A DNA stretch of 64,000 nt. It comes from Desulfatiglandales bacterium (lineage in GTDB: Bacteria > Desulfobacterota > DSM-4660 > Desulfatiglandales > Desulfatiglandaceae). The position numbers and the translations under genes were made by a program. Each line of letters starts with the position of its first letter. The first letter of the stretch is position 1. Of this stretch, positions 1 to 64,000 are shown in pieces. The notes under the pieces were generated by a model. The model had not been told where the DNA came from and made no database searches. It was given only the letters and a program-made list of their open reading frames with translations. Where the stretch lies: the NCBI GenBank assembly GCA_963662465.1, contig OY759599.1:2240001-2304000 (forward strand). The letters are read 5' to 3'.

Positions 1-108
1 CCCCTGCCATATAGCGCAAACCCGCAGGCGGATCAAGTCTTTGACGCTGACAGCCTTGATATTTTATCCTGAAAGGCAAATTTGTTTCATTAACCCAACA
101 TACGAAAA

Positions 109-140
109 AACGGCCGTCCTTAATAAAAAAGACGGCCGTT
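109..140. terminator. Intrinsic terminator downstream of htpG
   Basis: Inverted repeat aacggccgtc...gacggccgtt flanked by A/T runs, ~30 bp after the htpG stop. Confidence 0.7.
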
Positions 141-168
141 CTTTTAAATGGAGATGTATGGTTCGGGA

Positions 169-2097
169 TTAAAAAGCGCCGACCAGCAATTGACCCACCT
201 GTTTGTTGAAACGGGAGGGGTTGTCGATTTTCCCGCCCTCGCCGATCACCGCCATGTCAAACAGCAACTGGCTGTAATCTTTCAGTTTGGGATCATCCTT
301 GTCGGCTTCAAATATTTCCTTCATTTTTGTAATGGCCGGGTGATCCGCGTTCAACTCCAGCACCCGTTTGGCGTCGGGAGCGGTATTTCCGGTGGCCTTC
401 ATGATCTTTTCCATGTAGGCGCTCATATCTTCCGCATCGCTGGAGAGACACGCCACGGAATCCTTGAGCCGCGTTGAGGGGCGCACTTCCTTGATCTTTT
501 CATCCAGCTGACCTTTGATGAATTCAAACAGGGAATTGAGGTCTTTCTTTTTTTCTTCCGTTTTTTCATCATCAATCTTCAAATCCCCTTTTTCAGCACT
601 CTTGAGGGGTTTTTTGTCATATTCGGTCAGAGCCTGGACCACCCATTCATCGATGGGGTCCGTCATGAGCAGCACTTCATAGTCCTTTGCCTTTAACGCT
701 TCCAGGTGGGGACTGTTAATGAGGGTGGAAATGTTCTCCCCGGTCATATAATAGATCCCTTCCTGCTCCGGCTTCATGTTAACCACGTACTCTTTAAGCG
801 ACACATACTTGCCGTCGGACTTGGTGGTTTTGTAGCGTGCCAGATCCGCAATCTTGTCCTTGTTGTCCCAGTCCGAATGGATGCCCTCTTTGAGCACCAT
901 GCCGAAGGCCTCAAAGAATTTTTCGTAAGTCTCCTTGTCCATTTCCCCGAGATGGTTCAGCACATTTTTGATGATGTTCTTTCGAATGTTTCGAACCATC
1001 TTGTCCTGCTGCAAAATTTCCCGGCTGACATTCAGGTTCAAATCCATGGCATCCACAACACCCTTGATAAACCGCAGGTATTCGGGGATCAGGTCCTTAC
1101 AGTTTTCCATAATGAACACCCGACGGGAAAAGAGCCGGATGCCGTGCTTTCGTTCAACCGTGAAGAAATCAAAGGGCGCCTTTTCAGGAACAAACAACAG
1201 CATGGTATATTCCACCACCCCTTCCAGTTTCACGTGGATATGGGACAGGGGATCATTCCAGTCATGGCTGATGTGCTTGTAAAACTCCTTGTACTCCTCT
1301 TCCGTGATCTCGGATTTACTCCGGGTCCAGATGGCCTTCATGGAATTAAGGGTTTCATCCTCCCGCACTTTCCGGGTGGTGGAAAGGGGTTTTCCATCCG
1401 TGCCCTTAAGCTGCTCGGCCTCGGGAATGGGTTCGGATTTTTCCACCTCCATAAGAATGGGATAGCGAACAAAGTCCGAATGCTTCTTCACGGTCTCACG
1501 AATCACCCATTCATCCGTATAATCGTCATCGGCTTTCTCTTCGGGGTCTTTCAGCTCAAGGAGGATAGTAGTCCCCCGTCCCTCTTTCTCAACTTCTTCG
1601 ATGGTGTAAGAACCATCCCCCGTGGATTCCCACCGGGCCGCAGTATCCGAACCCGCGGCCTTTGTAATCAGGGTCACCTTATTGGCCACGATAAAGGCGC
1701 TGTAGAAACCAACTCCGAATTTCCCAATAAGATCAGGGGCCAGGGCATCCCCTTTCGTTGAATTTTTAAGGGCCTCCACGAATGCGGATGTCCCGCTTTT
1801 GGCGATGGTGCCGATATTCTCCATGACCTCCTCATAGGTCATGCCGACACCGTTATCCGAGATTTCGAGGGTCTTTTTTTCCTTATTGGGGGTAACCCGG
1901 ATAAAAAAATCGGCGTCGTCACCCAGGATCTCCGCATCGGTCTGGGCTTTAAAGCGCAGCCGGTCGATGGCATCCGATGAATTGGAGATCAATTCCCTCA
2001 GAAATATATCCCGGTTGGAATATAAAGAATTGATAATAAGATTGAGAATCTGCTGAATTTCCGTCTTGAATTGATGGGTCTCTTGTTTTCCTGTCAT
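169..2097 (-). CDS. htpG: Molecular chaperone HtpG (Hsp90)
   Basis: [30 protein letters not shown] and LNVSREILQ motifs; start moved to MTGKQ, which has an aggag RBS. Confidence 0.97.
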
Positions 2098-2148
2098 ATT
2101 ATCTCCTCGCTGCCGGTTTGATTTCATCTTCCAAAATTTACCCCTATA

Positions 2149-2176
2149 ACATGGGCTCAAATTTCTCGTTGTCAAG
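2149..2176 (-). promoter_or_regulatory. Putative sigma32-like promoter of htpG
   Basis: Minus strand CTTGAC-N15-CCCATGT upstream of a heat-shock gene. Confidence 0.4.
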
Positions 2177-2323
2177 ATCTTCCGGAAGACTCTGAAGGGC
2201 AGTCGTCGCTTTCCTCGCCGCATCGGTGGATTTTTTCCTTGACAGACCCGTGCCATCAAGGGGAAACCAGGGGCGATAGGTGTGAATTTTCCATTCTACC
2301 AAAACCGTGGAGGTTACTTCGAC

Positions 2324-3136
2324 ATGATCGGTGTTTTTGATTCAGGATTTGGCGGGCTCACCATTTTGAGTGCATTTTTAAAACTGCTTCCAGACTATGA
2401 TTATCTCTATCTGGGCGACAGCGCCCGCACGCCCTATGGCAACAAAAGTCAGGACGTCATCTATACCTACACCCGCCAGGCGGTGAATTTTCTGTTCAGC
2501 AAAGGGTGTACCCTGGTGATCCTCGCCTGCAATACGGCCTCAACCAAGGCCCTTCGCAGAATTCAGCGGGAGTGGCTTCCGGCAAACTATCCAAACCGTC
2601 GTGTTCTGGGCGTTGTCATTCCCCTGGCCGAATCCGCCGTTCTGTCCGCACGCCGCGGCCGCATCGGCGTCATCGGAACCCAGGCCACCATCGAATCAAA
2701 GGTCTACGAGGAAGAACTGCGAAAGCTTGGAACGGGACTCAAGATTTACGGGCAGGCCTGTCCCCTTCTGGTCCCTCTGGTGGAGGAAGGTTGGGCGGGA
2801 AAACCGGAATCCAACATGATTCTCAAAAAATATCTACTCCGCATGAAACGCAACAACATCGATACCCTCATCCTGGGATGCACCCACTACCGGTTTTTGG
2901 AAAAGGACATCTCCCGAATCATGGGAAAAAACTGCCGGGTATTGAACGGCCCCGAAATCATTGCGGAGAAACTCAAGGATTACTTGAGGAGACACCCTGA
3001 AATTGAAACCCGGATTCCTAAAAACAGCGTTGTCGCCTATTGCACCACCGATGACCCCGAACGATTCAGGGTATTTGGCGAGAAATTCCTGAACCGGCAC
3101 ATCCCATCCGTTGAGCGGGTGATAATGGCGCAATAA
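2324..3136 (+). CDS. murI: Glutamate racemase
   Basis: IGVFDSGFGGL, PYG, LACNTAS and LGCTHY motifs. Confidence 0.95.
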   Translation: MIGVFDSGFGGLTILSAFLKLLPDYDYLYLGDSARTPYGNKSQDVIYTYTRQAVNFLFSKGCTLVILACNTASTKALRRIQREWLPANYPNRRVLGVVIPLAESAVLSARRGRIGVIGTQATIESKVYEEELRKLGTGLKIYGQACPLLVPLVEEGWAGKPESNMILKKYLLRMKRNNIDTLILGCTHYRFLEKDISRIMGKNCRVLNGPEIIAEKLKDYLRRHPEIETRIPKNSVVAYCTTDDPERFRVFGEKFLNRHIPSVERVIMAQ

Positions 3137-3257
3137 ACCGGAAAAAAACAAGCCCCCGGGGGTTGCTATTTATGCTCTGGAATGATATTTGGGTTTGATG
3201 ACGACGTAAAATACCATAAACAGCATTGCCTTGACAAAACCCCCAGGGAGAAAGCAA

Positions 3258-3623
3258 ATGACCGAAAACATTCCAGAACAAATCAACTTTACCTTCAACA
3301 AACAAAGCCTGTGCCGAGAGGAGTCCGTTACGGACCTCAGGGTAGGGTCCATCAGGTGCCTTAGACCCATCAATCCGGACGGAACCGACGACGAAAAACG
3401 GATGACCGTCTTCATGGGACATACCCAGCTCCACTCGCCCCAGGGGCTTGTTCCCCTTCAAGCGCCATTGCAGGCAACAACCCTGGAACAGGCCATCGAC
3501 GAATTTCCCATTGCCATGAAAAAAGCCCTTGAAGAGATGCTGGCAAGGGCGCAACAAATGCAGGCCCAACAACAAGCCGCGCAAAAACAAAATGAGTCCC
3601 GCATCATCACGCCCGGAAGATAG
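3258..3623 (+). CDS. Conserved hypothetical protein
   Basis: RBS-preceded ORF with a Q/A-rich helix and a C-terminal SRIITPGR tail typical of a small conserved family. Confidence 0.7.
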   Translation: MTENIPEQINFTFNKQSLCREESVTDLRVGSIRCLRPINPDGTDDEKRMTVFMGHTQLHSPQGLVPLQAPLQATTLEQAIDEFPIAMKKALEEMLARAQQMQAQQQAAQKQNESRIITPGR

Positions 3624-3628
3624 CCTTC

Positions 3629-4000
3629 TTGCCCTCTCAATATAACATTTTTGAACACGAATTGCCGGGCGGTTTTAAAGTGTTTGCCGGAAAAACCGAT
3701 GTGGACAACGATCATCTCAGCATCAAACTGGCAAAACCCAATGACTTCTGGTTCCATGTGCGGGGAATGCCAGGCAGCCACGTGGTACTGAGGGCCAGCG
3801 CGGAAAAAGAACCCGATCGCGAAACCTTGAAACGCGCCGCCGCCGTAGCCGCCTATTACAGCAAGGCGCGTAACGGCGGCGTCGTACCGGTCTCATGCAC
3901 CCGGGCCCGGTATGTCACAAAGCCCAGAGGGGCCAAACCGGGTCTGGTTCAAATTCGGAAAGAATCCACCTTGAAAGTGCGCCCTTCCCTGCCTGAATGA
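3629..4000 (+). CDS. Stand-alone NFACT RNA-binding domain (DUF814) protein
   Basis: GKTDVDND, FWFHVRGMPGSHVV, AAAVAAYYSKA and VTKPRGAKPG motifs. Confidence 0.85.
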   Translation: MPSQYNIFEHELPGGFKVFAGKTDVDNDHLSIKLAKPNDFWFHVRGMPGSHVVLRASAEKEPDRETLKRAAAVAAYYSKARNGGVVPVSCTRARYVTKPRGAKPGLVQIRKESTLKVRPSLPE

Positions 4001-4018
4001 CAGCGCTTCACCCAGACA

Positions 4019-5470
4019 TTACATCCCCGTATCAAATTCCAACAGCAGACCCTTGTCGATGGTGACGTCCCCCACCGGAAGGGGTTCGTCCATCCCTTTC
4101 AGGTAGACCATGACCTCATATTTCCCCGGGGAAACCGGAAAAGCCTTCCACAAGGGATAATCGTTGTCCCATCTCCGACGCACCTGAAGGACTTTGTCCC
4201 GGTTTTCTGAATCGATCAAGTCAAAACCGGTCATGGGCTGGTCGTTTTTCTTGATCTGGATACCGCTGTCAATGGTCAAAACCGTTTCCGAATTGGCCTT
4301 TATTGCCATACCCCGTGCCAGAATCGCCGGCGCAGGCATGGTTTTGTAGTGGTATTCAAAAGCATATGTACCGGGAGGCAGGGGTTTGGTGGTAAAGAAG
4401 TAGTAATCGTTGTTCTTGCCGGGCGTCATCAATACGAATTTTCCGTCGGCGCTGCGCAAAGTCACGGAACCGGCCGGAATACGCTTGAGGCCGTCGGAGA
4501 CATTAAACACCAGGGCGCCCAATTGAAGATCCGTTGTTTCACCCCCATTGATGGTGACGGAAATGGGGCCGATTTCAGAAGGTTTTTTGTAATTGGCGTT
4601 GGCGTATCCTAAATTGACATCATATTCACCGGCCGGTAGGGGATGGGTGCTGTCTGCCTTGGGATTCTCGGCGGTTTTAAGGGTCTTATTGTCTGTTTTC
4701 CTGACAATCCGAATACAAGCGAGACTTTTCTCCCCACCCGGGGGATAAGTCACCCGTAGTTTGCCCAGACCTGTTTTGGCTTTTTTCCGGGTGGTTCGGG
4801 CTTTCTCAACTTCCACCTTTTTCACCACTTCCCGCTGCATACTTTGAAATGCGGAAGACAGATCCCCGGCATTGCCGGCACTGTAATAAACACCACCGCC
4901 CGCTTCAGCAAGACAGGAAAGCTGTTCTTTCTCCTGAGCACTCACATCAAACCCGACCACATGCAGAATAAACTTGATCCCTGTTTTCTTAAGTTCACGC
5001 ACGACCCCGCAGGGATCCGGGTTGCAGGTTTCCAATCCGTCGCTTACAAGAATAATGGTCGTTTCGTTTTCTTTGGATTTAAGCGCTTTAACAACCAATT
5101 TGATGGAATCGGCAATGGGGGTTTTGCCTTTGGGATTGATAGCGCTGACTTTTTCGAGAAGCAAGGCGCGATCATTGCCGCCCGCTGGGATAATGATCTC
5201 AATATCGTCACAACGCCCTTTCCAGCGATGACCATAGACAGTCAAACCCAGCCTGACTTCTTCGGGAAGTGAAGGGACCAGTTCCTTAAGCACCTTTTTA
5301 GCCGCCTCTATCTTGGCTTCGCCTCCGGCCTTGCCCCACATAGAGCCCGAACCATCGAGAATAATCATCACCTCGGGAAAATTGGCGGTTGCAGCCCGAG
5401 CCGGCAGACTGAAAGCACAAACAACAAAAAACAACAAAATGGAAACCCAATAAGCACGTCGCATAATCAT
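4019..5470 (-). CDS. Secreted von Willebrand factor A domain protein
   Basis: Signal peptide, MIDAS DGSGS, GKTPI and SDGLETC motifs, beta-rich C-terminus. Confidence 0.85.
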   Translation of the reverse strand: MIMRRAYWVSILLFFVVCAFSLPARAATANFPEVMIILDGSGSMWGKAGGEAKIEAAKKVLKELVPSLPEEVRLGLTVYGHRWKGRCDDIEIIIPAGGNDRALLLEKVSAINPKGKTPIADSIKLVVKALKSKENETTIILVSDGLETCNPDPCGVVRELKKTGIKFILHVVGFDVSAQEKEQLSCLAEAGGGVYYSAGNAGDLSSAFQSMQREVVKKVEVEKARTTRKKAKTGLGKLRVTYPPGGEKSLACIRIVRKTDNKTLKTAENPKADSTHPLPAGEYDVNLGYANANYKKPSEIGPISVTINGGETTDLQLGALVFNVSDGLKRIPAGSVTLRSADGKFVLMTPGKNNDYYFFTTKPLPPGTYAFEYHYKTMPAPAILARGMAIKANSETVLTIDSGIQIKKNDQPMTGFDLIDSENRDKVLQVRRRWDNDYPLWKAFPVSPGKYEVMVYLKGMDEPLPVGDVTIDKGLLLEFDTGM

Positions 5471-5523
5471 CCTCCTTGCAATAAAATTTATAACAATTTC
5501 AAATTATTAACAAATAAAACAAC

Positions 5524-6336
5524 TCAGGCGCGTTCCGAAAACCAATCAATCAGTTCCCGCGAAATACTGATTCTGGGTGGAATGCGGGGAAGGTCATCCG
5601 GCGCAAACCAGTCCGCATGGGAAATTTCCACGCCGTCCGCCCGTATTTCGCCACCCGCATATTCCGCCGTGAATCCCACCATGAGAGAATCAGGAAACGG
5701 CCAGGGCTGGCTTCCGAAATAGCGAATATTTTTAACCGAAATGCTCACCTCTTCCAGCACTTCCCTTCTAACGCAGTCTTCAAGGGTTTCACCCGGTTCC
5801 ACAAATCCCGCCAGGACACTGTAAAAAGACTCGGGGAATCGGGGTGAATGGCCCAGAAGGATTTTTCCCTCCCTGACAACGGCGACGATAATCGCCGGAG
5901 AAAGCCGCGGATAATTGACCAGCCCACATTCCGGACAAATTTTAGCCCGTTCGCCTTCCTTATCCTTTGTGGGGTTTCCGCATTTGCCGCAGTATTCATG
6001 GTTCCGATGCCAGGCCAACAAATGCCCCGCCAACCCTGCCGCCTGAACGTTATCCACATCAAACCGTTGAAAAACCTGACGCAGTTCCATGGACGAAAAG
6101 GCTTCAGGGATCGGCGCATCGCCGCTCAATTCCGACGCATAGCAGGGCTGATCATTCAGCATGCCGAAAAAGCGTTGCCCGCGGGGAAAAAATGCGGTTT
6201 TTTCCAAATCCGGTGTTTGCGGTATACGGGCATCGTCGCCTTCCCGCATCACCAGAAAACGTTGTTTCTTAAACAAAAACCAGAGAGCGTTTTCAGGCGG
6301 TTTGAGGGGCGGTTTCGCCGTAGATGCAAAAGTCAT
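5524..6336 (-). CDS. nudC: NAD(+) diphosphatase NudC
   Basis: CGKCG...CPECG zinc ribbon, Nudix box GFVEPGE...REVLEE and SQPWPFPDSLM. Confidence 0.93.
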   Translation of the reverse strand: MTFASTAKPPLKPPENALWFLFKKQRFLVMREGDDARIPQTPDLEKTAFFPRGQRFFGMLNDQPCYASELSGDAPIPEAFSSMELRQVFQRFDVDNVQAAGLAGHLLAWHRNHEYCGKCGNPTKDKEGERAKICPECGLVNYPRLSPAIIVAVVREGKILLGHSPRFPESFYSVLAGFVEPGETLEDCVRREVLEEVSISVKNIRYFGSQPWPFPDSLMVGFTAEYAGGEIRADGVEISHADWFAPDDLPRIPPRISISRELIDWFSERA

Positions 6337-6496
6337 GGGATATATCTCCTTTGAGTTGAATCGGCGTCGCACATATTGACCCGTATTTCCATAACCGATA
6401 GCAGGCTATGGCCCAGCTGTCAAGAATGAGGCGCCTTACTTCGCTAGCCATACCCATTGACCTTTGGCTTTAACGCCTTATATTGTTGCGAGCAAT

Positions 6497-6523
6497 CGGG
6501 CTCTCCCAGAGCCCGTTTTTTTT
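6497..6523 (+). promoter_or_regulatory. Terminator-like hairpin in the prfC leader
   Basis: cgggctct-ccc-agagcccg followed by T8, between a TTGACC/TATTGT promoter-like element and the prfC ATG. Confidence 0.5.
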
Positions 6524-6551
6524 ACGTTGTGATTGAGGCTATTTTAGGAAA

Positions 6552-8138
6552 ATGGATAAACGACACAAACTGGAAGTGGATCGGCGGCGCAATTTCGGCA
6601 TTATCAGTCACCCGGATGCCGGCAAGACAACCCTTACGGAAAAACTGCTGCTCTTTGGCGGCGCCATTCAGCAGGCCGGCGCCATCAAGGCCAGAAAAGC
6701 CACGCGACATGCCACCAGCGACTGGATGCGAATTGAACAGGAAAGGGGCATCTCCGTTACCACCAGCGCCATGAAATTCAACTACCGGAATTTCGAGATC
6801 AACCTGCTGGACACCCCCGGACACCAGGACTTTTCCGAAGATACCTATCGCGTGCTGACGGCCGTGGACAGCGCCCTGATGGTCATTGACAGCGCCAAGG
6901 GCGTGGAACCCCAGACGGAAAAGCTCATGGAAGTGTGCCGCATGCGCAACACACCCATCATCACCTTTATCAACAAACTGGACAGGGAGGGACTGCCTCC
7001 GCTGGATCTGTTGAGCGACATTGAAGAAAAACTTCAAATCGAGTGCGTTCCCCTGTCATGGCCCATCGGAATGGGAAAACGCTTTAAAGGGGTTTACAAT
7101 CGGCATCATCTGGGGCTTCATCTCTTTACGCCGGGACAATCCAGCGCGCCCCGGGAAGGCATCATGATAGAGGATCTCGCCGATCCCCGTCTCGACCAGT
7201 TGCTTGGCAGTCAGGCAAAGGACCTGCGTGAAGATGTGGAATTGCTGGATGGCGCCGCCAATCCCTTTGATATGGGCCACTATCTGAAAGGAAATCAGAC
7301 GCCCGTTTTCTTTGGCAGCGCCGTTAACAACTTCGGCGTAAAGGAATTGCTGAACGCCTTTGTTGAAATGTCGCCGCCGCCGAGGCCCCGCGCCACCCTG
7401 ACCCGGGACGTATCCCCCTACGAATCCGCCTTTTCAGGCTTTGTTTTCAAAATCCAAGCGAACATGGACATGGCCCATCGGGACCGCATCGCCTTTTTGC
7501 GCGTGTGTTCCGGCACCTTCACCCGGGGAATGAAAGTCGTTCACCATCGCATCGGCAAGGAAATTGCCATTGCCAATGCCACTATATTCATGGCCCAGGC
7601 CCGGGAAAATGTTCAGGAAGCCTATCCCGGAGACATCATCGGCATCCATAACCACGGCACCATCAAAATCGGGGACACATTTACTGAAAAGGAACCCCTG
7701 AAGTTCACCGGCATTCCCAACTTCGCCCCGGAACACTTCCGGCGCGTCCGCCTGAAAAATCCAATGAAATCCAAGCAGTTGCAGAAAGGCCTGCACCAAT
7801 TGGCGGAAGAGGGCGCTACCCAGGTGTTCCGCCCCTTGGGCACCAGCGACTACATTCTGGGGGCGGTGGGCGTCCTTCAATTCGATGTCACGGCCAATCG
7901 CCTGAAACAGGAATATGGGGCGGATACGGTTTATGAACCCATGGGCCTGGCGGTTGCGCGCTGGGTGAGCTGCACGGACTCCAAACGCTTCAGGGATTTC
8001 CAGCAGGAAAATACGGCATACCTGGCCCTGGATGCGGAAGATCAACTGACCTTCCTGGGGCCCAGCCAGTGGCGATTGGAACATGTGATGGAACAATGGC
8101 CGGAGGTGGAATTCAAGAAAACCAGGGAGTATAATTAG
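6552..8138 (+). CDS. prfC: Peptide chain release factor 3
   Basis: [34 protein letters not shown] and HRDRIAF motifs. Confidence 0.97.
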
Positions 8139-8283
8139 TGCCTGAACGAAAAAGCCGTTCAGGCACGGTTTTAAGTTTTAGGTTTTAAGTTTTAAGTGAA
8201 AAAACGAAACCATATCATCTAGTTGTAAATCTCTAACGAAAATTGGAAAACGATATTTAGAGGTTTTCGTTCAGGCACTAATT
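8133..8283. mobile_element. MITE-like element with perfect 20-bp terminal inverted repeats
   Basis: aattagtgcctgaacgaaaa (8133-8152) is the exact reverse complement of 8264-8283; non-coding AT-rich interior with (gttttaa)n. Confidence 0.7.
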
Positions 8284-8299
8284 GAAAGAAACGATTACT

Positions 8300-8382
8300 A
8301 TGGCGCTGCAATGCGATCCGCCAAGGTGCCCACCGCGACGGCAAAATAATTGGATCGGTTCCATTTCAGGATCACGCGGTAA
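8300..8382 (-). repeat. Direct repeat: displaced copy of the mltB 3' end
   Basis: 83 bp matching 9131-9213 with 6 mismatches; encodes YRVILKWNRSNYFAVAVGTLADRIAAP-stop. Confidence 0.92.
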
Positions 8383-8394
8383 ACAGGAGGACTT

Positions 8395-8703
8395 ATGCTC
8401 AACCTACAATTAAAAGTGCCGGCGGAAACTGCGCGCCGGCTGAAAAAAGTTCTGGAATATACTCAAAACCAAGAAACCTTTGCGGAAAATATCATCGCAT
8501 ATCAGATTGCCGAAATGAAGAAAGGCAACTTGAACATGAGGCTTGATCTAAAGCAGTTTGAGGAAAAATACCAGATGAACTCAGAAATATTTTACCGTGA
8601 ATTTGTGCAAGGGAAGCTGGAAGACACTGAAGACTATATGGTATGGGCCGGACTTTACGAGATGTTGGAGAAGAATAAAACGCGGCTCCAGGAATTGGTA
8701 TGA
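8395..8703 (+). CDS. Putative antitoxin
   Basis: aggagg RBS; FEEKYQMNSEIFY...GKLEDTEDYMVW pattern; ATGA overlap with the next gene. Confidence 0.7.
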   Translation: MLNLQLKVPAETARRLKKVLEYTQNQETFAENIIAYQIAEMKKGNLNMRLDLKQFEEKYQMNSEIFYREFVQGKLEDTEDYMVWAGLYEMLEKNKTRLQELV

Positions 8704-9080
8704 TCGAAACCTATTTCTTTCAGATCGAAGCGATTCTAAAGGAGTTTCCCTCGATTCGTTTCTATACTCTCAGGAAAAAGATCTACAACATCAACCAGGG
8801 ATTTCTCAGTGGTTCGATTGTATTTCAAAATGGTCACCTCCTGGATTTCGCTGAAGTCAAAGATGTCGAAGTCCTTGCAAAAATAAAATACCGCTACCAG
8901 TATATGAACGAACGTCAGGAAGTCATTTTCCGATACGACAATGCGCCGCATCACCGACACCTCAAGACGTTTCCTCATCACAAGCATCTTTCCGATGGCA
9001 TTGAAGAGAGTGAAGAGCCTGCGCTATTTGATGTATTGTTGGAGATCGCCCAACGAGAACGGACCAATCCCTTACCATAA
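8700..9080 (+). CDS. DUF6516 / TumE-like putative toxin
   Basis: KYRYQY...IFRYDNAPHH...TFPHHKH signature. Confidence 0.8.
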   Translation: MIETYFFQIEAILKEFPSIRFYTLRKKIYNINQGFLSGSIVFQNGHLLDFAEVKDVEVLAKIKYRYQYMNERQEVIFRYDNAPHHRHLKTFPHHKHLSDGIEESEEPALFDVLLEIAQRERTNPLP

Positions 9081-9128
9081 GCCGTGAAACTGGGGCAGCA
9101 ACAACCCGACAATGCGCCTTGAGCTTTT

Positions 9129-10175
9129 TCATGGCGCCGCAATGCGATCCGCCAAGGAACCCACCGCAACAGCAAAATAATTGGATCGGTTCCATTTAAG
9201 GATCACGCGGTAATTGGGATATGCCAGGTATGTGGGACCGCCGGTTTTGTTGGGTCGCACCAGATATGCCGACAAAGCCGGTTTTCCAGCAACACCATTT
9301 CCCGAAACACCCAGTTGCCGCCACTCTTTGAGGGTTTTCCGGGTTCCCGCATCCACCAGTTCTGTTTTGAACCCCGCGGGTAAAGAAACTTCCCCTCCCC
9401 ATCCCTGATCTTTTCTCCAGCCGGATCTTGACAGATAATTGGCGGCGGAAGCCAAGGCATCCGGCAGATTATCCCATATATCCCTTCGACCGTCGCCGTC
9501 ATAATCCACGGCATACGTCACAAAGGATGACGGCATGAACTGGACCTGTCCCATGGCGCCGGCCCAGGAACCATCCATATCTTCCGGAGAAATATGACCC
9601 TCTTCCAGAATTTTGAGGGCTCTGATGAGTTCAGACCTGAAAAAGGCGCTGCGCCGGCCATCATAGGCCAGCGTCGCCAGAGATGCGATCACCGGATATC
9701 CACCTGTAATTTTTCCATATCGGGTTTCAATTCCCCACAGGGCGACAATGTACTGGGGCTCAACGCCGTATTGATCGGATATTTTTTTCAGAAGATTCCG
9801 ATGTTCGTCGTACAACCGTCGCCCATCCCAAACGGTTTTTCCGGAAACAACCCGATCCAGGTATTCCTCCAGCGTGAGTTTGAATTCAGGCTGGGAACGA
9901 TCCAGTTCGATGATGCGAGGAATGGGCTTTACATCATGAAACGCCTGATCCAGAATTTTCTGGGAAACCCCGGCAGCGCGCGCTTCTTTGCAGACCCCTT
10001 CCAGCCATTCTTGAAAAGACGGTTTCTCCACTGCACGGACCTGGCTGACGTTTATAAACAAAACAAGGATCAGCATAATCACAACAGCCACCCACGGAAA
10101 TCCAGTTAAACCCTGATTCCGGACTTTCCATAACAACGCGTCCAACATCCTGAATATACTGACCCTGTTGCTCAT
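9129..10175 (-). CDS. mltB: Lytic murein transglycosylase (MltB/GH103)
   Basis: ALWGIETRYG, GSWAGAMGQVQFMPSS and DYDGDGRRDIW motifs. Confidence 0.9.
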   Translation of the reverse strand: MSNRVSIFRMLDALLWKVRNQGLTGFPWVAVVIMLILVLFINVSQVRAVEKPSFQEWLEGVCKEARAAGVSQKILDQAFHDVKPIPRIIELDRSQPEFKLTLEEYLDRVVSGKTVWDGRRLYDEHRNLLKKISDQYGVEPQYIVALWGIETRYGKITGGYPVIASLATLAYDGRRSAFFRSELIRALKILEEGHISPEDMDGSWAGAMGQVQFMPSSFVTYAVDYDGDGRRDIWDNLPDALASAANYLSRSGWRKDQGWGGEVSLPAGFKTELVDAGTRKTLKEWRQLGVSGNGVAGKPALSAYLVRPNKTGGPTYLAYPNYRVILKWNRSNYFAVAVGSLADRIAAP

Positions 10176-10298
10176 TTTTTCTCCTTTGGCTCATTTGATG
10201 GGGGAGAATATCATATTTTCGGCAAAAAACAACCTCGCGCAACAAAATAAATCCGGACCAACATCAAGGGCATGAAGATACGAATTTGTATGATAATT

Positions 10299-10323
10299 CA
10301 TTACAACAAACATTATTGTAATG
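10299..10323. promoter_or_regulatory. Palindromic putative enhancer site upstream of the amtB sigma54 promoter
   Basis: cattacaa-N9-ttgtaatg, ~110 bp upstream of the -24 element. Confidence 0.5.
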
Positions 10324-10433
10324 CGTCACTTCATTTGCAGACCGCATGATGCCATGTCCATTTCAAGCATAACTTTTAATTTATATTAAAATTCCTGATA
10401 CTTACAATAATTACCGGTGACGTTGCGGTGGTA

Positions 10434-10449
10434 CGGCACAGACCTTGCT
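10434..10449 (+). promoter_or_regulatory. Sigma54 (-24/-12) promoter of amtB
   Basis: CGGCAC-AGACC-TTGCT with canonical GG/GC spacing. Confidence 0.75.
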
Positions 10450-10513
10450 CTGGTGTATGCTCGAATCAAAACCGCAGTGGTGAAAATTTTTTTCTAATTT
10501 TAAGGAGCCTATC

Positions 10514-11851
10514 ATGCTTAAAAAATCGACTGTTCTTTTTTTGTTGTTCGCTGTTTTTGGCCTGAGCCGGGTCTGGGCTGGTGATGAACCGCCCACGCCC
10601 ATTACCAACAAAGAAGCCATTGCCCTGGTTCAAACCCATGCGGATTATGTATGGACCCTGGTAGCGGCGGCCCTGGTATTTTTCATGCAAGCCGGATTTG
10701 CCATGGTGGAAGCGGGTTTTACCCGCGCCAAGAACGCCATCAATATCATGATGAAAAACCTCATGGACTTTTCCATGGGAACCCTGGCCTTCTGGGCCAT
10801 CGGTTTCGGTTTGATGTTCGGCGCTTCCGCATCGGGCTGGATAGGTACATCCGGGTTTTTTCTGAGCGACTTCACCATGGGAGGCGACCCATGGGTGCTG
10901 GCTTTCTGGATGTTCCAGGTGGTGTTTGCCGCAACAGCCGCCACCATTGTCTCCGGCGCCATGGCCGAAAGAACCAAATTTTCAAGCTATATGGTCTACA
11001 GTGTTATAATCTGTGGTATTATCTATCCGATTTTCGGCGGCTGGGCCTGGGGAGGTCTTTTTCACGGGGGCGGATGGCTGGAAAAACTGGGGTTCATTGA
11101 TTTTGCGGGATCTACCGTCGTTCACTCTGTGGGCGGTTGGGCAGCTCTGGCGGGCGCCATTGTTCTGGGACCACGAATCGGTAAATACGCCAAAGACGGG
11201 AAAGTTCGCCCCATTTTGGGACATAACCTTCCTCTCGCGGCCCTGGGCGTTTTCATCCTCTGGATGGGATGGTTCGGATTCAACCCCGGCTCCACCACGG
11301 CCGCCAACAAGGACATTGCCATGATATTCGTGAACACCAACCTGGCGGCGGCGGCCGGTGCAGTTCTGGCCATGTTCACCAGTTGGATGAGAATCGGGAA
11401 ACCGGATATCGGCATGAGCTTAAACGGCGCTCTGGCGGGTCTTGTGGCCATCACGGCGGGTTGTGCCAACGTGACGCCGCTCAGTGCCGTGATCATCGGT
11501 TCCATCGCCGGCATCATCGTGGTTTTCGCGGTCTTCTTTTTCGACAAAATCAAAGTGGACGATCCAGTGGGCGCCGTCTCCGTCCACGGCGTCAACGGTG
11601 CATGGGGCACCCTGGCGGCGGGCCTGTTCAACATCGGCGGCACATCAGGCAAAATCGTTGGGGTGCAGCTCTTAGGAATCGGAACCTGTTTCCTTTGGAC
11701 CTTCGGCACGGCTTTCATCCTCTTTAAAATTATCGACAAAACCATCGGTTTGAGGGTCTCCCCGGAAGAGGAAAGAGACGGTCTGGATTACGCGGAACAC
11801 GGCGGCAACGCATACCCGGACTTTGAAGTCTCATCCTATGTGCAGAAGTAG
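10514..11851 (+). CDS. amtB: Ammonium transporter
   Basis: FMQAGFAMVEAG, DFAGSTVVH, WFGFNPGS and DDPVGAVSVHG motifs. Confidence 0.96.
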   Translation: MLKKSTVLFLLFAVFGLSRVWAGDEPPTPITNKEAIALVQTHADYVWTLVAAALVFFMQAGFAMVEAGFTRAKNAINIMMKNLMDFSMGTLAFWAIGFGLMFGASASGWIGTSGFFLSDFTMGGDPWVLAFWMFQVVFAATAATIVSGAMAERTKFSSYMVYSVIICGIIYPIFGGWAWGGLFHGGGWLEKLGFIDFAGSTVVHSVGGWAALAGAIVLGPRIGKYAKDGKVRPILGHNLPLAALGVFILWMGWFGFNPGSTTAANKDIAMIFVNTNLAAAAGAVLAMFTSWMRIGKPDIGMSLNGALAGLVAITAGCANVTPLSAVIIGSIAGIIVVFAVFFFDKIKVDDPVGAVSVHGVNGAWGTLAAGLFNIGGTSGKIVGVQLLGIGTCFLWTFGTAFILFKIIDKTIGLRVSPEEERDGLDYAEHGGNAYPDFEVSSYVQK

Positions 11852-11950
11852 TAAAAGCGGAAATGTTAGCAAAAAGTTTTAAAAACAACAATTTTTGAAG
11901 GACCTATCACAATTTTGAATGGTTAAAACCAAAACCCAAGGAGGAAAGAA

Positions 11951-12793
11951 ATGAAACGGAAAATGATCAAACTTTTATCAACCCTATTGCTTTTGGCCCT
12001 CGCCTTTGTCCCCTGGAACGCCTTTGGCGCGGAAGAAAAACCCCTTCCCGGAGAAGGCACAATCGCCGCGGAACTGGACAAGGTGGTGGATGAAGACCGG
12101 CCCGAACTTTCGGCGGATGTGGCATTCATGAGCCAGTACATCTGGCGGGGTTACGGACTGAGCAAAGACAGTCTCGTGATTCAACCTTCAATAACCGCCG
12201 GTTTTAAAGGATTCGCACTGAACCTCTGGGGAAACCTGGATACGGACAACGAAACCTACGATGGATCCAAATGGAATGAGACGGACATGACCTTTTCCTA
12301 CGGCCACAGTTTCGGGATCGTGGGCCTGGAAGCCGGGTATATCTACTACGCCCTGGATGGACTGGATGACTCCAAGGAATTCTACCTCAGTGCGGGCGTG
12401 GACGTTATTCTGGCGCCCACCCTGACCGTTTACCGGGAAGTCAGCACACTACAGGGATGGTATATCAACCTGGGGCTTTCCCATTCATTTGAACTGCCCT
12501 ATGAGATGAGCCTCGACCTGGGCGCCACATTTGCCTACTACAAATCCGACAACGACAACATGCTGGATTATAACGACGATAATTTGCCCACCGGTGACCG
12601 GTTCAGCGGACTTCATGACGGCTTGCTGTCAGTGGGATTAGCCATCCCCTTCTACAAATATTTTACGGTAACGCCATCCATTGCCTGGGCATTTCCTCTG
12701 TCGAGCTCCGCCAGTAATGAGATGTCGGCTTTGAGCCTGGACGGAAGGTCAAATCACCTTCTGGGCGGCGTCACCCTTTCCATGGCTTTCTAA
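11951..12793 (+). CDS. TorF/Gcw_chp-like outer-membrane beta-barrel
   Basis: Signal peptide, SQYIWRG motif, C-terminal Phe; follows amtB. Confidence 0.75.
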   Translation: MKRKMIKLLSTLLLLALAFVPWNAFGAEEKPLPGEGTIAAELDKVVDEDRPELSADVAFMSQYIWRGYGLSKDSLVIQPSITAGFKGFALNLWGNLDTDNETYDGSKWNETDMTFSYGHSFGIVGLEAGYIYYALDGLDDSKEFYLSAGVDVILAPTLTVYREVSTLQGWYINLGLSHSFELPYEMSLDLGATFAYYKSDNDNMLDYNDDNLPTGDRFSGLHDGLLSVGLAIPFYKYFTVTPSIAWAFPLSSSASNEMSALSLDGRSNHLLGGVTLSMAF

Positions 12794-12823
12794 TGTAAAT
12801 AACATTGACCCGGTTTAACAGTT

Positions 12824-12878
12824 GAGTTCTCCCTGGCATCTCTTCTCCTCCAAAAAGAAGAGACGTCAGGGGGGGCTC
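12824..12878. terminator. Long hairpin after the amtB operon
   Basis: gagttctccctggcatctcttct...agaagagacgtcagggggggctc imperfect stem. Confidence 0.55.
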
Positions 12879-12995
12879 CCCCCTTTCCAACCCAGCCATC
12901 CCCACCATGAAAATGGCTTCGATGTAAAGCCTTTGCATTCCGTTTCCCTTTGGATTAGGTTAAGAACGCTAATTTACAGGAGGCACTCCCGACTC

Positions 12996-14606
12996 ATGAT
13001 CAGAATCCAACATATCACGCTGGCCTTTGACCACGACCCCGCCGCCCTTCAAAGGGCGGTGCTGGATAAGCTGAACATCCCGGAAAAAGAACTGCTGCGC
13101 TTCCGGATCATTCGAAAATCCATTGATGCACGCAAAAAAAACCGGATCATGGCCGTCTATTCCGTGGATGCGCAGGTCGAAAATGAATCCCTTGTTCTCT
13201 CCCGGCATACTGCGGACCGCAATATCAGCATGACACCGGATCTTCGTTACCATGCGCCGATACCCGTCCGATCAAAAAGAATTTCACCTGTGGTGGTGGG
13301 AACCGGCCCGTGCGGACTTTTCGCCGGATTGATACTGGCGGAAGCCGGGTTGTGTCCCATCATGATAGAGCGGGGAAAGAGCGTTGAATCGCGTGTTCAA
13401 GATGTTCGCAGATTTTGGGAAAAAGGACTGTTCAACCCTGAATCCAATGTGCCTTTCGGCGAAGGGGGCGCAGGAACCTTTTCAGACGGAAAGCTGACCA
13501 CCCAGATCCGGGATGGAAAAAATCGCATTCGAAAAGTCCTGTCGGAACTGGTCAAGGCTGGGGCGCCCGAAGAAATTCTCTATGCGGCAAAACCTCACGT
13601 GGGCACGGACAACCTGATCAGGGTGGTCCGGAACCTTCGGAAAACCATTCTGGCCCTGGGCGGACAGGTTCGGTTTGAAACGAAGCTGACGGATATACGG
13701 GTGAAAAGAGGAAGTGTGGTTGAGGCTATCTTCAACCATGGCGAGACGATCCACACGGATACCCTGGTGCTGGCCCTGGGACACAGCGCCCGGGACACCT
13801 TTTGCATGCTCCATGAACAAAACATTCCCATGGCGCCGAAAGCCTTTTCCATGGGGGTGCGCATCGAGCATCCCCAGACATTGATCGACCAGGCCCAATA
13901 TGGCCCATTTGCCTCCCATCCCGGGCTGGGACCATCGGACTACCGGCTGGTTTACCGCTGTCCCAATGGCCGGGCCGCCTACACCTTCTGCATGTGCCCC
14001 GGCGGCCGGGTGATCGGCGCATCGCCTGAGGCGGGGAGCATCGTCGTAAACGGCATGAGCCTGTACGCCCGCAACAGCCCCAACGCCAACAGCGCCCTGC
14101 TGGTGAGCGTGAATCCAGCCGACTTTGGCGACAACAGCCCCCTTTCGGGCATTTCTTTCCAACGACGATGGGAACAAAAAGCCTTTGAAATGGGCGGCGG
14201 CAACTATTTTGCCCCGGTCCAACGGGTGGAAGATTTTCTATCAGGGAGGCCGTCGGTTTCAATGGGGCAGGTAACCCCCAGCTATGCACCGGGGACAACC
14301 CCAGGGGATTTGACGCCATGCCTGCCGGACTTTGTCGCCGAGACCCTTCGTTCAGCCATCCCCGGGCTGAACCGGAAACTCAGGGGGTTTGCCATGGCCG
14401 ACGCCATCCTGACCGCCGTCGAAACAGGGAGTTCGTCTCCAATCAGAATTCTTAGGGGCAAGACGTTTCAGAGCCCCGGTGTTTTAGGGTTGTACCCCAC
14501 CGGAGAAGGAGCCGGTTACGCGGGGGGCATCATCTCCTCAGCCGTTGACGGCATTCGGGTGGCGGAAGCGATTATTGAGGGAAATTTTGGAAAACCGTTA
14601 GTATAA
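12996..14606 (+). CDS. FAD-dependent oxidoreductase (COG2509-like)
   Basis: VGTGPCGL, GEGGAGTFSDGKL, TFCMCPGG and GEGAGYAGGI motifs. Confidence 0.85.
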   Translation: MIRIQHITLAFDHDPAALQRAVLDKLNIPEKELLRFRIIRKSIDARKKNRIMAVYSVDAQVENESLVLSRHTADRNISMTPDLRYHAPIPVRSKRISPVVVGTGPCGLFAGLILAEAGLCPIMIERGKSVESRVQDVRRFWEKGLFNPESNVPFGEGGAGTFSDGKLTTQIRDGKNRIRKVLSELVKAGAPEEILYAAKPHVGTDNLIRVVRNLRKTILALGGQVRFETKLTDIRVKRGSVVEAIFNHGETIHTDTLVLALGHSARDTFCMLHEQNIPMAPKAFSMGVRIEHPQTLIDQAQYGPFASHPGLGPSDYRLVYRCPNGRAAYTFCMCPGGRVIGASPEAGSIVVNGMSLYARNSPNANSALLVSVNPADFGDNSPLSGISFQRRWEQKAFEMGGGNYFAPVQRVEDFLSGRPSVSMGQVTPSYAPGTTPGDLTPCLPDFVAETLRSAIPGLNRKLRGFAMADAILTAVETGSSSPIRILRGKTFQSPGVLGLYPTGEGAGYAGGIISSAVDGIRVAEAIIEGNFGKPLV

Positions 14607-14624
14607 ACTGAGACCTGTGTGCCT

Positions 14625-16037
14625 ATGCGCCAATCCATTCAAGAATTTGTCAATGCCATCCTTCTCCTCCAGGCGCCCCTGTCGCTCCTTTTGCTCGGCC
14701 TGATTCTCATGCTCCTGTGCGTCCTTGTTTACCGGGTTTTCCGGAAACAAGGGTCTCAAGACCTCATGGAACTGCAAAACCGCCTTGACCGCATGGACGA
14801 TGGTCTTCAAAGGCTTCTGACGGTCTTCAAGGAAGAAAGCACCCAAAACCGCAATGAGTCGTCCCATCAGGCCCGTCTGGATCGCGAAGAAATGGGAAAT
14901 GGGCTTCGTCGCATAACGGACGGAATTCTTCAACGGATGACCGAAAATGCGGGGATGCAGAAAGACCAACTGGATTCTTTTGCCCGGCAATTGGTGGCGT
15001 TAACCCGGCTCAACGAGGAAAAATCAGAAGCCGTTCGGAATACCATCGATGTTCAGTTGCGCTCTCTAAGGGAAGAAAACAATCTTAAACTCGAAAACAT
15101 ACGGGAAACCGTCGACGAAAAACTTCACAGCACTCTCGAAAAGCGGGTGGGAGAATCCTTCAGGCAGGTCAGCGAGCGCCTGGAACAGGTCTACAGGGGC
15201 CTCGGGGAAATGCAACACCTGGCAACCGGCGTGGGGGACCTGAAGCGGGTTCTCACCAACGTGCGCGCACGCGGCATCTGGGGAGAAGTTCGTCTCGCCG
15301 CCATACTGGAACAAATCATGACGCCGGATCAATACGACACAAATGTCGCCACTGTGAAGAACAGCCGCGAACGGGTGGAATTCGCCCTTCGACTGCCCGG
15401 CCAGAGAGAGGATCCAAACCAGGTAGTGTGGCTCCCCATCGATGCCAAATTCCCCCAGGAGGACTACCAGCACCTGCTGGATGCTCAGGAACGCGCCGAC
15501 AAAGAGAGCGCCGATCGGTATCTGAAACAACTGGAAATACGGATTAAAACCGAGGCGAAAGCCATCAAGGAAAAGTATGTGGCGCCGCCCCACACAACGG
15601 ATTTCGCCATTCTATTTCTTCCCATTGAAGGGCTCTATGCGGAAGTATTGCGCATACCCGGCCTGTGCGATACGCTTCAGCGGGAGTACCGTATTGTGGT
15701 AACCGGTCCCACCACCCTTTCAGCACTGCTCAACAGCCTCCAGATCGGATTTCGCACCCTGGCCATCGAGAAGCGATCCAGCCAGGTATGGGAACTTCTG
15801 GGGACCCTCAAAACCGAGTTCGGTCGGTTTGGAGACGCCTTGGCCAAGACCAAGAAAAAACTGCAAGAAGCCGGCAACACCATCGACCAGGCGGAAGTAC
15901 GCAGCCGGGTCATTTCAAGAAAGCTTTCAAAGGTGGAGGAGATCTCGCCGACTGCCCTTGCGCCGACCCGGCAAGGGAATGATTTACCGGAATGCCATCG
16001 ACCATTATGTCTGACAGATTTCCAGAAGAAGCCATGA
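14625..16037 (+). CDS. rmuC: DNA recombination protein RmuC
   Basis: N-terminal TM helix, coiled coil, RGIWGE, IDAKFP and TTDFAILFLP motifs. Confidence 0.92.
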   Translation: MRQSIQEFVNAILLLQAPLSLLLLGLILMLLCVLVYRVFRKQGSQDLMELQNRLDRMDDGLQRLLTVFKEESTQNRNESSHQARLDREEMGNGLRRITDGILQRMTENAGMQKDQLDSFARQLVALTRLNEEKSEAVRNTIDVQLRSLREENNLKLENIRETVDEKLHSTLEKRVGESFRQVSERLEQVYRGLGEMQHLATGVGDLKRVLTNVRARGIWGEVRLAAILEQIMTPDQYDTNVATVKNSRERVEFALRLPGQREDPNQVVWLPIDAKFPQEDYQHLLDAQERADKESADRYLKQLEIRIKTEAKAIKEKYVAPPHTTDFAILFLPIEGLYAEVLRIPGLCDTLQREYRIVVTGPTTLSALLNSLQIGFRTLAIEKRSSQVWELLGTLKTEFGRFGDALAKTKKKLQEAGNTIDQAEVRSRVISRKLSKVEEISPTALAPTRQGNDLPECHRPLCLTDFQKKP

Positions 16038-16735
16038 AGGTAACTATGTCTTTTTTGACATAGTGCAAGTTCACAACAAAACCAAATATCAACCTTTCCC
16101 GGATCCTTAATTTACGGTAACTGAAGCTTTTTAAAAGACGACGTTTGCGGCAACTTTTTGGCCCTGGCCAAGCAAATTAATGCTGCGAGATTCGAATCAA
16201 TTATCTTAACATTTCAATGTCTTTTTAACCGCACATCATTGCCGGGAAGCAACCTTTTTTCAAATGGATCAAGCAGAACCCCAGGATAAAAACCTTCTTG
16301 GAGACCAGCTGGAATGCTGCAATAACCCAACTATGGATAGCAGCGGTCGCTATGCCCTGTCTGACATATTATAACCCCATCTGAGCATGTTTAACAGATT
16401 TTTATAAAAAAAATGCTATTTTTCCTCTTGACACAAAATTCACCTAATGGTATTAAGTAACCCTCGGTTAGGGAAAAAATAAAAAAACACAAGATATATA
16501 TAACAAATACTTAATGGCCCTAATGTGGATATGTTTATAATTCATTCGTTTTTGATATACCGATTATTGGTTTTTTAAATTTGCGTTATTTGTTTCTTTC
16601 ATCATTTAGGAAGTGTTTTCTTTAAACATATCTTTAGTTTTATTAGGATGATAAAGACAACACATTTCAATTATATATCTTACCTATTGATTTTTTAAGG
16701 TAATGTTTTTTGAGGGTTTCTAAGGTCATCAAGAA

Positions 16736-17407
16736 ATGCCAGGCAAGGTTCAAAAGACGAATACAAAAGAGCGCATTATTGATTCTGCAAGGGAACTGTT
16801 TGCTGAAAAGGGATATCAGCAAACAACGGTAGTGGATATTTCCAAAAAGGCAGGTCTTTCAGAGGCGGCGCTTTATGAATATTTTCAGGGAAAGGAAGGC
16901 CTTTTGCTCACCATCCCCGACCTGTGGGTATCTCAGTTACTGAATGATCTTGACGGACAGCTATTTGGCATTAAGGGCGCTTCAAATAAATTAAGGAAGT
17001 TTTTGTGGTGGTATCTTCACAAGGTGGAGGAATCCCCGCTGGATGCCAAGATCGTTTATCTGTTCCTTAAAACGAACGCCAACTTCATGAAAACAGAAGT
17101 GTATAGCAATGTGAAGGCGCTCTATGGAAACTTGATTGATATTTTTGAAGAAGGACGGTGTGAAGGTGAAATGAAGCCGGACCTCAATCCCTATTTCGCC
17201 AGGGATATTCTCATCGGGACCATGGAACATATGGTTACCCGCTGGCTTTTGAAAGAGAGGACTTATTCACTGTTTGAAAATCTGGAAGAAGTTTTCGAGT
17301 TAATGCTGGATGCGTTTAAAGCCGCCGGCGAGACGTCGTCGGTGGAAAAAGGTAAAAGTGGCGCGAATAGATTAGGGAGACCTGATGATGAAAATAAACA
17401 GGATTGA
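16736..17407 (+). CDS. TetR-family transcriptional regulator
   Basis: N-terminal HTH (LFAEKGY..T..DI...AGLS...LYEYF.GKE); preceded by an AT-rich ~350 bp promoter region. Confidence 0.92.
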   Translation: MPGKVQKTNTKERIIDSARELFAEKGYQQTTVVDISKKAGLSEAALYEYFQGKEGLLLTIPDLWVSQLLNDLDGQLFGIKGASNKLRKFLWWYLHKVEESPLDAKIVYLFLKTNANFMKTEVYSNVKALYGNLIDIFEEGRCEGEMKPDLNPYFARDILIGTMEHMVTRWLLKERTYSLFENLEEVFELMLDAFKAAGETSSVEKGKSGANRLGRPDDENKQD

Positions 17408-17804
17408 TCATATATGTATTGCGGTCAAGGATTTGGAGGCGGCCAAGAAGGTCTGGGAGCCCATGTTGGGTAAATCAGGTCCTGATGATGCCTATGTTGA
17501 TGAACTTGAAAAGATCAATGTGGCCAGATACTATGTCGGTGAAGTCGGATTTGAGTTGATGGAATCGACGACCCCTGATGCAGACGTGGCAAAGTTCATT
17601 GCCAAGAACGGTGAGGGGATCATGCTCATCAGTTTTAATGTGGACAACACCAGAAAGGCCATTGATGAACTGAAGGCGAAGGACTATCCGTTTATTCCGG
17701 ATTCAAGAGGCGAACTTGCAAGACCTTTTCGGGATTGCGAATTCGCTTTTATACACCCCAAAAAACTAAATGGCGTTCTGACCGAACTTATCGATGATAA
17801 ATAG
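17385..17804 (+). CDS. VOC / methylmalonyl-CoA epimerase-like protein, copy 1
   Basis: DHICIAV, ELMES and FAFIHPKKLNGVLTEL motifs; ends at a TAG where copy 2 has TGG. Confidence 0.85.
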   Translation: MMKINRIDHICIAVKDLEAAKKVWEPMLGKSGPDDAYVDELEKINVARYYVGEVGFELMESTTPDADVAKFIAKNGEGIMLISFNVDNTRKAIDELKAKDYPFIPDSRGELARPFRDCEFAFIHPKKLNGVLTELIDDK

Positions 17805-17854
17805 GACGAGTTTAAGCATGGTTTTTCGGCGGGATATTTATATAGGGGGAAGAA

Positions 17855-19894
17855 ATGAGATACGCGGAAACAGGGTTTAATTTAGAAGTCGATTTGACTC
17901 TGGGCAATATTGAGCGGGTAGAAACAGACCCGGAAATAACCAGACTTCATCTGGGTGGCAATGGCAGTGCCGCTAGAATTATATGGGACAGAGTGAGTCC
18001 GGAGACCGATGCCTTTTCTCCTGATAATCTGCTCATATTCAGCGCGGGCCTCTTTGACGGTACGCCTATACCAGCAGCCAACCGAACGATGGTCGATACC
18101 ATTTCTCCCCAGACGAACATGTGGTCTAATTCGATTTTTGGCGGTTATTTTGGGCCGGAACTCAAACATGCCGGCTACGATAAGATCGTCATTAAAGGCA
18201 AAGCCGAAGATCTGGTATATTTATGGATACACAATGACAAAGTGGAAATACGGGATGCCTCTCACCTCAAGGGGGTAGGCGCTCAGGCGACCGCACATGC
18301 CATTAAAGATGAATTAGGCGATCGTAACATTCAAGTGGCCGCCATCGGTCTTGCCGGCGAAAACAGGCTTTTGATGGCCTCCATAGAACACTACAACGCC
18401 GCCGCAGCGCGTGGCGTCGGGTCGGTTATGGGGGATAAGCGGCTCAAGGCCATAGCCGTGCGCGGCACAAAAGATTTTCAGGTTGCCGAGCCCGAAGAGC
18501 TGTTCAAATTATGTCTTAAGCACTATCAGGATATCCATGAAAGTCCCTTTAACGGGGACCTCATGGCAATCGAATGGAACGATGCCTGGCACCATAACAA
18601 TTTTGCCTGGGGCAATGCACGCACACGGAGAAGAGACTTCTGGACCCAGGAGCAGGAAGACCGGTGGAAGGAATACACGCTGAAAATCCGTGACCGGTTA
18701 CAGGGCTGCTATAATTGTCCCAAAAACTGCCACCTCGTGGTCAAACCACCCGGACGGCAAAGGTACATCTTAAAATGCTTCGGAAAAGGCACCTGGCATA
18801 TGGCGGCTTTCGAAGAGCTTCCATTTACCTTTGACATACTGGCCTTAAGCCAGGAGTACGGCGTCGATAGCTATGCGGCGCCGCAAACCATCGCTTTCGC
18901 CATCGAACTTTACGAAGCAGGCATTTTAACGGACAAGGAGCTGCCTGATTTTCCGGAAAAATCCGCCGACAGGTTTTACTATCTTCTTGAAAAGCTTGTC
19001 CGGAGGGAAGGGATCGGGGATGTCCTGGCCAATGGCGTCTATCGGGCCGCCCGTGAGATCGGCAACGGCGCCGAAGAATATGATCATAACACCATGAAAA
19101 AATTTGAGCAGATACCGCTCAAGCTGGGAAGAGTGAATTATCCGTATTACCTCATGTACTGCACCAGCGACAAGATGGCCATTAATCAAACTGAGGGCTC
19201 TTTTCCGCAGGACCCCATTAAAGACCTTAAGGAGAGACAGGAATTCGCCGATGGTTGGATGTCGGCGCCAGTGAGGTTCAAAAAATTCTTCATGGAATGG
19301 GAACCGCGCTCACATCAGTCATTTGAAGCGGCCATTAACATTTGCGATTGGAACGAAACCATGCACTACATGGATGACGCCCTTGGCATTTGCGCCTTCT
19401 GTTCATCATTCAGGGGTCAGTTCGGCGGCGGCTCAGCCTATAACATCTATAATGTACCTCATTTTATCAAACTGGCGACCGGGATCGAAATGGATTCCGA
19501 CGACTTGTGGCAAGTCACCAGAAGAAGCCGCAATCTTGTGAGGGCCATCAATATCAGCAGAGGATTGAAAAGAGCCGACGAGAAGCCACCCGCGGACCAC
19601 TGGATAAAAAGGGAGCCGGAAAACGAGCAGAAACTTCTTGACGGCTACTACAAATTCAAGGGCTGGACCAACGAAGGCGTTCCCACAAAACAGACTTTGG
19701 ATAAATTGGGCTTAAGCGATGTCGCGGATGAACTCATCCGACGGGGACACCTTAAAGGCGATGAAGATATTTGCTATACGGATCAATCCTGTTACTCAGA
19801 AGATAGACCTAGACCAAAAAATAGTGCGGAAGCGCTGAAGTTCCGTAAGGCCAAGAATTTCACTCTAACTGAGTATATTGACAAGAATAAATAG
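17855..19894 (+). CDS. bamB: Tungstopterin class II aryl-CoA reductase catalytic subunit (BamB-like, AOR family)
   Basis: MRYAETG N-terminus, WGNARTRRRDFW, CYNCPKNC, KCF, EQIPLKL and downstream bamC-I synteny. Confidence 0.9.
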   Translation: MRYAETGFNLEVDLTLGNIERVETDPEITRLHLGGNGSAARIIWDRVSPETDAFSPDNLLIFSAGLFDGTPIPAANRTMVDTISPQTNMWSNSIFGGYFGPELKHAGYDKIVIKGKAEDLVYLWIHNDKVEIRDASHLKGVGAQATAHAIKDELGDRNIQVAAIGLAGENRLLMASIEHYNAAAARGVGSVMGDKRLKAIAVRGTKDFQVAEPEELFKLCLKHYQDIHESPFNGDLMAIEWNDAWHHNNFAWGNARTRRRDFWTQEQEDRWKEYTLKIRDRLQGCYNCPKNCHLVVKPPGRQRYILKCFGKGTWHMAAFEELPFTFDILALSQEYGVDSYAAPQTIAFAIELYEAGILTDKELPDFPEKSADRFYYLLEKLVRREGIGDVLANGVYRAAREIGNGAEEYDHNTMKKFEQIPLKLGRVNYPYYLMYCTSDKMAINQTEGSFPQDPIKDLKERQEFADGWMSAPVRFKKFFMEWEPRSHQSFEAAINICDWNETMHYMDDALGICAFCSSFRGQFGGGSAYNIYNVPHFIKLATGIEMDSDDLWQVTRRSRNLVRAINISRGLKRADEKPPADHWIKREPENEQKLLDGYYKFKGWTNEGVPTKQTLDKLGLSDVADELIRRGHLKGDEDICYTDQSCYSEDRPRPKNSAEALKFRKAKNFTLTEYIDKNK

Positions 19895-19914
19895 TCCGAG
19901 AGGTGAAAAGAGCA

Positions 19915-20469
19915 ATGGGTAAACCGGTAAAAAAAATAATTAAAGAAATAAAAGTAGACTTAAGCAAATGCAACGGTTGCCGCGCCTGTGAGCAAGCCTG
20001 TGCTGCATTTCACGCCGTACCGAAATACAGTTGCTTCAACCCGGCCCGCTCTCGGATCAAGGTGGTCATCGATGAAAGAAACGATCAATGGGTGCCGGTT
20101 CGCGCCGGCGGCTATACGCAGGCCGAATGCAGCGGCCGGAGCCATTATGTGATCGCGGGCAAGGAGTATTCGGAATGCGCTCTATGTCCGGCGTCCTGCC
20201 CATCGAGGGATTGGTTCAAGGAACCTGATTCGGGTCTTCCTCTCAAATGCGACATGTGTGAAGATGTACCCCCGCTTTCGGAACCCATGTGTGTACAGAT
20301 GTGCGCTCGTGATTGCTTGACCTATTCGGAAAGGGAAGTGTTTGTGGACGAGGAAGAAACGCAGGAAGCAGAAAATGTAATAGAGTTAAAGACGGCCTAC
20401 GAGGCACTCGTGAAGAAACACGGGCAAAAAAAAGTCGTGGATACTTTTTCTCGATTATCACAGCGCTAA
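19915..20469 (+). CDS. bamC: BamC-like Fe-S subunit
   Basis: CNGCRACEQAC, CALCPASCPSR and PLKCDMC motifs. Confidence 0.88.
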   Translation: MGKPVKKIIKEIKVDLSKCNGCRACEQACAAFHAVPKYSCFNPARSRIKVVIDERNDQWVPVRAGGYTQAECSGRSHYVIAGKEYSECALCPASCPSRDWFKEPDSGLPLKCDMCEDVPPLSEPMCVQMCARDCLTYSEREVFVDEEETQEAENVIELKTAYEALVKKHGQKKVVDTFSRLSQR

Positions 20470-20477
20470 GAAGAAAA

Positions 20478-20571
20478 AGTTATCAGTTATCAGTTATCAG
20501 TAACAGCCTATTGATATTAATTTCAAAATCACCTCCAGTCCTGACAACTGACAGCTGAAAACTGACAACTG
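20478..20571. repeat. Inverted heptamer-repeat element
   Basis: (agttatc)x3 ... ctgacaactgacagctgaaaactgacaactg. Confidence 0.75.
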
Positions 20572-20598
20572 CTGTACAAAAGCGGAGGCTAAAAAAGA

Positions 20599-21759
20599 GT
20601 GGAGACTGTAGCACCCTTAGAAGAGGTATTGGATCTCATAAAAGAGACCGGTGGTGAATCTTTCAGGTATTGCTATCAATGCGGCTTGTGCGATGTTGTC
20701 TGTCCGTGGAATCGGGTTCGAGACTTCAGTATGCGCAAGCTGATCCGGCAGGCCAATTTCGGGTTGACTGAGATAGAAACAGAAGAGATCTGGCGTTGTA
20801 CGACCTGCGGAAGATGCAAGCAGAGTTGCCCCCGGGGTGTCAATCAGATAGAAGTCGGGGTATCCTCACGCAGAATTGCCACGGAATTCGGTGTATTTCC
20901 TACATCCGTACGTCCGGTGCGCGGTGTAAGTTCCAGCCTGCTCGGCGAAGGCAATCCCTTGAGTGAAGACCGAAAGAATCGAGCGGATTGGGCCAAAGGT
21001 CTGTCCGTAAACACCTTCACTAAGGGGATGGAGATTTTGTATTTCCCCGGCTGCTACCCCAGCTATGACCCCAGATTGAAGAAAGTAGCTGCCGCCACGG
21101 TGAAGATCCTTAAAAAGGCAGGGGTCGATTTCGGGATACTGGGAACCAAAGAGAACTGTTGTGGTGAAAGCATCCGCAAGACCGGCGATGAGGAATGTTT
21201 CAATCGTTTGGCCAGGGAAAATATCAAAACGTTTATCGACAATGGCGTCAAGAAAATCCTTGTTTCTTCCCCGCATTGCTACCACACCTTCAAGAACGAG
21301 TATCCCGAGTTTATGGTACACTTTGAAGTGGTTCATATGAGCCAGTATATATTCGAGCTCATCAATGCGGGCAAACTTGAACTCACCAAGAGCTATGACA
21401 AGAAAATTACCTACCATGATCCCTGTTACCTGGGTCGTCATAACGGCATTTTTGACGAACCCCGGGAGACTTTAAAAGGGATATCCGGTTTGGAACTGGT
21501 TGAAATGCCTGATTCGCGTGAAGACAGCCTCTGCTGCGGCGGGGGTGGCGGCAGGATTTGGATGGAAACACCCAAAGGAGAGAGATTCTCCGATCTCAGA
21601 GTGGAACAGGCCAGGGGCGTTGGCGCAGAGGTGCTGGTGACAGCCTGTCCGTATTGCATCACCCATTTTGAGGATAGCCGCTTAGCCCTGGAAGATTCGG
21701 ACACCGGCGCAGGTGTTGAGGTTAAGGACATCACGGAAATTATCCAGGAAGTGATTTAG
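20599..21759 (+). CDS. bamD: BamD-like HdrD-type (Fe-S, CCG domain) subunit
   Basis: Two CxxCxxCxxxCP motifs, ENCCG, YHDPCYLGR and CCGGGGG. Confidence 0.88.
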   Translation: METVAPLEEVLDLIKETGGESFRYCYQCGLCDVVCPWNRVRDFSMRKLIRQANFGLTEIETEEIWRCTTCGRCKQSCPRGVNQIEVGVSSRRIATEFGVFPTSVRPVRGVSSSLLGEGNPLSEDRKNRADWAKGLSVNTFTKGMEILYFPGCYPSYDPRLKKVAAATVKILKKAGVDFGILGTKENCCGESIRKTGDEECFNRLARENIKTFIDNGVKKILVSSPHCYHTFKNEYPEFMVHFEVVHMSQYIFELINAGKLELTKSYDKKITYHDPCYLGRHNGIFDEPRETLKGISGLELVEMPDSREDSLCCGGGGGRIWMETPKGERFSDLRVEQARGVGAEVLVTACPYCITHFEDSRLALEDSDTGAGVEVKDITEIIQEVI

Positions 21760-21794
21760 GGAATCCATAAAACCAAAATTAAGGACGGAAAGAA

Positions 21795-24700
21795 GTGGAA
21801 AAAGAATTGGTTGAAGGACAGTTTGCTAATCGTCCCGTAGACGGTAATTTTGGAGACGTGATGGTTGTCGGTGGCGGCATCAGCGGCATTCAGGCCTCAC
21901 TTGACCTGGCGGATACGGGCTTTAGGGTGTATCTGGTTGATAAAGCACCGGCCATCGGTGGAAAGATGTCCCAACTGGACAAGACCTTTCCCACAAATGA
22001 CTGCTCCATGTGTATTGAGTCGCCAAAATTTATTGAATGCAGCAGACATCCCAATATAGAGATTCTGACATACACTGAAGTTGAGCGTATAAAAGGAAAG
22101 CCCGGAGACTTCAAGGTCACCCTGACCAAAAAGCCAAGATACATCATAGAAGAAAGATGCACCGGTTGTACGAGTTGTGTTGAGGTTTGCCCGGTCAAGG
22201 TCCCGGATGAATACAATCAAAACCTTTCTTTGAATAAGGCCATCCACATCTACTTTTCTCAGGCCGTTCCGCTGATTACTTATGTGGACCCGAATACCTG
22301 CCTTTATCTCCAGGATGAAAAATGCAACATCTGTATCGGTGTCTGTCAAAATAAAGCGATCGATCTTAACCAAAAGGAAGAGACGATCCAAATAGAGGTG
22401 GGCGCTATCATCATGGCGCCGGGGTTTGAGGTATTTAACCCAAAACTTCGGAATGACTATGGCTACGGCATCATGGAAAATGTGGTGACCAGCCTGGACT
22501 TTGAACGGATACTTTGTTCCACCGGCCCCTATGAGGGGGAGATAAGACGGCCTTCCGACAAAAAACATCCGAAGAAAATCGCCTGGATTCAGTGCGTGGG
22601 ATCCCGGCAAGTCATTGAGGGCGGGAACAGCTATTGTTCCGGCGTATGCTGCGCGTATACGCAAAAACAGGTGATCCTGGCAAAGGATCATGAAGAGGAT
22701 CTTGAAGCTAAGATTTTCCATAACGATATTCGTGCATTCGGCAAGGATTTCGAGCGGTTTTATCAGCGTGCGGAAAACCTGCAAGGCGTTGAATTTATCA
22801 GAAGCTATGTCGTGGTCAGCAAAGAGGACCCGGAAACAAAAAATGTCTCCATAAGATATTCGACGACGGATGGCGGCGTTAAGGAAGAAGAATTTGAACT
22901 CGTTGTATTATCCGTGGGGTTAAACCCGCCCAAGGATGCGGAAGCATTGGCGAACCAGTTTGGCATTGAGCTTGACGAACACGGGTTCTGCAAATCCAAT
23001 CCGCTAAATCCCATTGAGACCACGCGGCCGGGAATTTTTGTCAGCGGCGCGTTTCAGGGGCCCATCGATATTCCCGAGTCAGTCATGGGCGCCAGTGGGG
23101 CCGATGCCCTCTGCAGTCAGCTGTTGGCGTACCGCCGCGGAGATCTTGCCATAGACCGGGTCTATCCGCCGGAGAGGGATGTATCCCAGGAGGCGCCCCG
23201 TGTGGGGGTTTTTGTATGCCATTGCGGCGCCAATATCGGCAGGGTGGTGGATGTGCCGGCGGTTGTAGCGTATGCGGCCGGTCTTCCAAATGTGGTGCAT
23301 GCCCAGGAGAGCCTTTTTGCCTGCTCCACGGACAATGCCAAGCAGATATCGGGTCAGATACGGGAAAAAGGACTCAACCGGGTGGTGGTAGCCGCCTGCA
23401 CGCCAAGAACCCATGAGCCGTTATTCAGGGATACCTGCCGTGAAGGGGGTATCAACCAATACTTCTATGAAATGGCCAATATCAGAGAACACTGCGCCTG
23501 GGTGCATTCCAAGGATCCGGAGAACGCCACCCGGAAAGCCAAGGAGATCGTTCATATGTCCGTGGCCCGGGCTTCGCTTTTGGCTCCCCTCAAGGAATAT
23601 GAGCTGCCGGTGAACAAAACAGCATTGGTGGTCGGCGGCGGGCTTGCCGGCATGACCAGTGCGCTCAGCATGGCCAAACAGGGATTTCAAGTTCAGCTGC
23701 TGGAAAAGGATAAGGCGCTGGGAGGCATGGCGCGAAGAATTCATACCACCCTGGAAGGGATGGATGTTCAGGCTTTCTTAAAAGACATGATCAAAAAGAT
23801 ATATCAACATCCTTTGATCCGGATCACCCATAATGCGACCATCACGAATGTGATGGGATATGTGGGCAACTTCGTCACCACGGTAAAGAGCGACGGACGG
23901 GTCAAAGACATTAAGCATGGCGCCGCCATTCTTGCCACGGGGGCGGTGGAATACAAACCCACCGAGTACCTTTACGGAGAAAACGATCAGGTGCTGACCC
24001 AGCTGGAGCTGGAAGCGCGGATCAGCCAAAAAGATGGAGCGCTGAGCCAAACCGGCAGTCTGGTCATGATTCAATGCGTCGGGTGCCGAAACGAGGACAG
24101 AAATTACTGTTCCCGCATCTGTTGCAGCCACGCCATAAAGAATGCCATGAACCTGAAAGCGCTGAATCCCAAAATGAACATCTACATTCTCTTTAGAGAC
24201 ATGAGAACCTATGGGTATCGGGAAGATTATTATCGTGAGGCCGCCGATAAGGGCGTGAAATTTATCCGCTGGGAATCGGATGCGGGGCCCGAAGTGGAAC
24301 CAACCACCGAGGGCGGTAAAAACATATTAAGAGTGACGGTGCCGGACCCCATCCTGGGCCAACGATTGGAACTGGATGCGGATATCCTGACACTCTCAGC
24401 CGCGGTAATTCCATCTGAAGACAGTACGGAAGTGGCGCGGCTGTTCAAGGTGGCCATGAATCCGGACGGTTTCTTTCAGGAAGCCCATGTAAAATTAAGG
24501 CCGGTAGATTTTGCGGCCGAGGGGGTATTTTTGTGCGGTACCGCGCATTACCCCAAGCATATCACGGAGAGCATCACCCAGGCATATGGCGCGGCGGGTC
24601 GAGCGGTCACTATCCTGACCAAGGATTCGGTGACGGCCTCGGGCGCTGTCTGCGAGGTCGATGAAAGCGCATGCGAATCGTGCGGGGCATGTATATCCGT

Positions 24701-24872
24701 TTGTAACTATGGCGCCATAGAATTTCACGAAACAGAAAAAGGCAAGAAGGCCAAGGTGAATCCGGTTCTCTGTAAAGGGGACGGTCTTTGCAACACGGTG
24801 TGTCCGGCGAGGGCAATTTCTTTGAAACACTTTACCGATGATGAGATCTTTTGCCAGATTGATGCGGCCTAG
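21795..24872 (+). CDS. bamE: BamE-like HdrA-type flavoprotein (tandem HdrA)
   Basis: LDKTFPTNDC, two QCVG/YCS motifs, CHCGANI, AACTPRTHE and a C-terminal ferredoxin. Confidence 0.9.
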   Translation: MEKELVEGQFANRPVDGNFGDVMVVGGGISGIQASLDLADTGFRVYLVDKAPAIGGKMSQLDKTFPTNDCSMCIESPKFIECSRHPNIEILTYTEVERIKGKPGDFKVTLTKKPRYIIEERCTGCTSCVEVCPVKVPDEYNQNLSLNKAIHIYFSQAVPLITYVDPNTCLYLQDEKCNICIGVCQNKAIDLNQKEETIQIEVGAIIMAPGFEVFNPKLRNDYGYGIMENVVTSLDFERILCSTGPYEGEIRRPSDKKHPKKIAWIQCVGSRQVIEGGNSYCSGVCCAYTQKQVILAKDHEEDLEAKIFHNDIRAFGKDFERFYQRAENLQGVEFIRSYVVVSKEDPETKNVSIRYSTTDGGVKEEEFELVVLSVGLNPPKDAEALANQFGIELDEHGFCKSNPLNPIETTRPGIFVSGAFQGPIDIPESVMGASGADALCSQLLAYRRGDLAIDRVYPPERDVSQEAPRVGVFVCHCGANIGRVVDVPAVVAYAAGLPNVVHAQESLFACSTDNAKQISGQIREKGLNRVVVAACTPRTHEPLFRDTCREGGINQYFYEMANIREHCAWVHSKDPENATRKAKEIVHMSVARASLLAPLKEYELPVNKTALVVGGGLAGMTSALSMAKQGFQVQLLEKDKALGGMARRIHTTLEGMDVQAFLKDMIKKIYQHPLIRITHNATITNVMGYVGNFVTTVKSDGRVKDIKHGAAILATGAVEYKPTEYLYGENDQVLTQLELEARISQKDGALSQTGSLVMIQCVGCRNEDRNYCSRICCSHAIKNAMNLKALNPKMNIYILFRDMRTYGYREDYYREAADKGVKFIRWESDAGPEVEPTTEGGKNILRVTVPDPILGQRLELDADILTLSAAVIPSEDSTEVARLFKVAMNPDGFFQEAHVKLRPVDFAAEGVFLCGTAHYPKHITESITQAYGAAGRAVTILTKDSVTASGAVCEVDESACESCGACISVCNYGAIEFHETEKGKKAKVNPVLCKGDGLCNTVCPARAISLKHFTDDEIFCQIDAA

Positions 24873-24886
24873 AAGGAGTAAAAAAA

Positions 24887-25654
24887 ATGGGTAGAGGACT
24901 GGAATTTAAACCCAGCATCTTAGGGTTTTTATGCAACTGGTGAGGATACTCCGCTGCTGATTTGGCTGGAGTTTCCAGACTACAATATGCGTCAGATATT
25001 AAGATTATTCGTGTCATGTGTACCGGCAGGGTCGACTTGTCATTTATCTTCCGAGCGCTTTTGAATGGTAAGGACGGCGTATTGATCGGCGGATGCCATC
25101 TCGGTGAATGCCATTATGTGACCCAGGGAAATTATGGTGCGTTCAGTACGCTTTACATCGGAAGAAAACTCCTCGAAACCATCGGGCTTAACCCCGAGAG
25201 GTTAAGGCTCGAGTACATTGCCGCCTCCGAGGGGAGCCGGTACGCCGAGGTGATGAATGACTTTTCTTCGAAGGTGAGGGAATTGGGACCTCTCGGTAAG
25301 GGTGAGGGGATGGATGGAACCGTTTTAAGGCGAAAACTTGAAGTGGTTTATAATTTAGTCCCATACATAAAACTCGTGGAAAGAGAGCGGTTGCGCGTGC
25401 CGGTAAAATCAGTCGAGGCGTACAAGGCGTTTTTCACGGGTGATGAATTTGATAAAATATTCCAGGAGTTGGTTGCGGATAAGATGGAAATGGGCCAAAT
25501 GATGGCGATCCTTCGAGAAAAACCTTGTTCAGCCAAAGAGATTTCTGAAATTTTAGGGGTAACGCCGGGTGAAGCGTCCAATCAGCTGAAACGCTCCGCG
25601 AGGCAGGGATTTGTCGAATTTGATGAAAGCCATATGCGCTTTTGTGTTGCATAG
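24887..25654 (+). CDS. bamF: BamF-like MvhD/FlpD [2Fe-2S] selenoprotein with C-terminal winged helix
   Basis: ATG at 24887 after aaggag; reads FLCNW-TGA(24941)-GYSAADLAG in frame with the predicted ORF at 24962; MCTGRVD and GCHLGECHY motifs. Confidence 0.9.
24962..24982 (+). promoter_or_regulatory. Putative bacterial SECIS hairpin
   Basis: ctgga-gtt-tccag stem ~22 nt after the in-frame UGA, with G in the apical loop. Confidence 0.6.
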
Positions 25655-25708
25655 GGCGATCACCCTTCCAGCAAGCTTGGAAAATAAAGAAGAGTTAGGA
25701 CAGCAGCT

Positions 25709-26161
25709 ATGGATAATGGTAAAATCGAGAAGATTATAGATGGATATCCGAGTGACCCGAGTTCACTGATTCAGGTATTGATCGATATTCAGAGCGAACT
25801 TCGATGGCTTCCCAAGGAAGCATTAAAGTTGGTCAGTCAGAAACTTAACGTACCCATGAACCGGATACAGCACATTATCACCTTTTATAAGGCGTTCAGT
25901 ATCGTGCCCAAAGGACGCCATGAAATTCATGTGTGTACCGGGACCGCCTGTCATGTGCGCGGGGCGACGCGTGTTCTGGATGCAGTTGAAGCGTATACCG
26001 GAATCTGCCCCGGCGAGACGGACGAGAATTTAAAGTACAGCCTTGATACCGTGAGTTGTGTCGGTTGCTGTGCCCTGGGACCGGTGGTGGTCGTTGATGG
26101 CGAATATCATGGCAATATGGGATCGGCAAAGGCCGAAGAAGTGTTGAAAAACTACGAGTAA
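25709..26161 (+). CDS. bamG: BamG-like NuoE-type [2Fe-2S] subunit
   Basis: CTGTACHVRG and SCVGCCALGP motifs. Confidence 0.88.
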   Translation: MDNGKIEKIIDGYPSDPSSLIQVLIDIQSELRWLPKEALKLVSQKLNVPMNRIQHIITFYKAFSIVPKGRHEIHVCTGTACHVRGATRVLDAVEAYTGICPGETDENLKYSLDTVSCVGCCALGPVVVVDGEYHGNMGSAKAEEVLKNYE

Positions 26162-26170
26162 GGAAGAATT

Positions 26171-28096
26171 ATGCCAAGGATAAATTCACCCGCTGAATTG
26201 GAAGAATTCAGGAAGGACATTATATCAAGAAGGGATCCCAACACGCCTTGTATTGCTGTATGTACCGGAACGGGCTGCCTTGCTCTCGGTGCGGGCAAAG
26301 TGGTCGCCGCTCTCAAGGAGGAAATCGAAAAACAGGGTCTCGATACCCAGATTGTGGACATGAGGGAGACCGGCTGTCCCGGCTTTTGTGAAAGAGGTCC
26401 CATTGTTGTGATCTATCCTGAGGAGACATGTTATCTTCAGGTGCAACCGGACGATGCAGAGGAGATTATTTCCGAGACCATTGTTGGGAAAAAGGTCATT
26501 GACAGATTGCTCTATGTGGATCCCGAAAGCGGCAAGACCATCGCCCGAGAATCTGAGATCCCATTTTACAAGAATCAGATGCGGCGCTTGATCGGCAATA
26601 ATATCAAAATCAACCCCAAGAGCCTCGAAGACTATCTGGCTGTGGGTGGGTATTCCGCATTATCAAAAGCCCTTGCTCAGGAGACGCCTGAGCAGGTGGT
26701 GGAACTTGTGAAAAGCTCCGGATTGAGAGGGCGGGGCGGCGCGGGATTTCCCACCGGGCTGAAGTGGGGGTTTGCACGGGCTAGTTCTGAAAAGACCAAG
26801 TATGTGATCGTCAATGCCGATGAGGGCGATCCCGGCGCCTTTATGGACAGGGCGCTGCTTGAGGGAAATCCCTTTGCTGTCCTTGAAGGCCTGATCATCG
26901 GCGGGTATGCCATCGGCGCCGGCGAGGGGTATCTTTATGTCCGGCAGGAATACCCCCTGGCCGTGGAAAATGTAACCCTTGCCATCAAGCAGGCCGAGGA
27001 ATATGGATTAATCGGAAAAAATATCCTGGGTTCGGGATTCGATTTCAAAGTTACCGTGCATCGGGGCGCCGGTGCTTTTGTTTGCGGTGAGGAGACGGCC
27101 CTTTTGGCGTCTTTGGAGGGAAAACCCGGCGAGCCAAAGCCAAGACCGCCGTTCCCGGCGGCAAAAGGACTTTTCGGCAAACCCACCAATATTAATAATG
27201 TGGAGACCTGGTCCAATATTCCCCTGATTATTAATCATGGGTCTGAATACTTATCGTCCATCGGCACCGAGAACAGTAAAGGCACCAAAATTTTCTCGCT
27301 CGTCGGGAAGGTAACGAATACCGGCCTTGTGGAAGTTCCCATGGGTATTACCCTGAGAGATATTATATTCAAGATCGGCGGCGGTGTTCCCGGAGGCAAG
27401 AAATTCAAGGCCGTTCAGACCGGTGGGCCGTCAGGCGGTTGTATCCCTGAAGAATCCTTGGATATCAAAGTCGACTTTGATGAATTGGCCAAGGTCGGCG
27501 CGATTATGGGGTCCGGCGGAATGATCGTCATGGATGAAGATACCTGTATGATAGATGTCGCCAAGTATTTTCTTAAATTTTTATCCGGTGAATCGTGCGG
27601 TAAATGCTCTCCTTGCCGTGAGGGCATCACACACATGCTTTCAATCCTGACGAGAATCAGTGAAGGCAAGGGGCGAGAGGGTGATATCGAGTTGCTGGAA
27701 GAGCTCGCTCTATCCACTAAGAGTGCATCCCTTTGCGCCCTGGGCGGGAGCGCGCCGAATCCGGTTCTGAGTACCATACGCTATTTCAGGGATGAGTATG
27801 AAGCCCATATCAGGGACAAGAGATGCCCGGCGTTTGCTTGCAAGGCCCTGATTTCTTACTACATTGATCCGGAAAAGTGCAAGGCTTGTATGATTTGCGG
27901 TCGAAAATGCCCCGCCGGCGCCATTGACGGCGCTAAAAAGAAGATCCATATTATTGACCAGGATAAATGCACAAAATGTGGTACATGTTATGAGGTTTGT
28001 CCCTCGCGCTTTGGTGCGGTAACAAGGCTGTCCGGCGAACCTGTTCCGGATCCTATCCCTGAAGAAGAAAGAGCTATCGTAGGAAAGAGCAAATAA
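26171..28096 (+). CDS. bamH: BamH-like NuoF-type FMN/NADH subunit
   Basis: GRGGAGFPTG, NADEGDPG, GAGAFVCGEET and ESCGKCSPCREG motifs; C-terminal 2x[4Fe-4S]. Confidence 0.9.
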   Translation: MPRINSPAELEEFRKDIISRRDPNTPCIAVCTGTGCLALGAGKVVAALKEEIEKQGLDTQIVDMRETGCPGFCERGPIVVIYPEETCYLQVQPDDAEEIISETIVGKKVIDRLLYVDPESGKTIARESEIPFYKNQMRRLIGNNIKINPKSLEDYLAVGGYSALSKALAQETPEQVVELVKSSGLRGRGGAGFPTGLKWGFARASSEKTKYVIVNADEGDPGAFMDRALLEGNPFAVLEGLIIGGYAIGAGEGYLYVRQEYPLAVENVTLAIKQAEEYGLIGKNILGSGFDFKVTVHRGAGAFVCGEETALLASLEGKPGEPKPRPPFPAAKGLFGKPTNINNVETWSNIPLIINHGSEYLSSIGTENSKGTKIFSLVGKVTNTGLVEVPMGITLRDIIFKIGGGVPGGKKFKAVQTGGPSGGCIPEESLDIKVDFDELAKVGAIMGSGGMIVMDEDTCMIDVAKYFLKFLSGESCGKCSPCREGITHMLSILTRISEGKGREGDIELLEELALSTKSASLCALGGSAPNPVLSTIRYFRDEYEAHIRDKRCPAFACKALISYYIDPEKCKACMICGRKCPAGAIDGAKKKIHIIDQDKCTKCGTCYEVCPSRFGAVTRLSGEPVPDPIPEEERAIVGKSK

Positions 28097-28097
28097 A

Positions 28098-28730
28098 ATG
28101 AGCAAAATTCATTTACAGATCGATGGAAGAGAAGTCGAAGCGGAAGAAGGGATGACCATCCTGGAAGCTGCCCGTAGTGTGGGGATCAATATTCCGACCC
28201 TTTGTTATCACGAGCTGTTGGAACCCTATGGGGCTTGCCGAATTTGCGTGGTTGAAGTGGAAGCCGGCGGCAGAAAAGGTCTTGCCGCAGCTTGCGTTCG
28301 TCCGGTAGACCAAAACATGGTCGTCATTACTCGAAATGAACAAATCAATGGCATACGCAAAATATTGATAGAGCAGTTTCTGGCTCATGCGCCGGATTCC
28401 GAAATCCTGTTGAAATTGGGTGAAGAGTACGGCGCCGATAAGGATCGATTTGAAAAACAGTCCACTTTCTGCATTCTGTGCGGCCTTTGTGTGAGATATT
28501 GTGCTGAGGTTAAAAAGAAAAACGCCATCGGGTTTTTTGACAGAGGCTCAACCCGGGAAATAAAATTCATTCCTGAGATTGCCGCCAAGGCGTGTAAAGA
28601 TTGCAAAGAATGTTTTCCGCTCTGCCCGACATCGTATCTGCAGGCTGCTTATCATTTGACCGAAGCGCTCGCGTTTCCTTCAACTCCTTTTGAAAAAGGA
28701 AAAGTGTTTGATGAAAATAAACAAGATTGA
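28098..28730 (+). CDS. bamI: BamI-like NuoG N-terminal Fe-S subunit
   Basis: IPTLC...GACRICVVE...AAC, CILCGLCVRYC and CKDCKECFPLCP motifs. Confidence 0.85.
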   Translation: MSKIHLQIDGREVEAEEGMTILEAARSVGINIPTLCYHELLEPYGACRICVVEVEAGGRKGLAAACVRPVDQNMVVITRNEQINGIRKILIEQFLAHAPDSEILLKLGEEYGADKDRFEKQSTFCILCGLCVRYCAEVKKKNAIGFFDRGSTREIKFIPEIAAKACKDCKECFPLCPTSYLQAAYHLTEALAFPSTPFEKGKVFDENKQD

Positions 28731-29139
28731 TCATATGTGTATTGCGGTTAAGGATCTGGAGGCAGCCAAGAAGGTCTGGGAGCCCATGTTGGGCAAGTCA
28801 GGTCCTGATGACGCCTATGTCAGTGAACCTGAGAAGATCAATGTGGCCAGATACTGGATCGGCGAGGTCGGATTTGAGTTGATGGAATCAACCTCTCCCG
28901 ATGGAGACGTGGCAAAGTTCATCGCCAAAAACGGTGAGGGCGTGATGCTCGTAACGTTTAACGTGGACAACACCCGAAAGGCCATTGATGAACTGAAAGC
29001 GAACTATCCGTTCATTCCGGATTCAAAAGGCGAGGTTGCAAGACCTTTTCGGGACTGCGAATTTGCCTTTATACATCCCAAAAAACTAAATGGCGTTCTG
29101 ACCGAGCTGATTGATTATAAATGGGACGAATTCAAATAA
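28711..29139 (+). CDS. VOC / methylmalonyl-CoA epimerase-like protein, copy 2
   Basis: Near-identical paralogue of 17385-17804. Confidence 0.85.
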   Translation: MKINKIDHMCIAVKDLEAAKKVWEPMLGKSGPDDAYVSEPEKINVARYWIGEVGFELMESTSPDGDVAKFIAKNGEGVMLVTFNVDNTRKAIDELKANYPFIPDSKGEVARPFRDCEFAFIHPKKLNGVLTELIDYKWDEFK

Positions 29140-29212
29140 AAATAAGACAATAACGCCTGACAGTTTGATAGCTAAAAAAATAGTGAAAAGTAAGTAAGGA
29201 AAAAGACGAAAA

Positions 29213-29542
29213 ATGAAAACCAAAGCGATCAAACTGAAAGGCTTTCAAAAAAAATATCTACGAGGTCTCGCCCACAACACAAAACCCGTTGTCTTTATCG
29301 GCCAGAAAGGGATCACCGAGACCTTAAATCGTTCCATAGACGATGCCTTGACCGCCCATGAATTGATCAAGGTGAAATATATCGATTTTAAGGAAAAAGA
29401 GAAAAAAACAGAGTTTGCCGGGATTATCGAAAAAACCCATCACTGCGAAATGGCGGGGATGATTGGACACACCGCCATATTTTACCGCCAACACCCGGAC
29501 GAAGAAAAGCGAAAGATTGCCGTTCCATCGAGAGAGTCGTGA
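29213..29542 (+). CDS. yhbY: YhbY/CRM-domain RNA-binding protein
   Basis: YLRGLAH..KPVV.IGQKG and HELIKVK motifs. Confidence 0.9.
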   Translation: MKTKAIKLKGFQKKYLRGLAHNTKPVVFIGQKGITETLNRSIDDALTAHELIKVKYIDFKEKEKKTEFAGIIEKTHHCEMAGMIGHTAIFYRQHPDEEKRKIAVPSRES

Positions 29543-29759
29543 AGGCCTTTTTCCATTTACGGGGAACATCCTCTAAAAAACTGAACATCTCCTCCTGATA
29601 TTGCCGTCCTTTTCCAAACTTATCTGAAAACTGCTAATGGGTATGTTTTTTTGTGACCAAATCCGACGGTCAGGTGTATATCCCTCAACGTCAACGGGAT
29701 GGTTCTGATTCTTACGCATAGCCCTGTCGCACACTTTTTTTGGAGAAAGGAGTTTTATC

Positions 29760-31619
29760 ATGAAAAAAACACACCCTAAAATGTCTAAACTGCTGATCTT
29801 TGCCGCAATGATACTGGCTTTCGCGGCCCCTTCCCTGGGCCAGGTTCCAGAAAAGGTCTTTGCACCCTACGTGGATGTATTGCTCTATCCAGCCTTTTCC
29901 ATAAACGACGCCTTTGATGAAACCGGGCAGCCTTACTTCACCCTGGCGTTCATCACCAGCGATGCCGACTGTAAACCCGCGTGGGGCGGGGTCGTCTCTC
30001 TCGACGACAACCATTTCATGGATGAAGTCACCGCCATAAGGCAGAAAGGCGGGGATGTCATTATCTCATTCGGCGGCGCCAACGGCACGGAACTGGCCAT
30101 GTGCCATAGCGATCCCAGCGTCCTTCAGGCCGCCTATCAGTCGGTCATTGACAAATACCGGGTCACCTGGGTGGACTTTGACATTGAGGGGTGGGCCGTT
30201 GCCGACAGACCCTCCATTGATCTCAGGAATAAGGCCATTAAAGGCTTGCAGGCGGCAAATCCCGAGCTAAGAGTGGCTTTCTGTTTGCCGGTTCTGCCAT
30301 CGGGGCTGACCCCGGATGGAATTTATGTGCTGGAAAATGCCCGGGCCAACGACGTCAGGGTGGATGTCGTCAATGTGATGGCCATGGATTATGGCGATTG
30401 GGCGGCGCCCAATCCGGAAGGAAACATGGGGCAGTATGCCATTGATGCAACTTATAACACCTATCAGCAGGCCCTTGGTTTGGGCCTTGCCCCCTTAATG
30501 GGCATTACACCCATGATCGGCCAGAATGATGTGCCCTCCGAGCGCTTTTATCTGTCGGATGCCCAAGAAGTGCTGTCCTGGGCTGAATCCACAAACTGGG
30601 TCACCATGCTCTCCATGTGGTCCGCCAACCGGGACAACGGCCATTGCGCCGACAAGGCCTGGGCCGATCCTACCTGCACCGGTTTGAATCAGGAAGACTT
30701 TGCCTTCACCGATATTTTTGCCCAATTTACCAGCGGCGGCGGCAACATCAGCCCTCAAATAACCATGCGATCCCCGATGGAAGGAGACATCTTCGATCCC
30801 GGCGACACCATCGTCCTTTCCGCTGATGCAACGGACAGCGACGGAACCGTTGTTCAAGTGGAATTCTTCGCCGGCGATGTATCCCTCGGCGTGGACCTGG
30901 AGTTCCCCTACGAACTTTCATGGGAAAACGTTTCCAAAGGGGTCTATACCATCACCGCAGCGGCAACCGACAACCTGGGCGCCACGGGTCGATCCACTGC
31001 CATTGAGATTACCGTGGGCGGAGGAACTTCACCTTCCACATGGGATCCATCGGCAATCTACACAGCCGGCGATGAAGTCTGTCACAACGGAATCACCTGG
31101 CAGGCCAAATGGTGGACCCGGGGTGAAGAACCCGGCACGACGGGCCAGTGGGGCGTATGGAAAGAAATGGGCTGGTGCGACGGCAATATCGCCCCCACAG
31201 TCGCCGTCACCTCGCCTTCGGAAGGAACGATGTTCGAGTCCGGCGACACGGTAGCGCTTTCAGCCGATGCAAGGGATTCCGATGGAACCGTTATCCAGGT
31301 GGCGTTCTTCGCTGACGGCGTATCCCTCGGCGTAGACCTGGATTCTCCCTATGCGCTTTCATGGGAAGATGTTCCCAAAGGCGTCTATGCCATCACCGCC
31401 GCGGCAACCGATAACCAGGGCGCCACAAGTCAATCCTCCGCCATTCAGATCACCGTGGGCAAAACCGTCGTTCCCGCATCCCCCTGGAGTGCATCGGAAA
31501 TCTACGTGGGCGGCGATAAAGTCTCCCACAACGGAAGACTGTGGCAGGCTAAATGGTGGACCCGGGGTGAAGAACCGGGGACAACCGGACAATGGGGGGT
31601 ATGGGAAGCACTAAGCTGA
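29760..31619 (+). CDS. Secreted GH18 chitinase with two (Ig-like + CBM5/12) repeats
   Basis: Signal peptide, FAPYVD, SFGGA, DFDIEG catalytic motif and AKWWTRGEEPG twice. Confidence 0.9.
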   Translation: MKKTHPKMSKLLIFAAMILAFAAPSLGQVPEKVFAPYVDVLLYPAFSINDAFDETGQPYFTLAFITSDADCKPAWGGVVSLDDNHFMDEVTAIRQKGGDVIISFGGANGTELAMCHSDPSVLQAAYQSVIDKYRVTWVDFDIEGWAVADRPSIDLRNKAIKGLQAANPELRVAFCLPVLPSGLTPDGIYVLENARANDVRVDVVNVMAMDYGDWAAPNPEGNMGQYAIDATYNTYQQALGLGLAPLMGITPMIGQNDVPSERFYLSDAQEVLSWAESTNWVTMLSMWSANRDNGHCADKAWADPTCTGLNQEDFAFTDIFAQFTSGGGNISPQITMRSPMEGDIFDPGDTIVLSADATDSDGTVVQVEFFAGDVSLGVDLEFPYELSWENVSKGVYTITAAATDNLGATGRSTAIEITVGGGTSPSTWDPSAIYTAGDEVCHNGITWQAKWWTRGEEPGTTGQWGVWKEMGWCDGNIAPTVAVTSPSEGTMFESGDTVALSADARDSDGTVIQVAFFADGVSLGVDLDSPYALSWEDVPKGVYAITAAATDNQGATSQSSAIQITVGKTVVPASPWSASEIYVGGDKVSHNGRLWQAKWWTRGEEPGTTGQWGVWEALS

Positions 31620-31630
31620 TCGTTCCGGAT

Positions 31631-31659
31631 AAAAGCATCCCATCATATGGGATGCTTTT
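31631..31659. terminator. Intrinsic terminator
   Basis: aaaagcatccca-tcata-tgggatgctttt. Confidence 0.8.
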
Positions 31660-31893
31660 CGCCTCTTTACTATCCATTCAAACAAGTCTGGAAAATCTCT
31701 CTCGAATAATCGTTCAGCTGCTGTTGTTCCGTCGAATCTCATCAAAGCAAAGTTCTGAAATTCGGGCCTTTACAATCCCACTTAACATTGTTAGTTTTTC
31801 GAACCGGCTTCTGATCCGCGAGATGCCGATGGAAAAACAGCCGGTACGCTTAAACAGACAACCCCAGCAACTTGTAAAAATGAAGGAGACCTT

Positions 31894-32271
31894 ATGGCGC
31901 TACCCGAAAAAAACACGGAAGTCCCATTAAACGACATCCAAATAATCTGTCAAGAGTATGGCTTGTTGGATCTCTGGAAAAAAATCGAAAATGACCCGCC
32001 TAAAAAACCCTTTAAAAGCGACGGATGCTCTATGTGGTGCGATTCCTGGCAGGGGGTGGATTTTTATCCGGCCTGTTTTTTCCATGACTTGAAATACTGG
32101 TGCGGATATCCGGATGAAACAGCCGAACGTCTGATTGCCGACGCGGAGCTGATGATCGATATTGCCAGGGCAGGCGCACCCAAAATGGCCGAAGTGATGT
32201 TTGCCGGCGTTCGGATCGGCGGTCATGAGGCACTGAACCGATCCTTTAGCTGGGGCTTTGGAAGGGAGTAA
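31894..32271 (+). CDS. Hypothetical protein with a phospholipase A2-like C..HD..Y motif
   Basis: SDGCS...ACFFHDLKYWCG...ERLIADAEL...GVRIGG; aaggag RBS. Confidence 0.6.
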   Translation: MALPEKNTEVPLNDIQIICQEYGLLDLWKKIENDPPKKPFKSDGCSMWCDSWQGVDFYPACFFHDLKYWCGYPDETAERLIADAELMIDIARAGAPKMAEVMFAGVRIGGHEALNRSFSWGFGRE

Positions 32272-32276
32272 CCATA

Positions 32277-33089
32277 TTGGCGTACAAAATGGTCAGAAAA
32301 ATCATCTCGGGCGGTCAGACCGGCGCTGATCGGGCAGCACTGGATTTTGCCATCGAATGGAACATCTCTCACGGCGGCTGGATACCCAGAGGACGTAAGG
32401 CGGAAGATGGAAGGCTGCCTGAAAAATATCGATTGAAAGAGATGCACACTACCGATTATGCCCGGCGTACCGAACAGAATGTGGTGGATTCGGACGGCAC
32501 CCTGATTTTTTCTCACGGACCCCTAACGGGCGGTTCCAGCCTGACGCGAAAAATGGCCCTGAAGCATGGACGTCCCTGGCTTCATGTGGACCTCTTGAAA
32601 ATCAACAGCTTCAGCGCCGCCCAATCCATTTATGCATGGTTAACGGAACATCGCATCAGCGTTTTGAACGTGGCGGGCCCCCGGCAAAGCCAGGATGCCA
32701 AAATATACCGTGCCACTTTTGACATACTGGAGGCCGTCTATCACCTATCCACCATCAATTCCCATATGCATCATCCCCCGGCCGGGCGACGGTATCCCTT
32801 GCCCAAAAGCGTTGATGACGCTGTTGGGCAACTGCTTTCTCAGTTAACATTGAAAGACAAGAGCAAAATTGCGCGAATGGGCAAAGGGGACCTGTTGGCA
32901 CTGACCCTTACGCTGGGCCGTTATATTGGGGATCATTTCGGGATATGGGAGGGCAATGATGCACTCATCGCCTCCTGCCGCACCATTATGAGAAAAGAGT
33001 CCATCAAGGAGGAAGAAGCGATCGCCTTCATCATCAGAACACTGTGGGAGGAACTTCAAACATCCCACGGTTTGCGGGTCGTCCGTTGA
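32277..33089 (+). CDS. SLOG-family (putative molybdenum carrier / YpsA-like) protein with an extra C-terminal helical domain
   Basis: KIISGGQTGADRAALD, RTEQNVVDSDGTL and LNVAGPR motifs. Confidence 0.8.
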   Translation: MAYKMVRKIISGGQTGADRAALDFAIEWNISHGGWIPRGRKAEDGRLPEKYRLKEMHTTDYARRTEQNVVDSDGTLIFSHGPLTGGSSLTRKMALKHGRPWLHVDLLKINSFSAAQSIYAWLTEHRISVLNVAGPRQSQDAKIYRATFDILEAVYHLSTINSHMHHPPAGRRYPLPKSVDDAVGQLLSQLTLKDKSKIARMGKGDLLALTLTLGRYIGDHFGIWEGNDALIASCRTIMRKESIKEEEAIAFIIRTLWEELQTSHGLRVVR

Positions 33090-33113
33090 TATCCCTGAAA
33101 ACATGGCGCTCCC

Positions 33114-34748
33114 ATGGCTAACGGGAAGGACGTCGCGACGGGAGAAAACGCCGACACCACAGAATCCCTTTACAAAAAAGTCGGCATTGCATCCCTCATT
33201 ATGATGACCTCGGTCCTTTTGAGCCGGGTCATCGGTATACTTCGCGAGGTTGTCATCGCCTATGCGGGCGGAACCGGGGGCGATGTGGACGCCTACCAGA
33301 TGGCCTTCGTGCTGCCGGAAATTTTGAATCACGTGGCGGCCACGGGGTTTTTATCCATTACCTTCATCCCCATCTTCAACAAGTATCTGATAAAGGATAT
33401 GGAAACCGAAGGGTGGCGGATTTTCTCCCTCATCCTTTCCTCTTTCGGAAGTCTCCTGCTGCTTCTCATAACCGTGGCCTGCGTTTTCACGGACCATCTC
33501 GTGACCCTCATTGCGCCAGGCATTAATGATCCCGCCATCAAGGCGCTCACCATCCGCATGACTAGAATTGTCCTGCCCGCCCAGTTTTTTTTCTTTACAG
33601 GAGGGCTCTTCATGGCGGTTCAGTTTTCAAAGGAACATTTCCTCATTCCGGCCCTGGCCCCCCTCCTTTACAATCTGGGCATCATTACGGGCGGCATTGT
33701 GCTGGCGCCCTGGATCGGCATCGAAGGGTTTGCCTGGGGGGTCTTCGGGGGAGCGCTGGTGGGAAATTTCGCGGTTCAGTGGTTTGGGGCCAGGCGCCTG
33801 GGGCTGCGGTTTAAACCCTGTTTTAATTTGACCCATCCGGATTTGCGACACTATCTTCTCCTGACCCTTCCCCTGATGCTGGGGCTTAGCATGACCTTCT
33901 CAACGGAGTTTTTTTTCCGGTTCTTCGGTTCCTTCATGCCCCAGGGCGCCATTGCGGCCCTCAACTACGGGCTCAGAATCACCTTCATCCTCGTGGGCCT
34001 GTTCGGTCAGGCCGTTGGAACGGCATCCTATCCCTTCATGTCCAGACTGGCGACGGAGGGGCGATCGCACGAAATGAACCGATTGCTCGACAAAACGGTG
34101 CGCGCCCTGACCCTTGTCATCCCCTTTTCCGTGTTTCTCATGGTCATTCGTCATGAAGTTGTTTTCATCCTGTTCCAGCGGGGCCGCTTTGATGCCGCCG
34201 CCACGGCGCTGACCGCCCATCTCCTTCCCTATCTACTGCTGGGGGCCTTTGCTTTTTCGGCCCAGACCGTTGTGGTGCGGGGATATTACGCCATGCAGAA
34301 CACCCTATTTCCAGCCCTGCTGGGAACGGCGGCGGTCCTGCTGAGCATTCCCTTTTTTCTGGTGGGCATGGATCGAATGGGCGCATCCGGCGTAGCCCTG
34401 GGCGTTTCCATTTCCGCCTTTATGCAGGTCGCCCTGCTTTACATATGTTGGAACAAGCGAACGCAAAACAGGGACAGCGGTCTTGTCTATGGGGCGGTTT
34501 TCAAAATGGTTGCGTTAAGCATCTTCCTGGGATTCAGCCTCGAAACCCTGCGGAAAACCCTTTTCTCAACCCTTGGCGCCGGAACACTGTCCGGCGCACT
34601 GATCACCAGTGTTGCGTTGGGAATACTGTTTTCATGCCTGCTCTACCTCGCCTGCGGGATCATGAAGATGTCGGATATTTTTGATATTCTTGAAAAGCCG
34701 TTTCGGAAGCTCAAAGATAGGTTTTTCAAAAAAGCCGGGAACACATAG
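33114..34748 (+). CDS. murJ: Lipid II flippase MurJ
   Basis: LSRVIGILRE, DAY..AF.LP and LFQRGRFD motifs; many TM helices. Confidence 0.92.
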   Translation: MANGKDVATGENADTTESLYKKVGIASLIMMTSVLLSRVIGILREVVIAYAGGTGGDVDAYQMAFVLPEILNHVAATGFLSITFIPIFNKYLIKDMETEGWRIFSLILSSFGSLLLLLITVACVFTDHLVTLIAPGINDPAIKALTIRMTRIVLPAQFFFFTGGLFMAVQFSKEHFLIPALAPLLYNLGIITGGIVLAPWIGIEGFAWGVFGGALVGNFAVQWFGARRLGLRFKPCFNLTHPDLRHYLLLTLPLMLGLSMTFSTEFFFRFFGSFMPQGAIAALNYGLRITFILVGLFGQAVGTASYPFMSRLATEGRSHEMNRLLDKTVRALTLVIPFSVFLMVIRHEVVFILFQRGRFDAAATALTAHLLPYLLLGAFAFSAQTVVVRGYYAMQNTLFPALLGTAAVLLSIPFFLVGMDRMGASGVALGVSISAFMQVALLYICWNKRTQNRDSGLVYGAVFKMVALSIFLGFSLETLRKTLFSTLGAGTLSGALITSVALGILFSCLLYLACGIMKMSDIFDILEKPFRKLKDRFFKKAGNT

Positions 34749-34831
34749 ATCTTCCTTGACATTCGGGCGAAATTCAAGGGAAAATTCCACTCCAAAATCA
34801 CATACGGCGTCAGAGAGAAGGGAGTAGTAAA

Positions 34832-36574
34832 ATGTGCAAAGGCATCATTCTTCTTATAATTGTCATTGCTTTATCGGGGAATTCCACCCATGCCGGGGTG
34901 CTTGAAAATGTGCTGATAGAGGCAGCTTGCTCGGGAAACAGCGAACGGATCAATCAAATGCTTCAGCTTGATATCAAAATAGATATCGGCGCAAGAAGTA
35001 AAGATGATACCACTCCCCTTTCATGCGCGATTGCCAATGGCCATGACAAGGCTACGGAACTCCTCCTTTCTTACGGTGCAGACCCGAACATAACGGACAG
35101 ATTCGGCAGGACTGTGTTGTTTGAAGCATCCATGAAGGGTTTTCCACGGGTAGTCGAGGCGCTCCTCAAAAACGGTGCAAATCCTAACGCCTCGGACACG
35201 GAAGGATTGACCCCTCTCTTCCTTGCCGTATCCCAGGGAAACAATAAAGATGTCGTGGCACTTTTGATAAACCATGGGGCAAATGTCAATGCAGTCACGC
35301 ATCAGACAAACGAATCCGCCCTCTTTCGTGCGGTCGGCTATAACAGGAATGAAATGGTGTCACGCCTCCTCTCTAAAGGCGCCAACGCAACGATTAAATC
35401 CAAAAAAAGCGGCAACACTGCCTTTCATATGGCCGTGGAAATGCGAAATCTTTCCATTATCAAAACATTTCTACAGCACGATGTCGATATCAATGAAAAA
35501 AATGATCAAGGGGATTCGGCCCTCATCATTGCATCCAGGATGGGAAATACCGAGGTTGCCGAACTTCTACTTGAACATGGCGCTGATCCGGAAATAACGA
35601 ACAAGCATGGCCTGAATTGTCTGCTCGATGCCATCTCCGCCGGGCAGACATTAACGGTGGAGGCCCTGATAAAGAGGGGACTATCCATTTCCACCCGGGA
35701 TAAATACAACAGAACCGCCCTTATGCTTGCCGTGATAAGTGGCAACAAAAATGTTGTGTCGTCGGTTCTCAAGAGACGTGTGAATGTCAATGACAAGGAT
35801 AATGACGGAAAAACAGCCTTGATGCACGCCTCGTTGGCCGGCAATCGTGAGGCTGCGGTAATGCTGCTTAACGCAGGGGGAAATCTTGCCCTAAGGGACA
35901 GCAACGGTGATACCGCCCTTATGCTTGCCGCCGCAGAGGGGGAAAAAGAGATTGTGAGCCTGCTTTTGGATAAGGGAGCAACCGTTGATGAGGTTTCCAG
36001 GTCAGGACGGACGCCGCTTCATAGGGCATCGGAATATGGAAACCTGGAGGTCGTCAGCGAACTCCTTTCAAGAGGGGCGGACGTCAATGCCAAAGATAAG
36101 GAATCGCAGGCATCGGCTCTTCATTTGGCTTCAGCGGGAGGACATGAAGAAGTCGTAAAAAAATTACTGGAAAAGGGGGCAAATCCAAATGCACCGGACA
36201 AGCTCGGTCAAACGCCCATTCACAAAGCCGCCTTTAAGGGTTCCGGCAAGATCATCAGCATGCTTCTTGGCGCAGGCGCCGGGATCGATGCAAAAGATCA
36301 GTCAGGAAAAACACCGATCATGCTTGCCTGTGAAAGGGGATATGTCGACGCGATAAGGTGTTTCATGGAAAATAATGCTGATATTAACGCAACGGATAAT
36401 CTCCGGTGGACGCCCCTTTTCTGGGCAGTATTTTACGGCCATTATGACGCTGTGAGTCTTCTGCTCCAGAATGGCGCGGATAAAAATTATAAAGACAAAA
36501 AAGGGTTGACTGTTTTGGACTACGCAACGGAGCAAGGTCACGGATACCTGATAGAGCTTTTAAGGCCAAGATAG
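34832..36574 (+). CDS. Secreted ankyrin-repeat protein
   Basis: Signal peptide plus about 16 G.T[PA]L..A...G repeats. Confidence 0.92.
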   Translation: MCKGIILLIIVIALSGNSTHAGVLENVLIEAACSGNSERINQMLQLDIKIDIGARSKDDTTPLSCAIANGHDKATELLLSYGADPNITDRFGRTVLFEASMKGFPRVVEALLKNGANPNASDTEGLTPLFLAVSQGNNKDVVALLINHGANVNAVTHQTNESALFRAVGYNRNEMVSRLLSKGANATIKSKKSGNTAFHMAVEMRNLSIIKTFLQHDVDINEKNDQGDSALIIASRMGNTEVAELLLEHGADPEITNKHGLNCLLDAISAGQTLTVEALIKRGLSISTRDKYNRTALMLAVISGNKNVVSSVLKRRVNVNDKDNDGKTALMHASLAGNREAAVMLLNAGGNLALRDSNGDTALMLAAAEGEKEIVSLLLDKGATVDEVSRSGRTPLHRASEYGNLEVVSELLSRGADVNAKDKESQASALHLASAGGHEEVVKKLLEKGANPNAPDKLGQTPIHKAAFKGSGKIISMLLGAGAGIDAKDQSGKTPIMLACERGYVDAIRCFMENNADINATDNLRWTPLFWAVFYGHYDAVSLLLQNGADKNYKDKKGLTVLDYATEQGHGYLIELLRPR

Positions 36575-36662
36575 AAACAACTGTTTGTGAATAGGGTGGT
36601 GTTAAACATGAAAATGCTATTTCATGCTATTTCAAGAAATCAGATCGAAAGGAATCAAACAG

Positions 36663-36914
36663 ATGAAGGATGACCTCGGGAAATACTATTATCCCTTTCC
36701 ACAGAATAAAAAAGTACGCATGTATGTTCAGGAAATAGACGGCATGGTCCAGTTCAGGCTCTGGAATTCCGATGATGCCAAGTTATGGGACGACCATGGC
36801 TGGATCCCTTACGACGCCATACAACAAGCCGCCGCCATGTATGAACGGAAGAATGCTTTCAACCCCAACCAGGCCTACGACCTGGATATTGCAAAGGCGC
36901 TGCTGAAAGAATAG
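36663..36914 (+). CDS. Small conserved hypothetical protein
   Basis: GKYYYPFPQNKKVRMYV...FRLWN...LWDDHGW pattern. Confidence 0.65.
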   Translation: MKDDLGKYYYPFPQNKKVRMYVQEIDGMVQFRLWNSDDAKLWDDHGWIPYDAIQQAAAMYERKNAFNPNQAYDLDIAKALLKE

Positions 36915-36921
36915 CCCGAAC

Positions 36922-37725
36922 ATGCTTAATTTCTTAAACGGACTGGATGAAGATCTACGCAAGGCATTAATCGCCCAACTTCGAAATCTCTGGACCCACG
37001 GGTCCACGGCCATTGAAGGGAATACCCTGACACTGGGAGAGACGGCCTTTGTTATCGAGGAAGGGTTGACGGTTTCCGGCAAACCGATTAAAGACCATCA
37101 GGAGGTTTTGGGGCATGCACACGCCATCGATTTGATTTATGATATGGTGGAACGTGCATCAGCCATCGGGGAAACGGATTTATTTCTTTTGCATCAGGCC
37201 GTTCAAACCACCGTAACATTTGATGCATACAAACCCATTGGCGCATGGAAAAAGGAACCGAACGGCACTTACATGGTAGCCGGGGACAAACAGATATTTT
37301 ATGAATATGCCGACCCTTCAGATGTACCCGTTCTCATGAAAAAATGGATCGGGTTGCTCAATCAGAGTGCTGAAACGATACAGTCAAAAGAAGATGCCGC
37401 AGCCATATATGCGAAGCTTCATATGGCCTTTGTGTGGGTACATCCGTTCTTTGATGCAAATGGCAGAATGGCGAGGCTTACGGCGAACATCCCTGTTTTG
37501 CAATGCGGATTTCCGCCGATCTTGATTCCAAAAGCCAAACGGTGGGAATATATTCTCCATCTTTCGGAATATAAACTGGCGGAAGGGTCGCCCAAAGCAT
37601 CCACTGATTTGCTGCCGATAAACGCCAAGCTCAATAAATTCATCGAATTTTGTAAAGAATCATGGGCGGAATCACTGGATTTGGTGGAGACTATACGGCA
37701 AAAACAAAAGGAAAGGGATGCATGA
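36922..37725 (+). CDS. Fic-family protein
   Basis: STAIEGN inhibitory motif and HPFFDANGRMAR catalytic motif. Confidence 0.9.
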   Translation: MLNFLNGLDEDLRKALIAQLRNLWTHGSTAIEGNTLTLGETAFVIEEGLTVSGKPIKDHQEVLGHAHAIDLIYDMVERASAIGETDLFLLHQAVQTTVTFDAYKPIGAWKKEPNGTYMVAGDKQIFYEYADPSDVPVLMKKWIGLLNQSAETIQSKEDAAAIYAKLHMAFVWVHPFFDANGRMARLTANIPVLQCGFPPILIPKAKRWEYILHLSEYKLAEGSPKASTDLLPINAKLNKFIEFCKESWAESLDLVETIRQKQKERDA

Positions 37726-37736
37726 CCCAATATCCC

Positions 37737-38795
37737 CTACCGCAAATAAATGGGATTTGAAAAAATCCAGGGCCGATACCCGAAAAAGGGCGCTCGGCGG
37801 GATACTTCAACACGATAAACGCCGGGCTGCTCCACTCCCAGGGAAAAGCGGCGGCCGATCTTCCCGCCCACGGAAACGCCGTTTCTCAGCAACCGGATAC
37901 GCCCATTTTGCGGCGATTCCACAAAAAAGACACCCGGCTGGAACGATCGCTCTTCTCCCATTTCCATGGCCGGTCCCCCTTTTAAGACATAATAAAAGCT
38001 AAATCCATTGGAAGGGGTCAGGCGATCATGGGCCACATAAAGGCGACCCTCTCTCATGGCGCCATACACCTGTTCCCGCGCCTCATCCGCATGCTTGGAC
38101 AACGGTTGATCCAGCAGTATATGGATATTGATGCTCCTCAAACCGTCACGGTAAGACAGGGGAGTAAGGCAAAACGGCCCCCAGCGAAACAACGCGCCAT
38201 GGGCATCGGACCCGCCGATGGCAACCACCCGCCGATCGTTGCAGGCCCTGTCCCAGAACAAAAGGGTTTGTCGGCTGGGACCTTTCAGGGTCCAGGTTTT
38301 GAACAGCAGAAAAAACAGGCCATGCAGGGGCGTTTTGATGCGCTCTTTCCATCGGGATGAAAAATTCCAGATACAAATGCCGGAATAATCCGTTACCGAA
38401 AGATCGTTCCAGGTGTAAGCGATGGACTTTTCGTGAAACGGCATCCCCTTTTCAAAGGGATGGGCCAGAAAACCAAAACCGCCCTTTTGGTTTACGCGAT
38501 CAATGACCGACTGTGGGCCAAGACCTTTTCCGCGCACCATCTCCCTGAGACCAAAAGCCAGATAGTGGTGAAACCGCTTTCCCAATTCGAGGCCCATAAG
38601 GACCAGCACGCCGTCATGATATCCTTCATGTTCAAGATGAAGGGTTTTGGCCATGTAATCGTGATCGTTGATAATCATAAAATCCAAATTTGCCGATCCG
38701 GCGTGCCGGGCAATCTCGGCCACGGTCCCCGCGCCGTCTGAATAGCGGGTATGGATGTGTACGTTGCCGATAACTTCATAAAGATAATTCCGCAT
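37737..38795 (-). CDS. PHP-superfamily metallohydrolase
   Basis: GNVHIHTRYSDG, NDH, AHP and GGSDAH motifs. Confidence 0.85.
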   Translation of the reverse strand: MRNYLYEVIGNVHIHTRYSDGAGTVAEIARHAGSANLDFMIINDHDYMAKTLHLEHEGYHDGVLVLMGLELGKRFHHYLAFGLREMVRGKGLGPQSVIDRVNQKGGFGFLAHPFEKGMPFHEKSIAYTWNDLSVTDYSGICIWNFSSRWKERIKTPLHGLFFLLFKTWTLKGPSRQTLLFWDRACNDRRVVAIGGSDAHGALFRWGPFCLTPLSYRDGLRSINIHILLDQPLSKHADEAREQVYGAMREGRLYVAHDRLTPSNGFSFYYVLKGGPAMEMGEERSFQPGVFFVESPQNGRIRLLRNGVSVGGKIGRRFSLGVEQPGVYRVEVSRRAPFFGYRPWIFSNPIYLR

Positions 38796-39460
38796 GTCCT
38801 ATTTTCCTTTCCGGGCCTCATCCAGTGCTTTAAGGCCCAGTCCCATGGGTTTCAGGATGGCAGGGATCTTTCTCATTGCATCTATCGTTAAGCTCACCAG
38901 CGCCTCCTCCGGCCCCCGCTGGAACCGCCGAAGTATCAGGCGTCTGGTGCAGCTCTTGGTTCGCCATCTCCATCTTCCTTTTTCGCAAGGACGTTTTCCA
39001 TATCAATGAACATAATGGCTTTTTTTAGAACTGAAAATTATTGGTTTCCGGTTTTGATATGTGGCTCATATCAAAACATGTTGAAATATTGTAATATAAC
39101 AGGTATATCAAATTCGCCAAGGTCAATGTGCGTTGGAGATATTGCCGGTTTCGCCAAAAATATGGGAACCACAATATATGTATGGTATGACCGCCCAATA
39201 TGAGCTAATCTTGCCTTTGGCTTTAAGACTCTGTTTTTATGGAGTCATTTTTCGACAGACGCTTGATCCTTAACCAGCGGCACCCATAGGGGCACTCGTA
39301 CAATGGTTTAACCTAAAACTGCTCAAGGAACGAAAAGGGTGGCGGAATCAATGAATTAGCGATCAGAGAAATGGGCGTAGTCTAATATCTCTGAATCAGA
39401 TCGACCCGCGCACATTCAAACGCGAATTTTTTCGGAAGGAGAACCTGTAAGGGAGTGTCT

Positions 39461-40753
39461 ATGTCGGAAGAAATTGAAGCAACCCACGCCATCCTGCTGG
39501 GCCATTGCCCCCTGAACGGCAACACCAATGCCAAGGACGCTTCCATGGAAGAACTTGCGCGCCTGGCGGATACAGCGGGCATCATTACCCTGGGAAAGCA
39601 CGTACAGAAAAGGGAAAAGATTCATCCCAAGACCTTCATCGGCGAAGGATTTATCGAGACCTGTATTGAAAAAGCGGCGGATAAAGCCGACCTTTTGATT
39701 TTTGATCATGACCTGACGGGCTCCCAGGCCCGCAACATCGAAAAACGGTTCTCGCTTCCCGTCATCGACCGCACGGAAGTGATTCTCAAAATCTTTCATG
39801 ACCATGCCCGAACCCGAGAAGCCCGCCTCCAGGTCAGGCTGGCGGAACTGAAATATGAACTGCCCAGGATCAAAAGCATGTGGGGACACCTGGACCGGGA
39901 GCGGTTCGCCGGCAGCGCGGGCGGCAGGGTGGCATTTCGGGGAATGGGGGAAAAGCAGAGCGAAATGGACCGGCAGAAGCTTCAACGGGAGATTTATGAG
40001 ATTGAAAAAACCCTTGAAAAACTCGTCCGACAGATCGACACCCAAAAAAAACTGCGTAAGAAACATTGCAAGAACATCGGTCTGGTGGGCTACACCAATG
40101 CGGGAAAATCGACCCTTTTTAACCGCCTGACCCACGCCGGCGTACGGGTGGAGGACAAGCTTTTCGCCACTCTCGACTCCACTTCCAGGTCCTTACATCT
40201 CGCCAATGGAAAGAAAGCGGTCATATCCGATACAGTGGGGTTCATCTCAAATCTGCCCCATCATTTGGTGGCCAGTTTCCGGGCCACACTCAAGGAAGCG
40301 GAAGAAGCGGATTTTCTGGTGCACGTGACCGATATCTCCGATGAAACCTTTCAAAAACATCTGGCGGATGTGGAAACCGTCCTCAAAACCATTCACGCCA
40401 ATGAGATTCCCCACCTCTTGGTCTTCAATAAAATCGACCGGGTTTCCGAAGCCGAGATCGCAAACGTTCGAAGATCCTATCCGGATGCACAATTCATCTC
40501 TGCCTCAACCGGCGCCGTGGACAACTTATTACTGGAAATAGGAGAACGTCTTCACCCTTCCGGAAAAATGACACTGTTAATCCCCCAGTCGGAACAAAAG
40601 CTTATTCACGACATCCATAATCTGGCAAAGGTGCTTGAAACCACCTACGAAGACGACGGTGTACACATGCGTGTGGAAATGGCCGGGGAGGACATGCACC
40701 CCTTTGAAAAATATCGGGTTGAGGATAAAATTGAGCCTTTATCAGCAAAATAA
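39461..40753 (+). CDS. hflX: GTPase HflX
   Basis: GYTNAGKST, DKLFATLD, DTVGF and NKID motifs. Confidence 0.95.
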   Translation: MSEEIEATHAILLGHCPLNGNTNAKDASMEELARLADTAGIITLGKHVQKREKIHPKTFIGEGFIETCIEKAADKADLLIFDHDLTGSQARNIEKRFSLPVIDRTEVILKIFHDHARTREARLQVRLAELKYELPRIKSMWGHLDRERFAGSAGGRVAFRGMGEKQSEMDRQKLQREIYEIEKTLEKLVRQIDTQKKLRKKHCKNIGLVGYTNAGKSTLFNRLTHAGVRVEDKLFATLDSTSRSLHLANGKKAVISDTVGFISNLPHHLVASFRATLKEAEEADFLVHVTDISDETFQKHLADVETVLKTIHANEIPHLLVFNKIDRVSEAEIANVRRSYPDAQFISASTGAVDNLLLEIGERLHPSGKMTLLIPQSEQKLIHDIHNLAKVLETTYEDDGVHMRVEMAGEDMHPFEKYRVEDKIEPLSAK

Positions 40754-40779
40754 ACCACCGAAATCGTAAGGATTGTCCC

Positions 40780-43700
40780 ATGTTTCCCATGAAATTCGAT
40801 CACAAAACCCTCGAAACTCTCCCTGTCCCGGATGCCGGACGGATCGCGGATGTCGTCAAGCTCCTCAAGGCCATTGCCATGGGACGGGTCATGGCCTATT
40901 TCAAATCCAAACGGGGAACGGATCCCGCCCTGACGGCCGGACTGGCCGACCATTTTGTCATCCGCCGACTGGAAGATGAGGAAAACCGCATTCCCATCGT
41001 AAGCCTCCTGTCCCGAAAAGAGAAGACCTGGATGATTGATATTCATGAACGGATCTTCGATTACCTGGCCTTCGTAATCCCCAGCGATCCTGAATCCAGA
41101 ATTGGCGGGCACTCCGGTGAAGAGGGAAAAATCCTGGCTTTTATCGAATTCCTACTAAGGCATCAAGTGGAACACATGCTTTATCCGGAAGAATCCGAGA
41201 GTGCGGTAATCCATTCCGATCTGGTCTTTGCCATGGACCGACGCAGGGAGGACCCCACCTATTACGCCATGCTCCGGAAGGTTCTGGACGATGAGATGAA
41301 CGGGCTCGAAGGAAAGCTGTATCAGAACATGTTTGAATCGGAAGAACAGGGCAGGCCTCACAAATATCTCATTACCCGGATGCTGACCTCTTTCATCGAC
41401 AGCCTGGTGGATATTCCGGAGTCGCTCCTTCACGCCGCGTTTCCCTTTTTAGACACCGATCTCAAGACAAGACTCATGATTGAATATTACCGGAGAAGTC
41501 GGGAAGTATCCTATTCCCTGATGCAACGGGCCTTTTACCTCCGGGAAGTACTCCGATTTTTCGCTCTCGCCATCGCACGCAATGAGAAAGAAGCCGAGAA
41601 GGTCTTTGATATGTTCAAAGATCGATGGGGCCTGCTTTACCTCTTCCATGAACTGGATCTCCCGGAAACCATTCTGGAGGAAAAAGAGCCCAATGAAATC
41701 TTCTCTTATTTCAGGAAGAGCCTGGAAGAACTCTCCCTTGACGACACGTCTTTTCGCCTGACACCCCGACCTCCGAAAAAGACGGCGCCCGACTCGTCCG
41801 AGCCGCCCGCCGCCACAAAAAGCCTCAAGGACCGCATTGAAGAGGCCCGGAATGATCCGTCATTTCCCCGCCAGGCGCTGGATGTGATCGACAAGAACAA
41901 GATCAGCGCCGTCGGCCACAGTGGCCCCAAGTACACGGAACTGATTGAAGTTCTTCTTGCCGTTCCGTGGGGCCGTGTTCAAAAAATATCGGTTGATCCC
42001 GAAGCCTTTGAGGAGGGTCTCAACAGGACGCACTATGGCCTGGCACGGCCCAAAGAGCTCGTCTGTGATTTTTTTGCCAACCTGATCTGGCGTTATCAGA
42101 ACTTCAACGGGATAGAAGATGTCAAGCACCGCAGCGGAAGCGCCTTCCTCTTTGTGGGTCCCCCCGGCGTCGGCAAGACCTCCCTGGCAATCTCCATTGC
42201 CGAAAACCTCGGGGTTCCCTACCACAAAATCTCCCTGGGCGGAATGCGCGAAGAATCGGCCCTCCGGGGCCACGGGTTCACCTTCGAAGGTTCCAAACCC
42301 GGAGCCATCGTTCAGGGTCTGATCAAAATGGGCATCATGAACGGGATGTTTATTCTCGATGAGGCGGACAAGACCGAGCCCGCAACCGTTTCAACGCTCC
42401 TGGAGATTTTGGACCCGGAGCAGAATCATCTTTTTCACGACAAGTTCACCATGACGACCGTGGACATTGACCTCTCCAACTGCCACTTTATCCTTACAGC
42501 CAATACCCTGGAAACGGTGCCGCCGCCGGTACTCAACCGCTGCGAAGTGGTTCTCCTGGATCGCTACAGCATTGAAGAAAAAATCGCCATCGGAAGCCAA
42601 TATCTGATCGGGCGGGTACGAAAACGACATAAAATCACCAAAGAGACCATCGCCATCAACCCCGACCATGAAGTTGACCTTCTGCGATACCTGATCAAAA
42701 CATACACCCATGAACCGGGGGTAAGGGAGCTGGAACGGATCATCCGGACCCTTTTCCTGAGAATCTTTCGAAAAGAAATCCTGAGCAAGGGACAGTCATC
42801 GGTTCAAATCACACGGGAGAAGATCAAGCAGTATCTGGAGACGCCCACGCCGCCAAGAGGGATCTCCGAGGAAGACCGTGTGGGGGAAATATTGGCCCTG
42901 GGGGTAAATGTGGCGTTGGGCATCGGGTCCGTGATTCCCATACAGGCCACTCCGATCTGGCTTGAAAGAAGCAACGAGGGCCGGCACGGCGCCTATCTGA
43001 GCATGGTCCACGCCACCGGAAATATTGAGAAAATCATGGATGAAAGCCGAAAGGTGGCCACCACCGCCATCTTTCACTGTGCCGATGCATTGGGGATTGA
43101 CCTAAAGCAGGCGGGAACGCCGATCCACCTTCATTTCATGGGGAGTTCTACCCGGAAAGACGGGCCTTCCGCCGGAGGCGCCATCGCACTGGCCCTGGCA
43201 TCGGCCCTCTCCGGCCGCTATATCCGGAGGGATGTGGCTATGACCGGCGAGATCGATACCAAAGGCCGCATCACCGCCGTGGGCGGTCTCGACGTTAAAA
43301 TGGAAACAGCCTGCGATGCGGGATGCAAAACCATGATCATCCCCATGGAAACGCTCCATGATGAGAAAGGCATCAAACGCCTGCCCCAGGCCCTGAAGAA
43401 GGAGCTTCAGATCCTGACCTACGAATCCTGGAAAGGGGTACATGAACCATTTGACTACCGCCGTCACGTCCTTCAGGTCGTTGCGGTAGACCATCTGGTA
43501 CAGGCAGCTGATGTGGCTTTTGTAGACCGGAACGAATTGACGACGTTGACAAGCGCCTTGACGCCCCATGCCGCGTCAATAGCCGAAACCCTTGAGGCCA
43601 CACAAAGGGAACAGCGACAGGGTTTACGCGTTCTATACCTGAAAGATCCTAAAGAACTGCAAATGGAGGGGATGGAGGGTCCGCTCACAGGCGACGATTC

Positions 43701-44313
43701 CTGCGTCTTTCTGTTCCCGGCGGGAATGGAGAAAACAGTCCGGGAAAAATTCCCCCATTTCAAGGGCCGCATTCTATTCCGCCATATGGACCGCTCCCCG
43801 GGGAAGGTTACAGCCATTATAGGGGATATCCTGAAAAAATCGGCAACAACGTCCCATAAGCCGATTTCCGTCTCCGTCATCGCCCCGTTCTTCTTCTTGC
43901 GGAAGGAAGGGATTACGCCCCAGGCTCTCTTTCCGGATGGAACACAGGGAAACCTGACGCTTTTTGCCAACAACTACACCGTTCAGGACATCAAAATCAA
44001 GAGGTGCAAAGCGGCCCTGAATCGCGTCTTCAGCCACCTTTCCAAAGAGCCCCCCGCACAATTGGAAGCCTGCCCTTTTCTGACAATGCACCACGGCATC
44101 CATGTGGTGGATATTTCGTTCATTCCCGAAAAATATCGACTCGATGTGAAGCGTGCGGAAGATATCCTTAACCGATGCCTGCGGGAGTGGCTCAACACGG
44201 TTGGGACAGGGATTAAACCCTCACGCAATCAACCCATGAACCATCAGTTTTCGGACAATGGGCGGAACCATGAGGGCGCCCAGAACCCCGAAGACGACGC
44301 CGCAGGCAGATGA
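40780..44313 (+). CDS. Lon (S16)-family AAA+ protease with atypical N- and C-terminal domains
   Basis: GPPGVGKT, FILDEADK, LLEILDPEQN, KDGPSAG, AMTGEI and GGLDVK motifs. Confidence 0.88.
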   Translation: MFPMKFDHKTLETLPVPDAGRIADVVKLLKAIAMGRVMAYFKSKRGTDPALTAGLADHFVIRRLEDEENRIPIVSLLSRKEKTWMIDIHERIFDYLAFVIPSDPESRIGGHSGEEGKILAFIEFLLRHQVEHMLYPEESESAVIHSDLVFAMDRRREDPTYYAMLRKVLDDEMNGLEGKLYQNMFESEEQGRPHKYLITRMLTSFIDSLVDIPESLLHAAFPFLDTDLKTRLMIEYYRRSREVSYSLMQRAFYLREVLRFFALAIARNEKEAEKVFDMFKDRWGLLYLFHELDLPETILEEKEPNEIFSYFRKSLEELSLDDTSFRLTPRPPKKTAPDSSEPPAATKSLKDRIEEARNDPSFPRQALDVIDKNKISAVGHSGPKYTELIEVLLAVPWGRVQKISVDPEAFEEGLNRTHYGLARPKELVCDFFANLIWRYQNFNGIEDVKHRSGSAFLFVGPPGVGKTSLAISIAENLGVPYHKISLGGMREESALRGHGFTFEGSKPGAIVQGLIKMGIMNGMFILDEADKTEPATVSTLLEILDPEQNHLFHDKFTMTTVDIDLSNCHFILTANTLETVPPPVLNRCEVVLLDRYSIEEKIAIGSQYLIGRVRKRHKITKETIAINPDHEVDLLRYLIKTYTHEPGVRELERIIRTLFLRIFRKEILSKGQSSVQITREKIKQYLETPTPPRGISEEDRVGEILALGVNVALGIGSVIPIQATPIWLERSNEGRHGAYLSMVHATGNIEKIMDESRKVATTAIFHCADALGIDLKQAGTPIHLHFMGSSTRKDGPSAGGAIALALASALSGRYIRRDVAMTGEIDTKGRITAVGGLDVKMETACDAGCKTMIIPMETLHDEKGIKRLPQALKKELQILTYESWKGVHEPFDYRRHVLQVVAVDHLVQAADVAFVDRNELTTLTSALTPHAASIAETLEATQREQRQGLRVLYLKDPKELQMEGMEGPLTGDDSCVFLFPAGMEKTVREKFPHFKGRILFRHMDRSPGKVTAIIGDILKKSATTSHKPISVSVIAPFFFLRKEGITPQALFPDGTQGNLTLFANNYTVQDIKIKRCKAALNRVFSHLSKEPPAQLEACPFLTMHHGIHVVDISFIPEKYRLDVKRAEDILNRCLREWLNTVGTGIKPSRNQPMNHQFSDNGRNHEGAQNPEDDAAGR

Positions 44314-44742
44314 AATTAAAGCGTGCTGCAAGATGAGGTCCCAATCCATTCCGATGACCCATTCCACTGCAATAATGGTCAGAAAACGGCTTGCGGCGCC
44401 CAGAGCGCCGACGATGGCGCAAGCCACGTAACTACCTGCCAATCCCGAAGAAAAAAGGCCCACCAGGTCAACAATGAGGCCGGGGACCACAAACTTCAAA
44501 ATAATCAACGGACCGCCCTTGCCCATCCCCAACAAGGTGCAGAGAAGCCCCGCCAGGAGTCCCACCAGTGTAGCGGCGCCCAGCCTGGGAACGCAACCCC
44601 TTCCCAGGATCAGGAAAAACATGGTAAAAAACATGGCATGCCCGGGAATATTTAAGTGCAATCTAAATACGCCCCGTGTAATGACAATAAAGCAGGCACA
44701 GAATGCCAGACAAAGCGCTTCCTGAAGGGTGAATTTTTTCAT
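44221..44742 (-). CDS. ECF transporter S-component-like membrane protein
   Basis: 173 aa, 5-6 TM helices, ATGA-coupled to the T component. Confidence 0.7.
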   Translation of the reverse strand: MKKFTLQEALCLAFCACFIVITRGVFRLHLNIPGHAMFFTMFFLILGRGCVPRLGAATLVGLLAGLLCTLLGMGKGGPLIILKFVVPGLIVDLVGLFSSGLAGSYVACAIVGALGAASRFLTIIAVEWVIGMDWDLILQHALISSACGVVFGVLGALMVPPIVRKLMVHGLIA

Positions 44743-45413
44743 GGACGCGGTCGCTCCCCAAACCCCCTGGCCTCGGCGGATAACGCCGCTGACCTTGAGG
44801 TTTTTAACGCCCTCACCATGAGAGGGATCATCAAGCACTGAAACAGGTCTTTCCAGTGAATGGGATTCCAGGCATAGCGAATTCCCACGGGCGCCCCACG
44901 AAGTTGTTGGGCCATATAGATCTCCCGGGTTTCACGGGCAAAGAAGGGAACAAACCGCAAACTGGTAAAGAGAAGAAACGACAATCGTTCCGACATGACC
45001 TTTTTCAGACTTCCCATCATCCGACTCCCTTCGGTCGTTCGAAGGAGGACCGTTCCCGGCAAAAAAAGAAGCAGAATCTGGCAACCGGTCCGCAATCCCG
45101 GCCAGAGACCTTCCGCAAACCCGTATTTAATCAGATACAGCAGCAGGATGACCGCCATCTGGACCAGGAAGAAGCGAATATCCCGCCACAGATTACGAAA
45201 GCCCAGGTGGGCTGAAAGATAATAGGCCAGGTTGACAACCAGAAGTCCCGCCAGCATCCAGGGCTCCCGGGCGGCAATAGCGCCGGCTGAAAAAGCAACG
45301 GCCAGAATAATTTTCCACCCCGCGCCCAGCCTGTGGATGGGGGAGTTCCCGGCACAATACTGAAAGGCGCCTCCCCTGAAACCGCCATTTTCAATTCGTT
45401 CCCATTTCTTCAA
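44739..45413 (-). CDS. ECF transporter T component (CbiQ/EcfT)
   Basis: SPIHRL...K, LRFVP, AQQLRG and AEARGF motifs. Confidence 0.9.
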   Translation of the reverse strand: MKKWERIENGGFRGGAFQYCAGNSPIHRLGAGWKIILAVAFSAGAIAAREPWMLAGLLVVNLAYYLSAHLGFRNLWRDIRFFLVQMAVILLLYLIKYGFAEGLWPGLRTGCQILLLFLPGTVLLRTTEGSRMMGSLKKVMSERLSFLLFTSLRFVPFFARETREIYMAQQLRGAPVGIRYAWNPIHWKDLFQCLMIPLMVRALKTSRSAALSAEARGFGERPRP

Positions 45414-46773
45414 TGCGCCCCTCCTTTAGAAAAAGCGTTTCATCGGCCCATGCGCCATCGGGCAGGAATTCGTGAGACGCGATTACCACCGTTGTCCCCC
45501 GCGATTTACGCAAACGGGACAGGATCTTTAAAATGTTTTTTCTCCGGGCAAAATCAAGCCCCGCAAAAGGTTCATCCAGCATGAGGATTTGAGGTTGCGG
45601 CGCCATCACCGATGCCAGGGCCACCCGGTGCTGCTCCCCGAAACTGAGGGTCAGCGGTGATCGGTCTTTCAAATGGGCCACATGGCAGATTTCAAGGGCT
45701 TGGGCGACACGGGTCTTGATCTCCCGGGCTGAAACCCCCATCCGCTTAAGGGAAAACCCCACTTCATCCCGAACCGTGTCTTCAAAAAGCTGCCGTTCAG
45801 GGTTCTGGAAAAGATACCCTATTTTCCCCAGGAGCCTATCCATTCTGGGACGTCCCATTCCGTCCATTTGAATGTCGCCGGCCTCGGGCCGAATGAGCCC
45901 TGTCATGCATTTCAACAGCGTGGATTTCCCCACACCATTTTGACCATGAATGAACACCAGGCGGCCCGCAAACAAACTCAGGTTGAGGTCGTCAAACAAC
46001 AATCGCCCGTTACCACCCGAGAGACAAAGCCCCTTCACGGAGAGCAGACGCTTCACGGGTTCCCTTGCCTCGGCCGCCATCCCCCCGTGACGCTTCGGGG
46101 GAGAAAGAATAAATTCAGACGGAATTTCACGATCAATGCGCTGAATACGTCCCCGGTCCATGAAAACAAAACGATCCGCCGGCTGTTCGAAAGGGCCCAG
46201 TTCATGATCGGCAATCAGCAGGGTATGCCCCGCCGCTTTCAGACGGGTTAAAAGAGCCGTCAACCGACGCTTTCCGTCGGCATCCAGTTGGGCCGTGGGT
46301 TCATCCAGGAGCAAAATTTTCGGGGAGGTGGAGAGTACCGATGCAATGGCCAGGCGATGGGTCTGCCCGGCGGAGAGGGCTTCCACATTTCGCGTTTCAA
46401 AACCGGTCAAGGAAACCGCTTCCAGGCTTTTTCCGACTGCCGTCTCAATTTCCCGAGGACTGAACCCCCGGTTTTGGGGCCCAAAGGCCACTTCATCCGC
46501 CACCGTGGTGCAGAGGAGATGGCTTTCCGCATTTTGAAACACCAGCCCGGTGGGACAGGGTGCCCCCCCCGCAACTCGAAGGGTCCCTTTCTCTATTCCA
46601 CCTTTCAAAAGCCCCTTGAGCGCCAGAAAAAGCGTACTCTTTCCACAGCCTGATGGCCCCGTAAAACAGATACATTCGCCGGACGGTACGGACAAAGACA
46701 GATGGGATAAGGCCCAGGCCTCTCGACCTGGATACCGGTAAGCATAATCCCTTAGCTCAACAACGGGGTTCAT
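45391..46773 (-). CDS. ECF transporter ATPase with duplicated ABC domains
   Basis: GPSGCGKS and GQNGVGKS Walker A motifs, FQN Q-loops, LSAGQ and LSFGE signatures. Confidence 0.92.
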   Translation of the reverse strand: MNPVVELRDYAYRYPGREAWALSHLSLSVPSGECICFTGPSGCGKSTLFLALKGLLKGGIEKGTLRVAGGAPCPTGLVFQNAESHLLCTTVADEVAFGPQNRGFSPREIETAVGKSLEAVSLTGFETRNVEALSAGQTHRLAIASVLSTSPKILLLDEPTAQLDADGKRRLTALLTRLKAAGHTLLIADHELGPFEQPADRFVFMDRGRIQRIDREIPSEFILSPPKRHGGMAAEAREPVKRLLSVKGLCLSGGNGRLLFDDLNLSLFAGRLVFIHGQNGVGKSTLLKCMTGLIRPEAGDIQMDGMGRPRMDRLLGKIGYLFQNPERQLFEDTVRDEVGFSLKRMGVSAREIKTRVAQALEICHVAHLKDRSPLTLSFGEQHRVALASVMAPQPQILMLDEPFAGLDFARRKNILKILSRLRKSRGTTVVIASHEFLPDGAWADETLFLKEGRIEEMGTN

Positions 46774-46810
46774 AGGGGGCGAACGTCGGTCTCAACAAAA
46801 GATTCAGGCA

Positions 46811-47530
46811 TTATCCTTTTTTCCGCTTTCCGCACAGGGATTCCCAAAGGCCTTCACCCTTTTTATGCACGGCGAAAACGGCCCGGTTGCCCCAGAGCCT
46901 GGGCCGCAACCAGTTCAGTGTATGAACCCGATCGTCGGGAGCCGGGGCCATCCCGTCCCGATCCAGGGAAACCACCGTAATATGGGCCTGTTCCAATTGG
47001 GACACCGCCACATCCTCGGAAAAATCCCGAAGCCCGCCAAATTCGATAAACCTGCCGTTCCACCCGGAGGCGGTCAATCCCACGGCGGCGGCTGCCCCGA
47101 TGATGCCGTCGTTGGTTCCCCCATGCCCGGAAAGGTGAAATCCAGACGCCGCAACAAGGGCATCTTTCTGTGTAACCACTTTCCGGGTGCAAAGAAGACC
47201 GAAATCAAGCAGAACCGACAAATCGGTTTCCCCGTTTGGCGCCACGCATACGCCCGGATCGCTTCCCACAAGGGAATGCCGTTCCACGTGCGCCACGGCC
47301 CTTTCAATCAATTCCCCCAGCATAGCCTGATCCGGCATGTCCACCACCATGCAGGCGGAGCTGTTATGGGACGTGTAGGGGATATCGTCATGCAACAACA
47401 GTTGCTGACGCACAACACCCCACATGCAGCAGCCTTCCGGCAGCTCTTTTTCAAACCACCGGACCAATTTTCCGGTACCGCGGCCGGCATTTATATTGTC
47501 GGTATCGTCAAAACCGATATAGACGCGCAT
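46811..47530 (-). CDS. TiaS/COG1571 N-terminal-like 'DDTD' protein
   Basis: YIGFDDTD, IPYTSHNSSAC, SDPGVC and GIIGAAAAVG motifs; lacks the OB and zinc-ribbon tRNA-binding domains. Confidence 0.75.
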   Translation of the reverse strand: MRVYIGFDDTDNINAGRGTGKLVRWFEKELPEGCCMWGVVRQQLLLHDDIPYTSHNSSACMVVDMPDQAMLGELIERAVAHVERHSLVGSDPGVCVAPNGETDLSVLLDFGLLCTRKVVTQKDALVAASGFHLSGHGGTNDGIIGAAAAVGLTASGWNGRFIEFGGLRDFSEDVAVSQLEQAHITVVSLDRDGMAPAPDDRVHTLNWLRPRLWGNRAVFAVHKKGEGLWESLCGKRKKG

Positions 47531-47543
47531 GGGTTGACTCCAG

Positions 47544-47566
47544 GTTTTAAGTTTTAAGTTTTAAGT
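47544..47566. repeat. Heptamer tandem repeat (gttttaa)x3
   Basis: Same unit as in the MITE interior at ~8168-8197. Confidence 0.6.
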
Positions 47567-47630
47567 CTTGCTACCAATGATTTTCTTGTTTTTTGAAACA
47601 GCGTTTCAGGGAATAGACACTAACCGCTTT

Positions 47631-49652
47631 CTAAAAATAAACCGCCACGCCCCCGTAAATGATCCGCCCGGCGGTCGGGAACCCGTAACTTTCTTCATAA
47701 TTTTTGTCAAAGAGGTTGTCGGCCCCCACATAAAGATCCAGGAGACCGTTAAGCAACGTCTGGTCGAATTTCAGATTGACAATGGCGAAATTGTTCAACT
47801 CCGCTTTCTCATAGGGTTCGGACCGAGAGTAGTAGACCTGGTCCGCATTATAAATGACATTCGCATAGGCGGAAAAACCGAAGTAGAAGGTATACTTTCC
47901 TTCCAGCGTCAACTTGTGCCGGGGCCGGTATTGCAGCTCGTCCCTTCCACTGTTGGGGGACTTGTCTTCCGTATCCATGAAGGTATATCCCAGACGCAGC
48001 ATGAGTCGCTCAATAAACCGGGTTTCGGCAGTGACCTCAAACCCCTGAAACCGATACTTGTCGTAGTTCTGAAAATAGTCCTCGTTATTTGGTTTTTCAA
48101 TGTAGTCATCCACATCGGACAGAAATCCGTTAAGGGCAACACGGCTGTTGAGGGGCAGGGCCTGCTCCACACCCAGTTCATAGTTATAGGAGGTTTCCGG
48201 AACCAGATCCGGATTTCCTTCTCCAACGGAGTAGAGTTGACGAAGGGACGCAAAGCGGATTTTCTTTGCATATGCCCCTCGCACCCGAGTGCCCTTCACA
48301 ATATCGTAATAGGCGCCCGCCATATAACTCCCTTTGTTTTCGTTGGCGCCCGATTCTTCCTTGTTCTGCCAGTAGTGACCATATCCCAACACCAGCCCCA
48401 GACGATCAAAAAGGGTGATTTCATACTCCAGGGAAGCGCTGTAAACCCAGAGACTCCAGGCGTTATCGAAATTCCTGAACTCGTAATCCTTTCCGACTTT
48501 CTCATCCCGAATCTTGCCTTTGGAATCATATTCCTGCTTCTGTGCATCGAGGGCCAAAGTAAAGGATCCCGCGGATGTCAAATCGAGCGCCGTCTGGATG
48601 GTTCCCCCCCAGTTCTTGGATGTGCCGTCCTCAAAGTAGGTGCCCTTTGTCAGCATGGAATTATAGTTGTCATCATCGTACCGGGTCCGGTCCTCATCAT
48701 ACTCGTTGTAATAGGCCCAGCCCCGAATGTCCACAGGCCCCGGCAAATCATAGCTGGTTGAAAACTGGGCGTTAAACCCTTCGAAATGATTGACCCGTTC
48801 ATATTTCGGATTATTGGCAAAATCGTCGGGATCGGTCTTGGTGCCTTGCTTGGTACTGGGGGGAATGCCGTAATTGCCGTTTACAAAACTGGCCACGAGT
48901 CCCAGGTCCCAGTCTTTGGTGGGGGAATATCCAATGTTGCCGAAGACGTTGTTTCTTCGATTGTCGCTGTTTTCCCGTTCTCCGCCTCCCTGCAGGGACG
49001 TGGCTTGAAAGTCGTTGGCCAGAGGATAGTCCTTCCGGGCCGACATACTACCACTCACAAAGAAGTCCGCTCCTTTGGCGGCGCCGCCCGCGTTGAATCG
49101 TCCCAGACGTTCCGACCCTTCCCCGGTCTCTCCGGAAGCCATGCCGTGAATGCCCTCTTTGCCCTTCTTGGTGATGATATTGATGACCCCGCCCATCCCC
49201 CCCTGGCCGTAGAGGACCGAATTGGCGCCGTAACTCACCTTTATTTTGGCAATGTTTTCCGTGGGAATAATGGAAGGATCAAATTGACCGTCGTAGGTTG
49301 AATTGAGCGGCACACCATCGAGCAAAAGCAACACATGACGAGATCTGAAACCGCGGATATCCACACGGGGAGTGCCTTCCGCGCCGGTCCGAATCTCCAC
49401 GCCCGGCAGCAGTTGAAGAGCCTGATCCAGGGTCCTGGCATCCTTGTTTTGAATCTCCTCAGCCGTCACCTCGCGAACAGTGCCGGCGGTTTCCACCACG
49501 TCCTGCCTGGCGGAGACCACAACCTCTCCCAGCGTATAAACGCCTGCATTCTTTTCGTCTGTTTCCGCCACACCCAAGGCCGGGAACAGCCATAAGGCCG
49601 TACCAGCAACCAAAGATAACCTCATCCAACACCACGTCGTTCTCTTTTTCAT
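47631..49652 (-). CDS. TonB-dependent receptor
   Basis: Signal peptide, LGEVVVSA TonB box, plug IRGF...LLDGVP, NLFDKNY and C-terminal Phe. Confidence 0.95.
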   Translation of the reverse strand: MKKRTTWCWMRLSLVAGTALWLFPALGVAETDEKNAGVYTLGEVVVSARQDVVETAGTVREVTAEEIQNKDARTLDQALQLLPGVEIRTGAEGTPRVDIRGFRSRHVLLLLDGVPLNSTYDGQFDPSIIPTENIAKIKVSYGANSVLYGQGGMGGVINIITKKGKEGIHGMASGETGEGSERLGRFNAGGAAKGADFFVSGSMSARKDYPLANDFQATSLQGGGERENSDNRRNNVFGNIGYSPTKDWDLGLVASFVNGNYGIPPSTKQGTKTDPDDFANNPKYERVNHFEGFNAQFSTSYDLPGPVDIRGWAYYNEYDEDRTRYDDDNYNSMLTKGTYFEDGTSKNWGGTIQTALDLTSAGSFTLALDAQKQEYDSKGKIRDEKVGKDYEFRNFDNAWSLWVYSASLEYEITLFDRLGLVLGYGHYWQNKEESGANENKGSYMAGAYYDIVKGTRVRGAYAKKIRFASLRQLYSVGEGNPDLVPETSYNYELGVEQALPLNSRVALNGFLSDVDDYIEKPNNEDYFQNYDKYRFQGFEVTAETRFIERLMLRLGYTFMDTEDKSPNSGRDELQYRPRHKLTLEGKYTFYFGFSAYANVIYNADQVYYSRSEPYEKAELNNFAIVNLKFDQTLLNGLLDLYVGADNLFDKNYEESYGFPTAGRIIYGGVAVYF

Positions 49653-49997
49653 TGCACTGCTACCTTTCCGCTATCGTTATGATTAAAATTACACCCCCGC
49701 TCCTTCAGGAGCCTACCCAATGGAGGCCCGATAATATGCTTTTGAGTTTGATTTTGTCAACTGAATAGGGGGTCGGAGTTGACTTATAGAATATACAAAC
49801 CAATATAGGCGTATAGGGGTCTTAACCGAGTTTGATCAACTGTCGAATTAAGAACCATTTTAGGCTCTCAAAACGACTATTGAGCAACGCAGCATAAAAA
49901 TAATCTTTTCTATTGAATCGCTAACGTGTAGGATATTCCCACTGGTCATTGCATTTTTTGAAACCTTTCACCCCTGAACGGCTCTAAATGAGGTAAC

Positions 49998-50606
49998 GTG
50001 ACAGACATCGCGACCGACATGACGGATCACCATCTGATCGTCCAATTCAAGGAAGGGTCCATGGAAGCCATGGAAGCCATCGTGGATCGGTATGAAAATC
50101 AAATCTTCACCTTCGGTCTCAAGATGTGCGGTCAACTCCAGGATGCCGAGGATATTACACAGGACACTTTTCTGAATGCCTTCAAGTATTTAAACAGTTT
50201 CAGAGAAGAGACCAAATTGAAAAACTGGTTGTTCAAAATTGCCGCCACGGCATGCATCCGAAAACGGCGTAAGAAAAAATGCGAGCCGGATCGGGAACTA
50301 TCCCTGGAATCCTTTACAAACGAGAACGGCGCACCCGAAACATATGATATCCCCGATTGGTCCGATAACCCGTCAGATAAAGTGTTGCAGGCGGAAATGA
50401 AACAGGTCATCAATGATGCCATCAAGACGCTCCCGCACAAATACAAACTGGTATTCAACCTCCGGGACATTCAAGGGTTCAGCACCAAAGAAACCGCCGA
50501 AATCCTTGAAATCAGTATTGAATCGGTAAAAACCCGGCTCCATCGAGCGAGACTGGCCCTGAGGGAAAAAATATCCCACTCATACAGCGAAGGAAAAATC
50601 TCATGA
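49998..50606 (+). CDS. ECF RNA polymerase sigma factor
   Basis: DAEDITQDTF, NWLFKIA and SVKTRLHRAR motifs. Confidence 0.93.
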   Translation: MTDIATDMTDHHLIVQFKEGSMEAMEAIVDRYENQIFTFGLKMCGQLQDAEDITQDTFLNAFKYLNSFREETKLKNWLFKIAATACIRKRRKKKCEPDRELSLESFTNENGAPETYDIPDWSDNPSDKVLQAEMKQVINDAIKTLPHKYKLVFNLRDIQGFSTKETAEILEISIESVKTRLHRARLALREKISHSYSEGKIS

Positions 50607-50863
50607 AGGAGGCGTGCAAAAAAAACTTCGAAAGAATTTCCGAATACCTGGATGGAGAACTCAAACCAAACGTCTGCCAACAGATCGAAAACCATCTCAA
50701 AACATGCCCGGAATGCAGGTCATGCGTTGATGCGCTGAAAAAAACCGTCGACCTCTGTAAAAAAAGCACTCGGGAAGAGATACCCCAGGATATGCGAAAT
50801 CGCCTCAGAAACAAACTGAGAGAGTGTTTCGGGAAGGAAGAACCGAACCCCCGCGCAGAATAA
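50603..50863 (+). CDS. Zinc-finger (zf-HC2) anti-sigma factor
   Basis: ISEYLDGEL...HLKTCPEC; overlaps the sigma stop codon. Confidence 0.9.
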   Translation: MKEACKKNFERISEYLDGELKPNVCQQIENHLKTCPECRSCVDALKKTVDLCKKSTREEIPQDMRNRLRNKLRECFGKEEPNPRAE

Positions 50864-51117
50864 ACCACCGCATGGACTCATTTTCCCCTTTCCCATGAAT
50901 CCAAAACCAATCCGTTGCGCAATTTCATCCCAGCCAAGATTGTTGACCGTAAACGCAAGGCAGGGTTTGCATGCGACCGCTCACCACCTCTGTTCCGTCA
51001 ATGTTTTCTTTTCGCTTTGAGCTTTTTCAAATACGCTTCTATCTCTTCAGGGATGTTACGGTTCTTTGGCTCATCGCGGATTAACGTGAAAATCGCTACT
51101 GACTTCGCTTTCGCACT

Positions 51118-53020
51118 ATAGGGGTAGGAAAGAGCCTCTTGGCTCTCCCCTCCCTCCGAACCGTGCATGCGGTTCTCCCGCACACGGCTCTCCGGTCGAT
51201 AGTTTCCTCATCGGGATCGGCACGCTGCTAACCGGGCCTCATGCATAGTGAAAAGCCCGATTTTCGCGAAGTAGGCATTCGGCCAGCGGCGGTGGGCTTC
51301 AAGGCTTTTGCCCCAGCCCTTGCGTTTGTTACGACGTAATAATACGGCGCGTAAGCGTCGGCGGACAAACTTATCCACCGCCGCAAACTCAGTGCGGTAG
51401 GCGTGTTTGAAGTAACCAAACCAGCCTTCGAGCATGGGGTTCAGATCATCAATGATGCTTTCCATACTTCCGCTACGTTTGCGCCGGGTCTCTTCCCGGA
51501 TTTTATCACGAAGGGCTTTACGGCTTTTACTGCGTATCCAGCGCTTTCCTGCCTCAAACCGGTATCCCAGGAATTCAAATCCCTGACCCTTTTGTCGACA
51601 GTCGCCAAGATGCGTCTTGTCCGGGTGTAAGCTCAGGTCATTAGCCTGTACCCACTCCCGTACCTTTTGCAAAGCATTCTCCGCTTCCGTTTGACTGCGG
51701 CTGAGGATAACAAAGTCGTCCGCGTAACGCACCATCCGCATACCTGATTCCGCGATCAGGCTGTCAAGAGGATGCAGGTAAATATTCGCAAGCAAGGGGC
51801 TGACTACCGCCCCTTGTGGCGAACCACCCGTCGGTGTCCATCTTTCCAAGCCGTCCATCACGTCCTGTTTCAGGAACATTTGAATCAGATTGAGCAATTT
51901 GCCGTCGCTGATGCGCATTTCGACTTGTTGCATCAGCTTATCGTGCGGAATCGTATCAAAGTAACTTTTCAGGTCGGCGTCCAGTATGAAGGTGTAGCCT
52001 TCCTTAATAAGCGCGTCTACTTCTCGCAACGCGTCCTTGCAACCTCTTTGCGGCCTGAAGCCGTAACTCATCGGCAGAAATTCATGCTCGAATATGGGCT
52101 CCATAACCATTTTAACCGCTGCCTGCACTACCCGGTCTTTGACCGTGGGTATCCCCAGCGGGCGTTGTTTGCCGTCGCTTTTCGGAATGTATACCCGTTT
52201 TACCGCTTCCGGTCGGTACGTTCCCGCTTTCAAGGTTTCATGCAGTTCGGCAAGGTATTTCTCCGCCTGCTCCTTAAAGCGCTTTATGCTGATACGGTCT
52301 ATCCCTGCCGCTCCTTTATTGGCTTTGACACGTCCCCAAGCCGCTTCCAGCGTCGACAAGGCGAACACCTTATCCATCAAACTGTACCATTTACCACCTT
52401 TCACCCCGTTACCCAGGGCTGCCAACATACGTTCCGTCCACACCGATGCTTCCACCCAATCCCATCGGGTTTCTGCCTCGCGTTTAGTTGTTTCCAACAC
52501 TGCCGAGACTGCTTGATTTAGCTGCATCTATATGACCTTTCCGTATCTATCTTCCTATCCTCCTTCCCTCGGCACGGTTTTGCTATCCGCGCTTTTCACA
52601 ACCCGGTATCCGACGCAGGCGGCGGGTACTGGTCTCACGCCGTAAGCCTTGTTAGCAGGACCGTTCTGTCGCTACGGTACTATGAGGACTCTGACTCCTG
52701 CCTCCTGTCACCCCAAGAGACAGGTCTCCCTGCTTATCTCGCTTTACCTTCCAGTCATTCCGACCCCAAACATACCATGCCGTCAAACCATCGCTTTAAC
52801 CGCCATTACAGCGTGGTCTGTGAGTTTCAGGCTTCACCATGGAACGGTAGGCTCGCCACCACATGACACCGAATCGGGTTCGTCATCCTACGGACTGACT
52901 TTTCGCCTCCGGTTGCTCTCCACCCCGCCTCGCGGCGACGCAGTTACCTTCGGCTACGGAGCTATGGCATACTCCGGTACGGACTTTCACCGCACTGATA
53001 AAGCGCCTTCACAGGCGCAC
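51118..53020 (-). mobile_element. Group II intron
   Basis: 5' end GTGCG at 53020; domain V GAGCCGTGTGCGG...CCGCATGCACGGTTC with AGC triad; domain VI and 3' end CCCCTAT at 51118; RT ORF inside. Confidence 0.93.
51208..52527 (-). CDS. ltrA: Group II intron reverse transcriptase/maturase, no endonuclease domain
   Basis: GAAGID, RPLGIPTVKDR, SYGFRP, PQGAVVSPLLANIYL and YADD motifs. Confidence 0.96.
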   Translation of the reverse strand: MQLNQAVSAVLETTKREAETRWDWVEASVWTERMLAALGNGVKGGKWYSLMDKVFALSTLEAAWGRVKANKGAAGIDRISIKRFKEQAEKYLAELHETLKAGTYRPEAVKRVYIPKSDGKQRPLGIPTVKDRVVQAAVKMVMEPIFEHEFLPMSYGFRPQRGCKDALREVDALIKEGYTFILDADLKSYFDTIPHDKLMQQVEMRISDGKLLNLIQMFLKQDVMDGLERWTPTGGSPQGAVVSPLLANIYLHPLDSLIAESGMRMVRYADDFVILSRSQTEAENALQKVREWVQANDLSLHPDKTHLGDCRQKGQGFEFLGYRFEAGKRWIRSKSRKALRDKIREETRRKRSGSMESIIDDLNPMLEGWFGYFKHAYRTEFAAVDKFVRRRLRAVLLRRNKRKGWGKSLEAHRRWPNAYFAKIGLFTMHEARLAACRSR

Positions 53021-53168
53021 CGTTCCCATGCTCTGCGTGGGAACGGTTTTCGGACGCTCTGCGTCCCGGTTTGGAGCCCTAAGAAATGGGCATGTAGCGG
53101 TTCAAAAGACGAATCGTCGGACGCGGAAGCGTTCAAGGTAGGTTCCCCCGGTGGATTGTGGGGAGACG
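53021..53168. repeat. REP doublet (cgttcccaYgctctgcgtgggaacg family)
   Basis: Hairpin at 53021-53045 plus ggacgctctgcgtcc; degenerate inverted copy at ~53118-53168. Confidence 0.7.
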
Positions 53169-53179
53169 GCCAAGACCTA

Positions 53180-53539
53180 TTAAGCCCATTGATTATCAAT
53201 CAGGCTTTCATATGGGATGCCCATCCCGTGGTGCAACCTGAAAATCTGTTTCAGGGAAAGGGTTCTCTTGCGGCTTAAGACATCGCTAACCCTGCTTCTG
53301 GGGCCAAGGAACGTTTCCAGATCTTTGCGTTTCAAATCCAGCTGTTCCATTCTGAACAAAATGGCGTCAACCGGATCGGATGGGGGCATGGGATAATGTT
53401 TGTCTTCGTATGCCTCCACGAGTGTCATCAACACATCCAATTCGTCGCCATCAATTGTACCCATTTCAGATCCCCAAAGGTTTTCAATGCGTTTCAGCGC
53501 TTCACGATATGATTTGTCATCCCGAATCGGTTTAATCAT
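53180..53539 (-). CDS. higA: HigA-type HTH antitoxin
   Basis: LVEAYEDKHYPM...DPVDAI.FRMEQ and SRVSDVLSRKR motifs. Confidence 0.9.
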   Translation of the reverse strand: MIKPIRDDKSYREALKRIENLWGSEMGTIDGDELDVLMTLVEAYEDKHYPMPPSDPVDAILFRMEQLDLKRKDLETFLGPRSRVSDVLSRKRTLSLKQIFRLHHGMGIPYESLIDNQWA

Positions 53540-53844
53540 GTCTGTTGCACCTCCTTTACGTTTATGGCATCGTATTCATCATAGGTGCCGACAAACTTAA
53601 TGTACATGGCTTGCCTCGGGTAATCCATTGCACATACAATGCGATAGCCATTTCCTTTCACATTAAAAACGGCCCTGTCTTTTTCTACAAAAGAGACGTG
53701 GCGGAATGTGTTCTTCACATCCTGAGGCGTTGCCCAATCCTTTTTGACGCAAAAGTGGTACCACTCATTAAGCCAGGGCTTTGACTTCTCATTGCCTGCT
53801 TTTTCCCAGTATTGTCTAAGCCTGCTTTTTGCGATGATTCTCAT
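53536..53844 (-). CDS. higB: HigB-type toxin
   Basis: MRIIAKSRL, VFNVKGNGYRIV and FVGTYDEYD motifs. Confidence 0.9.
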   Translation of the reverse strand: MRIIAKSRLRQYWEKAGNEKSKPWLNEWYHFCVKKDWATPQDVKNTFRHVSFVEKDRAVFNVKGNGYRIVCAMDYPRQAMYIKFVGTYDEYDAINVKEVQQT

Positions 53845-53879
53845 TTGGATATTATAATGTTACCAATGTGGTAACGCAA

Positions 53880-54086
53880 CTTTTTTCCAGCTCCAACCCA
53901 GAAACCCTTTTTGATCTGATCAGCACCTCGCCCAGGCACAAAAGACATTTCATCTACAACCGCGGACATGCGCCCCTTCCCCGCGAACCCATGATGAAGG
54001 AGATTTTTGACTGGATGGATAGCTATCAAGGGCCGGTGGATTGCGGCGGAATAGCTGGGGTTGGGGTGTCGGTTGCGAGGAAGTAG
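53880..54086 (+). pseudogene. C-terminal remnant of an alpha/beta-hydrolase-like gene
   Basis: LFDLIST..RHKRHFIYNRGH...KEIFDWMDSYQGPV, with no credible start or RBS. Confidence 0.4.
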
Positions 54087-54612
54087 AAGAGACGCCTTTC
54101 CCCGGCGGAGGAGAATGCCGGAGAAAGGGAAGCAAAATTAAGGTCTTGGGTCCTGAATCATGATGCCGGCCAGAAATTGAACCAGAACATGATGTTCCGG
54201 GTGGCTTCGGGAAGGCTCATGTAAAGGGATTGAAACAAGGTTTTTACGTCGGCGGCTGTGTATTCTTCCGTGCCCATGCTGATATTTGGGACGGTTTGCG
54301 AGGCATCCCACAAAATCCGTTTGGGTCCGTTGGATGGGGTGGCCCATTCCTCATATCCGAGTCGGTCTTTGCCATATGCGAAAGAAGGTCAGGATCTTGG
54401 CTCCGGACCGTATCATGACGCTCCGCGAGACTGGGGATAGGTTTAAAATTCCTTAGCATTTCAATTTCGAGGAATTCATACAACCCACCTCCGGGACAAG
54501 GCTGAACGCATGTTCAGGGGTATGAAGATGAAGGGGAGGGAATAAAAGAGTAATGGTATCTCAAAAATGAATATTCTTTGACGTTGATCTCTGATTGCGA
54601 TATAGTTGCGGC

Positions 54613-54900
54613 ATGCATGTGATAACACGAAGACGGTTGCTGGAATTCAGCGAGAAATATTCGGATGCCGGTGAGCCTTTAGACCGCTGGTATCGAATTG
54701 TAAAACATACTGATTTTGCATCATTCACAGAGGTACGCAATACCTTTCCACAAGCGGATCGAGTGGGAAGATTAGTTGTTTTCGATATTGGCGGGAATAA
54801 GTATAGACTAATTACCTACATCCTTTATGCTCGGAAAAGAATTTATATCAGGGATATCTTGACCCATCCTGAATACGATAAAGGAAAATGGAAGGAATAA
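54613..54900 (+). CDS. higB: HigB-type toxin
   Basis: MHVITRRRL, VFDIGGNKYRLI and LTHPEYDKGKWK motifs. Confidence 0.92.
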   Translation: MHVITRRRLLEFSEKYSDAGEPLDRWYRIVKHTDFASFTEVRNTFPQADRVGRLVVFDIGGNKYRLITYILYARKRIYIRDILTHPEYDKGKWKE

Positions 54901-54903
54901 CCA

Positions 54904-55323
54904 ATGATTGCATTGGAACAAGAATTAAATGAAACCGTCAGAGTGTGGCCGGTGGCGTCAAAAGTTGTGTCGACCATCCGTACAAAAACCGATTACAATA
55001 AAATGGTCAATCTTTTGGATGTACTGATCGATTCCGTGAGTGAAAAATCAGACCCGGTCAAAGAATCATTGATTGATATACTGGGAACCTTGGTCAAGGA
55101 TTATGAGGATCGAAATATTCCAGAACCGGAAGGTGATCTAATCGGAAGTCTGAAGTATTTGATGGCTGAGCATGGGCTACAACAAAGGGATCTAAAGGAA
55201 ATTGGCAGTCAAGGCGTTGTATCGGAAATCTTAAACGGAAAACGAAAACTGAATATTAGACAAATCAAAGCATTGAGCAATCGGTTCCATGTGTCGCCTG
55301 CTGTCTTTATTGGGGAAGAGTAA
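54904..55323 (+). CDS. higA: HigA-type HTH antitoxin
   Basis: LMAEHGLQQRDL.EIGSQGVVSEILNGKRKLN. Confidence 0.92.
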   Translation: MIALEQELNETVRVWPVASKVVSTIRTKTDYNKMVNLLDVLIDSVSEKSDPVKESLIDILGTLVKDYEDRNIPEPEGDLIGSLKYLMAEHGLQQRDLKEIGSQGVVSEILNGKRKLNIRQIKALSNRFHVSPAVFIGEE

Positions 55324-55359
55324 CTGATACATTCTGACATTCCCGTCCCGTAAGGACAA

Positions 55360-55466
55360 GTGAAATCGCGACTGAGCTTCAAGGCAAGAGGGAAAGATGT
55401 CATAGAAGGTGGTGACAGGTATCACCTCCGGCAGGAAGCTTACGCTTATATGGCCCTTTCCAGGGC
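55360..55466 (+). pseudogene. Possible C-terminal remnant of a RAYT/IS200-like transposase
   Basis: VKSRLSFKARGKDVIEGGDRYHLRQEAYAYMAL resembles deltaproteobacterial RAYT tails (recalled from memory, unverified). Confidence 0.35.
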
Positions 55467-55491
55467 TACAGTCGCAAGCCGGGACAAAATG

Positions 55492-55643
55492 TTTGAACAC
55501 GATTTGAAAGATTAAATGATGGACAGGATTGCCATTGGCCGATGAAACGCAAACAAAGGGGTGTAAAGGGGTTTAAAGGAACTTGTCCTGACGTCGGATT
55601 CTAATCCTGTTCATCGCGTTTAATCCTGTGAATCGTGTTCAAA
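55492..55643. repeat. Long imperfect inverted-repeat element
   Basis: tttgaacacgatt...gatggacaggatt / aatcctgttcatc...aatcgtgttcaaa. Confidence 0.7.
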
Positions 55644-55884
55644 ACAGGAAGGATGCCACAAAACGTGATCATTTCCGTACAACAATCACAGGACCGTCAA
55701 CCGGGCAGCGGACCTGCAAAGCTCTCGACGTAAAACTCACGGCTGAAGCCGTACATGGGTAGGGTTTTTCTTCGATAAAACCGTGTCCGGGGAGCTGGTG
55801 AATCCCGAGAGACATCTGTTGAAGCCAAATGGTCATGCGGCTTTGACGGCGGCGATGGATCATCGTCCGTAGACTAAAGAATAA

Positions 55885-55950
55885 TCTCGCGCAAAGACGC
55901 AAAGGCGCAAAGAAAAAGACTATGTTTTAAAAACTTTGCTTGGCGCGAGA
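55885..55950. repeat. Palindromic cgcaaag-type repeat
   Basis: tctcgcgcaaagacgcaaaggcgcaaag...ctttgcttggcgcgaga. Confidence 0.65.
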
Positions 55951-56074
55951 AATAAAAAGAGGTCGTAAAAGGAAAAAACGACTGCGAAGAGCAAAAGGGG
56001 TGTTTGTACGGGGATTTTGGCCGGTACATTCTCATCGAACACAAAAGCAGGTTGTACAAACGCACGCAGCTGCT

Positions 56075-56100
56075 GTAGAGACAAGGCATGCCTTGTCTCT
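56075..56100. repeat. GTAG-family REP
   Basis: GTAG start overlapping the perfect palindrome agagacaaggcatgccttgtctct. Confidence 0.75.
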
Positions 56101-56175
56101 GGGGGGAGTTTCATGCTTGGAAACGAATGCATGGGGACAAAAATGCCAACCCCTTCAGCTTTCACCGCCCGCATT

Positions 56176-58140
56176 TTACCCTCTCAATTTAGCTTTGAAT
56201 TCCCTCCGGGCGTCGTTAATGGCGGAAAGGATCTCCCGCTTAAACTCATCCCGGTTGACGGCTTCTTCGAGTTTTATGAGCAGTTTATCCACAGAAACAC
56301 CCACAACAATCCCTCCGATGATGCCGCCGATAATCGCACCCCCGGCAGTGCCTACAAGAGGGATCACAGATCCTATGGCAGCGCCCGCTGCTGCACCTGC
56401 TCCCACACCACCGACAGATCCGGCGGTTTTGCTAACCACAACTTTTGTCAATGCCTTCGCGGCCAGTTTAACGACGTTTTTCCCCATGATCTTCGCAATG
56501 ATCTTTTTAATGACGACAGCAGTAACAACACCTGCGGCAGCCCCTGCGCCACCTGCGGTCACCAGTCTGGCTTGTGTTCCCATGAGTACAGGTGGCTCAG
56601 TTATATCCTTCAATGATACTTTTTGAACGATTTGGAATGAAGATCCCTCGGGATTCACACGATTTCTATCCATAATCTTTCCGATGGTCTGTTGGTAAGC
56701 CTGCCACGCATTTTTGTGGTTGGAAAGGGCATGATTGAAAGAAGCCTCCACTTCCTTAAACGCATCGCCTTGCTGCAAGCACTCTTCAAGTTTTTCGACC
56801 ATATAGCCTTCCAGTTCCCCTACCAGCAGATTCGCGATGCGGGAATATTCGCCCACCAGGCTGTAATACCAATCCAGATAGGCGTCCACATTGCCTTCCA
56901 GGCGGTCAAAGGCGCGGTCTGCCTGGCCCTCCAGGTGGACCAGCGACACTTCGACGGTGTGCAGGGCTTTAACCTTGGCTTTTTCAAGCTGCAGGATGGT
57001 GCCTTCTTTGAAAAATTCATCTCCGATTTTTTCGACCTTTTGAATAACCCAGGTTTCAGCGGTCTGCCTGGCTTCGGCCATTTCCGGGCTTTGCTGGACC
57101 CACGCCTCGATGTAACAGAAAAGGGGAAGGTAAATGAAGAGGGCCAGAAATGCCGTGACGGCGGAAATAGCGGCGATGCGAGAAAGCGAAACCGCATGTG
57201 GCCGGTCGGCATCGGAAAGGGGCCCGAACACACGGCGATATTCCACACCAGGGATGAGGAAACAGGAGAGGATTGCACAGGCGTTGTAGAAAACCACCAG
57301 GTTGACGATGCCAAGAAGTGCCAACTGCCAAAGCGCATCGAGAGCGCCAAGCTGTCCAAGGGAATATGCTTTCACCCCGTCGTAAAAGGCAAGATACTGG
57401 GAGACCTCCTGAACCAGGGCGCTCCCGGTCATGTCAGCCACCGCGGCCTTCTTGGCGTTAATGGCATCCGCAAGCGAAGGGTACACGGTTGCATCCCCGA
57501 AATAACCGGTCAAAACCACGTAGGCCAACAGCATGACCACAGGACACAGCCGCCGCGACCATGCAAGCGCCATGCTGGTAATCAGATAAGGTTTGATTTC
57601 ACGAGCGATGACTTTCCGAAGCTCTGAAAAAACCAACCAGAAAATAGGGATAACAAGAAAAAAGACACCCCATTCCAAGCGGTTATAGGTATGAAATTGA
57701 ACCAGCATGAAAAATGACGTGACCAGCGCCCAGCAAATCCAAAGGATAACCCTTAAGGGGCGACCTGAAAATAACTTGAAAAGCCGACCTCGGCCGGCAA
57801 AAATGTGCAACCTTCGGATTTGACGAATGGTATTGGCGTAAATCCCACACAGAGCGATGGGTACACTAAACAAAAAAACACTGAGGACCACAACCCAAAA
57901 ATGGTTCGTGGCAAATTGTGTGGCCATTACAAGGGTGAAGGCGCACCAAGCCATTGATTTAAGACAGAATGCTGTAAAACCAAAGGACTTGGTATCGGAA
58001 TGTGGTGTTCGGCTGTTGTCGAAATTCCGGCCGCCATCAGCATCGGTTGATTCAGGATCAACGATGATATAATGGGACTTTTCTGTTGCGGTTGGAATCC
58101 CAATCGGCTTTTGCGGTTTTTTCTCCTTACATATAAACAC
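56176..58140 (-). CDS. Multi-pass membrane protein with helical region and C-terminal glycine-zipper-like segment
   Basis: Long ORF, ~7 N-terminal TM helices, GAAAGAAIGSVIPLVGTAGGAIIGG; start uncertain. Confidence 0.75.
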   Translation of the reverse strand: MFICKEKKPQKPIGIPTATEKSHYIIVDPESTDADGGRNFDNSRTPHSDTKSFGFTAFCLKSMAWCAFTLVMATQFATNHFWVVVLSVFLFSVPIALCGIYANTIRQIRRLHIFAGRGRLFKLFSGRPLRVILWICWALVTSFFMLVQFHTYNRLEWGVFFLVIPIFWLVFSELRKVIAREIKPYLITSMALAWSRRLCPVVMLLAYVVLTGYFGDATVYPSLADAINAKKAAVADMTGSALVQEVSQYLAFYDGVKAYSLGQLGALDALWQLALLGIVNLVVFYNACAILSCFLIPGVEYRRVFGPLSDADRPHAVSLSRIAAISAVTAFLALFIYLPLFCYIEAWVQQSPEMAEARQTAETWVIQKVEKIGDEFFKEGTILQLEKAKVKALHTVEVSLVHLEGQADRAFDRLEGNVDAYLDWYYSLVGEYSRIANLLVGELEGYMVEKLEECLQQGDAFKEVEASFNHALSNHKNAWQAYQQTIGKIMDRNRVNPEGSSFQIVQKVSLKDITEPPVLMGTQARLVTAGGAGAAAGVVTAVVIKKIIAKIMGKNVVKLAAKALTKVVVSKTAGSVGGVGAGAAAGAAIGSVIPLVGTAGGAIIGGIIGGIVVGVSVDKLLIKLEEAVNRDEFKREILSAINDARREFKAKLRG

Positions 58141-58297
58141 AGTGCCTCCTTGATTTACCCATATTCTTGTGTCACAGATAAACCCACCTTAACACAGGTC
58201 TTTGTCAAATACGGTCACACCAAAGAAAGATTTTTTATTTTTTTTCAAAAAGATATCTCTGATAGAGCTAACAGCAACACCCGTGAATAAGTGCCAC

Positions 58298-58519
58298 TCA
58301 TGCTGCTTCCCGGCATAGGATTTCAATATCCTGGATAAAATTAGTACATTCCGACACCGGTCTTTTTACCGTATAGGGCGCATGTGCGATATCGATAACG
58401 CGGCGAGGACATAGAGCCATTAGCGCAACAACTCTGATTTGAGGGAATGCGCCATAGTCTCTTCCCGAGTTGTGTTTTCCAAATTTTTGCCGATTGCTTT
58501 CAGCGACCGACATCGTCAT
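58298..58519 (-). pseudogene. IS4-family transposase fragment
   Basis: NRQKFG...GAFPQIRVVALMAL...IDIAHAPY internal motif only. Confidence 0.65.
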
Positions 58520-58568
58520 AACTTAGGGTGCAATAAAAAAAAGTGACGCAGGCAGACCCAAACAGAAA

Positions 58569-58649
58569 GGCGGACACATAGATCCGCCCCTACGGGCATA
58601 TCGTGAATCAAAAGATGGGGTGGGTAGGGACAGACCTGTGTGTCCGCCC
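58569..58649. repeat. GTAG-family REP doublet
   Basis: ggcggacacatagatccgcccctac ... gtagggacagacctgtgtgtccgccc in inverted orientation. Confidence 0.75.
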
Positions 58650-58697
58650 GGTTGACGGTCCGGCGATTGTTGTGCGGAAATGATCACATTGTTCTAT

Positions 58698-59195
58698 TTA
58701 TTCGACCTCAAAAGCAATCCGTTCAGCAGTTTCCTCCTGACCCAGATTGCCGGCCTCAATGGTAATCCGAGCATATTTTTCGTACAGGCGCCGGCGCTCA
58801 TCAAACAACTCCCGAAAGGATTGCCCATCGGCTTTTGCGATTCCCCTTTGATCAAAATTCCGGATTCGCTTTTTCAAGGTTTCATAATCAACCTTTAAAA
58901 AGACCACTGTTGAGATGTCAACCAAATGCATCATGGCATCATGGCTGTAAACAGCGCTACCCCCTGTTGCAATGACATGCTTTTCCACATTTATCTTTAG
59001 GATTTCGAGGGACTCTATTAATCGCAGATTCATATGATCCGTTTCATCCATGATCCTTTGAAGCGACTTTTGTTGATTGACCTGGATTAACACGTCGGTA
59101 TCAATGAATCCATAAGACAAGACTTTAGCCAGAATGATGCCGATCGTACTTTTTCCGGCCCCGGGCATTCCGATAAGGGTTATGTTTGATTTCAT
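58698..59195 (-). CDS. aroK: Shikimate kinase
   Basis: LIGMPGAGKST, FIDTD, VIATGGS and ERRRLY motifs. Confidence 0.92.
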   Translation of the reverse strand: MKSNITLIGMPGAGKSTIGIILAKVLSYGFIDTDVLIQVNQQKSLQRIMDETDHMNLRLIESLEILKINVEKHVIATGGSAVYSHDAMMHLVDISTVVFLKVDYETLKKRIRNFDQRGIAKADGQSFRELFDERRRLYEKYARITIEAGNLGQEETAERIAFEVE

Positions 59196-59642
59196 TTTTT
59201 TCCTTCCCTCAATATCGTGAACAGAAAATCACGGGTTTCATAGCATATTGCCGATATTCACAAAATGAAAAAAACCAAGTTTCAGATTTTAGCATCACAC
59301 TAAATCTACACTTAACTTTACACTCTATTTTTCAATTAACTTACTGGATAACAGATGTATTTTTCAGCGGACCCAAAATATGAATCATCATTAGAGCAAC
59401 CCATGAAAGGACAAACGTCAAACACTACCATCACAAAATTTTACTAAATGTTCGACCATTTTGATTCTCAGAAAGCGCAATTCAGATCCCATCAATCAAC
59501 CTAAAGCAATACAAAATATTGTTTTTATGGCATATATTAATCATTCGCACTTTTCTGCATCCCATGGTTAAAAAGATTCACGAAAGAGAAGATCCCCCCC
59601 CTTATCAATAAAACGTTTTCAAAGGAAATCGTCAGGCCAGGG

Positions 59643-59698
59643 TGTAAAGCAGTGTAAAGTTTCCAGAGATTAGATGTAAAAAAAACCAGACCTTTACA
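59643..59698. promoter_or_regulatory. Putative enhancer-binding-protein sites
   Basis: TGTAAA at 59643, 59653 and 59675; TTTACA at 59693. Confidence 0.5.
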
Positions 59699-59765
59699 CT
59701 TAAAAAAAATAGACACCGTCAGCCTATTCTTTTTATTTCAAAAGGTTACATAGATTCTCCAATTT

Positions 59766-59781
59766 CGGCATGTTATTTGCT
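59766..59781 (+). promoter_or_regulatory. Sigma54 (-24/-12) promoter
   Basis: CGGCAT-GTTAT-TTGCT. Confidence 0.75.
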
Positions 59782-59888
59782 TAAACGATAGCGGCATAAG
59801 TTTCAGTCATTTTATTTTTTATGAGTTTGAGGACCAAACCCGAAATTACAGCAAGCAACAATTTATCGAGTAGAAAGGAGAATTTTTT

Positions 59889-61241
59889 ATGCTAGGGCTA
59901 AAAATTATAAACGGGCGTGTTTTTATTCCCGGCAGTGGTTTTTTTGACCTGGATGTCGGCGTTAAAGACGGAAAAATCACCGCCCTTTCTGAAACCGGAG
60001 GACTTCCGGAAGCAGAACAAACCGTGGATGCGCAGGGGAAAATCGTGATGCCCGGCGTCATTGATCCACATATTCACCTGGGGATCTTTAACGACTTCGC
60101 ATTGGAATGCGAAACGGAAACTCGCGCAGCCCTGGCCGGCGGCGTCACCACCGTGGGTGTTTTCATGGGTGGAGATCAGTCGTATTTGCCAACGCTGCCC
60201 GACATGATCAACACCGTCGAGCAAAAGGTTTCCACGGACCTGATGTTTCATTTGAGCATTTTTACAGATGAACAGATGGCGGAAATGGACAAATACTATG
60301 AAGAATTCGGCGTCACTTCCTTTAAATTTTATATGGCGGGTGTAAAAGGCGTTTTCCCCGGCGTATCGGACGGATTCATCTTTGAGGGCTTCCAAAAAAT
60401 CGCCGGTATGGGAAACAGGGCCATCGGTTGCGTTCACTGCGAAGATCAGTCCATGCTGGATATCGCATTTGATAAAGTGGCGGCAAAAACCCCTAACGGC
60501 ACATTGACCGATTGGGCACAGACAGCGCCAAAAATGGCCGAAGAAGAAGCCATCATGCGCGCCTATTACCTTTGCGACAAAGCCGGAAGCAGGCTTTACA
60601 TCGTCCATATCTCCACGAAGCAGGGAGCAGATCGGTTTCACCTGATCAATCAAAATGGGCGGGCGTTCGGCGAAACCACATCCGCCTACCTCTCCGTCTC
60701 CAATGAAGCGGAATGCGGCATTGTGGGAAAAATGGTGCCGCCCCTGCGAGATCAGACCGATATTGACGGTCTCTGGGCCCGCGTGGCCGATGAAACCATC
60801 TCCACCTTTGGAACCGACAACGTCAGCATGAATCTTGGGGTCAAACAGGCTGAAAGCGGTATGCTGGGCGCCATGCCCGGATATCCCATCCTGCAGACGC
60901 ATCTCTCCGCCATTTTGACCGAAGGATATCACAAGAGGGGCGTTTCCCTTGAAACCATCTTGACACGGGCCACGGCCAACCCCGCCAAAATCTTCGGACT
61001 CTACCCACAAAAAGGAACCATCAGCGTAGGAAGCGACGCGGATCTGGTGGTGCTGGATCTTGATAAAGAATGGGTCGTCAACAGCAACGAGCTTTTCTCC
61101 TATGGCGATTTCTCGCTTTACGAGGGAAAAACCCTTAAAGGATTGCCGACAGTCGTCATCAAGGGGGGAAAGAAAGCCTTTGAAGACGGTAAAATTCTGG
61201 TGGAACCGGGCTCCGGCAATTATTTGAGGAGAACCCTTTAA
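59889..61241 (+). CDS. Cyclic amidohydrolase (dihydropyrimidinase/allantoinase-like)
   Basis: PGVIDPHIH, SFKFYM, VHCED, VHIST, GTD and GSDADLV motifs. Confidence 0.88.
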   Translation: MLGLKIINGRVFIPGSGFFDLDVGVKDGKITALSETGGLPEAEQTVDAQGKIVMPGVIDPHIHLGIFNDFALECETETRAALAGGVTTVGVFMGGDQSYLPTLPDMINTVEQKVSTDLMFHLSIFTDEQMAEMDKYYEEFGVTSFKFYMAGVKGVFPGVSDGFIFEGFQKIAGMGNRAIGCVHCEDQSMLDIAFDKVAAKTPNGTLTDWAQTAPKMAEEEAIMRAYYLCDKAGSRLYIVHISTKQGADRFHLINQNGRAFGETTSAYLSVSNEAECGIVGKMVPPLRDQTDIDGLWARVADETISTFGTDNVSMNLGVKQAESGMLGAMPGYPILQTHLSAILTEGYHKRGVSLETILTRATANPAKIFGLYPQKGTISVGSDADLVVLDLDKEWVVNSNELFSYGDFSLYEGKTLKGLPTVVIKGGKKAFEDGKILVEPGSGNYLRRTL

Positions 61242-61308
61242 AAGGTTTACAATTAAAGTTTGATAGTTTTCAGACGTCTATTCAATTCCCATGAATTTTG
61301 GAGACACT

Positions 61309-61884
61309 ATGTTTGAAATTCGATTCCATGGCCGGGGTGGACAGGGTGCGGTTCTCGCAGCTAAAATCCTGGCCAAGGCCCTGGTGGAAGAGGGCAAATT
61401 CGTGAAGGCCATCCCCGCGTTCGGTTTTGAACGGCGGGGCGCGCCCGTTGAAGCCTACCTCCGTTACGACGACAAGGAGTTCAGGCAACTTACCAATATC
61501 TATAACCCTGATTGCATCGTGTGTCTCGATCCCACGCTTGCACAGACCGTTAATATCTTTGCGGGAATAAACGACAACGCCACCTGGATCCAGGCCACCA
61601 AGAAGAACCTGGACCAATTGGACGTACCGGAAAAAGTCACGCGGGTCGGACTTTGCGACGGATTCGGCCTTGCCCTGGAAGTGCTGGGCCGTCCCATTAC
61701 CAATTCCATCATGTTGGGCGTTCTGGCCAAAACCACCGGCATCGTATCCCTAGAGTCCCTGAACAAAGGGATGGCAACCACCGCCTTCCGGGATGCGCTA
61801 CTGGAGAAAAATGTCGAAGCCGCCAAACGGGGTTATGAGGCAACCAAAACCTTTGATATCAAAAAGAAGGAGGCGTCGTCATGA
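61309..61884 (+). CDS. padE: Phenylglyoxylate dehydrogenase-like gamma subunit
   Basis: EIRFHGRGGQG and FGFERRGAP motifs; operon order. Confidence 0.75.
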   Translation: MFEIRFHGRGGQGAVLAAKILAKALVEEGKFVKAIPAFGFERRGAPVEAYLRYDDKEFRQLTNIYNPDCIVCLDPTLAQTVNIFAGINDNATWIQATKKNLDQLDVPEKVTRVGLCDGFGLALEVLGRPITNSIMLGVLAKTTGIVSLESLNKGMATTAFRDALLEKNVEAAKRGYEATKTFDIKKKEASS

Positions 61885-62174
61885 AGTTACAGGCGGTCAA
61901 GCCTTTTGATCAATCGACCATTCCCAATGACATGTGCCCCATTGCCACGGAATTCGCCGTGGTCAATACCGGGGACTGGCGGGCTGAAAGGCCGGTGGTG
62001 GACCGAAAAAAATGTGTAAAATGCGCCACCTGCTGGGCCTACTGCCCCACACAATGCATCGTGGAGAGAGCAACCTGGTTCGAAGCCAACCTTGGAATTT
62101 GTAAAGGTTGCGGCATTTGCGCAGCGGAATGCCCCCATCATGCAATCACAATGATAGAAGAATTAGAGGTTTAG
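61881..62174 (+). CDS. padF: Phenylglyoxylate dehydrogenase-like delta (2x[4Fe-4S]) subunit
   Basis: TGDWR, CVKCATCWAYCP and CKGCGICAAECP motifs. Confidence 0.75.
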   Translation: MKLQAVKPFDQSTIPNDMCPIATEFAVVNTGDWRAERPVVDRKKCVKCATCWAYCPTQCIVERATWFEANLGICKGCGICAAECPHHAITMIEELEV

Positions 62175-62177
62175 TTT

Positions 62178-63380
62178 ATGGCAAAAACCATTGTATGCGA
62201 CGGAAACGAAGCAGCCGCGTGGGGTGTGGCCCGGTCTCGCCCGGATATGGTAGCGGTCTACCCCATTACACCCCAGTCCTCCCTGGCTGAATACATTGCC
62301 CAGTTTGTGGCGGATGGAACCATTGAAGCCGATATCATGGATGTGGAAGGGGAACACAGCGTCCTCTCCGTACTCCAGGGAGCATGCCTGGCCGGCGCCA
62401 GGACCTTTACCGCAACCTGCGGACAAGGCCTTGCCTTTATGTTTGAACCTTATTTTCGCACACCGAACCTGCGGCTGCCCATTGTCATGAGCATCGTAAC
62501 GCGGGACGGCATTACGCCCCAATGCGTATGGGGCGGTCACCAGGACGCCATGACCGTCAAAGAAGTGGGTTGGATTCAGATGTACTGTGAAAACAATCAG
62601 GAAATTCTGGATACCGTTATCATGGCCTACAAAATTGCTGAAAACAAAAAAGTCATGCTTCCGGTAAACGTATGTCATGACGGCAATTACCAGTCCTACG
62701 GCGTTGAAATCGTCGATATCCCTGACCAGGAAATTGCGGATAAATTCCTGGGAGAGAAAAATACCAACTGGCACGTGGCCCTGGATCCCGAAAGACCCAT
62801 GGGCGTGGATCCCCTGACGGGCGGCGCCACTGGAAAAGGACCTGAGCTTTTTGCCCGCTATCGCCGGGGCGAATGCAACGCCATGCAAAATGCCCTAGAG
62901 GTTATTGAAGAGGCCCATGCGGAATTTGCCGAACTGTTCGGACGTTCCTATTCTCCCCTGGTGGAGGAATACCGGCTGGATGATGCGGATTACGCCATTC
63001 TCACCATGGGCGGCATGAGCGGAACCGGCAAGGTGGCGGTTGACACAGCCAGAGAGGCCGGTGAAAAAGTGGGGCTGATCAAAATAAAGACCTTCAGACC
63101 GTTCCCTCTGAAGGCCGTTTTGAAGGCACTGAACAAAATTAAGGCACTGGGCGTCGTAGACCGTTCCGTAAGCTTCGGCTGGAACGGCGGCCCGGTATTT
63201 CAGGAAATGGCTTCCGCCATGTACCACATGAAAGAACGTATCCCCGCGGTCGATTTTGTTGCCGGCCTTGCGGGAGCGGATATTACACTGGACGATTTCA
63301 GCCGTATCATCAAAACCACGGCCAGGGCATTGAAAGGCGAGGTCCCTGAAGAACCGATCTGGCTAAGTTTAAACGACTAA
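62178..63380 (+). CDS. padG: Phenylglyoxylate dehydrogenase-like alpha subunit
   Basis: YPITPQS, EGEHS and TRDGITPQCVWGGHQD motifs. Confidence 0.75.
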   Translation: MAKTIVCDGNEAAAWGVARSRPDMVAVYPITPQSSLAEYIAQFVADGTIEADIMDVEGEHSVLSVLQGACLAGARTFTATCGQGLAFMFEPYFRTPNLRLPIVMSIVTRDGITPQCVWGGHQDAMTVKEVGWIQMYCENNQEILDTVIMAYKIAENKKVMLPVNVCHDGNYQSYGVEIVDIPDQEIADKFLGEKNTNWHVALDPERPMGVDPLTGGATGKGPELFARYRRGECNAMQNALEVIEEAHAEFAELFGRSYSPLVEEYRLDDADYAILTMGGMSGTGKVAVDTAREAGEKVGLIKIKTFRPFPLKAVLKALNKIKALGVVDRSVSFGWNGGPVFQEMASAMYHMKERIPAVDFVAGLAGADITLDDFSRIIKTTARALKGEVPEEPIWLSLND

Positions 63381-63397
63381 CGTGAGAGGGAATCAAT

Positions 63398-64000
63398 ATG
63401 TCCCAGACTAAATATCTTATTATCGGTAGCAGCCACGCGGGTCTCTCGGCTCTGACGGCTATCCGTATGGTCGATGAAGAGGGGTCCATTACCCTGGTAA
63501 CCCGGGAAAAGACCCTGCCCTACTCGCCTACGGTACTGCCCTATGTACTTTCAGGGCAGGCAAACCCTGAACGTGTATTCCTGCGGGATCAGGCATATTT
63601 TGATAAAAACAACGTAAATTTTCTAAATGGCGCGGCAGTTGTAAGCCTGGATTCCGGCGCCAATACGGCAACGCTCGATTCCGGCGATAAAATCCAGTAT
63701 GAAAAGCTCCTTTTGGCCACCGGAAGCGAACCCAAGGTTCCGGATATTCCAGGACTTAAAGATGCGCAATGGCACGTCCTCAGAACCCTTGCGGACGCCC
63801 TTAAAATCAAGACGGCAGCCCAGGAGGGCCAATCGGCCATCATTCTGGGCGCCGGTCTTATCGGCATGCATGCGGCCCAGGACCTGGCCAAGGCGGGACT
63901 ACAAGTCACGGTCGTGGCCACAACACCCCAGGTCATGGGTCAGTATTTTGATACGGAAGCCGCCAGTCTGATTGAACGTGTTTTTGTCAAGAACGGCGTC
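63398..64000 (+). CDS. padH: Phenylglyoxylate dehydrogenase-like epsilon (FAD/NAD) subunit, partial
   Basis: MSQTKYLIIGSSHAG...PYSPTVLPYV...LLLATGS...GAGLIG; runs off the window and is absent from the ORF track. Confidence 0.75.
   Translation, partial: MSQTKYLIIGSSHAGLSALTAIRMVDEEGSITLVTREKTLPYSPTVLPYVLSGQANPERVFLRDQAYFDKNNVNFLNGAAVVSLDSGANTATLDSGDKIQYEKLLLATGSEPKVPDIPGLKDAQWHVLRTLADALKIKTAAQEGQSAIILGAGLIGMHAAQDLAKAGLQVTVVATTPQVMGQYFDTEAASLIERVFVKNGV

Follow-up and report, generated by a model that had tools for sequence, protein, structure and literature searches.

A TonB-dependent receptor, an ECF importer and a TiaS-core protein encoded in one operon: a candidate two-membrane route for tungsten or molybdenum cofactor supply

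Organization of the receptor-ECF operon

The window analysed here, a 64,000-nucleotide stretch of the complete 8.16-Mb genome of a Desulfatiglandales bacterium, carries five co-oriented open reading frames on the minus strand between positions 44221 and 49652, and all five were confirmed. In gene order they encode a TonB-dependent outer-membrane receptor (TBDR), a stand-alone protein that begins with MRVYIGFDDTD (DDTD), a fused EcfA-EcfA' double ATPase, the scaffold subunit EcfT and an S component, with intergenic gaps of 100, 37, −23 and −4 nt. The five-gene set is a genuine observation: the gene list given in a preliminary description of this DNA was correct, and its statement that the cluster encodes no periplasmic binding protein was upheld by the profile search against Pfam and NCBIfam. 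Eleven related loci share the identical five-gene order, and further lineages carry the genes in other orders, indicating that the arrangement is not due to chance.

The TBDR (47631..49652, minus strand; 673 aa) consists of a plug and a 22-strand-type barrel, both above the Pfam cut-offs (Plug PF07715, 91.5 bits; TonB_dep_Rec_b-barrel PF00593, 101.5 bits). A signal peptide and a TonB-box-like segment, YTLGEVVVSA, were read from the sequence, completing the features of the TonB-dependent receptor class, and inspection of the sequence revealed no N-terminal signalling domain or extension. All scores against NCBIfam subfamily and equivalog models stayed far below the cut-offs, for instance 129 bits against 600-836 for BtuB, and the receptor therefore falls into none of the substrate-defined subfamilies (BtuB, siderophore, haem). 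Since its closest relatives of solved structure are BtuB (E 2e-25) and CirA, no substrate specificity can be read from them. Orthologues share 78-95% identity in related modules and 38-52% in distant ones.

The fused ATPase (45391..46773, minus strand; 460 aa) includes two ABC_tran stretches (Pfam), and gave 315.4 bits against TIGR04520 (ECF_ATPase_1; cut-off 315) and 322.3 bits against TIGR04521, below the cut-off of 330. EcfT (44739..45413, minus strand; 224 aa) is of the CbiQ type, matching PF02361 at 50.2 bits (cut-off 25). For the divergent S component (44221..44742, minus strand), the open reading frame was listed as 44221-44838; as the alignment of its homologues begins with the ATG at 44742, this start was adopted, giving a protein of 173 aa and an overlap of 4 nt with the EcfT stop. 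The window protein matched none of the family models at the default threshold, and a profile of its sequence family gave no match in the PDB. Among 40 family members, PF09819 ('ABC_cobalt') was weakly detected in 16 (best E 1.2e-6) and PF09605 in seven; residues R27, H29, H35, K75, D92 and H140 are conserved in at least 90% of these 40 sequences. The AF2 model (pLDDT 88.7) shows six long helices and a short C-terminal helix, and its best Foldseek matches were all ECF S components: 5edl (YkoE) with TMq 0.72, then ThiT, PanT and RibU, with FolT (7nnt_C) at TMq 0.71; 3rlb and 5kbw are among these top matches. By this predicted six-helix fold, the 173-aa protein is assigned as an S component.

ECF-type ATPases, an EcfT/CbiQ scaffold and, encoded alongside them, a protein with a predicted S fold are thus all present, as in group I ECF transporters. 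The complete dedicated ECF importer of the preliminary description is thereby supported, with A and T recognized by profiles and S by predicted fold. The genes for A, T and S lie side by side, as in YkoEDC (YkoE, 5EDL), CbiMNQO and NikMNQO, the T subunit being of the CbiQ type and the ATPases of the ECF type. The present module differs from these systems in its fused ATPases and in an S family for which no curated model gave a match at threshold; moreover, its genes share one operon with those for the TBDR and the TiaS-like enzyme, in a tungsten/molybdenum (W/Mo) context, not one of thiamine, cobalt or nickel. No characterised system was matched, in agreement with the earlier remark that no such example was known.

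The DDTD protein and the TiaS catalytic core

The DDTD protein (46811..47530, minus strand; 239 aa) is composed of a TiaS-like ATP-using core, residues 1-158, and a beta-rich C-terminal domain of about 80 aa. It gave zero matches in Pfam, and the NCBIfam TiaS model (NF040849) matched residues 1-155 with E 9.1e-5 and 21.2 bits (cut-off 600). The DDTD family profile (A1) aligned residues 1-152 only, both with the TiaS chains 3amt, 3au7 and 4rvz (E about 1e-15) and with 3u02 (E 1e-16). Using the AF2 model (pLDDT 94.9), Foldseek found 4rvz with E 2.7e-10, and VIA-align superimposed 148 residues, within the model range 1-158, on 3amt_A with Z 20.9 and an rmsd of 1.9 Å. Every match to TiaS structures or profiles stops near residue 158. 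The model thus confirms the predicted TiaS catalytic (TCKD) fold for residues 1-158, and the three approaches bear out the earlier view of a TiaS core lacking the tRNA-binding domains.

In 50 diverse members, D8, T10, D11, T19, T53, N56, G142, G145, G156 and R160 are invariant columns, and the acidic motif as well as the Thr aligned with Thr18 of TiaS is invariant or nearly so. PF22641 (TiaS_TCKD) was weakly detected in 36 of the 50. With TiaS, the archaeal tRNA(Ile2) 2-agmatinylcytidine synthetase (3AMT/3AMU/3AU7/4RVZ/5XOB; PF22641), the family has in common the N-terminal catalytic fold, including the DDTD acidic motif, the Thr18-aligned Thr, PYT..N, NPG/DPG and G.IGA.AAVG. In contrast, the FLD, OB and zinc-ribbon domains, through which TiaS binds tRNA, are replaced by the unrelated beta domain, and the family is bacterial, present in one copy per genome at W/Mo transport and storage loci, here in a host with TilS.

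It is highly improbable that DDTD is a bacterial tRNA-modifying TiaS residing in this operon by happenstance, despite its homology to the catalytic domain of TiaS and the label 'TiaS' given to family members in some database records. The protein is much shorter than TiaS (about 420 aa), TiaS_FLD matched only two of the 50 members with E of at least 0.16, and the genomic context is consistently that of metal transport. Moreover, the host is not an agmatidine-dependent organism without TilS: its TilS scored 179.8 bits against TIGR02432 (cut-off 93.6), and a TiaS-type tRNA function is therefore not needed.

Upstream region and genomic neighbourhoods

On the 5' side of the receptor gene, a sigma-70-type promoter-like site was found (49731..49760, minus strand; TTGACA-18-TATTAT, 11 of 12 consensus positions), the position of which is kept in related loci. 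It includes the motif TTGACAA-N6-ACTCAAAA (49740-49760, minus strand), and one other exact copy of this motif exists in the genome, between the genes for a TunR-like regulator and WtpA and a divergent gene. As the motif was defined after both sites had been seen, its occurrence near the receptor and the TunR-like/WtpA genes may be taken as a lead only. Between promoter and start codon lies a leader hairpin with a weak T-rich tract (49693..49712, minus strand), a terminator-like match; the whole leader folded no better than shuffled sequences (z −0.16), and hairpins of differing sequence were seen by eye at the same place in related loci.

No riboswitch was recognized, as noted before: Rfam at gathering score detected only a group II intron (51118-51192) in the whole window, and at E ≤ 10 only chance-level matches in 49500-50100. 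The Moco aptamer RF01055 is thus absent upstream of the window operon. In one relative (L109), an operon of the order DDTD-TBDR-334aa-S-EcfAA-EcfT is located directly 3' of a Moco RNA (RF01055, 53.8 bits; gathering score 36), indicating riboswitch control there. This RNA is missing the P3 stem, and an earlier report describes a correlation of P3-less representatives with tungsten-cofactor genes (PMC2408646). The Moco riboswitch was found at one of the 38 loci scanned, or one of the 15 that carry the module.

The neighbourhood of DDTD was then compared among 80 loci, chosen by DDTD similarity, with matches counted anywhere in the locus; the counts span related genomes and are not independent observations. 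A 77-aa protein was present in 63 loci, and the commonest neighbour from a named system, in 58, was a homologue of the molybdenum storage protein (MoSto-like; amino-acid-kinase family), with phmmer E values of 2.6e-63 to MosB and 2.7e-43 to MosA. The Azotobacter vinelandii storage protein MosA/MosB (2OGX, 4F6T) handles molybdate and tungstate in an ATP-dependent manner. TupB-like genes were found in 29 loci, TupA-like genes, with TupA as their top NCBIfam match (E 1.9e-73), in 28, a TunR-like regulator (HTH_17 plus PBP_like) in 26, and the receptor-ECF module in 13, plus one with a weak S-like match only. Any W/Mo marker was present in 64 loci; five carried neither such a marker nor the module, three of them being contigs shorter than 3.7 kb. 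The usual position of DDTD is directly after TupABC-like genes and before the MoSto-like storage gene. The linkage to transporters implied in the preliminary description was found, and it is not confined to this importer. As most DDTD genes lie beside TupABC-like and MoSto-like genes without ECF genes, the view of an enzyme dedicated to this importer did not hold, and a role in general W/Mo handling, rather than in modifying the cargo of this importer, is suggested. In contrast, its remark on W-dependent enzymes proved to be the key, given that the family occurs at loci for the uptake and storage of tungstate/molybdate and that one relative has the Moco/W-cofactor riboswitch.

The reverse search, with the S-component profile against 401 sampled genomes of the phylum, gave nine matches, seven of them strong. 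Outside the window, a homologue of DDTD, 33-55% identical, lies within or adjoining the module at five of the six strong-S loci, and the sixth ends at a contig edge. DDTD was detected in 30 of the 401 genomes, including all seven with a strong S match. A TupA-like gene is present in 27 of these 30, and two of the three genomes without one (G000, G123) carry the receptor-ECF module. The module itself adjoins TunR-like and TupA-like genes at four loci (L044, L050, L104 and L105), for example in the orders TBDR-EcfAA-EcfT-EcfS-TunR-like-DDTD (L044) and PadR-TBDR-EcfAA-EcfT-EcfS-DDTD-TupA-like-TupB-like...77aa-MoSto-like (L050).

These neighbourhoods make it very improbable that the importer serves an unrelated nutrient, such as cobalt/nickel, a corrinoid or a thiamine precursor, with the W/Mo surroundings being coincidental for the operon. 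Such a cargo would agree with the match of EcfT to the CbiQ family and of the ATPase to cbiO-type models, with the weak PF09819 matches of some S homologues, and with BtuB as the nearest solved relative of the receptor. CbiQ and CbiO are, however, generic names for ECF T and A subunits; the S component is unlike CbiM/NikM in length and in its top structural matches; Rfam detected no cobalamin or TPP riboswitch in the window; and the module stands beside TunR-like and TupA-like genes and, in one case, behind a Moco riboswitch. Nothing was found that points to a corrinoid, one of the cargoes considered earlier.

The host genome itself carries six AOR-family genes, typically encoding tungsten enzymes, one of them in a BamB-type cluster inside the window. 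It carries WtpA (325.6 bits summed) and ModA above cut-off, and is therefore not short of oxyanion importers. No TupA-like gene was detected in the complete genome at E ≤ 0.001. A MosA/MosB homologue is absent from the window, and neither MoSto-like nor 77-aa partners were found in the genome with the queries used. DDTD is present in one copy, as in other genomes regardless of the accompanying importer.

A probable role in tungsten or molybdenum supply

Three tungstate/molybdate uptake systems, ModABC, WtpABC and TupABC, are textbook knowledge, and all depend on a binding protein; to our knowledge, none includes a dedicated outer-membrane step. These type I ABC importers, with TunR/ModE-type regulators, resemble the operon in their common partners (DDTD, MoSto-like, TunR-like) and in the presumed role in W/Mo supply, whereas the operon has no binding protein, a different membrane architecture, and a host in which neither the operon nor the genome has a TupA-like gene.

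The genomic context of the operon points to W/Mo, and we consider it probable that the operon provides a two-membrane route supplying tungsten (or molybdenum) cofactor, with DDTD performing an ATP-dependent step after import. The receptor would take a scarce or bulky W/Mo species through the outer membrane, the group-I-type ECF transporter, formed by S, T and the fused A-A', would carry it over the inner membrane, needing no periplasmic binding protein, and cytosolic DDTD would then spend ATP on the next step. The metal is presumably W rather than Mo, in the form of free tungstate, thiotungstate or a chelate. In this phylum, DDTD would generally assist the import and storage of tungstate; from its usual place between TupABC-like and MoSto-like genes, we infer that it acts on the incoming metal oxyanion or helps to pass it on to storage or cofactor synthesis. 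Genomes of the Desulfatiglandales type, including the host, have it joined to the receptor-ECF importer instead.

Several points speak against this reading. ECF S components handle vitamins and Ni/Co, we know of none for oxyanions, and tungstate is small enough for porins; a receptor-ECF route for free tungstate is therefore unexpected. As TupA-like genes exist in five of the seven strong-S genomes, and both systems are adjacent in L050, the module is unlikely to be a simple replacement of Tup, and the two may possibly carry different chemical species. No TupA-like match in the 401 genomes reached the curated TupA cut-off of 400 bits, and specificity for tungstate over molybdate is therefore not established. 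Further counterpoints are the WtpA and ModA genes of the host, its lack of MoSto-like and 77-aa partners with the queries used, and the finding of the Moco riboswitch at a single scanned locus, outside the window.

A pterin or metallophore-bound metal, as proposed earlier, is a possible cargo. The salvage of molybdopterin, cPMP or ready-made Moco/W-cofactor, with DDTD activating a pterin carbonyl with ATP by analogy to TiaS, is nevertheless judged unlikely. It would fit the nearness of the S fold to vitamin-type S components (YkoE 5edl, ThiT, RibU, FolT), the bulky ligands typical of TonB receptors, the operon under a cofactor-sensing riboswitch, and the chemistry of TiaS, which acts on a pyrimidinone ring, at the C2 carbonyl of cytidine. 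However, ECF and receptor genes are missing near most DDTD genes, whose neighbours are instead on the metal side (TupABC-like in 28-29 and MoSto-like in 58 of the 80 loci), and no pterin-biosynthesis gene was found among the recurrent neighbours. Even less probable is that DDTD, instead of being a metabolic enzyme for the imported molecule, is a regulatory or quality-control ATPase or kinase, for example one phosphorylating or gating the importer or the storage protein, or telling W and Mo apart. In favour of this role, the invariant T19 aligns with the Thr on which TiaS autophosphorylates, and a single DDTD copy accompanies three different partners, the Tup-like genes, the ECF module and the MoSto-like genes. 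Against it, neither fused forms nor partner domains were found: a search for longer proteins gave no result, in itself weak evidence, and no informative additional domain was seen in six longer members.

Taken together, the evidence supports the earlier interpretation in part. A bolder version is possible, though tentative: the receptor-ECF pair would be the first such importer for a group-6 metal, bringing in tungsten in a form closed to the oxyanion ABC systems, for example thiotungstate or an organic chelate in sulfidic habitats, and the TiaS-core protein would be a new ATP-dependent enzyme of tungsten-cofactor metabolism. DDTD might then transfer a phosphoryl or adenylyl group to an oxo group and so activate or release the metal, which would be destined for MoSto-like cages or molybdopterin insertion, possibly with W-versus-Mo selectivity. 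No description of a receptor-ECF-DDTD route for W/Mo was found in the literature searched.

If the proposed route is correct, an ECF importer coupled to a TonB receptor would add a new nutrient to both transporter classes, and a conserved ATP-using enzyme between import and storage or cofactor synthesis would represent a missing step of tungsten-cofactor biology. The TiaS kinase fold, for which we know of no role so far other than tRNA modification, would thereby acquire another function, of a very different kind. The step would concern many syntrophic, sulfate-reducing and aromatic-degrading anaerobes that rely on aldehyde oxidoreductases, class II benzoyl-CoA reductase and other W enzymes.

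Genes of the operon and its importer

Five co-oriented open reading frames form an operon at 44221-49652 on the minus strand. The first gene encodes a TonB-dependent receptor (TBDR) of 673 aa, in which both plug and barrel scored above the Pfam cut-offs. The receptor carries a signal peptide and a TonB-box-like sequence, YTLGEVVVSA, and is without an N-terminal signalling extension. Every substrate-defined NCBIfam model fell far under its own cut-off for this protein, and the nearest solved structures were BtuB (E 2e-25) and CirA. The second gene encodes the 239-aa DDTD protein, and the third a fused ECF-type double ATPase (EcfA-A') of 460 aa, matching TIGR04520 with 315.4 bits (cut-off 315) and TIGR04521 with 322.3 bits (cut-off 330). 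A CbiQ-type EcfT and a small membrane protein, the S component (EcfS), are encoded by the fourth and fifth genes, and no binding protein is encoded in the operon. The five genes stand as given in the preliminary description, except for the start of the S component: its ORF was listed from 44838, whereas the alignment of homologues begins at the ATG at 44742; from there the protein has 173 aa, and its start and the stop of EcfT overlap by 4 nt. These genes together encode an outer-membrane TonB-dependent gate and a self-contained ECF importer. On the plus strand, a convergent gene (40780-44313) extends 93 nt into the 3' end of the S-component gene; it encodes a Lon-family protein of 1177 aa with N-terminal and C-terminal extensions of about 440 and 290 aa, respectively, beyond the AAA and Lon_C domains.

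No curated model matched the 173-aa membrane protein at threshold. Within its family of 40 members, 16 gave a weak match to PF09819 and seven a match to PF09605, both being S-component families. Since profiles of 11 or 40 family sequences gave zero matches against PDB, the protein was placed by fold comparison only. The top structural matches of its AF2 model (pLDDT 88.7) were all ECF S components, with YkoE (5EDL, TMq 0.72) followed by ThiT, PanT, and RibU; FolT (7NNT, TMq 0.71) also matched. With the S component so modelled, and with dedicated T and A-A' genes, the set is predicted to be a complete group-I-type ECF importer. The polar residues conserved in the S family are R27, H29, H35, K75, D92, and H140, and the basic cluster among them would suit an anionic ligand.

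The DDTD protein and its relation to TiaS

The DDTD family is large, and its stand-alone members measure about 240-265 aa; a word-index search detected 2627 of them at E<=0.001, and exhaustive searching reduced to 50% identity left 819 representatives. When 50 diverse members were built into a profile, it matched TiaS (3AMT, 3AU7, and 4RVZ) at E ~1e-15 over residues 1-152 only, and matched 3U02 within the same range at E 1e-16. When the AF2 model of the DDTD protein (pLDDT 94.9) was compared with TiaS, Foldseek gave E 2.7e-10 and VIA-align gave Z 20.9, superposing 148 residues within 1-158 of the model at an rmsd of 1.9 Å, in support of the TiaS-like fold proposed from the sequence. The core of TiaS cleaves ATP and transfers phosphate to the C34 base at its C2 carbonyl, which is then attacked by an amine. 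Across the family, the motifs DDTD (acidic), PYT..N, DPG, and G.IGA.AAVG are invariant or nearly so, as is a Thr that aligns with Thr18 of TiaS, and the ATP-using core therefore looks intact. The operon encodes a cytosolic protein with this TiaS-type core.

The C-terminal part of about 80 residues (about 160-239) forms a beta-rich domain that was covered by no row of the structure library. The tRNA-binding domains of TiaS are absent, as the preliminary description had stated. The DDTD protein shares the TCKD fold with TiaS but falls outside TiaS itself by the membership test. A role in tRNA modification like that of TiaS is very unlikely and deserves almost no credence, since the tRNA-binding domains are absent and TilS is present in the genome. 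A search for longer proteins gave no fused DDTD forms, which is weak evidence, and six longer members (294-428 aa) were without an informative extra Pfam domain.

Genomic context of the DDTD family

A total of 80 loci, mostly of Thermodesulfobacteriota, were chosen by DDTD similarity, their ORFs were clustered, and recurrent families were annotated; the counts below refer to matches anywhere within each locus. The most frequent neighbour was a 77-aa protein (63 of the 80 loci), followed by a protein resembling the molybdenum storage protein (MoSto-like; 58), TupB-like (29) and TupA-like (28) proteins, a TunR-like regulator with HTH_17 and PBP_like domains (26), and PadR (20). FmdE was found in six loci, DUF364 and ModA-like proteins in five each, and AOR in four. 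The neighbourhood analysis of stand-alone DDTD proteins suggested in the preliminary description thus gave at least one tungsten or molybdenum marker in 64 loci and the receptor-ECF module (TBDR, fused EcfA-A', EcfT, and S component) in 13, with one further weak S-like match. Only five loci had neither a marker nor the module, three of them being contigs of <3.7 kb. One neighbour, 'family 8', was rejected as a gene family of its own, being an antisense shadow ORF of the MoSto-like gene.

The MoSto-like protein belongs to the amino-acid-kinase family and, by its phmmer matches to PDB sequences (MosB, E 2.6e-63; MosA, 2.7e-43), is clearly homologous to the molybdenum storage protein. The best NCBIfam match of the TupA-like protein was TupA (E 1.9e-73), under the equivalog cut-off. 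The conserved, lysine-rich 77-aa protein matched nothing in Pfam, NCBIfam, or PDB. Its gene is located between those for DDTD and the MoSto-like protein (for instance at 8739-8972 of locus L074), the usual order being TunR-like, TupA-like (often two copies), TupB-like, ABC ATPase, DDTD, 77-aa protein, and MoSto-like. The five-gene order of the window recurs in 11 loci of Desulfatiglandales/NaphS2 type, with protein identities of 57-97%. The two systems are joined in locus L044 (TBDR-EcfAA-EcfT-EcfS-TunR-like-DDTD) and in locus L050 (PadR-TBDR-EcfAA-EcfT-EcfS-DDTD-TupA-like-TupB-like, and further on 77-aa protein-MoSto-like). This comparison shows the DDTD family to be a regular component of the loci for tungstate/molybdate uptake and storage.

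The reciprocal survey was made with the S-component profile on 401 sampled genomes of the phylum, and gave nine matches, seven of them strong. Five of the six strong loci outside the window carry a DDTD homologue (33-55% identity) within or beside the module, and the sixth is cut off by the end of its contig; L104 and L105 additionally carry TupA-like and/or TunR-like genes. The DDTD gene occurs in one copy per genome in 30 of the 401 genomes, and all seven strong-S genomes are among these 30. The comparison shows that the ECF module co-occurs with the DDTD family wherever the module was found. TupA-like genes were detected in 248 of the 401 genomes at E<=1e-20, none above the curated cut-off, and in 27 of the 30 DDTD genomes; the other three are G203, G123, and the genome of the window, the latter two of which carry the receptor-ECF module. 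As these genomes are interrelated, the counts are descriptive and not a statistical test. The alternative that the module imports an unrelated vitamin or metal is considered highly improbable.

In two genomes of about 1.9 Mb (G048 and G002; loci L110, 3626-4750 on the minus strand, and L111), a gene for a 374-aa membrane protein is flanked by a tandem pair of MoSto-like genes and by the genes of a Wtp/Mod-like ABC importer, which comprises a binding protein, a permease, and a TOBE-domain ATPase. The membrane protein weakly resembles the S profile (E ~4e-6) and, with a score under the cut-off, CbiQ (E 0.002). The DDTD gene was not found in either genome.

The genome of the window is complete, as a single contig of 8.16 Mb, and contains six AOR-family genes. 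One of these (17855-19894) opens a gene cluster at 17855-28730 on the plus strand, about 25 kb from the operon, encoding the AOR-family protein (679 aa), a 188-aa protein, an HdrD-like CCG/Fer4 protein, a 1025-aa HdrA-like flavoprotein, MvhD/FlpD-like, NuoE-like, and NuoF-like proteins, and a 2Fe-2S/4Fe-4S protein. By its domain content, we take this cluster to resemble the set of the tungsten-dependent class II benzoyl-CoA reductase BamB-I. A TupA-like gene was not found in this genome, nor were MoSto-like and 77-aa genes with the queries used; ModA scored above cut-off, and WtpA adjoins a TunR-like regulator. Elsewhere in the window, a gene for a 580-aa protein consisting nearly entirely of ankyrin repeats is followed by a small ORF and a Fic/DOC-family gene (34832-37725, plus strand). 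A group II intron lies at 51118-52527 on the minus strand, with a reverse transcriptase/maturase ORF at 51208-52527 (TIGR04416, 409.7 bits) and domain V/VI at 51118-51192 (RF00029). The identical 21-mer TTGACAAATGAAAACTGAAAA occurs at 16 sites of the genome (for example C1:346492, 840880, and 1167871), and is presumably part of a repeated or mobile element.

Regulation and proposed function

Rfam gave no credible riboswitch in the window at gathering score or, in the receptor leader, at E<=10; the lack of a recognisable riboswitch, noted earlier together with the proposal of an Infernal scan upstream of the receptor, was thereby upheld. At locus L109, which comes from another family of the phylum, an operon for DDTD, a 712-aa TBDR, a 334-aa protein, an S-like protein, EcfA-A', and EcfT is directly preceded by a Moco RNA (RF01055; 53.8 bits, gathering score 36, E 9.4e-10), of which the P3 stem is deleted in the alignment to the model. 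P3 is absent in 58 of 176 Moco RNAs, and the P3-less forms correlate almost perfectly with tungsten-cofactor metabolism, according to Regulski et al. 2008 (PMC2408646). This was the sole riboswitch found, in one of 38 scanned loci and one of the 15 scanned loci with the module. By comparison, at least one receptor-ECF-DDTD operon is under a riboswitch of Moco/W-cofactor type.

Upstream of the receptor gene, a strong promoter-like site, TTGACA-18-TATTAT, was detected at 49760-49731 on the minus strand (11 of 12 consensus positions). The motif TTGACAA-N6-ACTCAAAA (49740-49760, minus strand) spans this promoter and has exactly two copies in the 8.16-Mb genome, the second (C1:7576337-7576357; 2551-2571 of locus L114) being located between the TunR-like/WtpA genes and a divergent gene for a 247-aa membrane protein. 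Looser forms were found only at receptor promoters of close relatives, and not at Tup/TunR loci of other lineages. As the pattern was defined post hoc, with both sites already in view, and its looser form is confined to close relatives, a shared operator of the receptor and TunR-like/WtpA genes would be a lead to co-regulation, not evidence for it. In the leader, downstream of the promoter and ahead of the start codon of the receptor gene, a hairpin is followed by a T-rich tract (49693-49712, minus strand), and hairpins of differing sequence were seen by eye at the same leader position in L002, L003, and L006. The hairpin may act as an attenuator, with the caveat that the leader of the window is not significantly structured, folding no better than shuffled sequences (z -0.16). 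A 202-aa ECF sigma factor and an overlapping 86-aa zf-HC2 anti-sigma-like ORF are divergent from the receptor (49998-50863, plus strand). Since L001, the closest locus, is the only one of the 80 in which this pair adjoins the operon, the pair was rejected as the operon regulator and is probably not its dedicated regulator.

Taken as a whole, the operon is probably concerned with tungsten or molybdenum acquisition; our confidence in any particular substrate or reaction is much lower. The module would supply tungsten (or molybdenum) to a host with high demand for W-enzymes. Salvage of a pterin or cofactor, as the preliminary description read this set of receptor, TiaS-like enzyme, and ECF transporter, is in our judgement unlikely. 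Free tungstate requires no TonB receptor and no ECF system, and several carriers of the module keep Tup-like genes, so the cargo of the proposed tungsten or molybdenum importer may be something other than the free oxyanion, such as a thiotungstate or chelate; alternatively, it could be free tungstate at very low concentration. The DDTD protein would work downstream of import, regardless of the importer. Because of its fold, in its step a phosphoryl or adenylyl moiety from ATP is probably transferred to an oxo group, either on the metal species or on the acceptor of that species; that the protein serves instead as a regulatory kinase seems improbable.

The operon belongs to none of the Tup, Wtp, and Mod systems, and its parts are of known kinds, namely, a TBDR, a group-I ECF importer, and the TiaS TCKD fold. 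In the searchable literature, subscription journals not being covered, neither an ECF or TonB-dependent route for tungsten or molybdenum nor a part played by a TiaS-like protein in the metabolism of metals was found described; one report (PMC13119186) deals with CbiMNQO and cobalt. The receptor-ECF-DDTD operon is of real interest for the biology of molybdenum and tungsten.

Follow-up and report, generated by a model that had tools for sequence, protein, structure and literature searches.

Bacterial group II introns are credited with three target specificities, with the lineages other than class C all using homing sites (Zimmerly and Semper, PMC4424553). Class C introns, whose hallmark is a CGC triad together with a shortened domain V (PMC7923331), lack an endonuclease, follow an upstream hairpin and employ EBS1 and EBS3 without EBS2, as described for GsI-IIC and E.r. 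IIC (PMC7923331, PMC10190682), and exhibit a bias for the lagging-strand template (PMC8919778). Their upstream stem-loop, with a 12-bp stem in the target of the class C structure, has been termed unique to IIC (PMC10190682), and a 2025 introduction presents IIC as the hairpin-recognising subgroup (PMC12584367); speculative upstream structures have also been put forward by Sonbol and Siam for attC-located introns of IIB and class E (PMC7923331). Homing into repeated elements, likewise with a lagging-strand-template bias, is found for the class D introns RmInt1 and RmInt2 of Sinorhizobium meliloti, which use EBS2 and target insertion sequences, and head-to-tail copies of RmInt2 have been tied to a U-A EBS3 pair (PMC4615759). 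Introns of class E/F combine a 5-nt domain V loop, an alpha' at the tip of a stem-loop, a small RNA and the lack of an endonuclease with an apparent EBS2/IBS2 (Nagy 2013, PMC3753933).

REP targeting is already established for insertion sequences: IS1397, IS621, ISPa11, ISPpu9/10, ISPsy8 and ISRm22 insert near-exclusively at one position of a REP family and, unlike an intron, do so with DNA transposases (Tobes and Pareja 2006, PMC1525189). That survey mentions a group II intron only with two of nine copies associated with REPs, in P. putida. Among introns near class C, the g6, U1 and U2 groups often reside directly behind predicted L- or I-shaped terminators (Miura 2022, PMC8919778); the sections of that study covered here contain neither a mention of palindromic repeats nor an analysis of EBS1, and it anticipates the hairpin habit described below, not the link to REPs. 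Our full-text literature search, in which subscription papers were thinly covered so that an earlier mention is possible, retrieved no paper on REP targeting by a group II intron lineage. What appears to be new here is that a lineage apart from class C, and as yet without a class label, combines class C-like hairpin targeting with a longer guide that matches REP ends.

The window analyzed (the whole stretch of DNA, 64,000 nucleotides in length) harbors a 1,903-nt group II intron on its minus strand (51118-53020) which, judged by its sequence and those of its relatives, is probably an active, recently arrived and endonuclease-less member of an unclassified lineage, with REP-type hairpins as its targets for retrohoming. 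The intron, one of 13 copies in the genome, extends from GTGCG starting at 53020 to CCCCTAT ending at 51118; the intron parts, IBS1, the target hairpin and the 3' exon start given below are on the minus strand as well. GUGYG...AY ends, domains V and VI and the bulged A are all present, and the Rfam match to the two domains (51192-51118) scored 62.4 bits at a cut-off of 40. Domain V (51158-51190) contains the AGC triad noted in the initial annotation (51189-51187), but its description there as full length had to be corrected to 33 nt with a 5-nt loop, a IIE/IIF trait (Nagy 2013, PMC3753933). Domain VI (51118-51157) has its bulged A at 51125 and an AU end. The ORF in domain IV (51208-52527) encodes a 439-aa RT/maturase with a YADD motif, which scored 409.7 bits against NCBIfam TIGR04416 (group II RT/maturase, cut-off 300). 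In a domain profile search it matched RVT_1 and GIIM only and no endonuclease family, as had been expected from the sequence.

The intron interrupts a composite repeat of ~180 bp consisting of two facing REP arms and a spacer, with the larger part at 53021-53168 and the remaining part at 51066-51117 on the intron's 3' side. Seven empty copies of this repeat elsewhere in the genome, which are 94-96% identical, read ...GCACT|CGTTCCC... with no base gained or lost and thereby confirm the proposed intron boundaries as exact. Removal of the intron had also been said to restore an intact hairpin at the outer end of a REP doublet. The hairpin (53021-53045) is located entirely within the 5' exon, so that the intron splits, and its removal restores, only the terminal tag of the repeat; the far arm of the doublet in the window is degenerate past ~53150, unlike in the other copies. 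IBS1 (GGAACG, 53021-53026) doubles as the foot of the hairpin's 3' arm, and the 3' exon starts with AG (51116-51117), its A at 51117 representing IBS3. The 3' exon beyond the junction is the remainder of the terminal tag. Upstream of the intron and on its strand, a higB toxin gene and a probable higA antitoxin gene (53180-53844; the HTH_3 match of the antitoxin is below cut-off) form a higBA-like pair as a possible source of read-through transcription into the intron, and a convergent sigma/anti-sigma pair is found on the other flank. No terminator-like site was called at the window's junction.

Candidate guide elements were evaluated with homologous introns from 80 genome, 80 metagenome and three plasmid loci. 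Counts are based on the 92 of these 163 loci that have a GTGYG start at the start of the 5' RNA profile and at least 12 nt of exon, leaving out truncated, unmapped, distant or GTACG-starting loci; in 11 GTACG rows checked by eye, a loop complementary to the exon end was present too. In the 93 introns that include the window's own, 507 of 558 positions between the putative EBS1 loop and the six bases at the exon end were paired (251±12 upon shuffling, 0/10,000), compared to 182-254 in slid registers. With one row for each of the 53 EBS1 versions, 286 of 318 positions paired versus 134±9 in shuffled data, although the relatedness of these introns means that the shuffle statistics overstate independence. 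When all columns were scanned against exon positions, the six EBS1 columns ranked first and constituted the sole segment covarying with the 5' exon, with Watson-Crick pairs at -1 to -5 in 66-79 and at -6 in 46 of 81 rows. The motif first proposed as EBS1 (CGTTCC, 52846-52841) is thus supported by covariation as well as by its loop position: EBS1 (CGUUCC, 52841-52846, intron nt 175-180) occupies the 11-nt loop of a stem-loop (52830-52857, nt 164-191) that was recovered in the consensus fold of domain I, with closing pairs kept in 49/49 aligned homologues. The adjacent delta C174 (52847) and delta' G151 (52870) pair in 48/49 homologues and, being nearly invariant, are weak as covariation, while alpha (52964-52968, nt 53-57) and alpha' (52802-52806, nt 215-219), the latter at a stem-loop tip, pair in 45-49 of 49 with changes on both sides.

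EBS3 is a U at 52770 (nt 251) that pairs with +1, the opening base of the 3' exon; 77 of 79 homologues pair at this position, using five pair types. For EBS2, no covariation was detected upstream of -6, where the best 5-nt run scored 9.4 versus 56.6 for EBS1. The hexamer CACGCT, located near intron nt 206 and complementary to the local exon, was considered as EBS2 and rejected because it lies inside a conserved stem and nothing covaries upstream of -6. Taken together, EBS1 accounts for the final 5-6 bases of the 5' exon and EBS3 for the base that follows. The expectation that homologues would share the GGAACG|AG junction was not borne out; each EBS1 instead fits its own hairpin, with 53 versions in 93 introns, and relatives at 72-81% RT identity already differ in guide and target.

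Maximum-likelihood analysis of 53 RTs (353 columns, LG+G4) placed the window RT in a clade of 24 rows from several phyla (100/99), and the class C references formed a clade of their own (99/99). The references for classes C, F (g3), D and B as well as g1 and CL1 (PMC3552965, PMC8919778) all fell outside the 24-row clade, these being the reference classes of the tree, with class F represented by g3 only. The window RT is 29-33% identical to the class D references, which are in a separate clade. Its nearest labelled relative, a plasmid intron in the same clade (NZ_CP022993, 62% identical), is listed as 'Unclassified' rather than as F or E and has no U number in the table of Miura 2022 (PMC8919778). 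The clade of the window RT is joined at 95/88 by a clade of Bacillota introns that are found behind T-tailed terminators, with the deeper order lacking support.

The placement outside class C agrees with the AGC triad, and the earlier statement that the intron differs from class C stands as far as lineage is concerned. The contrast in behavior had been overstated, since the upstream stem-loop, the short pairing, the lack of an EBS2 signal, the lack of an endonuclease and the replication fork bias described below are all shared, and the closest solved structures to the RT are those of class C RTs (RT model with pLDDT 90; 420 columns aligned with GsI-IIC RT, TM 0.81). Differences from class C comprise the AGC triad and 33-nt domain V versus CGC and a shorter domain (as in the class C-clade row L194), an EBS1 pairing of 5-6 instead of 3-4 nt, an IBS1 that overlaps the stem foot whereas it comes after a spacer in class C, and GC-rich REPs without T-tails as targets instead of terminators or attC. 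With class E/F the intron shares the 5-nt domain V loop, alpha' at the stem-loop tip, the small RNA and the lack of an endonuclease, but not the apparent EBS2/IBS2, and the same missing signal as well as the REP target distinguishes it from RmInt1/RmInt2. The best reading of these features is class C-like hairpin targeting combined with a 5-6-nt guide that is retuned to REP ends.

The genome (8.16 Mb, one contig) contains the 13 intron copies, 99.1-100% identical, at 12 sites, with twelve exhibiting no more than four base differences from the window copy. At 11 of the 12 sites the intron directly follows the same REP-type hairpin at GGAAYG|AG (ten times GGAACG|AG, once GGAATG|AG), all 11 having AG as the start of the 3' exon, and one of these sites carries two introns head to tail. 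Insertion is precise, in one strand of the repeat, and inside the complement of its terminal tag. The twelfth site, with a frameshifted copy, is a short ORF without a hairpin (-2.3 kcal/mol) that retains five of six EBS1 pairs and IBS3. Intron contig depth was ~10x the flank depth in the best-matching sequencing run, a ratio that does not equal copy number. A search of 60 related genomes, of which many are incomplete, retrieved no close copy at E<=1e-100, as would be expected if the intron arrived recently. The 13 near-identical copies with precise junctions are indirect signs of presumed self-splicing and retrohoming activity. An apparent second intron at 1,102,409 (GGAACG|ATGCGCC) turned out to be an empty hairpin before ordinary sequence. 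A joint that skips exactly 1,903 nt, present in contigs of three DNA or unlabelled sequencing runs, was not accepted as splicing since its short sides lie inside the repeat; it probably derives from the empty paralogues. In the RNA runs, just 5-6% of the words were present.

The copies could also have multiplied passively, if a repeat already carrying the intron was duplicated or spread by gene conversion without any retrohoming, and the presence of the composite repeat's 3' part at 3 of the 11 REP sites is what such a process might leave behind. We consider this very improbable and largely refuted by the flanks, since the copies cease to match at the ends of the intron and have dissimilar flanks past the hairpin; the strand bias of the insertions also speaks against it. 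So do the head-to-tail tandems observed here and, at the same junction, in the homologous loci L048 and L146. They are explained by EBS3, since with a U at this position an occupied site continues to provide IBS1 together with a U·G pair to the initial G of the intron, comparable to the RmInt2 tandems mentioned above.

The initial annotation had described the target as a multicopy REP family, and the analysis agrees: the hairpin occurs at ~74 places in the genome, doublets among them, and exhibits the REP traits of a short, GC-rich, multicopy and extragenic palindrome with facing pairs. Its tag is NCTC and its 10-bp stem begins with GT, versus a CGTC/TGTC/CCTC tag, an 8-9-bp stem starting with AT and a CCA tail in the CGTC family, to which it was accordingly left unassigned. 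A crude ORF test classed 24 of the 28 empty matching copies and 9 of the 11 filled ones as non-coding, and likewise 10 of all 12 insertion sites, although the same test flags the window's own intergenic site; these mostly non-coding positions are the sole basis for the proposal that the target is harmless. Its proposed renewable nature was not upheld. Among the genome's 30 Y1_Tnp matches just one has a repeat within 2.5 kb (~1 kb away), and no RAYT-like gene flanked by repeats was found among them; the supply of favourable targets is, moreover, nearly exhausted, with nine of the ten best-fitting fork-facing ones filled.

Although the REP-type hairpin accounts for only 39 of the 2,260 IBS1+IBS3 matches in the genome, it received 11 of the 12 insertions (hypergeometric 1e-19). 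The same hairpin ending in GGAACC|A was filled in none of 20 cases (15 of them fork-facing), which demonstrates that the hairpin alone is insufficient. For the analysis of orientation, the origin was placed at ~5.75 Mb and the terminus at ~1.78 Mb by GC skew, with a dnaA match at 5,768,458 and a second one at 4.83 Mb, and sites were considered fork-facing if the intron strand would be the lagging-strand template. The count of occupied and empty REPs that had been suggested initially revealed that fork-facing targets are strongly preferred: of the matching REPs, 9 of 14 fork-facing ones were filled compared to 2 of 25 in the opposite orientation (Fisher p 3.7e-4), a bias that fits insertion into the lagging-strand template. 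All 11 occupied REP sites share their loop polarity (loop ending in GA) and a G at +2. If targets are narrowed to these features the numbers become 9/10 versus 2/20, a post hoc definition drawn from the filled sites, so that 9/14 versus 2/25 is the fairer test.

These counts also bear on whether the intron is a generic, class C-like seeker of any stable hairpin with a matching foot, with REPs dominating only through their abundance and intergenic location and through the purging of insertions at other places. Such a preference would be in line with the habit of the sister Bacillota clade and with the g6, U1 and U2 introns behind predicted terminators (Miura 2022, PMC8919778), some homologue targets are low-copy, and 64 of the 81 non-REP sites with a hairpin plus IBS are inside long ORFs. 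We nevertheless regard it as quite improbable, because the 10 non-coding, fork-facing non-REP hairpins with IBS1 and IBS3 were all empty compared to 9 of 14 filled REPs (p 0.002), because known REP tags account for clusters of EBS1 versions (20 of 93 begin with TCAT and 18 with TAG), and because just one of 70 homologue exons has a T-rich end. A terminator reading for this clade was rejected for the latter reason and for the absence of T-tails at 11/11 REP sites. Insertion appears to depend on the hairpin, IBS1 and orientation together with a further feature, be it the loop, the stem length or +2.

The hairpin habit is not confined to this genome. Of 84 distinct homologue exons, 58 fold at <= -8 kcal/mol compared to 10% of 5,647 flank windows, and the remaining 26 are weaker. 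The GC-rich hairpins followed by most homologues, often from other REP families, support the initial view of a lineage-wide habit. In 74 of the 84 exons the stem terminates at a distance of 0-5 nt from the junction, so IBS1 usually overlaps the stem foot. Junctions were GA|CR in 21 of 70 and CTA|C or CTAC| in 13 of 70 homologues, which are the complements of the CGTC and GTAG REP tags (Di Nocera 2013, PMC3733652), and 16 of 73 rebuilt sites fit the full description of CGTC-REPs given in that paper. Target 18-mers are repeated within their own flanks at 15 of 44 loci versus 1 of 44 controls. One CGTC-type pattern was present in 14, 11, 32 and 24 exact copies in all four host genomes with such targets, and a fifth genome, whose target differs, contained no copy; in the cases of L003 and L076 a sibling of the true target served as the pattern. 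Matches to the individual target numbered 116 for L039, nine in the genome of L036, one for L047 and none for L029, the last two represented by draft genomes. A search for GTAG-type copies yielded 12 clean hairpins in one genome (G066), while in four of five genomes the control scored as often as the pattern, and three Burkholderiaceae plasmid introns have a shared short stem upstream that is only a candidate REP. Many homologue targets, not demonstrably all, are REPs. By these comparisons the lineage keeps its hairpin habit across hosts, with EBS1 apparently retuned to the host's own REP family. Neither unrelated homologue sites nor a CGTTCC outside the EBS1 loop nor a single-copy hairpin was thus encountered.

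Under the mechanism we favor, which is modelled on class C and RmInt1, spliced intron RNA with its RT would meet the hairpin folded in the single-stranded lagging-strand template, and by the same analogy the RT thumb and C-terminal domain would grip the upper stem. EBS1 would then take the stem-foot bases, ousting the hairpin's own 5' arm, which is identical in sequence to EBS1, followed by the intron RNA's reverse splicing and, again as in these systems, priming of cDNA synthesis by the nascent lagging-strand end. In the precursor RNA, the same 5' arm could compete with EBS1 for IBS1 and may damp splicing.

The hairpin need not be folded within the RNP, as just ~5 bp of stem would be left with IBS1 paired to EBS1. 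Since this compares to 12 bp in the class C structure, linear reading of the target by the protein stays a live rival. Here EBS1, EBS3 and the RT would read the 3' arm of the repeat, with the hairpin being incidental or stalling the fork for access. The common loop end and +2 G at 11/11 REP sites would be expected under linear homing, as would the hairpin-less twelfth site with its retained EBS1 pairs and IBS3 and a different 20-copy hairpin (GGAATG|A) that is never occupied in spite of 12 fork-facing copies; the overlap of IBS1 with the stem moreover requires the stem to open regardless. Homologue stems, however, are unrelated in sequence and constant in position, the close relatives L103 and L009 (72-81% RT identity) use quite different arm sequences, and no EBS2 signal exists, which together render linear homing unlikely.

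A lineage outside class C with a hairpin requirement and a longer, changing guide would bridge two targeting strategies and bears on which of them came first, and some of the links drawn between unclassified introns and 'terminators' would become cases of REP targeting. Since one complete genome holds filled and empty targets in both orientations, the recognition rules are directly testable, and the existence of 53 guide versions in nature suggests that retargeting is easy. More tentatively, REPs may even represent a fourth target specificity beside homing sites, terminators and attC, used by a cross-phylum lineage specialised on REPs/REPINs in which the RT reads the REP hairpin and EBS1 invades the stem foot, re-tuned for each host tag. 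The intron would then parasitise the REP system, relying on the amplification of REPs for new targets, and would constitute a natural hairpin-gated insertion tool programmable through 5-6 nt.

Rfam gave 49 matches to group II introns across the host genome as a whole. Among the introns other than the REP-targeting family, 14 of the 18 that were checked are oriented against the replication fork, opposite to the habit of that family. Three intron copies in this genome, near 356 kb, 1.76 Mb and 2.58 Mb, carry a CGC triad and did not group with the labelled class C references in the 53-RT tree.

A single REP junction at 1395772-1399577 on the host contig holds two copies of the 1,903-nt intron head to tail, and tandem introns also occur at two loci carrying homologues (L048 and L146). 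The copy at 2868022-2869931, which is 1,910 nt long and frameshifted, interrupts a short ORF directly behind its third codon, with no hairpin at the insertion site; two empty paralogues of this ORF (92%) are present at 282,092 and 7,045,704. An 81-nt remnant with 88% similarity to the end of the intron's ORF was located at 5180929-5181009; an empty composite repeat lies approximately 550 nt away. In the window's own copy, the base at 51337 (intron nt 1684) differs from that of 11 other full-length copies, so it may be a mutation unique to this copy or a mistake in the assembly. One metagenome contig from sequencing run X4 joins window positions 51217 and 52543; the junction excises almost exactly the intron ORF, and the contig is possibly derived from an ORF-less relative, although its shorter flank spans just 20 nt. 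Two pairs of HigB toxin and HTH antitoxin genes (window positions 53180-53844, where the antitoxin is a probable higA, and 54595-55323) fall inside a 2.2-kb span, in opposite orientations.

Among the homologues, those at L005-L008, L011, L081-L083, L109, L110, L114 and L119 start with GTACG rather than GTGYG. The three Burkholderiaceae plasmid introns (loci including L081:3900-3950 and L083) share one short-stem target, and tyrosine recombinase genes adjoin two of them.

With regard to host repeats, a segment of about 30 nt within window 51066-51117 also occurs by itself at over ten further genomic sites and is a second repeat family incorporated in the composite element. A distinct hairpin repeat is present in 20 copies with identical flanks (e.g. 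394463, 1261413 and 1533462); it terminates in a near-match to IBS1, the last six 5'-exon bases, yet is intron-free in every case, and is probably a portion of a mobile element.
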